From: Promethearchaeota archaeon
GTDB lineage: Archaea; Asgardarchaeota; Lokiarchaeia; Sigyniarchaeales; SOKP01
Assembly: GCA_048938445.1 (NCBI GenBank)
Contig: JBHLME010000018.1
Location: 1-46,767 of the forward strand
Length of the DNA stretch: 46,767 bases
Reading direction: 5' to 3'
Shown here: positions 1 through 46,767 of the stretch, in pieces
Layout of the letters: each line of letters opens with the position of its first letter
Position numbering within the stretch: the first letter of the stretch is position 1
Translations under genes and position numbers: made by a program
Notes under the pieces: model-generated
Database searches by the model: none
Told to the model about the DNA's origin: nothing
Seen by the model: the letters and a program-made list of their open reading frames with translations, nothing else

Positions 1-1503
1 ATTATCATACCAATTGCGATCACTATTATCTTTTTCACATGTATTTTTATATTTAAAACTCAAAAAGTAGCTTTAAGAACTTTAATTCGTTTGACTTTAA
101 TCCTATTAGTAATTTTACTCGTTTTTATAATATGTGGCTTATTCATCGCACCATTTACAAATGTGTCTCATTATAGTCCTGAATTTCTCTACTCTGGTAC
201 AAATCTTTTTGGTGTTGTCAGCATGTTTTCTGTATTATTCATATGTTTTACATCAATTACTTCAAATATTGCATATTTAAATAACGATCTGAAAAATCCT
301 TCTAAATCAATTCCTAGAGTCTTTATCCTCGCAATTTTAATAACTATACCAATTTATTTATCTATTACGTATGTTATTTTAATAAATATTGGTAGCAATC
401 CATCAGCATATAGTCAGTCATCCATTCTTTTAGCACTTGTATTTAATGAGATCTTAGGGCCATTAGGTCCATTTGGTTTTTATTTAATGGGTATAGGGGC
501 CTTAATCGCTACATTAATAGCTATGAATGCGGCATTAGGATCTGCTGTTAGTATTTTTCAAGCATTAGCAAGAGATAATTATGTTCCTAAAAAATTTGGA
601 GAAATAAATAAGAAATCAGGGATTCCTGTTTATTCATTATCAATTACTGCAATTATAGCAATTTTATTTACAATTTTTTTGGATATAAATATTGTCGCTG
701 AAATGGCAGGTTTTATTTACTTTATTGGATTAGCTTCTATTAATTTTGCTTCAATTAGACTAAGGTATAAAAGAAAAGAGCTCGATCGTCCTTTTAAAGC
801 ACCCTTTTTTCCAATTCTTCCATTTATAGTAGGAATTTTTTGTATTATCTTTGCATTTGGATTATCAATTATTGCGGTTTTTCTAGGTTTATTAATTAGT
901 ATCGTTGCAATAAGTATCTATCTATTACTTTTTGCAGATCGACCTTCAATTGCTTTAACTCTAGCTGGATTGAAATTTTTTGGGATCTTCATCATAGGCA
1001 TATTAATATGGATTATTAACAATTTAGGACAAGTAAGCTCAACAATAAATGGATTTGATAATTTTTTTACTTATGTATTGATGAGAATTCTAATAATAAT
1101 TGGGATATTTGCCATCATTACAGTAATTTTTGATATAATTCCAATAAGAGAACTAGTGTTTTTCTTTACAAGACGGGTGGATAGGAGTAGCGTGGCAATT
1201 AATATTGGAAGAGCTTCAATCATTTCTTTAGATGAAAGAAAAAAAAAAATTATTCATCAAATTAATGTGTTGATTGGAATCCTCCAAATTATTTCATCTT
1301 TATTTATATTTCTAATATTAATTCCATTATTAGCATTTAATATTATATCAATAGAACTTATTACTTTCGAAGATATAGTTATTCCACAAAATACAAGTGA
1401 ATTCATTTTCTTATCCAGTTTAATTATATTTGGGATTTGTTTATTCTTGAGCGGTTTATTATTTACATATTTAAAAATAGAAGAAAGGTCAATAGGGATA
1501 TAA
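1..1503 (+). CDS. APC-superfamily amino acid permease, 5' truncated by window edge, with extra C-terminal TM segments
   Basis: Frame 1 is open from base 1, so the ORF-track start at 91 is not the real start. Many TM helices; APC-like motifs KNPSKSIPR, ALARDNYVPK and RPFKAPFFP. Confidence 0.85.
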   Translation: MIIPIAITIIFFTCIFIFKTQKVALRTLIRLTLILLVILLVFIICGLFIAPFTNVSHYSPEFLYSGTNLFGVVSMFSVLFICFTSITSNIAYLNNDLKNPSKSIPRVFILAILITIPIYLSITYVILINIGSNPSAYSQSSILLALVFNEILGPLGPFGFYLMGIGALIATLIAMNAALGSAVSIFQALARDNYVPKKFGEINKKSGIPVYSLSITAIIAILFTIFLDINIVAEMAGFIYFIGLASINFASIRLRYKRKELDRPFKAPFFPILPFIVGIFCIIFAFGLSIIAVFLGLLISIVAISIYLLLFADRPSIALTLAGLKFFGIFIIGILIWIINNLGQVSSTINGFDNFFTYVLMRILIIIGIFAIITVIFDIIPIRELVFFFTRRVDRSSVAINIGRASIISLDERKKKIIHQINVLIGILQIISSLFIFLILIPLLAFNIISIELITFEDIVIPQNTSEFIFLSSLIIFGICLFLSGLLFTYLKIEERSIGI

Positions 1504-1639
1504 TAGAAAAAGTAATCTTTATAATAATTAAAAACAAACTTATAATTAATTATAATGATAAATTATAGTAACGATTTTAATTATTCTATAAAATATATAA
1601 ACGTAACCTAATTAAATTAAGAATATAGGGGATTTGTAG

Positions 1640-2287
1640 ATGGAAATCATAAAAAAGTTTTTTGATGAAGGGGAAGAAGTCCTATGGCATAAAAATATTT
1701 CACCAAAAAGTTCTAATGAACGAACATATGTCATTACTAATAAGAGATGTTATAAAAAATATCATAAAAATGCTATTAAAGATTTTACTGGCGCTCCAGA
1801 GGGTTTAAAAGTTATTGAAGATATTCTTATAGTCGAAAGAAAAGCGATTGGAATTATAAAATTTTCACACTGGGTCTCTGTTATTCTTAAAGGTGAGGAT
1901 ACAAGGAAAAAACCCTATTTTGTATTTGAACGAGTGTTCCGAGAGGAGGGCCAAATGATTAAGAATTTATTACTAGACACGAGTAATATGTATAAAGAAC
2001 AAGGAATAGATATGCTCTCATATACTCCAATGATTCAAGAAAAAGGTTCAGAAGATTGGGTTACTCCTTCTTATACAAGTGTAGGAAGTTTTGGAACAGA
2101 CTCAGCTAGTGTAATGGAAGTCCCTACTACTAATGGTACATGCGCCTTCTGTCAAATAGAAATTCCAGAATTACAAGGTAAAGTGTATGCTTGTTCTTCT
2201 TGTGGTGCTCTTTTTCATGAGGCCTGTCTAAATAATGTAATGAGAGAGGGTTTTTGTCTCAATTGTAATAAAACGCTTCTCTGGTAA
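1640..2287 (+). CDS. Hypothetical protein with PH-like N-terminus and C-terminal C4HC3 (PHD/RINGv-like) zinc finger
   Basis: GEEVLW...YVITNKR resembles bacterial PH-like domains. C-terminal C-x2-C-x13-C-x2-C-x4-H-x2-C-x9-C-x2-C. Confidence 0.7.
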   Translation: MEIIKKFFDEGEEVLWHKNISPKSSNERTYVITNKRCYKKYHKNAIKDFTGAPEGLKVIEDILIVERKAIGIIKFSHWVSVILKGEDTRKKPYFVFERVFREEGQMIKNLLLDTSNMYKEQGIDMLSYTPMIQEKGSEDWVTPSYTSVGSFGTDSASVMEVPTTNGTCAFCQIEIPELQGKVYACSSCGALFHEACLNNVMREGFCLNCNKTLLW

Positions 2288-2326
2288 GTATTATTTATTT
2301 TATATTACTACTATATACATATAAAT

Positions 2327-3061
2327 ATGGATTTTCCTAGACTTAATTTTCATATTCATAGTAGATTTAGTGATGGAGAAAATAGTATTAAACAAATAGT
2401 TCGTGCTTCTCTTAAGCTAGGTTTAAAATACATTGCTATAACTGATCATTTTTCGGATTCTTGGAAAGCTCGAGTAATACCTACTTTAAATTCAGTTGAA
2501 AAAATCGACCTTTATCTCAAAAAATTAAAGGATTGTAAAGATTTTTTGTTCAAGTCAAATAAGAATTTATTATTATTCAGTGGTATTGAAATAGACCTTA
2601 GTAGTTCTGAAAATTTTATTCGAAAACTCATTCATCCAGAAAAATTTGATTTGATTCTTTTTGAGTACATGGAAACTCTAGAGGGGATTGCTTTTGTTAA
2701 AAACCTTATAAATCGTTGGAAAGAAAATGTAAAAAAAGAAAAATTACCCCTTTTTGGACTCGCTCATTTTGACCCATCATTTTTCATTCATGACGGATTT
2801 GATATCTTAATCAACTTTCTTGAGAATAATGAAATTTATTTCGAATTTAATTCCAGTTATTCTAAATGTTATTCCCGAAAAAATGAGATGTTTTTTAAGA
2901 AATTAAAAGATTATAATGTTCCTGTTGCCATAGGGTGTGATTCTCATGCTTTAAAGTTCTTAAATGATTATGAAGATCCGGTTCAAATGATTATATACTA
3001 TGGATTAGAAAGAAATTATATGTTATTCCTTGATAAGATAATGACAAAAAAAACATCATGA
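2327..3061 (+). CDS. PHP-domain phosphoesterase
   Basis: HIHSRFSDG, AITDH, GIE, LAH and GCDSH metal-binding motifs. Confidence 0.9.
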   Translation: MDFPRLNFHIHSRFSDGENSIKQIVRASLKLGLKYIAITDHFSDSWKARVIPTLNSVEKIDLYLKKLKDCKDFLFKSNKNLLLFSGIEIDLSSSENFIRKLIHPEKFDLILFEYMETLEGIAFVKNLINRWKENVKKEKLPLFGLAHFDPSFFIHDGFDILINFLENNEIYFEFNSSYSKCYSRKNEMFFKKLKDYNVPVAIGCDSHALKFLNDYEDPVQMIIYYGLERNYMLFLDKIMTKKTS

Positions 3062-3096
3062 CTATATTTTTATGATCAAACTCATATCTATTCATT

Positions 3097-3864
3097 ATGA
3101 GTCTAGATGAAAAAATTGAACTTGCAGCCAAATGGATTGCTGAAAGCAAAAAACTCGTGATTTTTACTGGAGCTGGAGTATCCACTGATAGTGGATTACC
3201 TGATTATCGTGGACCCGATGGGGTTTGGACAAGAAGGGATAAAGGATTACCCCCGCTAAAAAGTGTTCCATGGGAGAAAGTAAAGCCAAATCAAACGCAT
3301 TATTTAATTTTAGAATTGTTAAAGATGGAAAAATTAGATTTTCTTATATCTCAGAACGTTGATGGGCTTCATGCAAAAGCAGGAATTCCTTTTGAAAAGT
3401 TGGCTGAATTGCACGGAAACCAACATTTTATGAAATGTTTGAATTGTCGGAAAAAGTTTACTTTTAAAGAAGCAGGTTGGGATAAAAGTTTATGGGGTTC
3501 AGGATATAGAACAGAAAGCATAAGAAAAGGCCAACCTACCTGTCCTAACTGTGATGGACGCATTATTTCCAGTATAGTAAATTTTGGGGATCCTATGCCT
3601 GACGATGAAATGCTAGAATCTTCTATTAGATCTGAAAAATCGGATGTATTTTTTGTAATTGGTTCTTCACTTGTCGTGTCGCCAGCTAACACGTTCCCTC
3701 TCATCGCTAAAAGAAGTGGTGCCAAGCTCATTATCTTAAACGATGGAGAAACACCTTATGATGGAATCGCAGATTTGAGATTCTTTGATAGAATATTGAA
3801 TGTCTTTCCTCCAATTGTTGAAAGGGTTAAAAAAATATTAAAAAAAGAATTAATTAATTCATAA
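3097..3864 (+). CDS. Sir2-family NAD-dependent protein deacylase (class IV/SIRT6-7-like)
   Basis: GAGVSTDSGLPDYRG, SQNVDGLH, ELHGN, two CxxC and GSSLVVSPA motifs. Confidence 0.93.
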   Translation: MSLDEKIELAAKWIAESKKLVIFTGAGVSTDSGLPDYRGPDGVWTRRDKGLPPLKSVPWEKVKPNQTHYLILELLKMEKLDFLISQNVDGLHAKAGIPFEKLAELHGNQHFMKCLNCRKKFTFKEAGWDKSLWGSGYRTESIRKGQPTCPNCDGRIISSIVNFGDPMPDDEMLESSIRSEKSDVFFVIGSSLVVSPANTFPLIAKRSGAKLIILNDGETPYDGIADLRFFDRILNVFPPIVERVKKILKKELINS

Positions 3865-4078
3865 TTCACTTATCAATTCTTCACTATAGATCTTTCTATA
3901 AAATAAGTTTTATTTTTATTCTAATGGTTCATTCTAAAGTAAATCATTAAATAATTAGTTGCTAACCATTCAAAAATGTCCCAGATGGATTTATATAGGA
4001 TCTTTTAAGATTTAATATTATTAAGTCTAAGATATAAAAATTTCTTTCTTCTTAATTACTTAGTAAGAGGCAAAAATA

Positions 4079-7000
4079 ATGGATAAAAAGATTAAAAAAT
4101 TAAGAATTTTAAGAGTTTGCTTAATTATTTCAATGATATTTATCAATATTTTTAATTATAATCAAAATAATTTTAAAGATTCTATAGAAAAGGATTCTAT
4201 AATTAATTTGAAATATTCCGAATTCTATTTAATTGATAGTTTTACTATTGATGATTCAGGAAACGGAGAATATACTTGGGTAGAAATTTCTGAACAACCT
4301 TGGTGTAACGGTAATGGTTCAACCGAAAATCCTTATATCATTGAAAATATAGTAATAAATGGGAATTATGAAGCAAATTGTTTAAAAATTAAAAATTCTA
4401 ATGTTTATTTTATAGTAAGAAATTGCTCATTCTTTAACTCCGGTACAGTTTATTCTTTATATTTTGCTGGTATCCGCTTAATTAATGTAACAAACGGTCA
4501 ATTTATTAATAACACCTGTAATGATAATTTTATCGGGATATACCTCTCAAATTGCGAAAACAATATTTTCTTAAAGAATGTTATCAAGGATAATGAATAT
4601 AGAGGGATATGGATAAGCGATTTTAGTCATTTTAATTATATAAAAGAAAATGTAGTTGTTAACAATAAAAATGGAATATACATATCAAGTAGTGATTCTA
4701 ATTATATTTCAGGAAACTTTATAAACAACAATACTGGGTATGGAATAGAAGTTATTTGGAGTAATCAAATAAATATATCTCGAAACACTGCAAATAACAA
4801 TACAGGAGGGATTAAACTCACAGGTGGAAGAGATCATGAAGTAATTGGAAACATTGCTTATTATAATATCGATTCTGGAATCAGTATTTCTAATATTATT
4901 AACAGCAATATTACAGCAAATATATTAAATTATAACTATAAAAGAGGGCTCCATTTGATGTCGATAAATAATGAGAATAATATTTCGGGTAATATTGCAA
5001 ATTATAATAAAGAAAATGGATTTCGAATTGCTTGGTGTGAAAATATTGAAATAAAAAATAATACTGCGAATTTTAATGGTCAAGTCGGGATAAATTTATA
5101 TAGTGATAATAATATCACAGTTTCAAATAATGTATTAGAAGGTAATTATGAAAATGGTATTTCCTTTTATTTTGGTAATAATAATTCCATTTCAAGGAAT
5201 TTTTTTAAAGAAAGTGGTATAGGATTCTCAGGTATATATAAAGACACTTCAATTCATAATATTGATGTTTCAAATCTATTGAATGGAAATCCTATTTATT
5301 ATTATATAAATGAAGTATACCTAAATCAAAATAATTTTTCTAATGCTGGAAATCCAGGACAGATCATATTAGTAAATTGCAATCATTCAATAATCGAAAA
5401 TTTTAATGTTTCAATAATTTCACTTTACTATTGTGAAAGTAATATTATATCAGGTATAAACACTATATATAATTCAGTTAATGGAATATATTTACATAAG
5501 TGCTTCAATAGTACAGTTAAGGAAAATATTCTTAATGAGAATTCTATAGGAATTTTTATTGATCAATGTGAAAATATCTCGATTTCGGGAAATATTTTAA
5601 ATAAAAATATATATGGTATAAGATTAGTCGAAGGGATTAATAACGCTCTTTCTTCTAATATAATGCTTGATTGTGGAGTTAAAATTGAAGGATCTATTCA
5701 AAGAATATCTTCATATAAGATAGATATTACTAATACAATAGATGGAAATCCTATATATTATTACGTAAATGAATTTAATTTGAATAAAGATAGTTTTTTG
5801 AATGCTGGTCAAGTAATTTTAGTAAATTGTACAAATTCTGAAGTTTCTGATTTAAATATTACGTCAGGTACATCTGGAATTTCATTATTTTATTGTAAAA
5901 ACATCTCAATTACTAATAATAGTGTAGAATTTAATAATAAATATGGATTATGTTTAATTTACAGTTTTAACCTTAATATTTCGGAAAATAGAATAAATAA
6001 CAATAGTTTTGATGGAATATATTTATATAAAAGCAATAATGCAACTATACACAACAATAATATATGCTATAATTACAGGAAGGGGATATTCTTATTTCAA
6101 AGTAATTATACTACAATTTATAATAATATTTTTAATGGTTATAAAGAAAAAGCTATTTATGAAGAGGATTGTATTGGAAATATCGTAGAGAATAATTATA
6201 TTTCTGGATATTGGCATATTCAATCATTATTTATTGATGGAACATCTAGCGGTATTGGAGCCCATAATTGGACATGGGCAATTAGTCAGAGTTGGTGCAG
6301 AGGAGCAGGTTCATTTAATGATCCTTACATCATTGAAAATATATCGGTTGACCACAATGGTAATGGGAGTTGCATTGAACTAATAAACTCTAATGTGTTT
6401 TTTAAAATTCAAAATGTAATCATTTATGATTCTGGGATTGACTATTACGACGCAGGAATCAAGCTTAACAATACTCACAATGGAGAATTGATAAATAATA
6501 AATTTACCAATATTATCAGAACTGGAATAATATTATTCAATTGTAATAATATCACTATATTAGATCATATTATAATTGACAAATTTGAAGGAATATGTCT
6601 ATATAAGAGTAATAACAACACTATTTTAGGAAATACTGCAAATAATAATGATGAAAATGGATTAAGGTTGTATCAAAGTAACTATAACCTTATAAAAAAT
6701 AATATTTTTATTGATAATCGAAGAGGCATATTGGAAGAGAATTCTAGTGATAATACTTTTGTAAATAATACTTGTATAGATAGATCAGAAGCATTTTTTA
6801 TTTCACCTATAATTATTGATGATTTAGGTAATGGTGACTATACGTGGGTTGAAGCTTCTAAAGAAGGATGGTGTAGTGGTTTTGGAACTAAAGAAACCCC
6901 CTATATTATTAAAAACGTTATAATAGACGGAAATGGTCCTAATAATTGTATAGAAATCCATAATTCTGATATTTATTTTATAATTGAAAATTGCACGTTT

Positions 7001-8293
7001 TTAAATTCTAATGGTTTACTTCCGATGTATACATATGGAGGTATTCTCTTAGTTAACGTCACCAATGGAGTAATAACAAATAACAACTGTTCATCAACTC
7101 AAAATGGTATAAGGTTGCTTACTTCGAGCGATAATCTCATTTTCCATAATAATCTTGAAAAAAATTTGTATGATGGAATCCATATTATTAGTTATAGTTA
7201 TAATAATATTATTTTAAACAATATAATCAGTTATAATAATTTTACTCTTTCAAATGGAATACGACTACAATCTAGTAGTAACAATACTATTTCAGGAAAT
7301 ATGATTATTCAAAACACTCAAGGATTAATTCTAACTGGTAATAGTCATTTTAATAATATTTCAGAAAATTTGTTTTATAATAACTTAATCTGTATTTCTA
7401 TAGATGAGGGATGCAATGGTAATATTATTGAACATAATTATAATTATTTAATACCTGCGGGAATTTTCCAAAAAGAAATCACTGGCAATAACAATTTTAA
7501 TATTTCTTTATCGATAAGTGTAAAAAATTTTACAAAAATTTTCTTTTTAGATTATGCACATAGTCCTATAAACAAGGATCTTATAGATAGCGTAATTTTC
7601 ATTGACTTATCGCTTAATGATACTAGTAATTTAGATAATTCTACTGATCATCCTATTAATATCACGATAAAATATGATCCTACAATATATGAAAATCTAA
7701 CTGTATGGGTATATAATGCATTTGCTAATAATGGAATTGGAAAATGGGAACTTGTATCCTCTTATATAAAGAAAAATGGAATGATTATAATATCGGGAAG
7801 TAATTCTTCCATAATTGCGTTAGTGGATTCAGAACTGAAAGAGATTTTTATTCCCCCTGAAAACTTCATAGGAATAATATTTACAATTATTATTATATCG
7901 ATTTTAATTGGATGTTTTATTTCAATTATAGCAAATTCAATCTATAACTACAATAAAAGAATTTTTGCTAAAAAAGCTATTATAAGAAAGCAAAAAGATA
8001 AAGTACATGAGAAAATAATCCCTAATCAATCTTCAAAAGAGATTATAGAGCAAATAATTGATGAAAGTTCATTATTTCAAATTTTTGATAATAATGAACC
8101 ATTTAAAGAAATTAATTATGATTTGATAGAAAATATTGATCTAATTCATGTTTCTAGAATTCTATTAACTAAATTGGATAAATGTGATTTAAAAGGAATC
8201 GATAAAATGATATTTATAAAAGAAATGTTGGCATTTCCCTCTAAAATAAGAAATGATATTTTGGATGATATTTTAAAAAAATTGGATAATTAA
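4079..8293 (+). CDS. Large membrane-anchored right-handed parallel beta-helix (NosD/CASH-type) surface protein with cytoplasmic tail
   Basis: N-terminal signal-like hydrophobic segment, many GIxL..S.NN.I..N repeats, a TM helix near 7865-7940 and a ~115-aa C-terminal tail. Confidence 0.85.
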   Translation: MDKKIKKLRILRVCLIISMIFINIFNYNQNNFKDSIEKDSIINLKYSEFYLIDSFTIDDSGNGEYTWVEISEQPWCNGNGSTENPYIIENIVINGNYEANCLKIKNSNVYFIVRNCSFFNSGTVYSLYFAGIRLINVTNGQFINNTCNDNFIGIYLSNCENNIFLKNVIKDNEYRGIWISDFSHFNYIKENVVVNNKNGIYISSSDSNYISGNFINNNTGYGIEVIWSNQINISRNTANNNTGGIKLTGGRDHEVIGNIAYYNIDSGISISNIINSNITANILNYNYKRGLHLMSINNENNISGNIANYNKENGFRIAWCENIEIKNNTANFNGQVGINLYSDNNITVSNNVLEGNYENGISFYFGNNNSISRNFFKESGIGFSGIYKDTSIHNIDVSNLLNGNPIYYYINEVYLNQNNFSNAGNPGQIILVNCNHSIIENFNVSIISLYYCESNIISGINTIYNSVNGIYLHKCFNSTVKENILNENSIGIFIDQCENISISGNILNKNIYGIRLVEGINNALSSNIMLDCGVKIEGSIQRISSYKIDITNTIDGNPIYYYVNEFNLNKDSFLNAGQVILVNCTNSEVSDLNITSGTSGISLFYCKNISITNNSVEFNNKYGLCLIYSFNLNISENRINNNSFDGIYLYKSNNATIHNNNICYNYRKGIFLFQSNYTTIYNNIFNGYKEKAIYEEDCIGNIVENNYISGYWHIQSLFIDGTSSGIGAHNWTWAISQSWCRGAGSFNDPYIIENISVDHNGNGSCIELINSNVFFKIQNVIIYDSGIDYYDAGIKLNNTHNGELINNKFTNIIRTGIILFNCNNITILDHIIIDKFEGICLYKSNNNTILGNTANNNDENGLRLYQSNYNLIKNNIFIDNRRGILEENSSDNTFVNNTCIDRSEAFFISPIIIDDLGNGDYTWVEASKEGWCSGFGTKETPYIIKNVIIDGNGPNNCIEIHNSDIYFIIENCTFLNSNGLLPMYTYGGILLVNVTNGVITNNNCSSTQNGIRLLTSSDNLIFHNNLEKNLYDGIHIISYSYNNIILNNIISYNNFTLSNGIRLQSSSNNTISGNMIIQNTQGLILTGNSHFNNISENLFYNNLICISIDEGCNGNIIEHNYNYLIPAGIFQKEITGNNNFNISLSISVKNFTKIFFLDYAHSPINKDLIDSVIFIDLSLNDTSNLDNSTDHPINITIKYDPTIYENLTVWVYNAFANNGIGKWELVSSYIKKNGMIIISGSNSSIIALVDSELKEIFIPPENFIGIIFTIIIISILIGCFISIIANSIYNYNKRIFAKKAIIRKQKDKVHEKIIPNQSSKEIIEQIIDESSLFQIFDNNEPFKEINYDLIENIDLIHVSRILLTKLDKCDLKGIDKMIFIKEMLAFPSKIRNDILDDILKKLDN

Positions 8294-8328
8294 TGTGTTT
8301 CAAATAAAAAATCCTTAAGCTAATTTAA

Positions 8329-9003
8329 ATGATGCAAGACCAAATTAAAAAAGACGAACAAATAGTATTCAATCTTATAGAAGAATATTTGAATAATAAT
8401 AGATATTTAAATAGCAAAGATTTAATATCTTTTATCAATTCAAGGTTCGCAAGAAGCTCTATTAATATTAGTAATAATGGAATAAAAGAAATTCTTAATA
8501 CTCTTTTCAAAAAAAAAGTAATTGTAGAACGGTCAAAATTTACAAAAAAAGATGTTTTATTTAATTATAATAGAAAATTAATATATGAACTAATAAAAAA
8601 AAAGCCTGGAATTCATTTTAATAAAATTGGAAAAATATTGAATATGAATAATTCTATGGTTGCATGGCATCTAAATATCTTATTAAATTTCCAATATATT
8701 AAAAAAAAAAAAATTGAAAATTTTGAAGCTTACTTTGATTTAAATATCAGTGATGATAATATAAAAATAATCCATCTTATTTCTAGAGAGAAATACAAAA
8801 GAATTATTGATTTTTTAAAAAAAAATAAAAAAGGTTGCACAAAATATCGACTTTCTAAAGAATTAGGGATGCATCCTAATACAATAAGTAAGTATATTAG
8901 TAATCTTGAAGAATTTGGATTATTAAGAAGAAAGAAATTAAATAATAAAACTTTAATTTTATTAAATGAAGATGTTTATGAAAATTTAGTATATAATAAA
9001 TAA
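8329..9003 (+). CDS. Tandem winged helix-turn-helix transcriptional regulator
   Basis: Two wHTH units: KKPGIHFNKI..MVAWHLNIL and KYRLSKELGMHPNTISKYISNLEEFGLL. Confidence 0.85.
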   Translation: MMQDQIKKDEQIVFNLIEEYLNNNRYLNSKDLISFINSRFARSSINISNNGIKEILNTLFKKKVIVERSKFTKKDVLFNYNRKLIYELIKKKPGIHFNKIGKILNMNNSMVAWHLNILLNFQYIKKKKIENFEAYFDLNISDDNIKIIHLISREKYKRIIDFLKKNKKGCTKYRLSKELGMHPNTISKYISNLEEFGLLRRKKLNNKTLILLNEDVYENLVYNK

Positions 9004-9069
9004 TTATAAAGATTTGATTTGAAATTATATAAGTTTAAAAAAAGATTTATCTAGAAGTTTAAAATTTAT

Positions 9070-10734
9070 TTATTTAATTATAGCATATATGTCCTTATCC
9101 CTGTCGTGCTCTCTTAGTATTTTTCTACCTTCTTTATTAGATAAGGAAAGATTAATCTCACTATTTCGACTTAAAGATCCTGTGAAAATTGGTTCTTCAT
9201 TAGCATAAACTACTATATTCTGACTCGCATAAACGGGAGAAGCCGTCAAAATTATTTTTTTCGATTTCACAGAAACATCCAATTCAATTCTTTCTTTTCT
9301 GGACCTCTTACGTTTTGATTTAGGAGTTTGAATTATATCGTATTGCTCATGCTTAATCTTCGTTCCTATGGTATGGATTGGATTTATGACAATATCTTGT
9401 CCAAATGAGTAAATTTCATAACCAAGTTGTCCTGTTAAAAAATTTCTAACCTCAACTACAGGTCGAGCGAGGTCCTTGTCTCTAAAACCAGAGGGTACTT
9501 TGACGGTCATTTTAACAACTAAAATAGTTGAGATATCCCCTCCTTCAATAAATATGATCGTATCGATGATAGAAGGCAACATTCCAAGTTCTATCCTACC
9601 AATAAATCTCTGGATCGCATCTATGGCAGAGGAACTATGCACTACTCCCACCATTCCGACTCCTGAAAGCCTAAAATCAGAGTAAATCTCAAAATCTTTA
9701 GTAGTACGAACTTCGTCAAATATGGTAAAATCTGGTCTGACAAGAAGTAATATATCTGCAGAGTTTTCGAGATTTCCCTCTAATTTTGTATATTGAGTGA
9801 TTTCTGGATTTACTTGTAGGTCTCTCACGCTTTCAAGAGTTTTTACAACTTTATCTTGATTTAAATAATAATTTGCTAAAGCTGCTGAGAATGTTGATTT
9901 TCCCGCCCCTGGTGAACCTGCTACAAGAATACCTTCAGCAGTTTTTAATCGTTCCTTAAGTCTTATGTCTATTGAATAATCTTCTAATGATAAACTAACA
10001 AGAGGACGAACGGCAGTAATTTCAACATCATTAGAAAAGGGGGGTCTGGTGATTACAATTCGGAACTCCCGTAATTGAGCTACTACTGCTCCCTCTTTTT
10101 CTATTTCTATAAATGAATGTTCATCTTCACGTACATTTTCAATGATTTCAAGGGCAATATCTTCAATAATATCATTGTCGATAATAGTTTCTGAAATTTT
10201 TTCTAAATGCCAATTACCCGGTGCTCCTTTTTTTGCATGAGGGGGTAAATTGCGTTTAAGATGGACACTCATTGTGGATTCATCAAAAAAATTAAATAGC
10301 TTGAGAGAAAGTGGTTCTAAAGTTTTTGACTTTTTTTTTTCCCATGAAAATATTACTTCTAAACCTTCAAAGATACCAACATCTCCTTGAATTCGATCAG
10401 AAGTAATTAATATTGCATCATTTTCAAGAGCAGATTTTCTGATCAATGCATCAAGCTCTCCACCGGGACTCATTTTTATTTCTTCTCTTGTAGGACGATT
10501 TCCAACAATTTGAAGTTTAATTTTTCCTTTTCTATTCCACTCACGCAATTGCTTTAGGACATTTAATCCATAAAATCCAATTTCTTTTTGTATGTTTGTC
10601 CTATATTCAACTTCGGCAATGACAATATTTGGTATTAATATTTCTGGAAACTCACCTAATTCTCCATCTTCAATTAATACAAGTATTTGTCCATTAAAAA
10701 TTACAGAAGTATCACAAACAAACTTTTCTGACAT
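9070..10734 (-). CDS. PIN-domain P-loop ATPase (PINA family, Holliday junction branch migration-associated)
   Basis: N-terminal PIN (CDTSV...DALI..A...LITSD), Walker A GSPGAGKST, LLLVRPDFTIFDEVR and GVVH motifs. Confidence 0.9.
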   Translation of the reverse strand: MSEKFVCDTSVIFNGQILVLIEDGELGEFPEILIPNIVIAEVEYRTNIQKEIGFYGLNVLKQLREWNRKGKIKLQIVGNRPTREEIKMSPGGELDALIRKSALENDAILITSDRIQGDVGIFEGLEVIFSWEKKKSKTLEPLSLKLFNFFDESTMSVHLKRNLPPHAKKGAPGNWHLEKISETIIDNDIIEDIALEIIENVREDEHSFIEIEKEGAVVAQLREFRIVITRPPFSNDVEITAVRPLVSLSLEDYSIDIRLKERLKTAEGILVAGSPGAGKSTFSAALANYYLNQDKVVKTLESVRDLQVNPEITQYTKLEGNLENSADILLLVRPDFTIFDEVRTTKDFEIYSDFRLSGVGMVGVVHSSSAIDAIQRFIGRIELGMLPSIIDTIIFIEGGDISTILVVKMTVKVPSGFRDKDLARPVVEVRNFLTGQLGYEIYSFGQDIVINPIHTIGTKIKHEQYDIIQTPKSKRKRSRKERIELDVSVKSKKIILTASPVYASQNIVVYANEEPIFTGSLSRNSEINLSLSNKEGRKILREHDRDKDIYAIIK

Positions 10735-10755
10735 GATTTATATTATTGCTTTATA

Positions 10756-11274
10756 TTATTCATTAATATCTGGTTTGAATCCATTTTCTAAAATAATTTT
10801 GGTTGCTAGTTTTGAAACATTTCCCACAACTGTAGAACAATGTTCTAACATTCCAGATGTAAAAGCTTCTCTCCGTTCTTCAGGATTCCAGAGATCATAT
10901 GATTTACCTACTAACTTCATTTGTACATCATGACATCTACAAGAGCCATATTGGTTTAAATACTCATTATGTAATTGTTTTACAAGTTTATATGATTTCA
11001 TTGGTTTATCCATTTTTTTAAAATCCTTATATTCTCTCCCAAATAAATATCCAATTACCATGGAAGAACCAACTAAAGCTCCACAGGAACCATCACCGGT
11101 CAGACCTAAACCATCTGCAATACCACTTGCTGCTTTAAAGACATCATCATTCCAGATACCGAGAGCTTTAAAAATAGCCGCGATTGATGTCTGCCCACAT
11201 CCTGTACATTCTTTTTCATATTTTTTTCCAAGTTCAAAAGCATTATCTAGAATCTTTTTATTTATCTCACTCAT
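10756..11274 (-). CDS. C_GCAxxG_C_C family putative redox protein
   Basis: GCGQ, CGALVG, GSCRC and C-terminal HC motifs. Confidence 0.85.
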   Translation of the reverse strand: MSEINKKILDNAFELGKKYEKECTGCGQTSIAAIFKALGIWNDDVFKAASGIADGLGLTGDGSCGALVGSSMVIGYLFGREYKDFKKMDKPMKSYKLVKQLHNEYLNQYGSCRCHDVQMKLVGKSYDLWNPEERREAFTSGMLEHCSTVVGNVSKLATKIILENGFKPDINE

Positions 11275-11881
11275 TTTCTAAGACCGTATTATCAATTTTT
11301 TTCATAATTTGAAATTTTTTAACACTATAAAATATTGGTTTGCTTAACCTATCGACCGTTGCAACTATTAAATCCTTACGAGAGCTCATAGCAACCCTTG
11401 AGATTCGATCTAAATCACGTAATTCGATAGGATCTCCCTCAAAAACTGGATAAATCAGAAATTTAGCAGAATCGCTTTCAAAATTTGCACCACGCTTATA
11501 AACTCGAAAATCAATCCCATCTCCATAACCTGTTCTAACTAAATAACCTCGTTTTCTCAAATCCATGTAGATGATATATTTATGCCATAATCTGTCATCA
11601 AATTGAGTAAAGTATTCAAGTGCACTTTCAAAATTAAATTGTTTTTTATTCTCATCGTTATCTTCCCATATTAGAAGTCGATGTCGTTCAATTAATAGTA
11701 GAACTTCTATTGAGTTTAAAAATAAAAGCTCAGTATCCGTGTCATCCTTTTCAATCGTTCCAATATAAGAGTTTTGGTAAAATTCTTGTATTCCATTAGG
11801 ATCTAAAATTATGACTTTATCTTTTTTTATTATGCCTTTTATCTGTAGTTTTTCTGACTTATCTAATGATTTTTCTTCCAT
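11267..11881 (-). CDS. endA: tRNA-intron endonuclease subunit (probably the non-catalytic/structural type)
   Basis: YMDLRKRGYLVRTG..GIDFRVY and RVAMSSRKDLIVATVD. The catalytic His position appears to be Ser. Confidence 0.85.
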   Translation of the reverse strand: MEEKSLDKSEKLQIKGIIKKDKVIILDPNGIQEFYQNSYIGTIEKDDTDTELLFLNSIEVLLLIERHRLLIWEDNDENKKQFNFESALEYFTQFDDRLWHKYIIYMDLRKRGYLVRTGYGDGIDFRVYKRGANFESDSAKFLIYPVFEGDPIELRDLDRISRVAMSSRKDLIVATVDRLSKPIFYSVKKFQIMKKIDNTVLENE

Positions 11882-12005
11882 TATTAAATAAAATATTATG
11901 TTCTATTTTTAAAGAATTTGACTATTAATTTTTGATTTGTAATTATATAATATCACATTTATAGAAAATTCGTAAGTAGGATTTTTTATGATTCTTGGTT
12001 CATAA

Positions 12006-12617
12006 ATGATAAATTTAATTTATTCTTCAATATTATTTTTAATGAAGATGGAAGATTTACTTGAAAAAATCTTAGATGAGACAAATGGAGCAACTAAAGT
12101 TGCTATTGTGGGTATTGGAGAGGAAAAACTAACTGATGATGCAGTCGGTCCTTATATTATTTCAAAACTTTTACAGTTTAATGATAATAAGTTCTTAATT
12201 ATAAACTGTGGAATTGATATGATGGCTCGAATGGATGAAATTATAGATTTTAAACCATCCCATTTAATCATAATTGATACTTGCACCTATAATGCCCCTC
12301 CAGGTACCATTACGATATTAAAAAGAAAAGATATAAAGGAATATATTCCAATATCTTCACATACAATCCCTATTAATATTGTTGTTGATTTAATCACTGA
12401 TAAAATTCCTTCACTAAAAACCTTCATGATTGGAATCGTACCAGAAAGTTTAGAGGGTTTTACTGAACTCGAACTTTTTGAAGGTGGAAAATATTCTATT
12501 GATGAATTAAATGAGAATCAAGATTTACCCTTTTTTAATATAAAGTTAACAAAAACTATTTCTATTGTAGCAGATAATATTATAAATGTCCTCATTAAAT
12601 TAATAGAACTATTCTAA
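12006..12617 (+). CDS. Hydrogenase maturation protease (HycI-like); true start probably the internal MKMED
   Basis: VGIGEEKLTDDAVG, IIID, PPGTI and SSHTIP motifs. Confidence 0.85.
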   Translation: MINLIYSSILFLMKMEDLLEKILDETNGATKVAIVGIGEEKLTDDAVGPYIISKLLQFNDNKFLIINCGIDMMARMDEIIDFKPSHLIIIDTCTYNAPPGTITILKRKDIKEYIPISSHTIPINIVVDLITDKIPSLKTFMIGIVPESLEGFTELELFEGGKYSIDELNENQDLPFFNIKLTKTISIVADNIINVLIKLIELF

Positions 12618-12620
12618 ATG

Positions 12621-12809
12621 TTATGATTTACCTTCAGATAATCTATTAATATAATCCACTATAATATTAATAGTGTTATTGACAATCAATTTATCATTAG
12701 AATTTAAATCTTCTTTAAATTCTTCTAAAAACTTTAATACTTTATTAATCTCCCTGAGTTTTCTTAAATAATCTGAACCCTTTGAATTAATTGAACCGCC
12801 CCAAACCAC
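12621..12809 (-). CDS. Small helical hypothetical protein
   Basis: 62-aa ORF with amphipathic helices that fills the gap downstream of the roadblock operon. Confidence 0.55.
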   Translation of the reverse strand: MVWGGSINSKGSDYLRKLREINKVLKFLEEFKEDLNSNDKLIVNNTINIIVDYINRLSEGKS

Positions 12810-12881
12810 TTCTTTTAAACCATTTGATTTAATTAAAATTTTTAATATTGTATCTAATTATTCAATGAACTAAAATAAATT

Positions 12882-13310
12882 TCATACTTTTTGCTCAAAA
12901 ATTTTTTTAAGGAAAATCTCATTTTTAAATAACCATTGTTGAATGAGAGCGATATCATTTGAAAATCTCGTGAAAGCCAAAAAACCGATATTTTCAATAA
13001 TATTTTTAAAGAGAATAATAGAATCTTTATAATTTATGATAAAATCTGTCAGTTCTTTATCATCTGCTAAATTTCTAATTGGAATGAGTAGTTCATTAAT
13101 TTTAGCTGTATAAATTTTTAATAAATTTTCATCATCAGCATCATAAATTAGCGGTAATCCCTTTAATCGGCCTCCACTACCGATTATTGCAATTATTTTT
13201 GAATTGGTTTTTTTTTTTAAAATTACCAGTTCAGTTTCTAATTCTTTTAACGAGTCAAATTCAATTTGTTTTTTTTCAAAAATTTCTTTTATTCTTGTTA
13301 TAATACCCAT
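12882..13310 (-). CDS. Divergent roadblock/LC7 (profilin-like fold) protein
   Basis: Helix, then IIAIIGSGG..GLPLI hairpin, helix, three strands and a C-terminal helix; roadblock topology is inferred. Confidence 0.55.
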   Translation of the reverse strand: MGIITRIKEIFEKKQIEFDSLKELETELVILKKKTNSKIIAIIGSGGRLKGLPLIYDADDENLLKIYTAKINELLIPIRNLADDKELTDFIINYKDSIILFKNIIENIGFLAFTRFSNDIALIQQWLFKNEIFLKKIFEQKV

Positions 13311-14045
13311 CTAAGATCCCAATCTTTTAATTTTTATAGTAGCATCTTCAATAAGTAATGTGGCAAGTCCTAAAGGGGTTTCCCTTCTAATCAGACTAGA
13401 TAAGACGTAATTTTCGCTTATTTTAAATAATATTAAGTGCCTTTGCTCGTAAGTAAGGATAATCTGGTCAAGCATGAATTGTTTTGATTTCCAAAATGCA
13501 TCAATTTGGCTGAGACACAAATTCAAATATTCTTTATTCCACTTATGAACCAAAGGTAAGCCTGTTGATATTGATATTAAATCACAATCTAAAATTTCAG
13601 CATTGGAACGAAGCTTCTCTAATATATTCTTATAGTCCTCAATTAGACCATTATTTTTTTTATCTCTATTTGAAATAGAGACAATTTCCTCAATGATGGA
13701 TTCTATTTCTTTAAAATCATCAACACAGCACATATTTTTTTCAATTATTTCTCCATAATTTTCTGTGATCTTCTCCCTTAAAGCCCGTAATTTTTTTCTT
13801 ACATTAATGATGCTATCTGCTTTATCGAAAAAAGCAGTGATAATAAAATTTTCTCCGCTTTCAAAAAATAACCTAAATGGACCTATCTCAATTTCTTCAA
13901 TATTAGCACTAAAATTTAATTGTGTAAATGAAAAGGCTGCTGAAATAAATCCACTAGTCAATGTTTCATTCATATTTGTTTGACCAAATGATTTGCTAAA
14001 AATATTTTCTCCAGTTTTCTTTAGAATCAAAATTGTATGAATCAT
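13311..14045 (-). CDS. Longin domain fused to a roadblock-like domain
   Basis: N-terminal MIHTILILKKTGENIFSKSFG..LTSGFISAAFSF is longin-like. C-terminal DLISISTGLPLV...RETPLGL is roadblock-like. Confidence 0.7.
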   Translation of the reverse strand: MIHTILILKKTGENIFSKSFGQTNMNETLTSGFISAAFSFTQLNFSANIEEIEIGPFRLFFESGENFIITAFFDKADSIINVRKKLRALREKITENYGEIIEKNMCCVDDFKEIESIIEEIVSISNRDKKNNGLIEDYKNILEKLRSNAEILDCDLISISTGLPLVHKWNKEYLNLCLSQIDAFWKSKQFMLDQIILTYEQRHLILFKISENYVLSSLIRRETPLGLATLLIEDATIKIKRLGS

Positions 14046-14063
14046 TTTAGGTTTTCTCTTATC

Positions 14064-14522
14064 TCATGATTTTACTATAATTTTAAATGTACAATCACAA
14101 TTATCTGTAGCTCTTAATTTTTCACTTTTAAATTCGATTTCTCCTAATGTTTGTTTTGCTGCTGTTTCTATCAAACCTTCAGTATAAGTACAGTAAAATT
14201 TATTTGAAATATCGATTCCTGCCCGTTGAAATGGACACACTTTTAAAATTACAGTTAATGTATTTCCTTCCTGTATAATTTCAGCACCACCATCTCCTAA
14301 TGCGGGGAACAAAACATCTTTTAAAAATTTGTCTGAAAAGGTTTCTACTGTGTTAGTTTGGATCCTTTTTGCAACAGATTCTCCTATTTTTTCACCGAGA
14401 AGTCTATAAATTACCTGAACGGATTCTTCTCCCATAATAGTGCTAATTTCTTCCATTGCCATTCGAAACATTGAAGCTATAAATTTTAATTGATTTAATT
14501 CATCACTCATTTCTCTCAACAC
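14064..14522 (-). CDS. V4R/Bet3-like fold protein (methanogen output domain-like); likely start ATG 14510
   Basis: LLGEKIG, CPF, YCTYTEGLI and CDCTFKI metal-binding V4R pattern. Confidence 0.8.
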   Translation of the reverse strand: MLREMSDELNQLKFIASMFRMAMEEISTIMGEESVQVIYRLLGEKIGESVAKRIQTNTVETFSDKFLKDVLFPALGDGGAEIIQEGNTLTVILKVCPFQRAGIDISNKFYCTYTEGLIETAAKQTLGEIEFKSEKLRATDNCDCTFKIIVKS

Positions 14523-14525
14523 TCT

Positions 14526-14894
14526 CTAATCTGTGAAGATTTTTTTTATTTTTTTACTAATATCTTCCATTTCTAACGTTACAAGCCCAATATTAGGTTG
14601 GGGTTTTGTTATAGCTACTAATATAACGCGTCCAGCTCCAATAAGAAACATATTTCCTTTATCTAATTCCAAATTTAAACTACTGAACTCACCGTTGAAT
14701 AAAGCTTCTGCACTTCTCTTTGAAGTGCCTAATAATGCAGCTGACATTGCAGCTATCATTCTTTCATTTGTTTCCTTAGGTAAAGCAGAAGCTACAATCA
14801 AACCATTAGTTCTAATCACTGCAGTCCCGATTATATCAGATACCCTACTTTCAAGCTCTTCTAGTTGTTGATTAATTTTATCTATAACACTCAT
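14526..14894 (-). CDS. Roadblock/LC7 (MglB-like) protein
   Basis: GTAVIRTNGLIVASALP, IAAMSAALLG and PNIGLV motifs. Confidence 0.92.
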   Translation of the reverse strand: MSVIDKINQQLEELESRVSDIIGTAVIRTNGLIVASALPKETNERMIAAMSAALLGTSKRSAEALFNGEFSSLNLELDKGNMFLIGAGRVILVAITKPQPNIGLVTLEMEDISKKIKKIFTD

Positions 14895-15101
14895 GATTTG
14901 CTCTTCCTTTAAATTATAAATTTTAGTATCCGATTATTGTAATAAATAGAATAAAACAGTCTCTAAAATAAGGATTATTAATATTCTTTTTTTTACTTGT
15001 TAGTTATGATAATTTAAAAATAGAAGATATATTTAAATATTTATGAGATCAAATATTATTTTTCTTATATTAAAGTCCCTTTATTTTAAGTGAGTTTGCA
15101 T

Positions 15102-16559
15102 TTAATTCCTCTGTGAATGAACTGGTGCGGGAATTCTCCCTTTTCTATTAATGAAATTTTGGCAGGAACTATTTTTTACAGGTATAACTATAGATTTTCC
15201 TAATAAACCTCCAAACTCAACTTCTTCTCCAATGTCTTTGCCAATAACAGGAATTAACCGTATCCCAGTTGTTTTATTATTAATCATACCTATGGCAGCT
15301 TCGTCAGCAATGATTCCTGAGATTGATGATGGTGTTGTAGAACCTGGTATGCATATCATATCCAAACCGACAGAACAAACAGAAGTCATTGCTTCTAATT
15401 TCTCAATAGAAAGAATATTTTTTCTCGCTGCTTCAGTCATCACAAAATCTTCACTGACAGGGATAAATGCTCCTGACATGCCACCCACATAGGAAGAAGC
15501 CATCAATCCCCCTTTTTTTACAGCATCCGTGAGTAATGCTAATGCAGCAGTTGTTCCGGGACCTCCAGTCGTTTCCAATCCCATCTCTTCAAGTATGCCA
15601 GCTACACTATCATATGGTCGTGTGGTTGGTGCTAATGATAAGTCAACTATTCCAAATGGAACCTTTAATCTCTTTGCTGCTTGTTGAGCTACGAGTTGTC
15701 CCATTCTTGTTATTTTAAATGATGTTTTTTTAATTGTTTCCGCGAGAGTCTCAAAATCTGCTTTTCCTAAATGTTGCACTACATTTCTCACTACTCCTGG
15801 TCCTGATACCCCAACATTTATACAACATTCAGGTTCACCAATACCATGAAAACCCCCTGCCATGAAGGGATTATCTTCAACAGCATTTGAGAATACAACA
15901 AGCTTTGCACATCCTATTGAATTATGTTCTGCTGTATTTTTTGCAATTTCGTGTATTATATCTCCCATCATCTTTACAGCATTCATGTTCATTCCAGATC
16001 TCGTGGAAGCTACATTTACAGAACTGCATACTCTTTCAGTGGAAGATAAAATTTTTGGTAAACTCTGAATCAAAAAAAAATCTGCTCTTGTAAATCCCTT
16101 ATGAACTAGTGCTGAAAAACCACCTAAAAAGTCAACATTTACCTTTTCAGCAGCATTATCTAATGATTTAGCGATGGCAAGCGAGCATTCTAATAAATCT
16201 TTATTTATTTCAATATTATCAATATTATCTTTGTTATAGAGAGGATCATTAATAAGATTAATATCGTTTAAAGGGATTTCCTGAATCGCTTCAAGCCCAC
16301 CTAAAAGTAAGGATATTGGAGTTACAGTAATTCGGCGATTAATTATTGGGATTCCATAATCTTCTTCGATTGAAGTTGCCACGCTTGATAAGTTCTCTGC
16401 TAAAGAAATGATCTTCTGTTCAATATTTTCTCGTAGTTTGTCAAGAGATTTATCTACACAATCTAGTAAGTTAATACCCAATGTGATTGTGCGCACGTCC
16501 AAACCTTGTTCTTCAATCATTCGTTTTGTTTCTAAAATTTCATCTACAGTAAAAGGCAT
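15102..16559 (-). CDS. UPF0210/DUF711 (PFL-like) family protein
   Basis: [34 protein letters not shown] and [11 protein letters not shown] motifs. Confidence 0.92.
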
Positions 16560-16602
16560 TAGAACCCTCTATTTCATTTATTTTTAATTATAAAAAGCAA
16601 TG

Positions 16603-16872
16603 CTAAATGCGGTGCATTGCTTTGAAAATATCTTCATGTTGAATGCTTACAAATACACCGATTTCTTCACCCTTTCGCTTTAATTGATCTGCTACATCTT
16701 TTAGGGACACATTACTTTTTTCAAAATCAACAACCATTATCATTGTAAAGAACTCTCCAGCATAAGACTGGGAAATATCTGTTATATTTATTTTATTATT
16801 AGATAATACAGTTGAGACTCCCGCTACTATTCCAGGTTTATCCATTCCAATTACAGTCACTACAGCTTTCAT
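16603..16872 (-). CDS. ACT-domain protein (UPF0237), the usual partner of UPF0210
   Basis: VTVIGMDKPGIVA, NITDISQ and QHEDIFKAMHRI motifs. Confidence 0.92.
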   Translation of the reverse strand: MKAVVTVIGMDKPGIVAGVSTVLSNNKINITDISQSYAGEFFTMIMVVDFEKSNVSLKDVADQLKRKGEEIGVFVSIQHEDIFKAMHRI

Positions 16873-16998
16873 TTAAATCGCATTTTATATTTACTTTTTG
16901 TTATTGTTTATAAAGAATCCACTATAGATTAAAAATATATGAATTTCAACTCTAAAACAAAAGAATGCATTTTTATAAATATAGATGAGTTTTTTACA

Positions 16999-19476
16999 TC
17001 ATGGAGTCATTTTAACAATTTCATTAGGATCATTTGAAATTTCGACTTTAATTATAAGTTTTTTAGTACCAGATTTTGGATAAGGAATGATATTACCATT
17101 TAATTTTTGGTCATTAACATATAATGTAGCATAATTACCTTTAGCAATTCTCTCCACTGTAATAAGATAAAGTACACCTCTAAATTCTCGAGAAACCGTA
17201 AAATTAGGCCAATCTTTTGGAATCATGGGTGATATCATTAAACCGGTATGTGTCGGACGTATACCAAGAATCCAATTAGTAATTGCTATATAATTCCATG
17301 CAGCTGTTCCTGTCAACCATGAATTTTTAGCTTCACCAAAATTGGTAGCATCTTTTCCAGAAATCATTTGAGAATAAACATATGGCTCACAACGATGGAT
17401 ATCACTTATTTTTTCCCTTGCTGAAGGATTTATTCTCAGGTAATAATCATGAGCATTATCGCCATTTCCCATCATTGCTTCTGCAATTATAACCCATGGA
17501 TTAGGATGACAAAATACACTTCCATTTTCCTTGTAACCGGGAGGGTATGATGTAATCTCTCCAAGATTTAAGTAATATTTTGAATAAGCAGGACTGAGAA
17601 GCATAATACCATGAGGAGTAGCCAAATGTTTTCTAACGGATTTTAATGCTTTTTTAGCTAATCCATTATTTATACCAACTCCTGCCATTACACAGAAACC
17701 TTGAGGCTCAATAAATATTTTTCCTTCTTTACATTCTCTTGATCCAATTTTACTACCAAGTTGATCATAAGCTCTCAAGAACCATTCTCCATCCCATCCA
17801 AATTTACATATAGCTAAATTCATTTTATCTGCATTTTTCATGTATTCCTTAGCAACATCATCCAATCCTAAAACCTCAAAAATTTCCGCAAGTTCTTTTG
17901 CTGCTAATATATACAGCGCTGCAATAAATATGGATTCTGCAAGATTATCTTCTTTTATAGTTGAATTTTGAAAGGATTCATTTGGTTCCATGGAGAAACT
18001 ATTTAAATTTAAACAATCATTCCAATCCGCCCGGCCAATTAGAGGTAGCTGATGAGGCCCTAATCTCTTTTGAATATATAAGAGACATTTTTCTAAATGT
18101 TCTATGAGTGGCTGTTCTGTTCCAAGTTTATTATCATATGGCACTTGTTCATCAAGTAAACTTAAATCACCTGTCTCTTTAAGATAAGTAGAAACGCTCA
18201 AAACTAACCAGAGTGGATCATCATTAAAACCATCTCCAATATCATTATTACCTTTTTTTGTGAGTGGCTGATATTGATGATATACTCCTCCGTTCTCAAG
18301 TTGAGTTGATGCTAACTCTAAAATCCTACTGCGTGCTCTCTCTGGATCTAAATGAATAAAACCAAGTAAATCTTGATTAGAATCACGAAATCCAATACCT
18401 CTTGAAATTCCAGATTCAAAATATGAAGCACTTCTTGACATGTTAAATGTTACCATGCATTGATAAGGATTCCATATATTTACCATTCTATTAGTATTAA
18501 CGTCAGGGCAATTAACATTAAATTTCCTGAGAATGTTTTCCCAATATTGCTTTAACTCCTTAAAAGCCTTTTTTACATTATCTAAATTTAAATATTTTTT
18601 AATTGTTTCATTTATCATTTTTTTATTTATTATTTGAGAATCAGGAGGATCGAACTTTTCAGAGGGATAATTTTCATGATATCCAAGAATAAAAATAATT
18701 TCTTTTGATTCATTTGACTTAAGAGTAAATTTTATATGGTGTGAACCGATTGGAGCTCCTCCTGAAGCACGGGAATTACATGATCTTCCCGATTCAACCA
18801 CGAGGGGATTGTCCCAACTTCTATAAGGACCTAAAAAATTCTCTCTTTGAGTATCAAATCCTTCAATTAAAGTTGAGCAAGAGAAAGAAGAAAAATGATT
18901 TCTTCTTTCTCTATATCCTGTTTTATGGTATATTGTACTACCCTCGATTTCCAATTCACAAATATTAAGATTTCGTTGAAAATTTGTAGCATCATCAAAT
19001 GCATCCCATAAACAGAACTCAACTAACGAAAAAATGGAAAGATTAACGGGTTTATCATGATAATTTTTGATTTTTAAATACCAAATTTCAATATCCTCTC
19101 CAAGTGGTACAAAATATTTAATTTTCGTTTCAATTTTATGATATATTGAGTTAATAATTGTATAACCCAATCCATGTCTACATGTATATTGATCTAGGTT
19201 CTTTCTTACTGGTTGCCAAGTTGGAGACCAAAACTCACGATTATCATTATCTCTGATATAGAGATAACGACCTCCAAAATCAATGGGTACATTATTATAT
19301 CTATATCGAATAATACGCCTATATCGAGCATCTTTATAAAAGGAGTACCCTCCAGCTGTATTAGAAATAATTCCAAAATAATTTTCACAACCTAAATAAT
19401 TTATCCATGGAAGGGGTGTATCAGGTCTAGTAATGACATATTCTTTTTTTATATCATTAAAAAATCCATACTTCAT
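16999..19476 (-). CDS. GH94 glycoside phosphorylase, cellobiose phosphorylase-like
   Basis: PDTPLPWINYLG, GFRDSNQD, DWNDCL (catalytic Asp), PPGYKEN and AKNSWLTGTAAW motifs. Confidence 0.92.
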   Translation of the reverse strand: MKYGFFNDIKKEYVITRPDTPLPWINYLGCENYFGIISNTAGGYSFYKDARYRRIIRYRYNNVPIDFGGRYLYIRDNDNREFWSPTWQPVRKNLDQYTCRHGLGYTIINSIYHKIETKIKYFVPLGEDIEIWYLKIKNYHDKPVNLSIFSLVEFCLWDAFDDATNFQRNLNICELEIEGSTIYHKTGYRERRNHFSSFSCSTLIEGFDTQRENFLGPYRSWDNPLVVESGRSCNSRASGGAPIGSHHIKFTLKSNESKEIIFILGYHENYPSEKFDPPDSQIINKKMINETIKKYLNLDNVKKAFKELKQYWENILRKFNVNCPDVNTNRMVNIWNPYQCMVTFNMSRSASYFESGISRGIGFRDSNQDLLGFIHLDPERARSRILELASTQLENGGVYHQYQPLTKKGNNDIGDGFNDDPLWLVLSVSTYLKETGDLSLLDEQVPYDNKLGTEQPLIEHLEKCLLYIQKRLGPHQLPLIGRADWNDCLNLNSFSMEPNESFQNSTIKEDNLAESIFIAALYILAAKELAEIFEVLGLDDVAKEYMKNADKMNLAICKFGWDGEWFLRAYDQLGSKIGSRECKEGKIFIEPQGFCVMAGVGINNGLAKKALKSVRKHLATPHGIMLLSPAYSKYYLNLGEITSYPPGYKENGSVFCHPNPWVIIAEAMMGNGDNAHDYYLRINPSAREKISDIHRCEPYVYSQMISGKDATNFGEAKNSWLTGTAAWNYIAITNWILGIRPTHTGLMISPMIPKDWPNFTVSREFRGVLYLITVERIAKGNYATLYVNDQKLNGNIIPYPKSGTKKLIIKVEISNDPNEIVKMTP

Positions 19477-19515
19477 AGTTCAATATTTATTTCAAAATAA
19501 CCTATTATTTTAGTA

Positions 19516-19543
19516 TAAATATACTATACTTTTAGTATATTTA
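19516..19543. promoter_or_regulatory. Palindromic operator upstream of GH94 gene 1
   Basis: TAAATATACTA-tacttt-TAGTATATTTA, a perfect 11-bp inverted repeat 40 bp upstream of the start codon. Confidence 0.75.
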
Positions 19544-19598
19544 AATTTAATGAAAAATTTAACTTAGTTAAAAATAAAAATAATTTTTGTTTTAATGA

Positions 19599-20981
19599 CT
19601 ATTGCCAATTAAAATATGCTTTCTCTAGGTTTTCAATAGTCCTTTTTTCACATTCTTTAACATCTTTAAGAATAGATATTCCTTTTTTTCTGTTTTCTGA
19701 TGAGAGACTATTATTATTTGGTTCAAAATATGGAAATAATACAATAAATTTTTCTAAATGCATTTTCGCATCTCTATATTCTTGATAGGCATTTTTTAAA
19801 TAATCTCCTTGTGGACTAGACCTATATTTTCGAGATAATCTATCTAAATATTCTGCTCCCTGATATTTACAATCATAATAATATTGACCTAAAATACTAT
19901 TCCCATATATATCAATCTCATCATCTTTCGCTGATTCCAACAAATCCATCCATAAATCAAATGCCAAAGGACCAAATGTAAAACCTTCTTGTGAATATTT
20001 ACTACCTTCAGCAAAATTTATAGCTCGATTAATAGATTCTTTTTCCTCGACTCTAATATCATTTTTCTCAACATTTTTATGAAAATAATAATAGATAAAT
20101 TTATCAAGTAATCTGAGTTGGTCAAACCGAATTGGCTCCTCTTCTCGTCCTTCTACCCGGAAATACGAACTTACGAGATAACTATCATTTCTATATCCAT
20201 TAACAATCCCAAATCCAGTACCTTGAATTCCAAAAAGAACAACAGGAGTATCATATTTCTCAATAATAGAAACAATATTATTAAAAACTTTTAAAGCTAA
20301 ATCGATATCCTCACCAATTAGATTCCATTTCCCAGGATATACTCTTTTTTTTTCCCATTTTTCCAATTTCCATCCAAAACTTTCAGTTCCTTTATAAATT
20401 TCTTCCCAAGCTATTTTAGGTATTATTTCCTTGATTGAAGATGTTTTAATTATTCCTGGTACACAAGTGATAAAACAATACCCCGTCATTCCATTAATAT
20501 AAATATAATCGTAAGGTACTTCTAGAGAAATTAATACTCCCGATATACCAGAAATATAAGAATTCCATCCCCCTTGAAATAGAGCTTTATTAGTAATTAT
20601 GGTTTCATTTATTACTCGGGGTTCTCTATAAAATTGAGGCCATTGATTATACTCATTTATTAATTCTTGATGTTCTCTCTGTTGTTTTAAAGAAATATGC
20701 TGATACGTTTCCGTAATTGTTTTAAGAAATTTTAATCCATCATCAGTTATTTTATACCTACCCCATTCTTCCTTTTCAATCAAACTTGCTCCTATTAAAA
20801 GGTCAATATGGTGATTAAGAGTGGTTCGTTTTATCTTTAAACGATTAAGTATAAAAGCAAAGTTACGTGGTGCATCTACTAAATAAGCTAGAATTTTTAA
20901 TCGATTTGTGCTTCCCATTGTTTTAAGAACGGAAGTAATTTCTTTGACCGAGTCTAAAATTAGTTCTGAGATTTTTTCCAT
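19599..20981 (-). CDS. ArsR-type wHTH regulator fused to a ~350-aa C-terminal domain
   Basis: TNRLKILAYL..KRTTLNHHIDLLIGASLIEK...YKITDDG wHTH. The C-terminal region is unassigned (BtrH-like by eye). Confidence 0.8.
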   Translation of the reverse strand: MEKISELILDSVKEITSVLKTMGSTNRLKILAYLVDAPRNFAFILNRLKIKRTTLNHHIDLLIGASLIEKEEWGRYKITDDGLKFLKTITETYQHISLKQQREHQELINEYNQWPQFYREPRVINETIITNKALFQGGWNSYISGISGVLISLEVPYDYIYINGMTGYCFITCVPGIIKTSSIKEIIPKIAWEEIYKGTESFGWKLEKWEKKRVYPGKWNLIGEDIDLALKVFNNIVSIIEKYDTPVVLFGIQGTGFGIVNGYRNDSYLVSSYFRVEGREEEPIRFDQLRLLDKFIYYYFHKNVEKNDIRVEEKESINRAINFAEGSKYSQEGFTFGPLAFDLWMDLLESAKDDEIDIYGNSILGQYYYDCKYQGAEYLDRLSRKYRSSPQGDYLKNAYQEYRDAKMHLEKFIVLFPYFEPNNNSLSSENRKKGISILKDVKECEKRTIENLEKAYFNWQ

Positions 20982-21050
20982 TGTTAATTCTTTTATGAAA
21001 TATTCTTGATTAGTTTTATTAATAATATTTTAAAAAATCTTGGCTGATAA

Positions 21051-21074
21051 AATTAACTATAAAAATAGTATATT
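21051..21074. promoter_or_regulatory. Degenerate operator copy upstream of the regulator gene
   Basis: AATTAACTA-taaaaa-TAGTATATT, 16/18 match to the consensus. Confidence 0.65.
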
Positions 21075-21243
21075 TTAAGATTTATTTAAAATTTTAGTTA
21101 AATATGGATTTAGAAAAAATCTGCTATTAGCCCCAAGAATCAATTAGTCGATAAGTTAAATAATTGTACTATATAAATCATAAGGAGAAAAAAAAAAAGA
21201 AAATCCGAAAAATTTATATATAAATAAAGAAAATATTAGTTAT

Positions 21244-21267
21244 AATATACTAAAATTATAGTATATT
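21244..21267. promoter_or_regulatory. Palindromic operator upstream of the ABC operon
   Basis: AATATACTA-aaatta-TAGTATATT, a perfect 9-bp inverted repeat just downstream of a TTTATATA box near 21212. Confidence 0.75.
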
Positions 21268-21335
21268 CTAAAAAAAAATAGAAACGTATAAAACATATCT
21301 AAAAAAAAATAAAAAATAGAAAAAAGCGATTTTTT

Positions 21336-23279
21336 ATGAAAATGAAAAAAAAAAATCTATTAATACTTGTATTAGCTACATTCTTTCTTTTGCCAACACT
21401 AGTATCAGCAACTGTAAATAATAATATCTCACTAAAAACATCATTAACATTGGTTAAAGATTGGCAAAGACATGAAATCGTTTGGATGACAGGTTATGAT
21501 TTTGATGTTGGAGATTTTAGTCCTTGGAAAGCAGGTCCAAATTTCGGTCTTGCATTAATGTATGAACCATTATTTGGATATGATAAATACACTGACGCAT
21601 ACATTCCAGTAATTGGAACTAGTTTCTCATGGCAAGCAGGGGGTTCTGAACTTCTTGTGACCATTACTAATCAAGCTACGTGGTCAGATGGACAGGTTCT
21701 TGATATTGATGATGTTATATTTAGTTATAATTTAGCTGCTGATCAACCAAAATTTAGCGCAGATTTGACGGCAAGGGTCGATAGTATTACTAAAGTAAGT
21801 GATTATTCAATGACCATGAACATAGCTGCGGGTTATGAAAATAGTTTAAAAGTTATTGAATTCATTAGCTTGGAAATTCCAATCGTACCTGAACATGTTT
21901 GGAAACACATTATTACCATTGAAAATGGTGGAAATCGAGACTTAACTGGTTATCTAAATAATTGGCATACTATTGGATATAATACAAGTTGGATGGTTTG
22001 CTCAGGACCATATCTCCCTCATTATGAACTTGTTCCCGTTGAAGAAGTTTTCATATATAGGGATGATTGGTGGGGAGCTGGAATTATCGATGCAGATCTT
22101 CCAAGTAGAATTGATGGAAAAACTCCACCTAAATACGTTGGAGCCCGAAAATATTCGATTAACCCTGTTAAAGACGCAGCTTTGATTGCTGGAGCTGTAG
22201 ATGGTCATGCTGGATTTATAGCAGAAGTTTGGACTATAATGAATGATCATCCAAATGTCAATACATGGTATGGAAGACAAAATGCTCTAGGAATTGATGG
22301 GAACTATTTCATTGGTTTAGGCTCAGTTCTATCAATAGCTCCGAACCATGCGGTAGCTCCTTTAAATGAAACATATGTGAGAGAAGCAATTGCATATTGT
22401 CTAAACAACGATCCACTTCCAAATATTGCAGCATATGGTTATTGGGATAGAGCGGAAGCTACTTTTATTGATCCAACATCACCATACTATAATGAAACTA
22501 TTGCAAATACATACCGGCGAGACTATAACGTAGCACAAGCACGTCAAACATTATTAGATGCAGGATGCGTCAAAATTGATGATGGTGGTGGTCTTTATCA
22601 CTGGGAAACGCCTTATGGTATGACTATAGGACCCTTTGATCTAATCACTGTTGACGGTTGGACCGATGTTAAAACCGCCTGTGATTATTGGGCTGTTTCT
22701 ATGAATGATATTAACATAAGCGTTACCGTTGTTGAACAACCACAAGCAACTTTTGAAACTAATTTAGAAATTAGAAACTTTGATATGTGCATGCAAACAA
22801 GAACACCACATCTAACAAATCCAGCACTTACCTTCTTTGATGGTTATAGAGGACCTAACTTTTTTGATAAGAATGTCTCTGGATGGGTGAGTCCAGCATT
22901 CGATAATGCGTTTGTTAATTTTGAATTATCAGGAAGTGATCCAGATTTAGCCATGTATTGGGCAAGTCAAATGCAATTACTTCTAGCAACAGAATTACCT
23001 GAAATTCCTTGCTTTAACAATGCATTCTGGTATGCTTTTAGTACAACGTATTGGGAAGGATGGAATTCTGCAGTGAATCAATTCGAACAACCAATATCTC
23101 CAAATACAGTTAACGTTATGGCTCTAAAGGCGAGATTTGTCTTGAACTTATATTCGACTGGTGCTGTAAGTGGTGAATTTCCTTGGTTAATCATTGGTGG
23201 AATAATTGCTGCTGTTTCTATAGTTGGAATTGTAGCTGTTGTAGGCATAGTGCGAGTTAGGAAAAAAAGATCATTATAA
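21336..23279 (+). CDS. ABC substrate-binding protein family 5 (probably oligosaccharide-binding) with C-terminal membrane anchor
   Basis: Signal peptide, YEPLF, WSDG...DDVIFS, GPY and LPEIP motifs; C-terminal TM followed by RVRKKR. Confidence 0.88.
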   Translation: MKMKKKNLLILVLATFFLLPTLVSATVNNNISLKTSLTLVKDWQRHEIVWMTGYDFDVGDFSPWKAGPNFGLALMYEPLFGYDKYTDAYIPVIGTSFSWQAGGSELLVTITNQATWSDGQVLDIDDVIFSYNLAADQPKFSADLTARVDSITKVSDYSMTMNIAAGYENSLKVIEFISLEIPIVPEHVWKHIITIENGGNRDLTGYLNNWHTIGYNTSWMVCSGPYLPHYELVPVEEVFIYRDDWWGAGIIDADLPSRIDGKTPPKYVGARKYSINPVKDAALIAGAVDGHAGFIAEVWTIMNDHPNVNTWYGRQNALGIDGNYFIGLGSVLSIAPNHAVAPLNETYVREAIAYCLNNDPLPNIAAYGYWDRAEATFIDPTSPYYNETIANTYRRDYNVAQARQTLLDAGCVKIDDGGGLYHWETPYGMTIGPFDLITVDGWTDVKTACDYWAVSMNDINISVTVVEQPQATFETNLEIRNFDMCMQTRTPHLTNPALTFFDGYRGPNFFDKNVSGWVSPAFDNAFVNFELSGSDPDLAMYWASQMQLLLATELPEIPCFNNAFWYAFSTTYWEGWNSAVNQFEQPISPNTVNVMALKARFVLNLYSTGAVSGEFPWLIIGGIIAAVSIVGIVAVVGIVRVRKKRSL

Positions 23280-23347
23280 ATAAATAACCAACTTTTTTTT
23301 TTTTTATATATTATAATTTAAATTAATAATAATTATTGTAAAATAAA

Positions 23348-24499
23348 ATGAAAAATATCGAAATAAATCCTTCTGCAAAAACTGAAGAACTTCAAGTCTT
23401 ATCTAAAATCGATGATAGTAGTAATTCTTTAAAAAATTCTAAAAAAAATTCAGATAAAAGTCTAAAGAAAGAGTCTAAATATTCCTATTTAATATTCATA
23501 TCAAAAAAAGGATTATTTTATTTCCTAGTTTTTTTTACAGCTATCTCTTTAGCTTTCTTAATACCCCGGCTCATTCCCGGGAATCCTCTTAGAAGAATGT
23601 TAGATCCTCCTCCAGGTATATCTGACCTTTCAGCTTGGGAAGAAAAGATTGCGGAACTAACAACATATTTTGGATTAGATCTACCTCCTGCAATGCAATA
23701 TTTTCTATTTTTAGCAAATTTCTTTATGGGGAATTTAGGACAATCATTAGCATATTATCCTCAATATGTTGTTGACATTGTTGGAGCTCGTTTGGGATAT
23801 ACTATGCTATTAGTAGTTCCCGCGGTTATTGTTACTTTTTTATTAGGTAATTGGATTGGTGCGCGTGTCGGATATCAAAAAGGTTGGAAAAATAAACTTG
23901 GTTATTATATTTCAATAATGTTACAATCAGCACCTTTTTTTTGGATTTCATTTGTTATATTAGATTTTACCGTAATTCATCCTTTATTTTCAGGAGATCC
24001 ACTCTATACATGGGGGGATGCTCCACCTAAACTAGTAATAGAGACATTTCTGAATGCTAATGCACTTCAAGATTTATTAGAACATTGGATACCACCATTT
24101 TTAGTGTTAGTTGTCTGTTTTTCGGGAGGATGGGCAACAGGTATGCGTTCATTAATGATTTATGAACGAAATTCAGATTATATTCTTTATTGTGAAAAGT
24201 TAGGGTTTAAAAAAAAGAAAATGCGAAGATATGCAATGCGTAATTGTTTGCTTCCTCAAATGACTGGATTAAATTTACGATTCAATGAAATTTTAGGTGC
24301 CACTCTGATTACTGAAGCGGTTTTTCAATGGCCTGGTTTAGGGAGTCTAATAGTTTACGCATTTGAAGTGAGAGATTATAATTTAATAGTTGGAGCGTTT
24401 ATTATAACGATTTTAATAATTGTTATTGGAAATTTTTTAATTGATATTTTATATGGAGTCGTAGATCCTAGAATACGTATAGGGGGCGGGAACAAATGA
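23348..24499 (+). CDS. Dpp/Opp ABC permease B
   Basis: PRLIPGNP, GNLGQS, ITEAVFQWPGLG and DPRIR motifs. Confidence 0.92.
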   Translation: MKNIEINPSAKTEELQVLSKIDDSSNSLKNSKKNSDKSLKKESKYSYLIFISKKGLFYFLVFFTAISLAFLIPRLIPGNPLRRMLDPPPGISDLSAWEEKIAELTTYFGLDLPPAMQYFLFLANFFMGNLGQSLAYYPQYVVDIVGARLGYTMLLVVPAVIVTFLLGNWIGARVGYQKGWKNKLGYYISIMLQSAPFFWISFVILDFTVIHPLFSGDPLYTWGDAPPKLVIETFLNANALQDLLEHWIPPFLVLVVCFSGGWATGMRSLMIYERNSDYILYCEKLGFKKKKMRRYAMRNCLLPQMTGLNLRFNEILGATLITEAVFQWPGLGSLIVYAFEVRDYNLIVGAFIITILIIVIGNFLIDILYGVVDPRIRIGGGNK

Positions 24500-25425
24500 A
24501 AACTAAATCTCTGTTATTAGATTCTGTAAAATTAGAAGATATTGATGAAGAAGATGTAGACTCCTCTTTCCTAAGTGGGATGAAAACTTTATGGAATAGA
24601 TATCGTAATCAAATAATTATGTTATCTATTTTTATTATAATAACTATTTTCTTCATAATAATTACATACATTCCTCCATTTAATGATATAAGCCGGTATT
24701 ATTATGATATAGAACGTGTTAGACTCCCTCCATCACCAGCATTTCCAATGGGTACCAATAGATATGGACAAGATAATTTAAATTTATTACTTAGAGGATT
24801 TAGTAATTCCATAATATTTAGCTTTATAACAGCTTTAATATGCACGGGTATTGCTGTTCTCTTTGGAGTGATTGGACCATATATTCATTGGACAACGGAT
24901 ACCATCTCTCAATTTATTACTAATGTAGCATTAGTTTTTCCTGTAATTCCATTTATATTACTTCTAGCAGCATTAACAGAGGAAAGGTCAATTTATCAGA
25001 TGATTGTAATAATTGCTTTGTTTTATTGGCCTTGGGCAGCGAGATCAATGCGTGCTCAAGTTCTGACAATAAAAGAAAGAGATTATATAAAGGTTTCAAA
25101 GATGTCAGGCATTGGATCTGCAAAAGTAGCTGTAACCGAAGTTTTACCCGGAGTCTTATCCTATACATTTTTAACTTTTGTAATTTCTGTTGCGATCGCA
25201 ATTGCAACTGAAGCGGGGATTGCAATGTTAGGATTTGGCCAAAATGATTACCTCACATTAGGATATTTATTAGATGAGGTATTGACACAAGGATATATTA
25301 TTACAGGAAAATATTATATATGGATTCCCCCGGGGGCAATTTTAACGCTTTTCTTACTATTAATATATGCACTTCATGGTAGTATTAGTTCAATATTCAA
25401 TCCAAAAACAAGAGATATTGCATGA
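24496..25425 (+). CDS. Dpp/Opp ABC permease C
   Basis: PPS..FPMGTNRYGQD and ARSMRAQVLTIKERDYI motifs; ATGA overlap with the previous gene. Confidence 0.92.
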   Translation: MKTKSLLLDSVKLEDIDEEDVDSSFLSGMKTLWNRYRNQIIMLSIFIIITIFFIIITYIPPFNDISRYYYDIERVRLPPSPAFPMGTNRYGQDNLNLLLRGFSNSIIFSFITALICTGIAVLFGVIGPYIHWTTDTISQFITNVALVFPVIPFILLLAALTEERSIYQMIVIIALFYWPWAARSMRAQVLTIKERDYIKVSKMSGIGSAKVAVTEVLPGVLSYTFLTFVISVAIAIATEAGIAMLGFGQNDYLTLGYLLDEVLTQGYIITGKYYIWIPPGAILTLFLLLIYALHGSISSIFNPKTRDIA

Positions 25426-26516
25426 TTAAAAAGATGATAAAAAATAGTGATGAGATACTTAAAATAGAAAACCTTGAAGGATATTACAAAGGATCTTTTG
25501 GATTTGTACAAGCTGTTGATGGAGTTTCATTTTCTGTAAATAAAGGCGAGATTGTAGGTATTGCTGGTGAATCAGGTTGTGGAAAATCAACTTTAGCAGA
25601 ATTAATTACTGGTTGCCCTAAATCTCTTTTATATCATGGAAAAGGACAAGTATATGTGAATGAATTCCCCCTCTATATCAAAATGCCTACATATAGTATT
25701 TCAAAATTTAATGAAATTACATTAAAGAAAAAAATTAAAAAACAAAGAGAAAAAGTCAGAAAAGACATTTTATGTAAGGAAATTGGATATGTTCCTCAAG
25801 CATCCCAAAATTCCTTAAATCCTGTAAAAAAGGTAAAGAAAATTATTAATGATGTCATGAAGCAGCGATATCCTAATTATAAAGCTGGAAAACAAATTAA
25901 TATTGGGGGTGAATTAATTCAATCAACTTCTCATATAATAAATCATTTAAAAAAATTAGGTTTAGATGAAACAATTTTAACAAAATACCCTCATGAATTG
26001 AGTGGAGGTATGAAACAAAGAACTGTTGTAGGAATATCGACGTTATATAAACCTAATCTATTAATAGTAGATGAACCGACAAGCGCTCTAGATGTTACTA
26101 CTCAAAAACTTTTAATTGACACATTATTGGATTTACTATCTCAAAATATAATTGATACTATCATTTTTATTTCTCACGATATTCCTACTTTAGCTCAGAT
26201 ATGCACGAGATGCATAATAATGTATGCGGGTAAATTAATTGAAATGGGTTCTATGGAAGAAATCATATGTGAACCATTACATCCATACACGGAAGAATTA
26301 ATTCATTCCATTGCTTCTTTTAATCCAGATGGTACGGCGGAAACAGAATTGAAAGGAATAACAGGAGAACCCCCAAATCTTAGAAATCCTCCAAAAGGAT
26401 GTAGATTTTATCCAAGATGCGAAAGAAGAATGGATGAATGCAAGGAAAAAAATCCTCCTTATTTTTATCCTAAAGGAATAAATAATCCAGTTGCTTGCTG
26501 GTTATATAAAGAATAG
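25422..26516 (+). CDS. Dpp/Opp ABC ATPase D
   Basis: GESGCGKST, LSGGMKQR, DEPT and HPYT motifs; C-terminal GCRFYPRC..C..VAC. Confidence 0.93.
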   Translation: MIKKMIKNSDEILKIENLEGYYKGSFGFVQAVDGVSFSVNKGEIVGIAGESGCGKSTLAELITGCPKSLLYHGKGQVYVNEFPLYIKMPTYSISKFNEITLKKKIKKQREKVRKDILCKEIGYVPQASQNSLNPVKKVKKIINDVMKQRYPNYKAGKQINIGGELIQSTSHIINHLKKLGLDETILTKYPHELSGGMKQRTVVGISTLYKPNLLIVDEPTSALDVTTQKLLIDTLLDLLSQNIIDTIIFISHDIPTLAQICTRCIIMYAGKLIEMGSMEEIICEPLHPYTEELIHSIASFNPDGTAETELKGITGEPPNLRNPPKGCRFYPRCERRMDECKEKNPPYFYPKGINNPVACWLYKE

Positions 26517-27314
26517 GTGAAAAAAATTAAGAAAAATTTATTGAAAATAGAAAATCTTTCCAAAATATATGTTTCAGGTATTATCAGCACAAAATACACA
26601 ACAGCTGCTTCAAATGTGACATTTGAAGTAAATGAAGGTGATGTAGTGTCCCTTGTAGGAGAAAGTGGAAGCGGTAAGTCAACAATAGCAAAATTGATTT
26701 TAAGATTATTAAGACCAACGAAAGGTGATATTTATCTTTATGGAGCAAATATAAAGAAAATTAAAAAAAGAGTATATTATCGTAAGGTACAAGGAGTATT
26801 CCAGGATCCATATAGTTCTTTTAATTCTTTCTATAAAATTGATCATACTTTAAAACAAGCATTCTCAATTGCTTTTCCTAAAGGTACACGTATAGATAGA
26901 CAAAAAAAATTTGTTGATATATTAACTAAGGTTGGACTTGATCCACATGAAACTTTAGGAAGATATCCCCATCAAGTCAGCGGAGGTCAATTGCAGCGTA
27001 TTTTAATTGCTCGAGCATTGTTATTTGAACCAAAATTATTAATTGCAGATGAGCCAACTAGTATGATTGATTCAAGTTCTCGAGCAGGAATATTAAACTT
27101 ATTTAAAGCATTAAAGCAGGAATATAATGTAACAATACTGTTTATAACTCATGATATAGGTCAAGCACAATATTTATCTGATCGTGTATTAGTAATGCAA
27201 CATGGTAAAATAGTAGAACAAGGAAAAACAAATAAAGTGTTTTTTACTCCGAAAGAAGCTTATACACAAAATTTGTTAAGTTGTGTTCCAAGTTTGTATA
27301 GAAAATGGGAATAA
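26517..27314 (+). CDS. Dpp/Opp ABC ATPase F
   Basis: GESGSGKST, VSGGQLQR, ADEPT and ITHD motifs. Confidence 0.93.
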   Translation: MKKIKKNLLKIENLSKIYVSGIISTKYTTAASNVTFEVNEGDVVSLVGESGSGKSTIAKLILRLLRPTKGDIYLYGANIKKIKKRVYYRKVQGVFQDPYSSFNSFYKIDHTLKQAFSIAFPKGTRIDRQKKFVDILTKVGLDPHETLGRYPHQVSGGQLQRILIARALLFEPKLLIADEPTSMIDSSSRAGILNLFKALKQEYNVTILFITHDIGQAQYLSDRVLVMQHGKIVEQGKTNKVFFTPKEAYTQNLLSCVPSLYRKWE

Positions 27315-27405
27315 ATTAAATTTATTATATTTTAAAGGAATCTTAATTTCTAATCACTTTTTTACTAATTATTTAAAAAAACTAATAAAATCTAAGTTGA
27401 TTAAA

Positions 27406-29769
27406 ATGGAATATGGAAATTTTTCTGACAAAAACAAAGAATTTTTAATTAAAAGACCAGATACGCCAACACCATGGATTAATTATCTTAACAATGGGAA
27501 ATATTGTGCAATGGTTTCAAATACAGGAGGGGGCTATAGTTTCTTTATCGATCCCAAAGAGAATCGAATACTACGATATAGATATAATAACTTACCTTTA
27601 GATCGACCAGGTAGATATGTGTATATTCGAGATGAGGAAAACGGAGAATATTGGTCCCCAACTTGGCAACCAACACAAACCAATTTAGATAATTATGAAT
27701 GTAAACATGGTTTAGGATATACGAATATTTCTTCAGAATACAACAAAATTAGAAGTGAAATTCTTTATTTTGTTCCTTCAGATGAGAATTTAGAGATCTG
27801 GAAATTAAAAATAAGCAATCTAAGTTCAAAAAAAAGAAACCTTAAAATATTTACTTATGCAGAATTTTGCCTAGGGGATGCAATTTCTGATCAGAGAGAT
27901 CTTCAATACATTCAAAATGTAGCTATAGCAAATTTTGATGAAAAGGATAATTCTATTTTTTATCATCTTTTTGATAAATCCAGGTTAATCACCTTTTTCT
28001 ATTCAAATGGTAATATTTCTAGTTATGATTGTGATAGAGATTCTTTCATAGGTAATTATCATACGGAATCTAATCCTCAATGTGTTGAAAATGGTTATTG
28101 TAACAATTCCCAAGCAATAGGAGGTAATCCTATAGCCGCAACATGTAATAAATTTACTTTAAATCCCAAAGAAACCAGAGAATTTATATTCTTATTAGGA
28201 ATTGCAAAAACTATACCCCAAGCAAAAGAAATGATTCATAAATTTGATAATAATGTGATTATTAAAGACTCCCTTAATAATTTAAAGCTAAAATGGAGGG
28301 AATTTTTAGATAAAAATCAAGTAGAAACTCCTGATGAAGGTTTTAATCAAATTATTAATACATGGAATCCTTACCAATGTAAAACTACTTTTGATTGGTC
28401 TCGTTATGTTTCTTTTTATGAAACTGGTATAGGTCGAGGTATAGGATTTCGTGATTTCAACCAAGATACATTAGGCGTGTGTTATGCTATTCCAGATAGA
28501 GTACGTGAAAGATTGTTAGAAATTGCCAAGACTCAATTTGAAAGTGGTAAAGTGTATCATAAATATTTTCCCCTCACGGGTATAGGCGATTTTCCTGACT
28601 ATGTTAATCCTCGAATGAAATTTTTTGGAGATGATCATTTATGGATGATATTTGCTGTAAATAATTACTTGAAAGAAACAGGAGATTTATCAATCTTAGA
28701 ACAAAAAGTTGATTTTGTTGAGGGTACTAAAGGAAGCTTGTACGAACATCTTAAGCGTGCCATTGATTTTACTGAGAATAACAAGGGTCCTCAAGGTTTC
28801 CCCCTAATAGGAACTGCAGATTGGAATGATTGCCTACAATTACATGGTCCTAATAAAGAGGGCGAAAGTGTGATGGTTGCTATGCAATTTCATAAAGCAC
28901 TACTAGAGATGAGTGAAATATCTAAAGAATTTAATTTTAAAAATGATGCAAAGAGTTTTCTAGAAATAGCAGAAAAAACCCGTACTCATATAAACTATAA
29001 AGCATGGGATAAAGAGTGGTATATTCGAGCAATAACAGATAATGGGAATATTATCGGTAGTAGAAAAAATGAAGAAGGGAAACTTTATCTTAATACACAA
29101 TCATGGGCGGTATTAAGTGGGGTTGCTCCCAAGGAACGAGCATTACAATGCATGAATTCTGTAAGAGAAAATTTAGTAACTAAATATGGAATAAAATTAT
29201 TTAATCCCCCTTATAGTCAATTTTATCCAGAATTAGGAGCAATAAGCTCGTTCCCTCCAGGCCTTAAAGAAAACGCTTCAATTTTCTGTCATACAAATCC
29301 TTGGGCAGAAATTGCAGAGTGTATTTTGGGAAGGGGAGATATAGCTTATGAGTATTATAATAAAATTAATCCTTGGTTCAAGAATAAAATTGCTGAAATA
29401 CATAAAGCAGAGCCTTATGTTTATTCTCAAATGATTACGGGTAATGATCATCCAGATCACGGACGTGCAAAGAACTCATGGTTAACTGGGACGGCATCTT
29501 GGACATTTAGAGCTGCAATGAATTGGATACTAGGGATAAGACCTGAATATCATGGATTAAGAGTTGATCCATGCATTCCAAAGTCTTGGGATGGATTTAG
29601 TATTATTCGTCATTTTAGAAAATCTATATATGAAATTCATATTGAAAATCCCCAACATGTTTCAAAAGGCATTCAAGAAATAACTATAAACGATAAGATT
29701 ATAGAAAATGAATTAATTCCGGTCTTTCAAGATGGACAAAAACACTTCATCAAGATTATGATGGGATAG
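27406..29769 (+). CDS. Second GH94 glycoside phosphorylase (cellobiose/chitobiose/cellodextrin phosphorylase-like)
   Basis: Start reassigned to MEYGNF at 27406, matching MKYGFF of the paralog. GFRD, DWNDCL and DHPDHGRAKNSWLTGT motifs. Confidence 0.9.
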   Translation: MEYGNFSDKNKEFLIKRPDTPTPWINYLNNGKYCAMVSNTGGGYSFFIDPKENRILRYRYNNLPLDRPGRYVYIRDEENGEYWSPTWQPTQTNLDNYECKHGLGYTNISSEYNKIRSEILYFVPSDENLEIWKLKISNLSSKKRNLKIFTYAEFCLGDAISDQRDLQYIQNVAIANFDEKDNSIFYHLFDKSRLITFFYSNGNISSYDCDRDSFIGNYHTESNPQCVENGYCNNSQAIGGNPIAATCNKFTLNPKETREFIFLLGIAKTIPQAKEMIHKFDNNVIIKDSLNNLKLKWREFLDKNQVETPDEGFNQIINTWNPYQCKTTFDWSRYVSFYETGIGRGIGFRDFNQDTLGVCYAIPDRVRERLLEIAKTQFESGKVYHKYFPLTGIGDFPDYVNPRMKFFGDDHLWMIFAVNNYLKETGDLSILEQKVDFVEGTKGSLYEHLKRAIDFTENNKGPQGFPLIGTADWNDCLQLHGPNKEGESVMVAMQFHKALLEMSEISKEFNFKNDAKSFLEIAEKTRTHINYKAWDKEWYIRAITDNGNIIGSRKNEEGKLYLNTQSWAVLSGVAPKERALQCMNSVRENLVTKYGIKLFNPPYSQFYPELGAISSFPPGLKENASIFCHTNPWAEIAECILGRGDIAYEYYNKINPWFKNKIAEIHKAEPYVYSQMITGNDHPDHGRAKNSWLTGTASWTFRAAMNWILGIRPEYHGLRVDPCIPKSWDGFSIIRHFRKSIYEIHIENPQHVSKGIQEITINDKIIENELIPVFQDGQKHFIKIMMG

Positions 29770-30038
29770 TTCAATAATTTCATTGGGTTATAAGTTATTT
29801 TATACATTATTTAATCTTCATTTTCATTCCAATGGATTATAATAAATACCAAGAATTAATATTAAATTATAGTAAATGTAAAAAATCATGATTAATACGT
29901 AAACCTATCGAACTCTGTATTTTTTCATACCCCATCAATTGTTCGAGACTGATCGAAGTGGAGTTAATTTTTAAATACATAAATATAGACAATGGAGGAT
30001 TTTGATAATCTTTAATATCAAATAAATAGGTGAATTCA

Positions 30039-30572
30039 ATGAAGCACGTCTTCAAAATACTTATATTAGGGGATGGTGGTGTTGGAAAAACAACCTTATT
30101 ACATAGATTTGTAGAGGGAGAATTCATTGATACGGCAACGATGACAATTGGAGTTCAAGTTCGTGCTAAAGAGCTTAAAATATCATCTGATACGTGTCAA
30201 ATACTATTGTGGGATGTTACTGGTCAAGAGAGATTTCGTTTCATGATAGAGGAATATTTCAAGGGAGCCCTTGGAGCATTGATTCTTTTTGATATCACAA
30301 ACATGAAGAGTTTCGTAAATATTGAAAAATGGATGACATTATTAGGTAAATTTTATGATGATTTACCTGTGATACTCGTTGCAGCTAAATATGATCTGGA
30401 AGAATTTTCCATGGTTGGAGATCTTTACGCAAGAAAAATACAAGAAAAATTAGGTTTTGATGATTATATAAAGACATCTGCAAAATCCGGAATGAATGTA
30501 GAAAAACCATTTAAGAAAATAGCTAAGCTAATCTTAAATTCAGAAGCAAATCTTTTTAAAAGTGCTACATGA
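30039..30572 (+). CDS. Rab-like small GTPase
   Basis: G1 GDGGVGKT, G2 TIG, G3 WDVTGQERF, G4 AKYD, G5 TSAK. An AGGTGA SD-like sequence precedes ATG 30039. Confidence 0.93.
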   Translation: MKHVFKILILGDGGVGKTTLLHRFVEGEFIDTATMTIGVQVRAKELKISSDTCQILLWDVTGQERFRFMIEEYFKGALGALILFDITNMKSFVNIEKWMTLLGKFYDDLPVILVAAKYDLEEFSMVGDLYARKIQEKLGFDDYIKTSAKSGMNVEKPFKKIAKLILNSEANLFKSAT

Positions 30573-30708
30573 ATTAGAATTGCCTTTTTTCGAGGTTAAT
30601 AGGTTCTCATTCCGTTCCATTATCTAATTAAGATAAAAATCTAATAATTTTTAAAAAAATAATAAAAAAAGTAATAAAATTAAAAAAGAAATTTAACTAA
30701 TTAATAGC

Positions 30709-30963
30709 TTAAATTCCCCCTGCTTGCGTTGCCATTACGGTGATTACATCTTTTTTTGGGTGGATCCCTATCTTTGCAAATTTTAAATTATCTGGTAAAA
30801 CCTTACCTTTAAAGATAAATTGAATAGCTAAAATTGGGTTAAGCTTATATTGTTTTTGAACCTCTTTTTTGATTTCAGCAATCGAAAAGTTTGGATCAAC
30901 TTCGATGAGCTTAATGGCTTGGTCAGGAGGAACTCCTGTAAGCCTAAATCGATATTGAGTCAT
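30709..30963 (-). CDS. Ubiquitin-like protein ending in GG-I
   Basis: Ub-like pattern IEVDP..SIAEIKKEV, FIFKGKVLPD and C-terminal AGGI. Confidence 0.85.
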   Translation of the reverse strand: MTQYRFRLTGVPPDQAIKLIEVDPNFSIAEIKKEVQKQYKLNPILAIQFIFKGKVLPDNLKFAKIGIHPKKDVITVMATQAGGI

Positions 30964-31098
30964 ATTATATTTTCACTTCTTATATATTTAATTAAATTAT
31001 ATATATTCTCATAATAAAAAATCGATATATTAAGGATTGGCGTATATCAGACTATACTTAGGTTTATCTAGTTTTAATTGAGAATAATCCTTAATTTT

Positions 31099-31275
31099 TT
31101 AAAATCTAAAAGGTTCTGGTCTTGGACCAGGTGTTGGTGGCATTGGAGGGGGCCCTGGTGCTGGAGGTCCTCTATTTAGGAGTCGTTCGATTGAAGAAAG
31201 TCGTCGTTCTATTTCTGTTAATCTATTTTCAATTGATACTAACTTTTCCATTATGTTTGGGTTAATTATTGACAT
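31099..31275 (-). CDS. 58-aa coiled-coil/polyproline microprotein (absent from ORF track)
   Basis: Manual translation: MSIINPNIMEKLVSIENRLTEIERRLSSIERLLNRGPPAPGPPPMPPTPGPRPEPFRF*. GC-rich coding-like patch inside an AT-rich gap. Confidence 0.75.
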   Translation of the reverse strand: MSIINPNIMEKLVSIENRLTEIERRLSSIERLLNRGPPAPGPPPMPPTPGPRPEPFRF

Positions 31276-31539
31276 TCTATTATAATATATTTTTTATTTT
31301 TAATTTAAGTTCAATTAGAGATGAATGGTAAAATTCCTTAAATCATCTTCGAAGTTATTAGTACACATGCAATATTTAAATTTTGCTCTGGTTTGGGAAA
31401 AATTTCAATGTTATTAGAATTACTGAATGCTAATTTGTAATTTTAAACTATATGTAGAATCATAGTTTTTAATAAAAAAAAAAGTCTAAGTATAGTCAAA
31501 AAGTATAAACTTATATTGAGAATTATCTATTATTATCAT

Positions 31540-32784
31540 ATGGCAACATGGAACATATCAGAGAAACTGAAAAAAAAAATAATAAATGATGTGAAGAATA
31601 TAGAGAGCAATGATGCTCGCTTTTTATATTTACTTAGAAATTTAGGACCACAACAGTTTGAAAATCTGGTAAAATATTCAGGATTATCAAGATCCACGGT
31701 CTCAAAATATTTAAAACTTCATGAAAAACAAAATAATATTACAAAAAAGCTTTTTGAGGGGAAACAAAAATATTGTATTACTGAGCAAGGAGTTGAGAAA
31801 CTAAACGAAGCTCCGCGCGCAGAAGGTATTTTTTTTAATGAAATAACAAATCATTTATCCAAATTATCTGAGATGTATAAATATTATAAAAGTATCGCTG
31901 TTGATGATTCTATTATATTTCAAATAATCCGACTCGTTTCAAATATAGGAGATAATTTTTATATTATTGAACAAAATGAAGATCTATTTTTAACGCTTTT
32001 TTATATTTTTCTAAATTCAGTTCTAACACCGGAATATAAATTTGAGATGGATTCATTCTGTAAGCATTATAAGATTAAAAGATTGCGTATAAATTTTTAT
32101 GTTGACAAGATGATGTCAAGTAAGTTAGGTTTTTTCTTATTTAGACGAAGGAGTGAAGAAGGGGATGATCTTTTCTTTTTTCATGAAGAGGACATTTTGG
32201 GGACGACAACCTTACGATTAGTTAAAGATAAATTGATGGAAGAAATCATTCACTTCAATATGAGTGGGCAACAAATAAGCCATGATTTTGATAAGATTTT
32301 ATACGATTTGGATAAAATGGCAGAAGATATCTCTGAAAAGCTGATAAAAATGGATTTAATTTGGGAACGAATTAAAATTCCATTTGAAATGCTCATTGAA
32401 AAAATAATGGTTAAAATGGCTATTGATATGGGAATTTCAAAAATAACATTAATGGACATAGTGCTCCAATCTGAAAAATTATCTAGTTCAATAGAAGGAG
32501 TCAAATCATTGTTTAATATCATTGAAGGCTCTGAAAAGTATGAGGATTTAAACCTCGTGTCAATTTCTGAATCTCAAGAAATTATTATAGAGGATATTTT
32601 AGAACGAGTACAAGGATTTTGTCCTAATTGTGGTAAAAGTATATTAAAACAAGACTTTTCAAAAGTTTGCCCTAAATGCGAAACATCATATGAACCAGAA
32701 TCTCTATTAAAAAGCATAGATGATGCCGCGGGAGTAAGTGTGAAATATAAGCATCTGATTTACTCAAGTTTTCAAGAAGAATAA
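31540..32784 (+). CDS. wHTH regulator with C-terminal zinc ribbon
   Basis: SGLSRSTVSKYLK...YCITEQG wHTH and CPNC...CPKC. ATG 31540 preferred over TTG 31516. Confidence 0.78.
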   Translation: MATWNISEKLKKKIINDVKNIESNDARFLYLLRNLGPQQFENLVKYSGLSRSTVSKYLKLHEKQNNITKKLFEGKQKYCITEQGVEKLNEAPRAEGIFFNEITNHLSKLSEMYKYYKSIAVDDSIIFQIIRLVSNIGDNFYIIEQNEDLFLTLFYIFLNSVLTPEYKFEMDSFCKHYKIKRLRINFYVDKMMSSKLGFFLFRRRSEEGDDLFFFHEEDILGTTTLRLVKDKLMEEIIHFNMSGQQISHDFDKILYDLDKMAEDISEKLIKMDLIWERIKIPFEMLIEKIMVKMAIDMGISKITLMDIVLQSEKLSSSIEGVKSLFNIIEGSEKYEDLNLVSISESQEIIIEDILERVQGFCPNCGKSILKQDFSKVCPKCETSYEPESLLKSIDDAAGVSVKYKHLIYSSFQEE

Positions 32785-32855
32785 TGCCAAAAGACTCATA
32801 TTATATCCATTCTTTTTTTTAATATAGAAATCTTTTTACTAAATTAGTTGTTAAA

Positions 32856-33056
32856 ATGTCCTTAACTGGAATTTGCTCGATTTGTGGGATTAAAACTGAT
32901 GTATATAGATGTTCCAATGAAGAATGTAAAAAGTTAGTGTGCTTGGACTGTTCAAATGATTATATCTTGCCTTTAATTGATTTTTATAAAAATTTACCAG
33001 TCTTTCCATTATTAAAATGCCCAAGTTGTGGTATGGATTTAATTCGTACTATATGA
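32856..33056 (+). CDS. Small 8-Cys RING-like zinc finger protein
   Basis: C-x2-C-x8-C-x4-C-x4-C-x2-C-x22-C-x2-C. Confidence 0.7.
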   Translation: MSLTGICSICGIKTDVYRCSNEECKKLVCLDCSNDYILPLIDFYKNLPVFPLLKCPSCGMDLIRTI

Positions 33057-33070
33057 AATCCAAATTCTGT

Positions 33071-34015
33071 TTAAGAGTATTGGAGCATTTTTTCAATTGG
33101 AACAAGAGCTTTTTCAGCAATTTCACGAGGTACTTTCACTTCAAAAGACTTGTCATCTAAATTTTCCAGCACGTATTTCATTAGTTCAATTGTATTTTTT
33201 TTCATGTTATAGCATACTAACTTATCGCTTAATAAAGAAAATCTTTTTTCGGGAAAATCTTCGATCATACGTTCCATAAGACCAACTTCTGTACCTATAA
33301 CAAATTCATGTTGATCCTTAAGGTTGTCCTTAACAAAATTATACATTTGAGCAGTTGATCCTACAAAATCTACCGATTCTCTTACAACTCTCACGCATTC
33401 AGGATGTACCAAGATATTTGCATTAGGATAGTTTTCTCGTGCTTTATTAATATCCTCTATATTTAATCGTGAATGAACAATACAATGTCCATTTGCGGGC
33501 ATTTTAATCGTTTTAATTCCTGATTTTTGTTCCGTAAAGTCGGCTAAGTTTGCATCCGGTCCAAATAATACTTCGCTTGTATTGTTTTCTTTGGAGATTT
33601 TTTTAACAATTTTCACAGCATTTGATGACGTACAACAAATATCGGATTCAGACTTTACTGCTGCCGTGCTATTTACGTATACAACAACAGGTACACCTGG
33701 ATATTGCTTTTTGAACTCTTTTACTTTTTCTGGTGTTAGAAATGCTGCCATTGGACACAATGATTCAGGATTTGGAATCAAAACTTTTTTATCTTGATTT
33801 AAAATAGATGCGGTTTCAGCCATGAATTTAACACCTGCAAATAAAATATATTCAGTATTAGCTTCATTTTTAGCCTTCTGAGATAAACCAAGAGAATCTC
33901 CTAAAAAGTCTGCTACTTGCTGAATTTCCATTGGTTGATAATAATGTGCAAGTATCGTTACATCATTTTTATTCTTTAACTCTATAATTTCTTCCTGTAA
34001 TTTTGTTAGGGTCAA
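33071..34015 (-). CDS. nadA: Quinolinate synthase
   Basis: ILAHYYQ, GDSL, FMAETA, CPMA, YVNS, CTSSNA, CIVH, HPEC and GTE motifs. Confidence 0.96.
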   Translation of the reverse strand: MTLTKLQEEIIELKNKNDVTILAHYYQPMEIQQVADFLGDSLGLSQKAKNEANTEYILFAGVKFMAETASILNQDKKVLIPNPESLCPMAAFLTPEKVKEFKKQYPGVPVVVYVNSTAAVKSESDICCTSSNAVKIVKKISKENNTSEVLFGPDANLADFTEQKSGIKTIKMPANGHCIVHSRLNIEDINKARENYPNANILVHPECVRVVRESVDFVGSTAQMYNFVKDNLKDQHEFVIGTEVGLMERMIEDFPEKRFSLLSDKLVCYNMKKNTIELMKYVLENLDDKSFEVKVPREIAEKALVPIEKMLQYS

Positions 34016-34204
34016 TATTATCGTTTGATTTATATCTAATTCTATTGTATCATAATAAAGATTATAAGATATTAAATTCTCTGTTTATCTTTTTAAGCTT
34101 TTATCTTTATCAACAAGAAGTAAAACTCTACTATAAAGTGATTTTAAAGAATAATAGATTAGCGAATTAAATTATAATTATCACAAATTTATTTTATAGA
34201 AGAT

Positions 34205-35725
34205 TCAATGAATTAATTTTGTGAGATGATTCTCAATAGGTTTCTTATTTTGAAATGCTGGATAATATTCTAATTCAGTTCGATATATTCTACTAATTTT
34301 TTTTAATTTTTTTATTATTGAGCGAAATCCAATACTCCGGTATATATTATTAAACATCTTCCTGATTCTATATCTTTTTGTTCTTAAATTTTCTTTATGA
34401 AAATTTTGTATATCTCGTAAAAATTGCTTTAAAATCGAACTCCATGAATAAAATTTATCATATGCCCAAAGAATCCCTTCAAATAGTTGACTAGCAGTCA
34501 TATTTTTTGGTTCTACTATTACATGGTTTCCATCATATAGATCAATATCATCGTTAATTAAACGATTTTTATCAAGATTCTTAAAAAATGAAGTTCCCGG
34601 TAAAGGTGTAATAATAAGAAATTGAACACTCTCAATCGCATTGTCTTTACAAAATTTAACAGTCTTTTCGAAAACTGAATTATCATCATTATCTAGACCA
34701 AGAATAAACATGGCATGGATGGGAATACCATTATTATGGAATACTTTTATTGCATTTTTATATACTTCTAAAGTAGTTTTTTTTTCTATTTCATTAAGAG
34801 AATTTTGATTTACTGATTCAAAACCAATAAATACACGTCTACAACCTGCTAAAGCCATCTCTTTTATAAAACTCTCATCAGTGGCAATATCTGCTCTAAC
34901 TTGTGCAAGCCATATAAATTTATGATCAAGTTCTTTTATTTTTGAAAATAGCATCAAAGCTCGTTTCTTATCAACGCAAAAATTATCATCCAAAAAGAAA
35001 ACATATTTTCGCAAATATTGATTTATTGCTTTGATAGTTTGTTCAATTGAGAATAAACGGTATTTTCTTCCATACATTTCTGTAACACAACAGAATGTGC
35101 AACCAAATGGGCAACCCAATGAAGTCAATATAGGTGCAATTTTAATTCTTTTATTATTAACAACTACGCTTAAATCTGGTATCAACAATTTTGTTAAATC
35201 ATCTATACGTTTTGTCTTAACTATTTTTTCTTTAAATTTTCCTTCTATAAGGTCTAGTATTATCTCCTCTCCTTCTCCAATACATAAATAATCACAATAT
35301 GGGAGCCCTTCATTAGGATTCATAGAGGGGTGAATACCTCCAATTATCACTTTTCCGTCTGGTCGATATTTTTTATACTGGTCAGCTAAAAAATATCCAC
35401 GTTTAGCTGTTTGTGTTAAGAGGGAAAATATTAAAATATCTACCGATTTTAAAATTTTTTCGGGAATATCTTTTTTAGCTAAGTTTTCATGATACATGAT
35501 TGCGTTATAACCATGTTGTCTTAAAATAGTAGTCATGCGAAGTGGACCTAATAACGGATATTTCATAACATTTGAAAAGATATTTGCTTTTGCACCCCGA
35601 GGTTCTAAGAATAAAATTTTTTTTGATTTTAAATACTTACTTGGATATTGACTCTTATTGACCTTGGGTTTTGGAGAAATACCTTTTAACCAATCTAAAA
35701 TCAATTTTGATTTTAAAACATTCAT
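34205..35725 (-). CDS. B12-binding domain radical SAM protein
   Basis: GGIHPS, GEGE, GCPFGCTFC, DDNF and GFES motifs. Confidence 0.92.
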   Translation of the reverse strand: MNVLKSKLILDWLKGISPKPKVNKSQYPSKYLKSKKILFLEPRGAKANIFSNVMKYPLLGPLRMTTILRQHGYNAIMYHENLAKKDIPEKILKSVDILIFSLLTQTAKRGYFLADQYKKYRPDGKVIIGGIHPSMNPNEGLPYCDYLCIGEGEEIILDLIEGKFKEKIVKTKRIDDLTKLLIPDLSVVVNNKRIKIAPILTSLGCPFGCTFCCVTEMYGRKYRLFSIEQTIKAINQYLRKYVFFLDDNFCVDKKRALMLFSKIKELDHKFIWLAQVRADIATDESFIKEMALAGCRRVFIGFESVNQNSLNEIEKKTTLEVYKNAIKVFHNNGIPIHAMFILGLDNDDNSVFEKTVKFCKDNAIESVQFLIITPLPGTSFFKNLDKNRLINDDIDLYDGNHVIVEPKNMTASQLFEGILWAYDKFYSWSSILKQFLRDIQNFHKENLRTKRYRIRKMFNNIYRSIGFRSIIKKLKKISRIYRTELEYYPAFQNKKPIENHLTKLIH

Positions 35726-35749
35726 TTCTCATTCTCTTTAAGTTTGTAT

Positions 35750-35763
35750 TAAGTGTACACTTA
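35750..35763. promoter_or_regulatory. 14-bp perfect palindrome upstream of the radical SAM gene
   Basis: TAAGTGTACACTTA; the GTGTACAC core recurs at 35834-35841. Confidence 0.45.
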
Positions 35764-35893
35764 TTTTTTATCTATAAAAACTTTTAGTTGGAAACCTAGT
35801 TGATTTACGGGAGTATTTTATAATTAAATTATGGTGTACACAATCTTTCCACGTTAAAAATTAGATCTATAGATAAATTTAAGAAATTAAAGG

Positions 35894-37027
35894 TTATTCT
35901 GGTATTTCGGGAATTAATAATACAAAATTACTCCCTTGTGAATAATCTCCTTCAATACGATCCTCAATCCAAATTTTTCCTTTATATGTTTGAATAATTT
36001 TCTTTACGAGGGATAATCCAAAACCTAGACCTTTACTGTCTTTATTCTTATTAAATGTCTCAAAAACGATTTCTTTCCTATTATCTTGAATACCAATACC
36101 ATTATCTTTAAATTCTATTTTTATAAAATTATTATCTTGGTCCCTTGAAATTTTTATAAATATAGTTAAAACTTTTTTTTCACAATATTGTACGGCGTTA
36201 ATTAATACATTATCAAATATATCTGCTAATAATTCATTCGCTTTAACATAAATTATTTCCTTTGGAATGTCCAATTTTACATAAATCTCTCTCTCTTGAT
36301 ACTTTTCATTTAAATGATCCAAACTATTGTGTAATACTTTATTTATATTAATTTTCTTTAATGTTATCTCAGAATCTTCTATTTGCGATAACTTTCCAGC
36401 ATTTTGAACCAATTTTATTCCTCTTTTAACATTTTTAACTATAATTTGTATCATTTCTTTCTTATCATTAGAATCGGGAGACATTTGACATATTTCTGCT
36501 GAAGATTGAATTATTTGAAGAATATTATTAATATCATGAATTATGATGTCCTTAAATAAGTTTGCTCTATTAAATGCATCTTTATATTTTTGTTCAGATT
36601 TTTTTAATCTTTTTTCTGCTCGTTTTAACTGCGTAACATCACGAGCTAGTCCATTAAAACCAATAATTTCTTTTGATTTTGAATATCTTAAATATACAGA
36701 TGTTTCTATCATAACTGTTTTATTAAATCTGTTTTTAAAAACAACTAGGACCGTTGCTTTATCAGTTTTAGATTTATATACCTTATTGAATTCTTGAAAT
36801 ATCGATTTTTTATTTTCTTCATCAGTAAAATCACCATAATTCAGATGTAACAATTCTTCCCTTGAGTATTGAATGATATTACAAAAACCATCATTTACAT
36901 ATAAAAAATTACCATTTAAATCAACTTCAAAATACCCCTCTTTAATATTTTCGAGGATATTGCGATATCTTTCTAATTCTTGTTCTAATTCCTCATAGCG
37001 TTCTAATAAATCTTCTTTAGAATCCAT
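35894..37027 (-). CDS. PAS-domain sensor histidine kinase
   Basis: PAS (EVDLNGNFLYVN, GLARDVT), H-box HDINN, N-box NA, DNGIG and GLGFGL. Confidence 0.92.
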   Translation of the reverse strand: MDSKEDLLERYEELEQELERYRNILENIKEGYFEVDLNGNFLYVNDGFCNIIQYSREELLHLNYGDFTDEENKKSIFQEFNKVYKSKTDKATVLVVFKNRFNKTVMIETSVYLRYSKSKEIIGFNGLARDVTQLKRAEKRLKKSEQKYKDAFNRANLFKDIIIHDINNILQIIQSSAEICQMSPDSNDKKEMIQIIVKNVKRGIKLVQNAGKLSQIEDSEITLKKININKVLHNSLDHLNEKYQEREIYVKLDIPKEIIYVKANELLADIFDNVLINAVQYCEKKVLTIFIKISRDQDNNFIKIEFKDNGIGIQDNRKEIVFETFNKNKDSKGLGFGLSLVKKIIQTYKGKIWIEDRIEGDYSQGSNFVLLIPEIPE

Positions 37028-37171
37028 ACTGCAGTTTTACTTTTTTATATTTGTTTTTGATAAATATCTTTAATTTCTATACATTTTGCTCTTTAATTTC
37101 ACACTACTTATCTATATATAAAAAAAATTAAGACTTAATTTTTAAAAAGTATGTTTATAATTTAAAGAGTA

Positions 37172-37915
37172 TTAATTTTGAAGTTTAGGGAGTAATAATA
37201 TGAAATTACTACCTTGTCTATGATCACCTTTAATGCGATCTTCGACCCATATGTTCCCCTTGAAGATTTCTACAATTTGTTTTACAAGTGATAGACCTAA
37301 GCCCATACCTTTTCCACCCTTTCCATGAGTATTTTTAGTAAAAATATTTTCTTTCTTTGAATCAGGAACTCCAATACCATTATCAATAAATTCAATTCTT
37401 ACTAATTTTCCACGTTTCTTATCAAATTGTTCAGTAATTATAATAAAAATTTCTATAATTGGGTTATTATTATAGTTTATAGCATTAATTATTATATTTT
37501 CAAAAATATCTTTTAATAAATCATTTGCTTTGACGATAATATCCCTATTTAATGATTCTACTTTCATGGATATATTACTAATTTTATTGCTTTTTTTTAT
37601 GTAGTTGATAACTTCACTTAAATTATCATATACTTTAACAGGTTTTATTTCTAATAATTTATTATCTAAAAAGGATAATTTATCTAAATTTGAGATAATT
37701 TGATATCCTTTATTTACTTGTTCTCTTATGATTTCTAGCATCTCTCTCAAATTGGATCGATTTTCAGGATCATCCAGATATAGAGAGCCTAAATCTGCAG
37801 ACATTAGGATTTTTGAAAAAATAGACCTCATATTATGTGAATACATTTGTTTAAAAATTCTTACTGTATTTGTCTGGGATGAGACCATAAATTCTTTTTT
37901 TAAATCTTGAATCAT
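37172..37915 (-). CDS. Sensor-less histidine kinase-like protein (HATPase_c, divergent H-box)
   Basis: SHNMRS H-box, ENIIINA, DNGIG and GMGLGL; paralogous to the adjacent kinase. Confidence 0.85.
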   Translation of the reverse strand: MIQDLKKEFMVSSQTNTVRIFKQMYSHNMRSIFSKILMSADLGSLYLDDPENRSNLREMLEIIREQVNKGYQIISNLDKLSFLDNKLLEIKPVKVYDNLSEVINYIKKSNKISNISMKVESLNRDIIVKANDLLKDIFENIIINAINYNNNPIIEIFIIITEQFDKKRGKLVRIEFIDNGIGVPDSKKENIFTKNTHGKGGKGMGLGLSLVKQIVEIFKGNIWVEDRIKGDHRQGSNFILLLPKLQN

Positions 37916-38149
37916 ATCATAACACTGTTAGCACAAATTATATCTTTGTGTACAAAAAACACTTTTATATTTATATTAAATATTAGTTTTTGTATATATA
38001 AATATTTTGTATGTAATAACAAAAAATATAAATATTATAGTTTTGTGGTAATTTTTCAAATATTTTTTTTCCATAAAATTAGATTTTATATATACATCAT
38101 TTATATCAAAACTTCTTCCTCTAATAAAATAATAAACATAACTAAAAAA

Positions 38150-39376
38150 TTAAATTTTATATTTTTTAACGATTTCTAAAAATGTATCAGCGAAATATTT
38201 TACTTGCTCCCATGTGAGACCATATGTGTTAAATTTCATTTCTTTCGAAATGCCTGGTGCCATCCCTATGATACCTCTTTCTTTAAAATCATCTCTTAGA
38301 AAAAATCCTTTTCTTGGATGGTTTTTAGAAATTTCAGCAAATAATTCTGTTTTAATTGAAGTTAAAGGGTGAATTTTTGGTAATTTTCCTAAAATTTCTA
38401 TACCTTCTATTTTTTTTATCTTGTCTATTATATAATTAACTTTCTTAGCCTCTTCTTCCACTATTTCTGGTTGGGTTCTTTTAACTATAGTAGGAAAACT
38501 TGCCATTAAGGTTATTAATGGAGCGCCATAGACGGGAGGGCATCCCATAACAGAGCATATTTTACTTGGAAAGGATTTAGAGGTTAAATCTCCAGATATT
38601 TTAGATAATTTCATTACTTCATCAGCATATTTTTCTTTAAATCCCAGTAATCCTATGGGTCCTGAAGCTGCCATCGATTTATGACCACTACAAGAAATGA
38701 AATCAACATTTAGGTTATTACAATCAATAGGAAGAATCCCTCCAGAATAAGCAGCATTTAAGAGAAAAGGTATGTCATATTTTTGACAGATATCTCCAAT
38801 TGGTTTTGGATCATTATAATTTCCATATTTATAGTCAACATGCGTTAACAGAGCTAATAGTGGTAATTTACCCTCTTCTTTTTGGACTTTTTTTATTATT
38901 TTTTCATAATCTTCTGGTTCAATTTTATATTCAGGGAAACCCGAATTAGGTACTTCTCTCACGGTAAGATTATTCACTTCAATTGCTAAATATGTGGTAT
39001 AATGAGCTGTACTATCAACCACAACAGTTTTTCTTTTAGGAAACTTCTTAACAAGAGCTCCCATTGCAATCCTTTTTGAATCTCTTGCAGCACCCGTGAG
39101 CATTACCTTGTCTATATTAAAGAATTTCGCTAAATCATTTAGAAATTCTACAACTGGAGGATTTTCAATCTTATCTATGCGCCCTTTTAGACAATTATCA
39201 CATAAACTATAACCATCTCCATATGAAATAAGTGCCTTAAACGCTTCTGGCGTTAAAATCCCCCCTCTTTGGATGGGATGAATGTTTATGAACTCTTCAT
39301 TAATATTTCTTGAAAAAGTAGAATATTTTTGTTCAATAACATTGATATATTCTGCATTTGTCAAATTATTAACCAC
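38150..39376 (-). CDS. pscS: O-phosphoseryl-tRNA:Cys-tRNA synthase (SepCysS)
   Basis: PIQRGG, GDGYSLCDNC, AHYTT, LNAAY, SGHKSMAASGPIG (PLP Lys) and MGC motifs. Confidence 0.93.
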   Translation of the reverse strand: MVNNLTNAEYINVIEQKYSTFSRNINEEFINIHPIQRGGILTPEAFKALISYGDGYSLCDNCLKGRIDKIENPPVVEFLNDLAKFFNIDKVMLTGAARDSKRIAMGALVKKFPKRKTVVVDSTAHYTTYLAIEVNNLTVREVPNSGFPEYKIEPEDYEKIIKKVQKEEGKLPLLALLTHVDYKYGNYNDPKPIGDICQKYDIPFLLNAAYSGGILPIDCNNLNVDFISCSGHKSMAASGPIGLLGFKEKYADEVMKLSKISGDLTSKSFPSKICSVMGCPPVYGAPLITLMASFPTIVKRTQPEIVEEEAKKVNYIIDKIKKIEGIEILGKLPKIHPLTSIKTELFAEISKNHPRKGFFLRDDFKERGIIGMAPGISKEMKFNTYGLTWEQVKYFADTFLEIVKKYKI

Positions 39377-39476
39377 TTTTTAAAAATTCAATTATATAAA
39401 AAATTAAATTCTTATAATCTTTTTACATTTATTATTATATTGCATTGAAATTCAAACAAAAAAGATTTGAAAAATA

Positions 39477-41183
39477 ATGTCAGAACAACTAAATTTCATA
39501 TATTGTCAAGAATTTTGGTACATTAGCGCTTTTTTAAAAACTTCCACTAAAGATGATAAGAAAAAACATATAAGCGTTAATGGCAATGTAAAAAGTAAAG
39601 AAATTGAGACTTTAATAAGGAATAAGCTTAAATCATTAACAGATAGAGATATTTTTAAAAAAGAACTAAAGGATGTCATCATTGATTTAAGTCAAAATAT
39701 TTCTTTAACATGTAGATGGGTGCCATATATAAGAAATTTTCCTTATAGGGACGAGAATAATGATAGAAGTTATGATACCTTAGGATTCTTCCAGTTTGAT
39801 GTTGAATATTTTAAAGACACACCAAATAAAAAAGAAACAGTCAGTCCAATGTTAATACAGCAAATTCCATATATCGTATTGAATGAATTAAAAAACTTTT
39901 CTAAAAGGGATGAAAACCAAGGCATTTTATTTGATCTTGAAAGTCCTATTTATGTGTTTGTAACATCAAACAATACTAAACCAGCAAATATCAGCTGGAA
40001 TCCTGAAAACATTGAAAAATATAAAAAAGTCATTTCATATTGGACAGAAATTTACTCTGGCCAATGGGAGGATTATTCCGTCACTCTTTATGATCGGCGG
40101 ATAGAGAATAATTTATCAAATCGACTATCAGAACTCCATTTTATTCGGAGAAATTCTGGATTTATCTACATGGCAGAAGACAATTATAATCAATTTTTTG
40201 AGTCATACATGAAGAACTTCGTACTCGATCCAACTCCTAAGATTAGGGCAGTTTTATTCGCATTTAGGTCCATTAATGAATCTCTTGATCTTCTATTTCT
40301 GAAATCACATTCCGAGGCTTTCATGAATCTAGAGACAATTGAAGCTAAAATAAAAAATCTAAGGTTATTAAGGGGTTTAATACAAACACAATTGAGCATA
40401 ATATACAATGAATTGGATTATAATAGAAGGCAACACTATACTTCTGTTTTAACCCATTTATTAAATGAATTTGAACTTAAAAACATTGTAAATCGCGTGA
40501 ATGAAAAATTTACTATCATATATGATTCGATGGAAGAACTTTACTTAAAAAAAAGCCAAGAAAATCAACAAAGAACAGAAAGAGGCTTAAATTTATTAAA
40601 TTTATTATTTGGTGCGGGAGTTTTAGCTGATTTAGTGGGATTATTACTGGGAGTTCTCACATTTGGAGAGGGGGATCTAATAGCAATGTTACTGAATTTG
40701 ATAGTTTCAATAATTATAATTGGAATATTAATTGCAACGATTGTCTTTAACGTGCGTTTGAAGTTTCAATTGAAAAAGGAAAATATTGGAAAAACAGTAG
40801 ACGCCGTAATAGTAGATAATTCTGGTAATATTGTATTGATTCAGAGAAAATATCCTCCATTTAAAGATTATTATGCATTACCTGGAGGATTTGTTGAAAA
40901 GGGAGAAACAGCTGAACAAGCCTTAAAAAGAGAAGTTAAAGAGGAAACTAATTTAGATATTAAAATTGTTAATAAAATAGGTGTATTCGATGAAGAGGGT
41001 AGGGATCCAAGAGGAAAAATTCATTCAACAGCTTATAAATGCAAAATTATAAGTGATACCTCTGAAATGCATAGTGGAGATGATTCTAAAAAAGTGGAAC
41101 TCTTCCCAATAGAAAAAATAAAAAACTTAGAATTAGCTTTTGACCATAAAAAGATTTTAAAGGTTGCAAATATTATAAAATAA
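39477..41183 (+). CDS. Large soluble/helical domain + two TM helices + C-terminal Nudix hydrolase (ADP-ribose pyrophosphatase-like)
   Basis: Nudix box GGFVEKGETAEQALKREVKEETNL, RDPR, GDD and LAFDH motifs. Two hydrophobic helices near 40585-40750. Confidence 0.85.
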   Translation: MSEQLNFIYCQEFWYISAFLKTSTKDDKKKHISVNGNVKSKEIETLIRNKLKSLTDRDIFKKELKDVIIDLSQNISLTCRWVPYIRNFPYRDENNDRSYDTLGFFQFDVEYFKDTPNKKETVSPMLIQQIPYIVLNELKNFSKRDENQGILFDLESPIYVFVTSNNTKPANISWNPENIEKYKKVISYWTEIYSGQWEDYSVTLYDRRIENNLSNRLSELHFIRRNSGFIYMAEDNYNQFFESYMKNFVLDPTPKIRAVLFAFRSINESLDLLFLKSHSEAFMNLETIEAKIKNLRLLRGLIQTQLSIIYNELDYNRRQHYTSVLTHLLNEFELKNIVNRVNEKFTIIYDSMEELYLKKSQENQQRTERGLNLLNLLFGAGVLADLVGLLLGVLTFGEGDLIAMLLNLIVSIIIIGILIATIVFNVRLKFQLKKENIGKTVDAVIVDNSGNIVLIQRKYPPFKDYYALPGGFVEKGETAEQALKREVKEETNLDIKIVNKIGVFDEEGRDPRGKIHSTAYKCKIISDTSEMHSGDDSKKVELFPIEKIKNLELAFDHKKILKVANIIK

Positions 41184-41204
41184 TTAATTTTTTGTTTTTC
41201 TTTA

Positions 41205-41846
41205 TTATAAAAGATGTTCTATAATTTTATTTATATTTATGCCTGATGCAATAAAGAAATAAGGTTTATTTATTTGTTTTTCATTTATTTTATCTTCTTT
41301 AATTATTTCGTTCATTTTAAATAATATTTCGTTATAAAACTTCTTAAATTTGCTATACTGGGATTTACTCAAAAAGATCATTGAACCAAATAATTCACCC
41401 TCTTCTTTCATTTGATTAAGTATAGTTAAAGAATCCTCCCTATTCTCCAATTTCTCATAAAATTTCAATTTCATATTTATAAAATTTCTAATATGAATAT
41501 CAAATAATTTTAAACTTGAAAGTATTGATTCAAAGTTTTCAGGATTAATTTTATCCACTTTCTCAATATCTCTGACTCCAGTAAAGATAGATTGATTTAA
41601 ACCTCTATCTGTTAAAGAATAGATCTTTGCAGGAATATTTCCTCTTACTTTTTCTTCTCGAACAACTTCGACAATTCCAATTTCAATTAACTTTTGTAAA
41701 TGAGGATGTACTGTTGATTTGCTTTTATATAGCTTCTTACATAAATTTGTAAAACTTAGTTCTGAATAAATGGATAAAAGCCCCCAAATTCGAAATCTTA
41801 TTTCACTTTTTAGGAAGTTATAATGTGTTAATTGTTTTTTATTCAT
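41205..41846 (-). CDS. ArsR-type wHTH regulator
   Basis: IRFRIWGLL, KSKSTVHPHLQKLIEIGIV and KIYSLT motifs. Confidence 0.85.
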   Translation of the reverse strand: MNKKQLTHYNFLKSEIRFRIWGLLSIYSELSFTNLCKKLYKSKSTVHPHLQKLIEIGIVEVVREEKVRGNIPAKIYSLTDRGLNQSIFTGVRDIEKVDKINPENFESILSSLKLFDIHIRNFINMKLKFYEKLENREDSLTILNQMKEEGELFGSMIFLSKSQYSKFKKFYNEILFKMNEIIKEDKINEKQINKPYFFIASGININKIIEHLL

Positions 41847-41877
41847 TTTACTTCAGATTTTTTTTTCTATATTAATA

Positions 41878-42029
41878 TGAACGTATGTAATATTTATATT
41901 TTCCGAACGTACATATCTAAAAACCTAACTGTAATAAAATTACCTATTATTAATTCCTATTCTATTTTTAAACATTCGTAAAATTTAAATAATAACGTTC
42001 GTATTATCCATATAAAACCGAACATTCGG
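41878..42029. promoter_or_regulatory. Five degenerate CGAACGTTCG palindromes in the divergent promoter
   Basis: tgaacgtatg 41878, cgaacgtaca 41904, taaacattcg 41969, ataacgttcg 41992, cgaacattcg 42019. Confidence 0.6.
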
Positions 42030-42096
42030 AAGAATAATAAATTACGTATTTAAAAAGAAAGTTATAATTATAAAAAACGAGGTGAATAACATTAAA

Positions 42097-42582
42097 ATGG
42101 TGATTTCAAGTGATCTTCGCATAAAAAAAAGATCTGAAAGAGTATTAAGAAACCTTAATTCAGTAATAGGTAAAGAATTACCGAGAGCACACAAAGTAAT
42201 AACTTTTGAGAAATTTGGTGCAACAATAATTTCAGCACATAGAGGAAGAGTTGAAATAGAGTGTGAAGTAATTCCTGATATGGCAAATCCTTTAGGGTTT
42301 TTGCATGGTGGAGTTCAATGTATATTAATTGATGACGTAATTGCTTTAACAGCAATTACACTAGGGAACAGACATTTTCCAATATCAGTTAATCTTCAAA
42401 TTAATTTTTTATCAAAAGCCAGAGTTGGAAATAAACTTAGAATAAAAGCAAAAATTACACAAGAAGGAAATAAAATAATTAATGCATCAGCAAAAATTGT
42501 TAATAATGATGGTAAATTAATCGCTGTTGGGCAAACTATTCTCTTAAATACTCAAATATCTCGTGATCCAAAAAATTCATGA
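42097..42582 (+). CDS. PaaI-family hotdog thioesterase
   Basis: NPLGFLHGG...D motif. ATG 42097 follows GAGGTGA; GTG 42082 is the alternative start. Confidence 0.9.
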   Translation: MVISSDLRIKKRSERVLRNLNSVIGKELPRAHKVITFEKFGATIISAHRGRVEIECEVIPDMANPLGFLHGGVQCILIDDVIALTAITLGNRHFPISVNLQINFLSKARVGNKLRIKAKITQEGNKIINASAKIVNNDGKLIAVGQTILLNTQISRDPKNS

Positions 42583-42855
42583 TTAAGTGAACAATTTAAT
42601 GGTAATATTTATGAAAAATGAGAATAAAAATAAATATCAAAACTATTCTTTTATAAAGTATGTTGCTAGATTTTGTAATTAGACTAAAAAAAGTAATATA
42701 TATCTTTTGAGGCCTTCTATCATTTTTAATAGATATATTTTTGCTTAATTTGAACACTCTTTTTAATTTATATAATTTTGATTAGTCCCAAATTTAATAA
42801 TTTTTGAATGATTTTAAAATTACATATAAAAAATATCTCAAATTAGTTTTTTAAA

Positions 42856-43398
42856 ATGCCTATAATAATGCCAAGTCCAAGGACCGGAAAAAAACCCCAA
42901 ATTCATGAATCTGCATTCATTGCTCCGAATGCTACAATTATTGGTGATGTAATTATTGAAGAGGGTGTAAATGTATGGTTTAATGCGGTAATTAGAGGTG
43001 ATTGGGGTTCCATACGAATTGGGAAAAATACTAGTATTCAAGAACATGTTACAATCCATATTGAGATAGGAAAAACAGCAATAATAGGTTCAGATTGTAT
43101 TATTGGCCATCATGCGATGATTCACGGACCATGTATTGTAGAAGATGGAGCATTAGTTGGGATTGGAGCGAATGTCTTACATAATTCTAAATTAGGAAAG
43201 GGATCATTATTAGGTGCAGGAGCTGTCCTGGTAAATAAAGAAATTCCTCCAATGAGTCTTGCAGTAGGAGTCCCTGCTTCTATTAAAAAAGAAGCAGTGT
43301 TTAAAAAAGCACAAGGTTCATTGACATCTGGAGAATATGCAAGAAATGGTAAAATGTTTAAAGAATTTTTTGAAAAGAATCCAAATTATAATACGTAA
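42856..43398 (+). CDS. Gamma-carbonic anhydrase family protein
   Basis: Hexapeptide repeats, IRGD, IQE...IH and IGH..MIHG motifs. Confidence 0.92.
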   Translation: MPIIMPSPRTGKKPQIHESAFIAPNATIIGDVIIEEGVNVWFNAVIRGDWGSIRIGKNTSIQEHVTIHIEIGKTAIIGSDCIIGHHAMIHGPCIVEDGALVGIGANVLHNSKLGKGSLLGAGAVLVNKEIPPMSLAVGVPASIKKEAVFKKAQGSLTSGEYARNGKMFKEFFEKNPNYNT

Positions 43399-43528
43399 AT
43401 TATTTCTATATTTTCCCTTTATTATCTTTTTGTTATTATTAAATAAATTTATTTTAAATTGATTCTTTAAACTCTCCTCTTTTTTAAAAAAATTAAGATG
43501 ATAAAATGAAGAAACAATAGATTTTTTA

Positions 43529-43963
43529 TTATTCAGCTAATTTTGTGATAAGTAACCTTACAAGTAATAAGATCTCAGCATAATTTTTTATATCTTGTAA
43601 ATTACCTTCAATATTTAAATCTCCTGCCTTATATGCATCCATTAAGTCTGCTTCTCTTGTTAAAAGAGATCCAAATATATCTCTAGATGTTTTTAAAGTA
43701 ACTGTGACCTCTGGACCATCTCCTTCATCGAATTCAACTATTCCTTTTCTAACTGAGCACCAATATCTATATAATTCCTCTCCTTTTTCAAAAACTATAA
43801 ATTGTACACATAAATCTATTCCATCAATTTTTTTTTTTACTTTTTCATTTTCTTCTGCTAATTGCTTAAATAGATTAAAAAGAATTTCTATCGAATCTAA
43901 AACATCACTCTCTGGATGTGCCATCATTGTCCTTAATTTATCTATTAAGACTTGATCGACCAT
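43529..43963 (-). CDS. SCP2 sterol/lipid-binding domain protein
   Basis: VTVTL...DLMDAYKAGDLNIEGNL motif. Confidence 0.85.
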   Translation of the reverse strand: MVDQVLIDKLRTMMAHPESDVLDSIEILFNLFKQLAEENEKVKKKIDGIDLCVQFIVFEKGEELYRYWCSVRKGIVEFDEGDGPEVTVTLKTSRDIFGSLLTREADLMDAYKAGDLNIEGNLQDIKNYAEILLLVRLLITKLAE

Positions 43964-44207
43964 AGGAAAAATCCGCCAAGGTATGAAATTACTTCTTTAG
44001 AAGATATTTTAATAAGTTAATATTATATTAGATGCCTTTTTTTATAAAATTAGGTATTTAAATTTATTTATAAAGGAAAAACATTGTTTAAATTTGATCT
44101 TTCATCAATAATCAACCTCATCAAGATAAACAATGAAAATTTTTATAAAAAAAGTAGGAATCATGTAATTTAATCTTAAACTATAAAAAGATAATAGGAT
44201 AAGATTT

Positions 44208-45377
44208 ATGGTTTTATCAAAAAGAGAACGAGTATTTCTCACATTAGAACTTGATGGTGAACCTGATTTAATTCCCATACACGTGTCAGGTTTTGAGCAG
44301 ACTAATACTGCTTATCAATATTTCCTCAAGTCAAAAGAATATGAAAACAATAAAACTATCATAAAGAATAATTATTCTCAAATTACTAATAATTGGGCGG
44401 GTGATATTACTGAATTACGCTTTTGGAATGCTGATTGTAGTGCCATGGATCCATTTGAGGAAAAATTAATAACTAAAAGAACAAAAAATCTAAATGATTT
44501 TCCTAATTGTGAAATGAATCCATTAAATGGAAAAATTTACATGATGAAACCACAAGTTGAAACGGGGCTAATGTATAGATGGTATGTAAATGGATACTTT
44601 AAAACACGAGAAAAATTATTATCCTACTGGGAGGAGTATGGAAAACCAATAGAATATATTAATAATAATATTAATTATTCACCAAAAGTCTGGGAAGATT
44701 ATGTTAATAGTCTTTCTCCATACGTATATCCTATGGCTCGTTTAGGGATTGCAATGCATGAAGCATTATTTGAAGGAATGACAATTGCTAGAGTAGCGTA
44801 TTACATGCGAAAAGATCCCCAATTTATTCATTCCGTAATGAAAGAGTATTTAAAGGTGAATATTGAACTTATTAAGCGTTTAGGAGAAGCAGGAGTTGAT
44901 ATCATATTTTATTATGATGATTTAGGTTTGAAAGGACGCTCAATCTTCTCTTTAAAACATTTTAGAGAATTTATTTTACCGTACTATAAAAAAATTTATC
45001 AAGAATGTAATAAGAGGAGTATATTCATCGTGCAGCATTCTTGCGGATATATTGATGAGTTATTACCCGATATGGTAAAAGCAGGTTTAGACTGTATTGA
45101 AGCTCTAGAACCCACGGCAGGAGTAAATTTATCAAAATTAAAAGAAACCCTAGGTGACAAAATTGTATTTATGGGAGGAATGGATTCTTCAAGGGTGTTA
45201 AATTTTGGAACGCCCTATGAAATTGAAGAGGAGGTAAAAAGATGTATAAAAGCAGCTGGAAATGGAGGAGGTTATTTTGCTGGACCAAGCCATAATATTT
45301 TAAATCCCTCATGGGATAATGTTCTAGCATTTCGAAATGCTTTATTAAAATATCGAAAATATCCTTTAAGGATCTGA
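44208..45377 (+). CDS. Uroporphyrinogen decarboxylase/MtaA-CmuA methyltransferase family protein
   Basis: DDLG, HSCG, GGMD and GGGYFAGPSH motifs. Confidence 0.88.
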   Translation: MVLSKRERVFLTLELDGEPDLIPIHVSGFEQTNTAYQYFLKSKEYENNKTIIKNNYSQITNNWAGDITELRFWNADCSAMDPFEEKLITKRTKNLNDFPNCEMNPLNGKIYMMKPQVETGLMYRWYVNGYFKTREKLLSYWEEYGKPIEYINNNINYSPKVWEDYVNSLSPYVYPMARLGIAMHEALFEGMTIARVAYYMRKDPQFIHSVMKEYLKVNIELIKRLGEAGVDIIFYYDDLGLKGRSIFSLKHFREFILPYYKKIYQECNKRSIFIVQHSCGYIDELLPDMVKAGLDCIEALEPTAGVNLSKLKETLGDKIVFMGGMDSSRVLNFGTPYEIEEEVKRCIKAAGNGGGYFAGPSHNILNPSWDNVLAFRNALLKYRKYPLRI

Positions 45378-45423
45378 GTTCGCATTAAAAGAATTTTAAT
45401 ATTAATAGACAATATCTTTAACC

Positions 45424-46164
45424 TTATGAGCAAATACAATTATTTGCTCTTATCACGTCAATGATATTAAATGATATATCTAATAAATTTACCATTAATA
45501 ATTTATTTTCCAGATTAGGAAGGTCTAAAGTGGTTTTAATTACTTCCAAAGCCTCTAAAGTACCTAATATCCCCGGTGTAACTCCAATAACTGGTAAAGG
45601 TGTTGTGGACTTTTTACTTTCTTCATTTTCTTCAGGATATGGAAACACGCATTGATAACACGCACTTTTTCTCGGATTAATAGATATTATTTGTCCATAG
45701 AAATCCTTTATCCCCGCAATCACGCATCTTATATTGTTTTCAATAGCTACTTGATTTACTAAAAATTTTGTTTTTAAGTTATCACTACAATCCACGATAA
45801 AGTCTTGGTTTTTTAAATGCTTTTTAATAGAGTTTGAATCCACAAATTCTTTATAAACGTTAATTTTTACGTCATTATTGAGTTTTGTTAAGACTTCTCT
45901 TGCCACTTCAACCTTATCTTTATTTATTTGCGTTTCATTATACAAGATTTGTCTTTGTAAGTTAGAAATTGAGATGATATCATTATCAATAATTGTTAAT
46001 TCTCCTATGCCTGCAGCAACAAGATATAAAGAAAATGGCGAACCTAATCCTCCCGCACCAACTTGTAACACTTTTATTTTAGATAACTTTTCTTGTCCTT
46101 TTTCTCCTATTGATGGAGATAAAATTTGTCTTGAATACCTCTTCTTCTGATCTTCAGTTAACAT
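45424..46164 (-). CDS. ThiF/MoeB/HesA E1-like adenylyltransferase
   Basis: RYSRQI, GAGGLG, SNLQRQ, DCSDN and CYQC motifs. Confidence 0.92.
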   Translation of the reverse strand: MLTEDQKKRYSRQILSPSIGEKGQEKLSKIKVLQVGAGGLGSPFSLYLVAAGIGELTIIDNDIISISNLQRQILYNETQINKDKVEVAREVLTKLNNDVKINVYKEFVDSNSIKKHLKNQDFIVDCSDNLKTKFLVNQVAIENNIRCVIAGIKDFYGQIISINPRKSACYQCVFPYPEENEESKKSTTPLPVIGVTPGILGTLEALEVIKTTLDLPNLENKLLMVNLLDISFNIIDVIRANNCICS

Positions 46165-46176
46165 AAAACTTCCCCC

Positions 46177-46548
46177 TTAGAGAATTGATTTTATTTTTTT
46201 AATAAATTCTTCTATTTCAATAAGTATAAGTCCGAAATTACAATCAATTGCGATTAATGAAGCTAAAAATAATTTGTCATCAATGCTTATGGTTAATATT
46301 TGATAATCACTCATTTCAACGGTGATATGTTGGATTTTCTTATTATTGATTGTTACCATAGCACTTTCCATGCCATTTAATAAAGCAGCAACCATCGCTC
46401 CGAACTTACGATTATCAATATCAAGGGGTAACCGAGAAGCTAATAACAAACCATTTCGATTTACTATAGCTGTACCAACAATACCACTATCAAATTTTTC
46501 GAGTTCTCTTAATTTTTTTGCTAATTGATCATGAATTTCTTGTTTCAT
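46177..46548 (-). CDS. Roadblock/LC7 protein
   Basis: GTAIVNRNGLLLASRLP, GAMVAALL and NFGLI motifs. Confidence 0.9.
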   Translation of the reverse strand: MKQEIHDQLAKKLRELEKFDSGIVGTAIVNRNGLLLASRLPLDIDNRKFGAMVAALLNGMESAMVTINNKKIQHITVEMSDYQILTISIDDKLFLASLIAIDCNFGLILIEIEEFIKKIKSIL

Positions 46549-46656
46549 TGAATCGCCTAAATTGATGTTAAATTAAACTAATCTAAAATATAATTTTTAT
46601 TATGAAAAATTAAGGAATGTATATATTAAAATATGTGCAATGTTTAAGAAGATACT

Positions 46657-46767
46657 TTAACGATAGAAGCTTTTTTGACATTCAGCTGCTCTGTATCGAT
46701 TTCGCCATCCTGGTTGTCTTAATTTTGCAGTCCTTCCAAACCCACAATACGCACAATATCCCTTTCT
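46657..46767 (-). CDS. rpl37e: 50S ribosomal protein L37e, 3' part (5' end beyond window)
   Basis: Manual translation RKGYCAYCGFGRTAKLRQPGWRNRYRAAECQKSFYR* matches the second CxxC-GFG half of L37e. Confidence 0.85.
   Translation of the reverse strand, partial: RKGYCAYCGFGRTAKLRQPGWRNRYRAAECQKSFYR

Follow-up and report, generated by a model that had tools for sequence, protein, structure and literature searches.

Four consecutive genes on the minus strand of a Promethearchaeota archaeon genome share one reading frame, and the frame is interrupted between them by single stop codons. Are their products, or were they once, parts of a single protein, or did four ordinary genes fall into one frame by chance? 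We analyzed the whole stretch of DNA that carries them (GCA_048938445.1 JBHLME010000018.1:1-46767; the window, 46,767 nt in length, with a G+C content of 28.9%). Translation of the minus strand from 14894 to 12882 gave a run of 671 codons in which exactly three stops precede the terminal one, as an initial annotation of the locus had claimed, and the junction sequences it listed were those we read directly from the DNA: TAG-AGA-GTG-TTG-AGA-GAA-ATG between the first and second genes (A/B), TGA-GAT-AAG-AGA-AAA-CCT-AAA-ATG between the second and third (B/C), and TAG-ATG between the third and fourth (C/D), where the ATG of D directly follows the TAG of C. The remaining two same-strand frames of 12882-14894 contain 72 and 87 stops; thus, the shared frame truly is the coding frame of the four open reading frames (ORFs).

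The evidence presented below shows that A, B, C, and D are separate genes, each with its own genuine stop and its own protein. That they share a reading frame is very probably a coincidence in a compact operon.

Organization of the locus

The features of the locus are as follows; the folds given for C and D come from predicted models.

14895..15101, minus strand: AT-rich intergenic region of 207 nt upstream of A, the presumed operon promoter region
14526..14894, minus strand: gene A, 122 aa, Roadblock/LC7 protein, stop TAG
14511..14525, minus strand: A/B spacer, 15 nt (AGA GTG TTG AGA GAA), in frame, read from the sequence
14064..14510, minus strand: gene B, 148 aa from ATG, MetOD1/V4R-superfamily domain, stop TGA
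14046..14063, minus strand: B/C spacer, 18 nt, in frame, read from the sequence
13311..14045, minus strand: gene C, 244 aa, predicted longin fold (residues 1-126) plus predicted Roadblock fold (residues 133-244), stop TAG
12882..13310, minus strand: gene D, 142 aa, predicted divergent Roadblock-fold protein, stop TGA

The region upstream of A is the gap between A and a DUF711 gene (15102-16559). Gene B has an alternative GTG start at 14522, from which its ORF would span 14064-14522. None of the spacers (15, 18, and 0 nt at A/B, B/C, and C/D) contains any further in-frame stop. An Rfam scan of the whole window gave no matches, and a tRNA search of the window found none. TAA does not occur among the stops of the four genes (TAG, TGA, TAG, and TGA, in the order A to D); the chance of this is about 0.008, a figure judged post hoc.

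The stretch is present, whole or in part, in twelve sediment and soil metagenome runs, among which there are only DNA contigs. Contigs of two runs, X3 and X4, belong to a different study from the one in which the window may have originated, and allowed us to check the stops; the comparison is one of contigs, not of raw reads. The A/B junction is covered by X3 record 13 (13753-14659) and X4 record 20 (14507-14733), the B/C junction by the same X3 record 13 (13753-14659), and the C/D junction by X3 record 9 (13099-13441) and X4 record 18 (13294-13516). We found no difference at any of the three junctions, indicating that the stops, whose reality the initial annotation had wanted verified, are not assembly errors. 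A second contig from run X2 (record 3, at a depth of 10.2 of 20.8) carries six substitutions and, in addition, 2 nt inserted behind position 14521, within the A/B spacer. In this co-occurring strain variant, A and B are therefore out of frame.

Chance expectation within the genome

For the genome as a whole, we called the longest non-overlapping ORFs of at least 70 aa (n = 4098) and defined tight spacing as same-strand neighbors with all spacers between −30 and 60 nt. Neighboring pairs spaced in this way were in frame in 322 of 924 cases (0.348). Of 107 tight four-gene runs, 6 lay entirely in one frame, compared to 4.5 expected from the observed pair frequency (0.348 cubed) or 4.0 from a frequency of 1/27, so the shared frame is no more than chance would give. 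Five separate runs of at least four in-frame genes occur in this genome. In a genome with about 100 tightly packed four-gene runs, a shared frame such as that of A to D is an expected chance outcome, and the frame itself is unimportant.

Stop codon usage gave the same picture. Upstream of the in-frame junctions we counted 222 TAA, 64 TGA, and 36 TAG codons (n = 322), which matches the genome background of 2867 TAA (∼70%), 717 TGA, and 514 TAG (n = 4098 ORFs); hence, nothing at the level of the genome points to leaky junctions.

Junction frames and gene order in orthologous operons

Clear orthologs of C (E value of 6e-49 or better) were found in 13 of 61 related genomes, the window's own genome included. 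In a sample of 400 genomes from the phylum, 23 encode a C ortholog at an E value of 1e-30 or better, and all 23 belong to one class. Source labels on C homologs name Lokiarchaeota, Promethearchaeota, Helarchaeota, Hermodarchaeota, or Thorarchaeota metagenome-assembled genomes. The genome that carries the window is of the Lokiarchaeia type within the Asgard archaea. We used tblastn to locate the four genes in 22 orthologous loci and then compared their frames. The A/B junction was in frame in 4 of 18 loci, B/C in 11 of 19, and C/D in 5 of 20, which together amounts to 20 of 57 junctions (35%) over the 22 loci. In none of the 18 complete orthologous operons do the four genes share a single frame, and a relative from the same genus (G005) has spacer offsets of 2, 0, and 2.

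The B/C count (11 of 19) is above one third and as such counts against coincidence; we read it as noise. The relatives that make up this count are not independent of each other, the B/C frame state flips within three genera (g3, g11, and g25), and in one of the 11 in-frame loci (L058) B lies ∼1.3 kb away.

Orthologous spacers range from 0 to 262 nt, and all three offsets are seen. The B/C spacer, measured in 18 orthologous loci, is AT-rich and 11 to 262 nt long. In locus L080, ORFs overlap by 20 and 4 nt, out of frame. What is retained in most orthologs is a GGAGG-like motif in the last codons of A, 5 to 10 nt before the start codon of B; 12 of 18 A orthologs end in TGA straight after this motif. 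Since the motif is kept while the A/B offset varies, coupling at this junction does not depend on a shared frame.

The absence of TAA from the four stops in the window also counts against coincidence, yet it is not conserved, because orthologs of B (15 of 19), C (18 of 22), and D (13 of 20) mostly end in TAA. We had considered the absence of TAA as a readthrough signal, and dropped it for this reason.

Gene order is variable as well. In three genomes from other families of the same order (G044, G055, and G049), the order is A-B-D-C. In G044, the D-like ORF fits the D profile with 99.7% probability; the C-like ORF fits the C profile with 97.5% probability over the longin half only, and could be a paralog. 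Two further genomes (G013 and G014) have the order A-B-D; in another (G009), B and C are separated by a DDE transposase, and two (G060 and G057) have a second A-B pair after D. In G016, C is shortened by two in-frame stops and D is without a start codon, a state that looks like deletion rather than fusion. GTPase genes show no consistent linkage to the operon: of 11 relatives, only 1 has a Ras-family small GTPase gene at a distance of up to three genes. The variable order argues against the operon being the relic of a polyprotein, and in favor of the four families being functionally linked. The operon is genuine, and its conservation extends across one class, in two gene orders.

Fusion searches and alternative explanations

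We searched for fused forms of the proteins. Among 74 homologs of C from a collection of 5.8 billion proteins, in which proteins of up to 427 aa were eligible, none exceeds 259 aa (range, 135 to 259), and the open frames around C orthologs in 23 genomes span 205 to 271 aa. Of 61 representatives found with the D profile among 1.84 billion proteins, none exceeds 186 aa. Open frames around B measure 152 to 169 aa in 25 places; no longer B homolog was found, in a search whose negative result the search tool itself grades as weak evidence.

Several explanations give the shared frame a meaning. It might be a relic of an ancestral polyprotein, split by fission into A, B, C, and D, as the initial annotation had suggested. 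Three of the four proteins have a Roadblock fold and C is already a two-domain fusion, both of which would fit such an origin, as would the fusion of TRAPPC3 and longin domains reported for one Heimdall protein in the available part of Tran et al. (2024, PMC10933270). However, no fused B, C, or D homolog turned up in the searches above, the genes follow the order A-B-D-C in other families of the order, spacers vary over their whole range of lengths and offsets, and the closest relative is off-frame at two junctions. We consider fission highly improbable. Programmed stop readthrough, or recoding of TAG or TGA, to give fused A-B, B-C, or C-D proteins would provide a reason for the frame to be kept, and the initial annotation had raised readthrough too. 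All three internal stops are the leakier TAG or TGA in a genome where ∼70% of stops are TAA, and the spacers are free of further in-frame stops. Against this, relatives do not keep the frame (20 of 57 junctions are in frame, and 0 of 18 complete operons throughout), TAA is the usual stop in the orthologs of B, C, and D, TAG and TGA are not enriched at in-frame junctions genome-wide, and the A/B frame is broken in the strain variant. Nor does the genome contain a PylS match above the family cutoff, or a stop anticodon among the 39 tRNAs found by ARAGORN, which intron-bearing tRNAs may escape. Readthrough is thus as poorly placed as fission, with a very small probability. The initial annotation had proposed that orthologous operons be compared for both of these alternatives: their junction frames proved random and no fusions were found, so neither alternative is supported, and the coincidence with ordinary coupling that it also allowed is the reading that the evidence favors.

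Selection might instead have kept the frame as an aid to translational coupling, through reinitiation without a change of frame. The spacers are short (15, 18, and 0 nt), and in-frame junctions are somewhat overrepresented among non-overlapping close pairs (322 of 767); this excess vanishes once overlapping pairs are counted as well (322 of 924), and may partly stem from the choice of the longest start by the ORF caller. Moreover, orthologs retain the Shine-Dalgarno-like motif and not the frame, and relatives have out-of-frame overlaps (the 20 and 4 nt of L080). Selection on the frame is therefore very unlikely. That assembly or sequencing errors put stops into one long gene has a probability close to nil: the shared frame itself is what would suggest errors, and nothing beyond it does so, whereas all three junctions are reproduced by independent contigs of another study, and the ends of each protein align with the ends of separate orthologs.

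Proteins encoded by the operon

With coincidence as the preferred reading of the frame, A, B, C, and D can be considered as four individual proteins. A matches the Roadblock/LC7 family PF03259 (E value, 3.4e-11; 43.2 bits against a cutoff of 23) and, by sequence, the solved Asgard Roadblock structures 7f8m (3.3e-13), 9jue, and 7yh1. Of the four genes, A shows the strongest conservation, with a mean column identity of 79% over 11 orthologs. On sequence evidence, A is a Roadblock/LC7 protein.

B matches the MetOD1 family PF18546 just above the cutoff (24.9 bits against 23.8). All 15 of the B orthologs compared match MetOD1 (best E value, 8.3e-11), and 13 of 15 match ATC_hydrolase. Three cysteines (C92, C107, and C140) are invariant in the orthologs. 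The structure neighbors of B in the Atlas are MetOD1 (TM score, 0.78), ATC_hydrolase (0.77), and V4R (0.68); a Thorarchaeota TRAPP cluster (PF04051) appeared only as a rank-30 feature match (0.90), and Pfam scans of B and its orthologs gave no match to PF04051. B is a MetOD1/V4R-type domain with three invariant cysteines.

When PDB sequences were searched with B, C, and D, by sequence and by profile, the matches were at chance level only, and there were none for the B profile. The folds of C and D were judged from AlphaFold2 models. In the C model (pLDDT, 82.2), residues 1-126 superpose on the longin domain of VAMP7 (VIA-align Z, 15.3; rmsd, 2.1; 117 residues aligned), as well as on Sec22 (Z, 14.8) and Bet5 (3cue_C; Z, 13.0), and residues 133-244 superpose on Roadblock3 (9jue_D; Z, 14.7; rmsd, 2.1; 108 residues aligned). 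The sole sequence match for the longin part was Clat_adaptor_s, at 14.8 bits and thus below the cutoff of 22.5; the C-terminal domain did not match Roadblock PF03259 by sequence, and its assignment is by fold only. Over its whole length, the best Foldseek matches of C were Mon1-Ccz1, BLOC-3, and Fuzzy-Inturned (E values, 7e-9 to 1e-6), with an rmsd of about 15 Å. The C family is rich in paralogs: one genome (G000) alone has 10 matches at an E value of 0.001 or better. On its model, C has the beta-beta-alpha-beta-beta-beta-alpha longin fold followed by the alpha-beta-beta-alpha-beta-beta-beta-alpha Roadblock fold, and is a predicted longin-Roadblock protein.

The D model (pLDDT, 90.4) superposes on MglB (6hjm_A; Z, 14.5; rmsd, 2.5; 124 residues aligned). 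No Pfam family is shared among D proteins; three unrelated families were each matched weakly by 1 of 44 members (E values, 0.002 to 0.004). Profile comparison by hhalign gave a probability of 1.8% for D against A, and of 18.6% for D against C, where D aligned to the Roadblock half. Given these low probabilities, the relation of D to Roadblock proteins rests on the predicted fold, by which D is a divergent Roadblock protein.

Comparison with known systems and a proposed function

In their junctions, the four genes resemble ordinary coupled prokaryotic operons, with TAG-ATG at C/D and, in relatives, the GGAGG-like motif at the end of A, and with no notable difference from them; the junctions in the window belong to this class. 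We suggest that transcription starting in the region upstream of A covers all four genes together. Their translation would proceed by ordinary coupling, given that the ATG of D abuts the TAG of C and that the starts of B and C lie 15 and 18 nt past the preceding stops; the motif in the last codons of A in relatives would be the coupling signal for B.

Proteins with Roadblock, longin, and V4R-type domains have several known settings to which the operon can be compared. MglB-type Roadblock/LC7 proteins (7f8m, 7yh1, 9jue, and 6hjm) resemble A by sequence, and D and the C-terminal half of C by predicted fold (Z, 14 to 15). The operon differs from these systems in that D is without a detectable sequence family and in that there is no gene for a GTPase partner. 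Ragulator/LAMTOR and Rag C-terminal domain platforms and the tri-longin Rab guanine nucleotide exchange factors (GEFs) are similar to it in that several Roadblock/longin-type domains are encoded together. The tri-longin GEFs (Mon1-Ccz1, BLOC-3, and Fuzzy-Inturned) are, as noted above, the best whole-length matches of C, which carries two such domains in tandem; C has two domains rather than three, however, and only single domains superpose.

B is comparable to the superfamily that includes MetOD1, V4R, ATC-hydrolase, and TRAPPC3 (Bet3): it scores above the MetOD1 cutoff and has three conserved cysteines, as MetOD1 and V4R do. According to the accessible portion of Galperin et al. (2018, PMC5847659), MetOD1 resembles the HNOB, V4R, and ATC-hydrolase domains and has three conserved cysteines. 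Within this superfamily, B comes closest to sensors of the prokaryotic type; the TRAPP family is reached only by the low-ranking feature match. Pfam scans give no sign that B is a Bet3/TRAPP family member, and its assignment to the TRAPP core is not supported. Asgard Roadblock and TRAPPC3 structures have been solved (Tran et al. 2024, PMC10933270), and the same source, in its available part, describes Zn bound through cysteines in Asgard TRAPPC3/V4R proteins.

The A, C, and D Roadblock/longin domains may assemble with B into a heteromeric platform similar to those by which small GTPases are regulated, such as MglB, Ragulator, and the longin GEFs, and in this platform B would be a metal- or ligand-binding sensor subunit. 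Judging from folds and gene linkage only, the operon products probably form a heteromeric module that combines a sensor with a GTPase regulator. A prediction of the A+B complex gave no answer (score of 0.07 against a mark of 0.32). As a more specific proposal, which we regard as tentative and rather doubtful, the four-gene set (A-B-C-D or A-B-D-C) could be a heteromeric module of one Asgard class that has not been described before. In it, a metal or small-molecule sensor domain of prokaryotic type would be connected to a Ragulator/TRAPP-like platform of Roadblock and longin domains, and the module would thereby control a small GTPase whose gene lies elsewhere; the shared frame would play no part.

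In cultured Lokiarchaeon MK-D1, GTPase genes do not as a rule share operons with genes for Roadblock, longin, or TRAPPC3 proteins and partners are hard to match, as stated in the available part of Tran et al. (2024, PMC10933270). According to the accessible text of Liu et al. (2020, bioRxiv 10.1101/2020.10.19.343400), conserved neighborhoods do not contain most of the Asgard eukaryotic-signature genes; the conserved operons given there are those for ESCRT and for LAMTOR1-like, Rab-like, and DENN proteins, and do not include the A-B-C-D operon. The available part of a report on Ignicoccus gives its V4R and Roadblock proteins separately, with no operon link (PMC3149612). In the accessible main text of the literature searched, we found no prior description of the A-B-C-D operon.

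A conserved operon that joins a V4R-type domain with three Roadblock/longin proteins provides a defined candidate partner set for biochemistry, which is of modest value. This conserved set of Asgard Roadblock, longin, and V4R-type genes may deserve a study of its own.

Organization of the operon in relatives

The four genes of the operon do not everywhere keep the A-B-C-D arrangement. Three genomes from sister families carry, next to the operon, a tandem duplicate of the pair formed by A, the Roadblock gene, and B, which encodes the MetOD1/V4R-type domain:

L046 (genome G060) 8491-9330, duplicated A-B pair
L047 (genome G057) 5381-5833, duplicated A-B pair
L048 (genome G058) 8724-9203, duplicated A-B pair

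These duplications suggest a sub-module made up of A and B. Other families of the order have the four gene families arranged as A-B-D-C, with D (divergent Roadblock fold) ahead of C (longin-Roadblock):

L080 (genome G044) 1093-3207, A-B-D-C locus
L079 (genome G055) 224-2377, A-B-D-C locus
L076 (genome G049) 108-3417, A-B-D-C locus

Some ORFs in these loci overlap out of frame (by 20 and 4 nt in L080), and in L076 two tandem A-B pairs precede D and C.

A DDE transposase gene (489 aa, PF01609; L043 5548-7017) lies between B and C in G009, breaking the operon into A-B and C-D. The C orthologue of G016 (L020, about 1181-2212) is truncated by ∼40 residues, with TGA TAA after it, and the D frame runs on without a start codon; the probable explanation is a deletion, a pseudogene, or an assembly fault.

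Stop codons and strain variation

TAA, the stop codon of 70% of the genome's ORFs, ends none of the four operon genes (window 12882-14894). Since orthologues do not conserve its absence, chance is the probable explanation. In the metagenome run X2, a variant contig matching window 14466-14575 has six substitutions, as well as a 2-nt insertion within the 15-nt spacer separating A and B. It co-occurs in the sample at about half of the local depth, indicating strain heterogeneity there.

Neighboring genes and family expansion

At least four relatives (L040, L041, L043, and L045), unlike the window, carry a ∼630-aa protein with a short DUF3604 match beside the operon; EamA transporter and homocysteine-biosynthesis (HcyBio-CBS) genes are also recurrent neighbors. 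Window 4079-8293 encodes a 1404-aa protein, probably a large surface protein; it contains ten Beta_helix stretches and NosD repeats. The window also contains another Roadblock gene (123 aa, PF03259, E = 1.4e-10), with a ThiF/E1-like gene (246 aa, E = 2.6e-67) directly downstream on the same strand:

Window 45424-46548, minus strand, second Roadblock gene and ThiF/E1-like gene

The window's own genome has 17 Roadblock-domain matches and, at E of 0.001 or better, 10 matches to protein C; several matches to C also occur in most relatives. Judged from these matches, the Roadblock and longin-Roadblock families are greatly expanded.

Follow-up and report, generated by a model that had tools for sequence, protein, structure and literature searches.

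Bacterial SSB combines an oligomeric core with a disordered Pro/Gly-rich linker of variable length and a conserved C-terminal tip ending in a Pro-Phe-type hydrophobic terminus, and the free carboxylate of this tip docks on many partners. Work on Asgard archaea has looked for precursors of the ubiquitin, ESCRT and actin regulation of eukaryotes, and almost all of it has been directed at folded domains. Here we describe a small protein of a different kind, encoded in a 46,767-nucleotide stretch of Promethearchaeota DNA (hereafter the window). The microprotein is built like a eukaryotic linear-motif scaffold, with a heptad-repeat helix, a proline-rich spacer and a short C-terminal tail, and it is conserved beside the Ubl gene of its lineage.

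The microprotein gene and its family

The 58-aa ORF named in a preliminary description of the locus was recovered at its reported position (Table 1), and its translation consists of the heptad pattern followed by GPPAPGPPPMPPTPGPRPEPFRF. Residues 5–34 comprise N-P-N and four clean heptads, and residues 35–58 are RGPPAPGPPPMPPTPGPRPEPFRF. The GC content of the proline part contrasts with that of the flanks, which lies at about 0.10–0.35. The length of the ORF alone is no better than chance, other unconserved ORFs of 60, 60, 86 and 90 aa being present in the same 4.5 kb; it is the conservation of this one that is significant. Between the closest pair of orthologs, differences at codon positions 1, 2 and 3 number 5, 1 and 21 over 177 nt (21 of the 27 at the third position), corresponding to a dN of 0.031, a dS of 0.90 and a dN/dS of 0.035, and the median dN/dS for the 106 of 171 ortholog pairs with usable dS is 0.29. 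At the invariant tail residues the orthologs draw on all four Pro codons, four Arg codons and two Lys codons, and synonymous codons differ at every tail position, so that it is the protein, rather than a DNA or RNA motif, on which selection acts. Judged by these substitution patterns, the ORF is a genuine protein-coding gene that evolves under purifying selection, and we infer its transcription and translation from that selection.

Full-length copies were found by single-protein search in about 20 of 61 related genomes, all belonging to one archaeal family (f1). A single-sequence homolog search had returned nothing; a profile built from 19 extracted orthologs (alignment A1) subsequently recovered the family. 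Used against 400 genomes of the phylum, the A1 profile gave matches at E 1e-6 or better in 84, namely the genome of the window, 82 of the 134 other f1 genomes (83 of 135 when its own genome is included) and 1 of the 265 genomes outside f1. This sole outside match is partial and lies inside a 192-aa ORF; partial profile matches outside f1 were rejected as orthologs, as they are longer proteins that merely share a coiled coil and proline composition. Near full-length copies account for 80 of the 85 places listed and occur in 79 genomes, all of them f1. The homolog search and dN/dS analysis that the preliminary description had proposed place copies in 79 of the 400 phylum genomes, with the low closest-pair ratio given above, and the disruption of the ORF that it had named as grounds for rejection is not seen among these copies, none of the 80 containing an internal stop.

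Family members are 48–68 aa long. Searches of public protein sets with the profile returned 39 representatives at E 1e-10 or better, and the tail motif is present in 33 of the best 150 public profile matches. At 90% identity the relatives form 62 clusters; every named one is a "hypothetical protein" from Promethearchaeota or Lokiarchaeota-type MAGs and carries no Pfam domain. The exact sequence of the window copy is present in the ESM Atlas, within an unnamed cluster of 79 members. The earlier label "unannotated" is therefore apt for the gene track on which it was based but not for public resources, which hold both the Atlas copy and the 62 clusters. The microprotein matched no Pfam family at E 0.01, and relaxing the threshold to E 10 brought up nothing beyond generic coiled-coil similarity. 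No description of the family was found in the main texts covered by a full-text literature search.

Table 1. Features of the microprotein locus with their positions in the window, and residue composition of the helix at heptad positions a, d, e and g.
Feature	Position	Strand	Basis or detail
Microprotein CDS	31099..31275	minus	ATG, 58 codons and TAA stop; ORF list and sequence
N-cap (N-P-N) and four-heptad amphipathic helix, residues 5–34	31174..31263	minus	Alignment A1, heptad statistics, AF2
Heptad a composition, n=50			I37/L11, L45, L26/I23, L29/I12
Heptad d composition, n=50			L29/I15, I46, I31/L17, I31/L18
Heptad e composition, n=50			E50, E50, E49
Heptad g composition, n=50			R40+K10, R41+K9, R47
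Proline-rich spacer, residues 35–52 (RGPPAPGPPPMPPTPGPR)	31120..31173	minus	GC-rich stretch, GC 0.62
C-terminal tail PEPFRF, residues 53–58	31102..31119	minus	Family motif PEPF[RK][FI], then stop
Intergenic spacer between microprotein and Ubl genes, 135 nt	30964..31098	minus	AT-rich, with T-run and own promoter-like motif
12-nt motif CTAAGTATAGTC	31050..31061	minus	87–98 nt upstream of Ubl start; perfect inverted repeat I7
Ubl gene, 84 aa, ends QAGG-I	30709..30963	minus	Pfam ubiquitin PF00240, E 1.4e-9
Identical copy of 12-nt motif	31486-31497	plus	43–54 nt upstream of wHTH gene
Divergent wHTH/zinc-ribbon gene, 414 aa	31540..32784	plus	N-terminal wHTH and C-terminal CxxC...CxxC ribbon

Helix, proline spacer and C-terminal tail

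In the window copy the a positions of the helix are occupied by L12, L19, L26 and L33, the d positions by I8, I15, I22 and I29, the e positions by E16, E23 and E30, and the g positions by K11, R18 and R25. Within the helix of the A1 alignment N7, E16 and E23 are invariant, and P6, I15, R25 and E30 are conserved at 90% or more. The same arrangement is observed in the 50 distinct family members that were anchored on their heptads (Table 1), where Ile or Leu is found in 43–50 of the 50 at each of the eight a and d positions. AF2, run on the 19-row A1, predicts a single helix spanning residues 6–34 (block pLDDT 94–95; mean pLDDT 84.8) and no secondary structure after residue 34. We took at least four unbroken heptads, hydrophobic a and d positions and a predicted helix to define a coiled coil, and the microprotein shows all three; its family also shows complementary charges at g and the next e.

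Glu at e and Arg or Lys at g pair only between parallel helices and are self-complementary, so a parallel homo-oligomer is favoured. The heptad pattern noted in the preliminary description is borne out in this form, as one suited to parallel homo-oligomerisation, by both the 50-member statistics at e, g, a and d and the predicted helix. A profile search of the PDB returned only parallel coiled coils, all of them weak (E 7e-5 to 0.07) and aligned over positions 11–36, among them GCN4 core variants and a channel tetramerisation helix. In GCN4 core variants, Leu at a together with Ile at d favours a tetramer; by this rule, the all-Leu a and all-Ile d positions of the window copy suggest that the microprotein may be tetrameric.

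The spacer of the 50 family members spans between 9 and 30 residues, with a median length of 23 and a Pro content of about 48%, and its columns are gapped and without conserved sequence both in A1 and in the 50 members. The window copy and many orthologs bear PGPP/PPPPP-type runs, and in many members a second, degenerate P-F-[RK]-P word is found within the spacer. In the 48-aa forms (a same-genus ortholog and two database forms) the helix and tail are retained with almost no spacer, and no proline run is longer than 3. Neither a run of roughly five or more Pro nor a fixed word of the PxxP, PPxY, FPPPP or P(T/S)AP type is maintained across orthologs, and the only word that is kept is the terminal PEPF. 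The preliminary description had treated the proline-rich motif as the ligand; the free variation of the spacer in length and sequence speaks against this, and the invariant element is instead the C-terminal PEPF[RK][FI].

The tail residues P53, E54 and P55 show no variation among the 19 sequences of A1, F56 is conserved at 90% or more, and in 46 of the 50 family members PEPF[RK][FI] forms the very C-terminus. Because the spacer sequence is unconserved and the short forms lack any Pro run longer than 3, the conserved functional end of the microprotein is probably the tail rather than the polyproline. A six-frame scan of its own genome, covering ORFs of at least 40 aa, found the tail ending in no ORF other than this one and that of a single zinc-ribbon protein. 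The latter, which ends EPFKI, was rejected as a sharer of the tail, since its orthologs have FEPFEI, FEPFGI, FEPFE or FEPYEKI at the end, within a Cys-cluster domain, and the resemblance is a coincidence. Two described C-terminal signals were also considered. In the PEP-CTERM/archaeosortase signal, PEP or PGF is followed by a transmembrane helix and a basic cluster in a protein with a signal peptide; the microprotein has three residues after PEP and no hydrophobic segment at either end, and a signal of this type was rejected. The HbYX proteasome-docking C-terminus has hydrophobic-Tyr-any as its last three residues; here these are F-[RK]-[FI], with a penultimate residue that is aromatic in none of the 19 sequences, and this type was likewise rejected.

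Neighbouring genes, synteny and losses

The Ubl gene was said in the preliminary description to be co-oriented and 135 nt away, and the intervening gap is exactly that long (Table 1). Its product matches PF00240 at 38 bits, with a cut-off of 25.4. Of 61 related genomes from across the class, 54 carry a Ubl copy, and the best one in each is mostly 69–100% identical; three weaker cases in this survey are fragmentary. Ubl orthologs terminate in GG followed by 0 or 1 residue. By sequence, the closest relatives in the PDB are the UBL domains of Mdy2/Get5 (E 3.5e-6), and no other chain reached E 0.001. The spacer between the microprotein and Ubl genes shares 102 matching bases with that of the closest relative in a global alignment of 135 with 133 nt, and a scan of it for hairpin terminators found none.

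On the other side of the microprotein gene lies the divergent wHTH/zinc-ribbon gene, whose start was taken at the ATG at 31540 (the ORF list has a TTG at 31516). Its Pfam matches are weak and below the cut-offs (HTH_5, 0.0016; DZR, 0.0023; MarR, 0.0064), the AF2 model (mean pLDDT 53) is confident only over about residues 10–90, which form the wHTH, and an Atlas look-up gave leads below 0.9, all of them wHTH regulators. The same 12-nt motif stands upstream of both this gene and Ubl, and words resembling AAGTATA are found again upstream of the wHTH gene at other loci; by inspection of the sequence, no copy was seen upstream of the microprotein. With the motif placed in this way, Ubl probably has its own promoter, and the adjacency of the microprotein and Ubl genes need not mean co-expression.

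Synteny was counted over 19 full-length microprotein loci. Ubl lies immediately downstream and co-oriented in 15 of them and is adjacent but convergent in 1. In 2 of the 19 an inserted gene for NAD-dependent DNA ligase separates the microprotein from Ubl, and in 1 further locus, the third of genus g3, the ligase is present and Ubl is not on that contig. The gap from the microprotein to the downstream gene ranges over 45–240 nt. The wHTH/zinc-ribbon gene is positioned divergently upstream in 17 of the 19 loci, one exception being cut by the contig end; outside f1 it is not adjacent to Ubl. The link to the Ubl gene holds as conserved synteny. A tie to actin or ESCRT, proposed in the preliminary description, finds no such backing, as no gene in the window points to either. 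The wider window is metabolic, with two GH94 phosphorylases, a peptide ABC transporter, NadA and radical-SAM genes, and these surrounding genes give no hint of a pathway. One Ras-type GTPase gene is also present in the window.

Genera g4 and g8, along with one complete g2 genome, lack the microprotein at the syntenic site. At these loci the wHTH and Ubl genes directly adjoin each other in divergent orientation, with gaps of about 220 or about 470 nt, and six-frame translation of the gaps revealed no remnant ORF. In a midpoint-rooted tree of the wHTH protein, the loci without the microprotein fall in three separate places among those that bear it, a distribution most simply explained by two or three losses. 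Comparison of the Ubl sequences showed no residue that consistently sets loci bearing the microprotein apart from those lacking it. Given these absences, the microprotein is dispensable. Its family is an undescribed one confined to a single archaeal family.

Proposed mechanism, alternatives and known systems

The pattern of constraint, in which the helix core and e/g pairs are held, the spacer is free and the terminal tail is invariant, together with the survival of helix and tail in the 48-aa forms, argues for a tethered-tail scaffold, that is, a parallel coiled-coil oligomer displaying several C-terminal tails. On these sequence grounds we judge the chances of this reading to be about evenly balanced. 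The elements that we infer, namely oligomerisation and its order, a docking role for the tail, and any partner, would combine as follows. The ORF would encode a small trans-acting scaffold, the N-capped four-heptad helix of which would assemble into a parallel homo-oligomer through inter-helix salt bridges between e and g. Each chain would then continue into a stiff, extended proline-rich spacer, free to vary in length and sequence. The PEPF[RK][FI]-COOH tail would be the ligand, with the tail and its free carboxylate predicted to dock in a conserved pocket of the partner, and the oligomer would thereby bind with high avidity or bridge several copies of that partner. The multivalent adaptor of the preliminary description survives in part: a display architecture is plausible, with the tail rather than the polyproline as its ligand, but nothing was found to connect it to actin or ESCRT.

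By synteny, the Ubl pathway and the wHTH/zinc-ribbon protein are, taken jointly, the first though tentative candidates for the partner. Caution on a tight link to Ubl is advised by the repeated loss of the microprotein with Ubl unchanged and by the separate promoter-like motif. Complex prediction for the wHTH/zinc-ribbon protein, Ubl and the microprotein gave a score of 0.00 in two runs in which the controls were not folded, and this speaks neither for nor against binding. A more specific and doubtful version is that the microprotein may be a lineage-specific Ubl accessory, a tetrameric stalk with four PEPF[RK][FI]-COOH tails that would dock on Ubl or on a machine that handles it. An E2/UEV-fold protein, a Cdc48/proteasome-type ring or the wHTH/zinc-ribbon protein could serve as that machine, each with the same doubt attached, and such a stalk, should so speculative an arrangement exist, would cluster or bridge its partners by avidity. 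If true, an accessory of this kind would represent multivalent short-linear-motif scaffolding, usually deemed a eukaryotic trait, in a prokaryote, and it would have originated inside a single archaeal family and been lost there more than once. A tail that binds a component of the Ubl pathway would provide a simple, testable handle on the organisation of the Ubl system in cells that cannot yet be manipulated genetically; a tail that binds something else would still define a new C-terminal docking motif.

The functional end could alternatively be the helix, with the microprotein acting as HSBP1 does on HSF, pairing with helices of the wHTH/zinc-ribbon protein and tuning transcription of the locus while the tail is auxiliary. 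The persistent divergent position of the wHTH/zinc-ribbon gene, the long helices predicted after the DNA-binding domain of its product, and weak Pfam similarity to HSBP1 (14 of 19 members, best E 1.7e-4), XhlA (15 of 19) and DUF7310 (15 of 19) are consistent with this. The window copy, however, scores 12–15 bits against gathering cut-offs of 22–35, with none of the three at E 0.01, so that membership in these families was rejected, and the weak best E fits generic heptad similarity. The arrangement of the wHTH gene also persists unchanged where the microprotein has been lost, the self-complementary Glu at e and Arg at g favour homo-oligomers, and the high conservation of the C-terminal tail is left unexplained, which together make this modulator unlikely.

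That the proline-rich stretch is itself the ligand, in an oligomeric adaptor that recruits profilin-actin or an EVH1, SH3, WW, GYF or UEV-type domain in the manner of formin FH1 or Ena/VASP regions, we consider improbable. The PGPP/PPPPP-type runs of the window copy and many orthologs would suit it, and its own genome encodes one profilin, at 25 bits, exactly the cut-off, and three E2/UEV-fold (UQ_con) proteins above cut-off. A conserved PXXP motif in Asgard UEV-Vps23, described in a study that examined UEV-domain autoinhibition (10.1101/2023.07.25.550441), also lends it support. The runs are nevertheless unconserved, exceed 3 residues in none of the 48-aa members and fall in gapped columns, next to a tail that is invariant. 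Pfam WH1/EVH1, WW, GYF, SH3_1 and UEV had 0 matches in its own genome, a count that must be read beside control genomes that likewise had none over cut-off, their single SH3_1 match, in Bacillus subtilis, lying below it. Loki profilin-1 and -2 reportedly did not bind the VASP polyproline peptide (PMC8410842), and the neighbourhood contains no actin or ESCRT genes. With the polyproline as a spacer, a focus on profilin or SH3-type domains alone would probably miss the point of the microprotein.

Polyproline stalls ribosomes, and the ORF might on this basis be a cis-acting leader or arrest peptide, in which the prolines and the terminal PEPF-R-F-stop would stall the ribosome in an aIF5A-dependent manner and set expression downstream. 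Many orthologs do have runs of 3–5 Pro codons just ahead of the stop, and the ORF leads a co-oriented pair of genes separated by a short spacer. We regard this explanation as decidedly improbable, because the N-terminal helix, needless for arrest, is strongly conserved at e, g, a and d, as conserved as the tail; proline runs are missing from the short forms; the downstream gene differs between loci, being Ubl in 15 of 19 and the DNA ligase in the 3 of g3, with Ubl convergent in 1; and Ubl retains a promoter-like motif of its own. Conservation here is not confined to an arrest segment, and no fixed coupling to one downstream gene is seen. That there is no gene at all, and that the ORF arose by chance across a GC-rich, G-run DNA element, as ORFs of 60–90 aa commonly do in this AT-rich window and as the missing Pfam family might suggest, is scarcely credible for a frame that is intact in 79 genomes, has a dS far above its dN with third-position bias, varies synonymously at invariant residues and is predicted by the gene callers of several public sources.

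The tethered-tail reading can be set beside several known systems. HSBP1 (PF06825), XhlA (PF10779) and DUF7310 (PF23991) are, like the microprotein, small and largely a single heptad-repeat helix; the matches cover this helix only, and the models show no proline spacer or PEPF tail. The GCN4 variants and designed parallel coiled coils share with it four heptads, an Ile/Leu core and e/g pairs of the Glu/Arg type, a similarity of heptads that is convergent and not by descent. The Ena/VASP and formin FH1 adaptors resemble it in joining coiled-coil oligomerisation to proline-rich sequence for multivalent display. The order and size of their parts are different, however; the Pro runs of the microprotein are unconserved, it has no EVH1, WH2 or FH2 domain, and the conserved C-terminal tail is lacking from those adaptors. 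The microprotein resembles the Ena/VASP-type layout less closely than it does hubs of the SSB type. There is no homology with SSB: the microprotein lacks an OB fold and shows no sign of DNA binding, its core is a 30-residue coiled coil, and its tail is basic and aromatic where the SSB tip is acidic. As a model for how the microprotein might work, the bacterial SSB C-terminal tail hub is nonetheless the closest analogue, with its oligomeric core, its linker and its docking tip.

The Ubl gene and its divergent partner

Sequence identity of the ubiquitin-like protein (Ubl) encoded next to the 58-aa microprotein is 69–100% in most genomes of the class. The C-terminus of Ubl consists of GG followed by 0–1 residue. 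The closest solved relatives by sequence are the UBL domains of Mdy2/Get5 (E 3.5e-6), which are also the sole PDB chains to match Ubl at an E value of 0.001 or better. No gene for an E1, E2 or E3 enzyme is present in the window.

Throughout f1, the family of genomes that carries the microprotein, the Ubl gene and the wHTH/zinc-ribbon gene are conserved as a divergent pair, including at those loci that lack the microprotein itself, and the pair was not found in families other than f1. Some of the wHTH/zinc-ribbon orthologs have a second zinc ribbon at the C-terminus. The tree of this protein does not match the genus labels, and paralogy or transfer at the locus is therefore possible. A perfect 12-nt word, read in the sense of each gene, lies upstream of both members of the pair, in other loci the wHTH gene is again preceded by AAGTATA-like words, and no copy of the 12-nt word was seen on inspection of the sequence upstream of the microprotein. 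The word is a possible promoter element or operator common to the Ubl and wHTH genes.

Features of the window and of the related loci discussed in the text
Feature	Location	Strand	Remarks
Ras/Rab-type small GTPase, 180 aa	window 30030-30572	+	Pfam Ras, 8e-43
Ubl	window 30709-30963	-	
12-nt word CTAAGTATAGTC	window 31050-31061		upstream of Ubl
12-nt word CTAAGTATAGTC	window 31486-31497		upstream of wHTH/zinc-ribbon gene
wHTH/zinc-ribbon gene	window 31540-32784	+	further loci L031-L034, L041, L042
Coiled-coil/linker/zinc-ribbon protein, 130 aa	own-genome contig C17, L003:1456-1872	+	
Polyproline family, own-genome copy	C28:44727-45191 (L057:4725-5192)	-	
Polyproline family, relatives	L023:1383-1790; L024:1325-1756; L025:1270-1707; L026:179-643		

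DNA ligase and small GTPase genes

Within genus g3 (loci L008, L009 and L012), a gene for an NAD-dependent DNA ligase of the LigA type follows the microprotein after 45–88 nt, and in two g3 genomes it is positioned between the microprotein and Ubl. The Ras/Rab-type GTPase gene of the window is convergent to the Ubl gene; as a neighbour of Ubl it is not conserved in the other examined loci, except for one distant match (34% identity) at L038.

Microprotein relatives and polyproline proteins

Small, diverged relatives of the microprotein at L028 (G157:C7) and L029 (G013:C33) retain the N-terminal helix, but the proline spacer or PEPF tail is missing. In the 130-aa protein of contig C17, a Pro/Ala/Thr-rich linker lies between a short coiled coil and a zinc ribbon at the C-terminus; the layout of short coiled coil, proline linker and small C-terminal module is repeated in the microprotein's own genome.

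A distinct family of about 140–155 aa has a helical N-terminal part and a coiled coil, and then a polyproline region that is long and canonical, with repeats of GPPGGPP and PPPPP. At the C-terminus a conserved amphipathic helix precedes a basic cluster, an end that appears to resemble WH2. A Pfam search of the family returned neither WH2 nor any other family, and the surrounding genes (Elf1, Pelota-like and radical SAM) give no pointer to actin. The WH2 motifs of this phylum are known inside gelsolins only, according to a 2025 preprint. The link to profilin and actin, which the preliminary description had proposed for the microprotein as a proline-rich adaptor, fits this polyproline family better than it does the microprotein.

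Follow-up and report, generated by a model that had tools for sequence, protein, structure and literature searches.

Besides eukaryotic TRPM2, we found no Nudix-bearing channel-enzyme in the literature searched. In the TRPM2 chanzyme, ADP-ribose opens the channel and slow hydrolysis by NUDT9-H closes it (PMC11479946); its Nudix domain is described as active or degenerate depending on the lineage (PMC11479946, PMC5671594, PMC4917252). A CorA-family effector of type III CRISPR is also nucleotide-controlled: it is activated by SAM-AMP and requires an enzyme that destroys this nucleotide (PMC12255297). That enzyme, NrN or SAM-AMP lyase, is a separate protein of the CRISPR locus. Finally, NrtR is an ADP-ribose-binding regulator whose Nudix signature is preserved in some of its members but perturbed in others (PMC2330246), and one NrtR-family member regulates arabinose use, not NAD (PMC4666351).

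Here we describe a conserved, unstudied Asgard gene, located in a 46,767-nucleotide stretch of DNA (the window), in which a CorA-shaped membrane module is joined to an ADP-ribose-type Nudix enzyme. As in TRPM2, a channel-type membrane module and a C-terminal, predicted cytoplasmic Nudix domain are combined in one polypeptide, and in this family too the Nudix domain appears to be active or degenerate by lineage, judging from its box residues. The building blocks are unrelated, however. TRPM2 is built on a 6-TM TRP tetramer and carries a NUDT9-type Nudix domain, whereas this protein has two TM helices, a CorA-like layout and a Nudix domain of the NadM/NrtR type. Pfam gave no TRP or MHR matches in the 568-aa protein, and there is no MHR/SLOG domain. 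This protein and TRPM2 are thus alike in design and do not belong to one family. Unlike in the CRISPR system, the enzyme is fused and no cas genes lie nearby; Cas proteins were found neither among the 37 ORFs of the window that were scanned with Pfam, nor among the relatives' annotated neighbours.

In the literature searched, we found no paper combining Nudix, CorA and Asgard archaea, none on a Nudix/CorA fusion, and no archaeal channel controlled by an NAD-derived nucleotide; apparent mentions of CorA in PMC13143021 proved to be parts of the word 'corals'. The gene is best explained as encoding a member of an undescribed membrane-protein family with CorA architecture that lacks the CorA sequence signature.

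Layout of the gene and its product

The ORF at 39477..41183 is confirmed as real. It is a single ORF, running from an ATG at 39477 to a stop at 41183 on the + strand, and is present once in its own genome. In public runs from two further studies, contigs span the junction between TM2 and the Nudix domain (X7 record 29, 40652-40865; X10 record 8, 40701-40999). A look for expression listed no RNA data set containing the stretch. All 120 homologues listed are full-length, collinear proteins (549-569 aa, 62-100% identity), mean column identity is 74% over 44 homologues, and the predicted structure has a pLDDT of 89. The N-module is carried by 130 of 400 genomes of the phylum. The fusion, which the initial annotation had seen in one assembly, is thus not peculiar to it.

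That annotation had also proposed a long soluble region followed by two TM helices without GMN and a Nudix domain, with both soluble parts on the same side of the membrane, and this layout held. The soluble region is 371 aa long, the strings that had been quoted all occur in the translation (ELYLKKSQENQQRTERGLNLL at residues 354-374 of the 568, RDPR at 509-512, LAFDH at 553-557), and the GMN motif is absent from it. Hydropathy places TM1 at about residues 372-395 and TM2 at about 403-427, with TFGEGD as a short acidic loop between them. Net charge is +2 ahead of TM1 and +4 behind TM2; from these flank charges and the positive-inside rule, the N-region and the Nudix domain are both predicted to be cytoplasmic. 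The features are collected in the table.

Features of the 568-aa protein and their positions in the window
Feature	Residues (aa)	Positions	Strand	Basis
Whole gene: N-module, 2 TM helices, Nudix domain	568 in all	39477..41183	+	ORF list, translation
N-terminal alpha/beta domain	1-170	39477..39986	+	model m4d9203d7ab45, block pLDDT 71-98
Family signature segment	171-233	39987..40175	+	conservation in alignments
Helical bundle	234-333	40176..40475	+	model secondary structure, conservation
Stalk helix, continuing into TM1	334-371	40476..40589	+	model: one helix 334-393
TM1, candidate pore-lining helix	372-395	40590..40661	+	hydropathy, conservation
Short external loop FGEGDLI	396-402	40662..40682	+	nearly invariant E398; hydropathy
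TM2, less conserved; candidate outer, lipid-facing helix	403-427	40683..40757	+	hydropathy, conservation
Basic 10-residue linker, TM2 to Nudix	428-437	40758..40787	+	translation, hydropathy
Nudix domain, NadM/NrtR type	438-563	40788..41165	+	Pfam, NCBIfam, PDB, Foldseek
Nudix box GFVEKGETAEQALKREVKEETNL	471-493	40887..40955	+	strict GX5EX7REX2EE

Conservation is uneven along the module. The alpha/beta domain, modelled with strands at residues 6-20, 75-92, 97-111, 150-152 and 159-168 and helices between, is the least conserved part, with a mean top-residue fraction of 0.38 in the diverse alignment A3. The signature segment is the most conserved of the whole family (0.66 in A3; 0.64 in A4, the Nudix-less alignment). 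Its invariant or nearly invariant residues are W174, W189, Y193-S-G-Q-W197, D199-Y200, N212-L-S-N-R216, S218-E219-L-H221 and N226-S227, and the segment is retained in Thecamonas, myxobacterial and Nudix-less members. The modelled helices of the bundle (234-250, 252-278, 285-315 and 319-331) bear a conserved N316-R-R-x-H320-Y motif. TM1 is more conserved than TM2 across three alignments (0.85 versus 0.64 in A1, 0.45 versus 0.32 in A3) and carries a conserved polar stripe of N372, L374, N375, G379, G381 and D385, of which N375 (0.90), L374 (0.84) and G379 (0.82) are conserved family-wide.

A Nudix domain of the NadM/NrtR type

Pfam NUDIX (PF00293) matches residues 439-561 with an E value of 8.2e-21, its score of 74.9 bits lying above the cut-off of 21.1. 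The sequence of the box is G471-x5-E477-x7-R485 E486 V K E489 E490 T N492 L. In it N492, invariant in 44 homologues, replaces the penultimate Gly; the box is otherwise intact and, with RDPR and LAFDH also in place, bears out the earlier description of an intact domain. The strict GX5EX7REX2EE box is found in 120 of 121 close homologues.

Its assignment to an ADP-ribose-related type, also proposed at the outset, agrees with the NCBIfam, PDB and Foldseek relatives, which are NadM-Nudix and NrtR proteins. In NCBIfam, the domain is matched best by NadM-Nudix models and NtrR. PDB sequence matches include 2yyh, 3i9x, 2fml, 3gz8, 3gz5, 2qjt and 2qjo, with profile E values of 4e-18 to 5e-13 for the last five; the very best is 2yyh, a protein whose function is listed as undetermined (PMC5389931). 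Foldseek with the full-length model returned 2fml, 2yyh, 2r5w, 2qjt, 2qjo and the ADP-ribose-bound 3gz8 (E 7e-12 to 3e-9 for 2fml, 2r5w, 2qjt, 3gz8 and 2qjo). The 60 PDB sequence matches listed include no NUDT9 chain. The NadM-Nudix and NrtR proteins 2qjo, 2qjt, 2r5w, 3gz8 and 2fml are the best relatives of residues 438-563 and have RDPR(G) and LAFDH in common with them. They differ in their partners: there the Nudix domain is joined to an NMN adenylyltransferase or a winged-helix DNA-binding domain, here to a membrane module. The domain-swapped dimer of NadM/NrtR (PMC2330246) has no obvious fit with a pentameric scaffold.

The catalytic residues are not kept throughout the family. Ten of 15 fused representatives at 50% identity have the strict box, one (P0124) has REVREE, and four (P0123, P0129, P0136 and P0137) have degenerate boxes while retaining the Nudix domain and LAFDH. 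Catalytic residues are also lost in part among the myxobacterial members, again with domain and LAFDH retained. In the four degenerate lineages the domain presumably acts as a binder only. That the domain is kept where catalytic residues are lost argues that ligand binding, and not hydrolysis alone, is under selection, as in NrtR and vertebrate TRPM2. The pattern also resembles that of NrtR itself, whose Nudix signature varies among members in the same way (PMC2330246). A stand-alone 139-aa Nudix paralogue in the same genome has 45% identity to the fused domain, and the cell therefore has another enzyme of this type besides the fused copy.

A CorA-like layout

The N-terminal region had been called CorA-like, and this was supported for its layout, by a resemblance in fold, and not for its sequence. 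Because Foldseek with the full-length model gave only Nudix matches, which masked the rest, residues 1-430 were modelled separately (m4d9203d7ab45). For this model, CorA-superfamily proteins were the sole whole-chain structural matches: CorA, Mrs2 or CmaX made up 24 of the 25 best VIA matches, each across the entire chain, and the best Foldseek match was CorA 2bbj. The Foldseek TM-scores were 0.23-0.28 with an rmsd of about 18 A, and no match reached E 1e-3. A VIA search independent of Foldseek gave short helical-hairpin matches only, with no CorA among the 50 matches listed. In the model, the parts are those of the CorA/MIT superfamily, namely an alpha/beta domain, a bundle, a stalk continuous with TM1, and TM2, with both ends predicted inside.

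At the sequence level the resemblance was not found. PF01544 gave no match to the 568-aa protein at E<=10 and is absent from 49 of 49 family members at E<=1, as is DUF155; a genome-wide PF01544 search recovered other loci, the locus at 39477..41183 not being among them. Of the 184 family members with 380 aa or more, just 2 contain the string [YFW]G[MIV]N at any position. When the family profile was compared with 26 Asgard CorA proteins by hhalign in local mode, the probability was 4.7% (E 0.0086). The only region with a weak collinear stretch pairs residues 342-393 of the family with 270-318 of CorA, that is, stalk and TM1, and in this low-confidence alignment residues 171-233 have no counterpart in CorA. 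A global-mode match of 13 columns was meaningless. Weak Pfam matches to DUF2207_C, H-NS_N and holin, located in the stalk and TM helices, were taken to reflect composition. Searching PDB sequences with profile A4 gave nothing usable (best E 0.55, to a syntaxin), and neither did an ESM Atlas search with the family member P0102. ESM Atlas named PF27230 (MJ1566_N).

Set beside CorA, Mrs2, ZntB and CmaX (PF01544; 2bbj, 8tmb, 4ev6, 7nh9, 8ip4), the module has the same order of parts, a short acidic external loop between TM1 and TM2, predicted cytoplasmic termini, and an inner helix more conserved than the outer one. It differs in being about 80 residues longer and in lacking both GMN and any sequence or profile similarity. 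The two full CorA genes of the same genome, which also has a fragment of a third, bear GMN (YGMNF and FGMNL) and encode proteins that end a few residues past TM2, whereas here a 130-aa enzyme follows.

Distribution, neighbourhood and possible function

The family comprises 88 clusters at 50% identity and has no Pfam model. Two clades are Nudix-less and retain the TM helices and the conserved polar TM1. On the family tree the fused members group together (SH-aLRT 89), with one secondary loss, and the Nudix fusion appears, from this tree, to have arisen once. The fusion is also present in a clade of Myxococcota. The bacterial genus Nannocystis has cultured members; the copies we found come from uncultured MAGs. 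Putative eukaryotic members are a Nudix-less protein of the apusomonad Thecamonas trahens (AMSG_05562) and one MMETSP transcript from a marine protist (P0137). A search for relatives of the latter in metagenomes gave 34 pattern matches, none of which was confirmed.

We tentatively favor the possibility that the protein forms an oligomeric channel of the CorA fold, with ADP-ribose regulating it by way of its own Nudix domain. In this model, a NadM/NrtR-type Nudix domain would have been added behind TM2, via the 10-residue linker, in one clade of the family. The module would form a homo-oligomer, a pentamer by analogy with CorA, in which TM1, striped with Asn, Gly and Asp, could line a cation pathway and TM2 would face the lipid. 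The Nudix domains at the membrane face could bind ADP-ribose, or a close NDP-sugar arising from NAD+ consumption, and their occupancy may act on TM2 and the stalk. Hydrolysis to AMP and ribose-5-phosphate would then end the signal, making a self-limiting channel-enzyme like the invertebrate and choanoflagellate TRPM2 chanzyme. The oligomer, the pore, the ion, the identity of the ligand and the coupling are parts of this channel reading that we only infer. Several results count against it: the low Foldseek scores, the missing sequence link to CorA, the absence of GMN and of a conserved operon partner outside one taxonomic family and, as to the ligand, the undetermined function of 2yyh and the NrtR-family member that regulates arabinose use. 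Moreover, two Nudix-less clades show that the membrane module works with no Nudix domain at all, which therefore cannot be its essential gate.

A bolder version, which we consider rather doubtful, is that the protein is an ADP-ribose-gated, self-hydrolysing CorA-fold cation channel, a second independent invention of the TRPM2 type that originated in Asgard archaea and was passed to Myxococcota and at least one eukaryotic lineage. Under it, the Nudix-less relatives, including that of Thecamonas, would be channels gated via residues 171-233. If ADP-ribose is coupled to ion flow, the same design would have arisen twice on unrelated scaffolds, ADP-ribose signalling would become directly accessible in the archaea most closely related to eukaryotes, and an 88-cluster family reaching myxobacteria, Thecamonas and a marine protist transcript would gain a function. 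Even if the protein is no channel, its family is clearly delimited and offers a new target that is single-copy, strongly conserved and well modelled.

It is also possible, though not probable, that the protein is a membrane-tethered Nudix hydrolase without a pore, whose N-module is a sensor or scaffold that positions an ADP-ribose/NDP-X pyrophosphatase or controls it via a ligand of residues 171-233. The intact Nudix box is the best-supported biochemical feature of the protein, the CorA resemblance is weak, and the highest conservation of the family lies in a cytoplasmic segment, not in the TM helices. However, two TM helices and a polar TM1 persist in the Nudix-less clades, 4 of the 15 fused lineages are without catalytic residues, and the soluble paralogue already provides an enzyme of the same type.

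Another reading, an unlikely one, is a divergent CorA-superfamily transporter of divalent cations (Mg2+, Mn2+ or Co2+), with the metal-dependent Nudix domain as a passenger or a sensor of metal load and no nucleotide gate. That the only whole-chain fold matches are CorA-superfamily structures fits such a protein, as would D153, D199 and E219, which are invariant or nearly so in the family alignments and which we take to be possible metal sites as in the cytoplasmic domain of CorA. P-type cation ATPases flank the gene in two loci (two copies in L026, and L034), but this amounts to just 2 of 40 loci, and the GMN selectivity signature is missing. A housekeeping Mg2+ channel role for the module was rejected because the same genome already has canonical GMN-bearing CorA genes.

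The initial annotation had pointed to a sirtuin and nadA in the window, neither adjacent to the gene. Both were found (a SIR2 gene at 3097-3864, E 8.9e-31; nadA at 33071-34015 on the - strand, E 7.8e-108), but the sirtuin is 35 kb away and without a conserved link. In 7 of 40 relatives' loci, nadA is directly next to the gene in divergent orientation (intergenic gap 88 bp for L021, 184 bp for L020); in 9 of 40, and in the window, it lies within 6 kb. This could point to a component of NAD+ homeostasis tied to de novo synthesis and co-regulated with nadA, for instance one that takes up or exports a pyridine or an ADP-ribose-derived metabolite, or an NrtR-like membrane feedback device, and bacterial NrtR-type Nudix regulators do cluster with nadA (PMC2330246). 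We nevertheless consider this improbable. All nadA-linked loci belong to one taxonomic family, where nadA is part of an extended conserved run of genes unrelated to NAD or to each other's function (hexapeptide transferase, ThiF, Roadblock, LSM), there are no NAD genes near the gene in other genera, other classes or myxobacteria, and four ORFs separate the two genes in the window. To our knowledge, no CorA fold transports organic solutes. No conserved operon partner was found outside that one taxonomic family; the 450-470-aa ORFs downstream in myxobacterial loci are unrelated to one another (E 0.21) and to the family, and no partner is conserved there.

A role in abortive infection against viruses, comparable to that of the SAM-AMP-activated CRISPR CorA or of effectors in ADP-ribose signalling, with the Nudix domain clearing an NAD-derived alarm signal, is very improbable: although the CRISPR CorA effector depends on a signal-degrading enzyme (PMC12255297), the Nudix part matches the PADLOC candidate PDC-S07 (E 1.4e-17) and a 940-aa SIR2_2 protein lies 16 bp downstream of the Nudix-less relative in L029, the PADLOC match is confined to the Nudix domain, and defence was rejected as the main reading in view of stable synteny among housekeeping genes, a highly conserved single copy (62-77% identity across the homologues listed), and the absence of cas or known defence genes from the window and the annotated neighbours. 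The neighbours of six Nudix-less members share no common theme, and include flavodoxin in two cases, rubrerythrin with desulfoferrodoxin in one, and SIR2_2 in one.

Architecture of the fusion protein and its Nudix domain

The mechanism we consider most likely, and hold only tentatively, is that the fusion protein forms an oligomeric CorA-fold cation pathway that would be modulated through its Nudix domain by ADP-ribose or a related ligand, with ligand hydrolysis by the same domain acting as a built-in off-switch. Its working would be similar to that of the TRPM2 chanzyme as described in PMC11479946, without membership of that family. In the literature searched, no description of a CorA-Nudix fusion was found. 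The initial annotation had proposed such a channel-enzyme; the CorA-like layout, the intact ADP-ribose-type Nudix domain and the wide distribution all stand, with the pore, its ligand and its gating as the putative elements.

The ORF list and translation give a protein of 568 aa that contains all of the sequence strings previously cited for it and, as also reported, lacks a GMN motif. An acidic loop, TFGEGD, connects the two transmembrane helices. The net charges of the TM flanks are +2 and +4, so both the N-region (371 aa) and the domain at the C-terminus should lie on the cytoplasmic side, in agreement with the earlier placement of the soluble parts on one side of the membrane.

The sole Pfam match of the protein is NUDIX (aa 439-561, E 8.2e-21). 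The Nudix box, G471-x5-E477-x7-REVKEE-T-N-L, is intact apart from an Asn for the penultimate Gly, and this Asn is invariant in 44 homologues. The top NCBIfam models are the bifunctional NadM-Nudix protein and the ADP-ribose-responsive repressor NtrR; all of these matches fall far short of the whole-protein cut-offs, which one domain by itself would not be expected to reach. Sequence matches in the PDB are 2yyh (E 7e-25), 3i9x, 2fml (EF2700, an NrtR), 3gz8/3gz5 (NrtR) and 2qjt/2qjo (NadM), and Foldseek is concordant, including 3gz8 with ADP-ribose bound. The ADP-ribose-type assignment is upheld. In PMC5389931, 2yyh is given as undetermined, and NadM represents the type of a second ADP-ribose clade. 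A soluble 139-aa Nudix paralogue in the same genome carries all the same motifs at 45% identity.

Of 121 close homologues, 120 have the strict box, as do 10 of the 15 fused representatives. P0124 keeps REVREE, four of the 15 (P0123, P0129, P0136 and the eukaryotic P0137) have lost the catalytic glutamates and kept the domain, and Nannocystis P0244 has REVKDE with the first Gly and Glu missing. That catalysis was lost repeatedly while the domain was kept argues for the importance of ligand binding. According to PMC2330246, NrtR Nudix domains are similar to the ADP-ribose pyrophosphatase domain of NadM and bind ADP-ribose as their effector, the Nudix signature is often lost, and activity with it, and in domain-swapped NrtR dimers the partner's N-terminal Tyr is among the predicted ligand-contact residues. 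If, by analogy with NadM and NrtR, an N-terminal segment helps to form the ligand site, this segment would here be the 10-residue TM2 linker, which could provide a direct mechanical route for transmitting ligand occupancy to the membrane helices.

Relation of the N-module to CorA

The proposed CorA-like nature of the N-module (aa 1-430) is supported by layout and moderately by structure, but not by a profile match or a GMN motif. No Pfam match to PF01544 or DUF155 was obtained at E<=1 for any of 49 members, and a PDB search with a Nudix-less profile returned nothing (best E 0.55). When the family profile was compared with 26 Asgard CorA proteins (hhalign probability 4.7%, E 0.0086), the single local match paired the stalk and TM1 with the CorA stalk and TM1, in the same order.

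Foldseek matches to the mediocre full-length model (pLDDT 75) are all Nudix. For aa 1-430, modelling from a diverse alignment of 49 rows gave a confident structure (pLDDT 89.2, pTM 0.82): an alpha/beta domain containing seven strand segments, four helices, one helix (334-393) that comprises both the stalk and TM1, and a second that spans 401-429. Foldseek gave no match to this model at E<=1e-3. Its first-ranked entry is T. maritima CorA 2bbj (E 7.6e-3, probability 0.91, 333 columns, TM 0.23), and further CorA entries at probability 0.8-0.94 are interspersed with noise from Csm3 and carbamoylase. In our reading the modelled architecture is, moderately, CorA-like, and matches along the whole chain come only from the CorA superfamily. 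Homology to CorA is not established, and two features that define CorA, a sequence-profile match and GMN, were not found in the fusion protein.

The main rival to an ADP-ribose-modulated cation pathway, and one that we consider almost as probable, is a Nudix enzyme tethered to the membrane, with an N-module that would be a sensor instead of a pore. Conservation of the membrane helices gives a hint in favor of a pathway. In CorA, TM1 lines the pathway and TM2 faces lipid. Here, the mean top-residue fraction is higher for TM1 than for TM2 in close homologues (0.85 vs 0.64), in the diverse set (0.45 vs 0.32) and in the Nudix-less set (0.44 vs 0.34). The family-wide conserved TM1 residues are N375 (0.90), L374 (0.84) and G379 (0.82); in close homologues N372, G381 and D385 show little or no variation, and the external loop has a nearly invariant E398. 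This pattern would be expected if TM1 lined a polar pathway and TM2 faced lipid, and is no proof alone. A role as the cell's standard Mg2+ channel is ruled out, given that the genome carries two complete CorA genes with GMN elsewhere, along with a fragment of a third.

Distribution and origin of the family

A word-indexed protein search, with 8000 candidates scored, identified 556 proteins at E<=1e-3. Among the matches listed, 120 of 120 are collinear, 549-569 aa long and 62-100% identical, with PF00293; mean column identity is 74% in an alignment of 44 of them. Homologues are labelled Promethearchaeota, Lokiarchaeota, Hermodarchaeota, Thorarchaeota and Helarchaeota. The N-module was matched in 130 of 400 genomes of the phylum, in 89 of 134 from the window's own taxonomic family, and in 30 of the 90 with completeness of at least 90% and contamination of at most 5%; the window's genome has a single copy of the fusion gene. 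Contigs from public runs of other studies span the TM2/Nudix junction (run X7, record 29; run X10, record 8). Together, the widespread homologues and junction-bridging contigs refute the possibility, raised in the initial annotation, that the fusion is unique to this assembly.

An exhaustive phmmer search of 1.84 billion cluster representatives, with aa 1-430 as the query, returned only 88 proteins at E<=1e-3 (42 at E<=1e-30). Pfam NUDIX is found in 14 of the 37 near-full-length representatives, alignment reveals a degenerate Nudix-like tail in P0136, and the remainder (372-556 aa) are without Nudix. The family core, aa 171-233 (W174, W189, YSGQW, DY, NLSNRxSELH, NS), is the most conserved segment in every alignment (0.66 in the diverse set, 0.64 in the Nudix-less set), followed by the NRRxHY motif and TM1.

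In a quick IQ-TREE tree (50 rows, 433 columns, three Nudix-bearing rows included uncut), Nudix-less proteins form two clades of 16 and 7 rows, with one long Nudix-less row (P0150) unplaced. The Nudix-fused proteins form one clade of 26 rows (SH-aLRT 89), so the fusion looks like a single event, with one secondary Nudix loss (P0138) within the clade. The myxobacterial clade is sister to P0124 (SH-aLRT 100) and nested among Asgard sequences, which suggests that the family may have passed out of the Asgard archaea, between domains in the case of Myxococcota.

Myxobacterial-type labels were found on 6 of 70 loci (L087-L092) from a scan of species-representative genomes: a Nannocystis sp., a Polyangia bacterium (187-kb contig), two uncultured Myxococcales, an uncultured Nannocystis and one labelled Pseudomonadota. 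These loci, on MAG contigs, are 59-100% identical to the Nannocystis query, have a GC content of 64-72% and typically bacterial neighbours (sigma-54 activator, GAF-adenylate cyclase, RPE65), and each encodes the full fusion of 567-572 aa with Pfam NUDIX. Three further loci with Asgard-type copies (L093, L126 and L151) are oddly labelled Deferrimicrobium, Nanopelagicaceae and Woesearchaeota, and are probably MAG contigs that were wrongly binned or labelled.

Cluster look-up gave two eukaryotic links. P0137, a complete MMETSP transcript ORF of 849 aa from a marine protist, has the N-module, two TM helices, a degenerate Nudix domain and a long low-complexity tail; it is sister to P0130 within the fused clade (SH-aLRT 98), its nearest relatives are fused Asgard proteins (35-42% identity), and a search for its relatives found no further eukaryote. 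The second, P0211, in the cluster of P0188, is the uncharacterised Nudix-less apusomonad protein AMSG_05562 of Thecamonas trahens (469 aa), which both RefSeq and EukProt include and which is encoded on a contig of 453 kb; its match to the family profile covers 245 columns, the signature among them (hhalign probability 100%, E 2.9e-43). P0137/P0210 (MMETSP transcript and JGI contig) and P0185 were grouped with the eukaryotic members.

Some genomes have two fused paralogues of ~559 and ~575 aa. Tail-to-tail pairs (~576 and ~559 aa, roughly 50% identical) occur at L027, with a 155 bp gap, and in G230:C168. With both subfamilies present in several genomes, mixed assemblies are conceivable.

Gene neighbourhood

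Positions of features in the window, the fusion protein and relatives' loci
Feature	Position	Strand	Remark
Fusion gene	39477-41183	+	ATG 39477, stop 41183
TM1	~aa 372-395	+	Kyte-Doolittle windows
TM2	~aa 403-427	+	Kyte-Doolittle windows
SepCysS-like gene	38150-39376	-	flanks fusion gene
ArsR-type HTH gene	41205-41846	-	flanks fusion gene
Four ORFs between nadA and fusion gene	34205-39376	-	B12-binding radical-SAM (506 aa), HATPase_c kinases (377 aa with PAS; 247 aa), SepCysS/SepSecS-like PLP enzyme (408 aa)
Sirtuin	3097-3864		35 kb from fusion gene
Beta-helix/NosD-repeat protein	4079-8293	+	1404 aa
PIN and T2SSE/PilT-like ATPase protein	9070-10734	-	554 aa, PIN N-terminal
Roadblock/LC7	14526-14894	-
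GH94 region	16999-29769		GH94 genes of 825 and 828 aa
Ras-family small GTPase	30030-30572	+
Roadblock/LC7	46177-46548	-
L024, NosD-type repeats plus TIR_2	7495-11769	+	1424 aa, adjoins family gene
L027 (G249:C47), fused paralogue	6001-7731	+
L027 (G249:C47), fused paralogue	7887-9566	-
L029, Nudix-less member	5962-7296	+	444 aa
L029, SIR2_2 protein	7312-10134	+	940 aa, 16 bp on

The initial annotation had pointed to a sirtuin and nadA in the window, not adjacent to the fusion gene. Both are present, but the sirtuin has no conserved link and that of nadA is limited to one family. In the window, nadA is 5.5 kb upstream with four ORFs between. In a survey of 40 relatives' loci, some truncated at contig ends, seven have nadA directly next to the family gene in divergent orientation (L020, L021, L022, L027, L036, L080 and L081) and nine have it within 6 kb; in the other two of these nine, a SepCysS-like gene intervenes (L017) or nadA is ~5 kb off (L024). 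Many nadA-linked loci have a hexapeptide-repeat (transferase-type) protein, ThiF and Roadblock downstream. NrtR genes are also described, in PMC2330246, as clustering with NAD genes such as nadA. All nadA-linked loci come from one taxonomic family, and no NAD gene or common neighbour was found in that family's other genera, other classes, Nudix-less members or myxobacteria; inherited gene order is thus as likely an explanation as a functional link.

Neither cas genes nor known defence genes lie near the fusion gene, and the PADLOC match is restricted to the Nudix part. The SIR2_2 domain encoded next to the Nudix-less member at L029, a single case, is of a defence-type, NADase-like kind. The SepCysS-like gene occupies the same position in L017, L066, L078 and L079. 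The 1424-aa protein at L024 has repeat domains of the same types as the window's NosD protein.

The window is Asgard-like, with eukaryote-like signalling genes typical of the group (a Ras-family GTPase and two Roadblock genes, one adjoining a MetOD1-domain protein). Its two GH94 (cellobiose/chitobiose-phosphorylase-type) genes flank an HTH regulator together with an ABC oligopeptide/sugar transporter of five genes, in what looks like a cluster for utilisation of beta-glucan or chitin oligomers.
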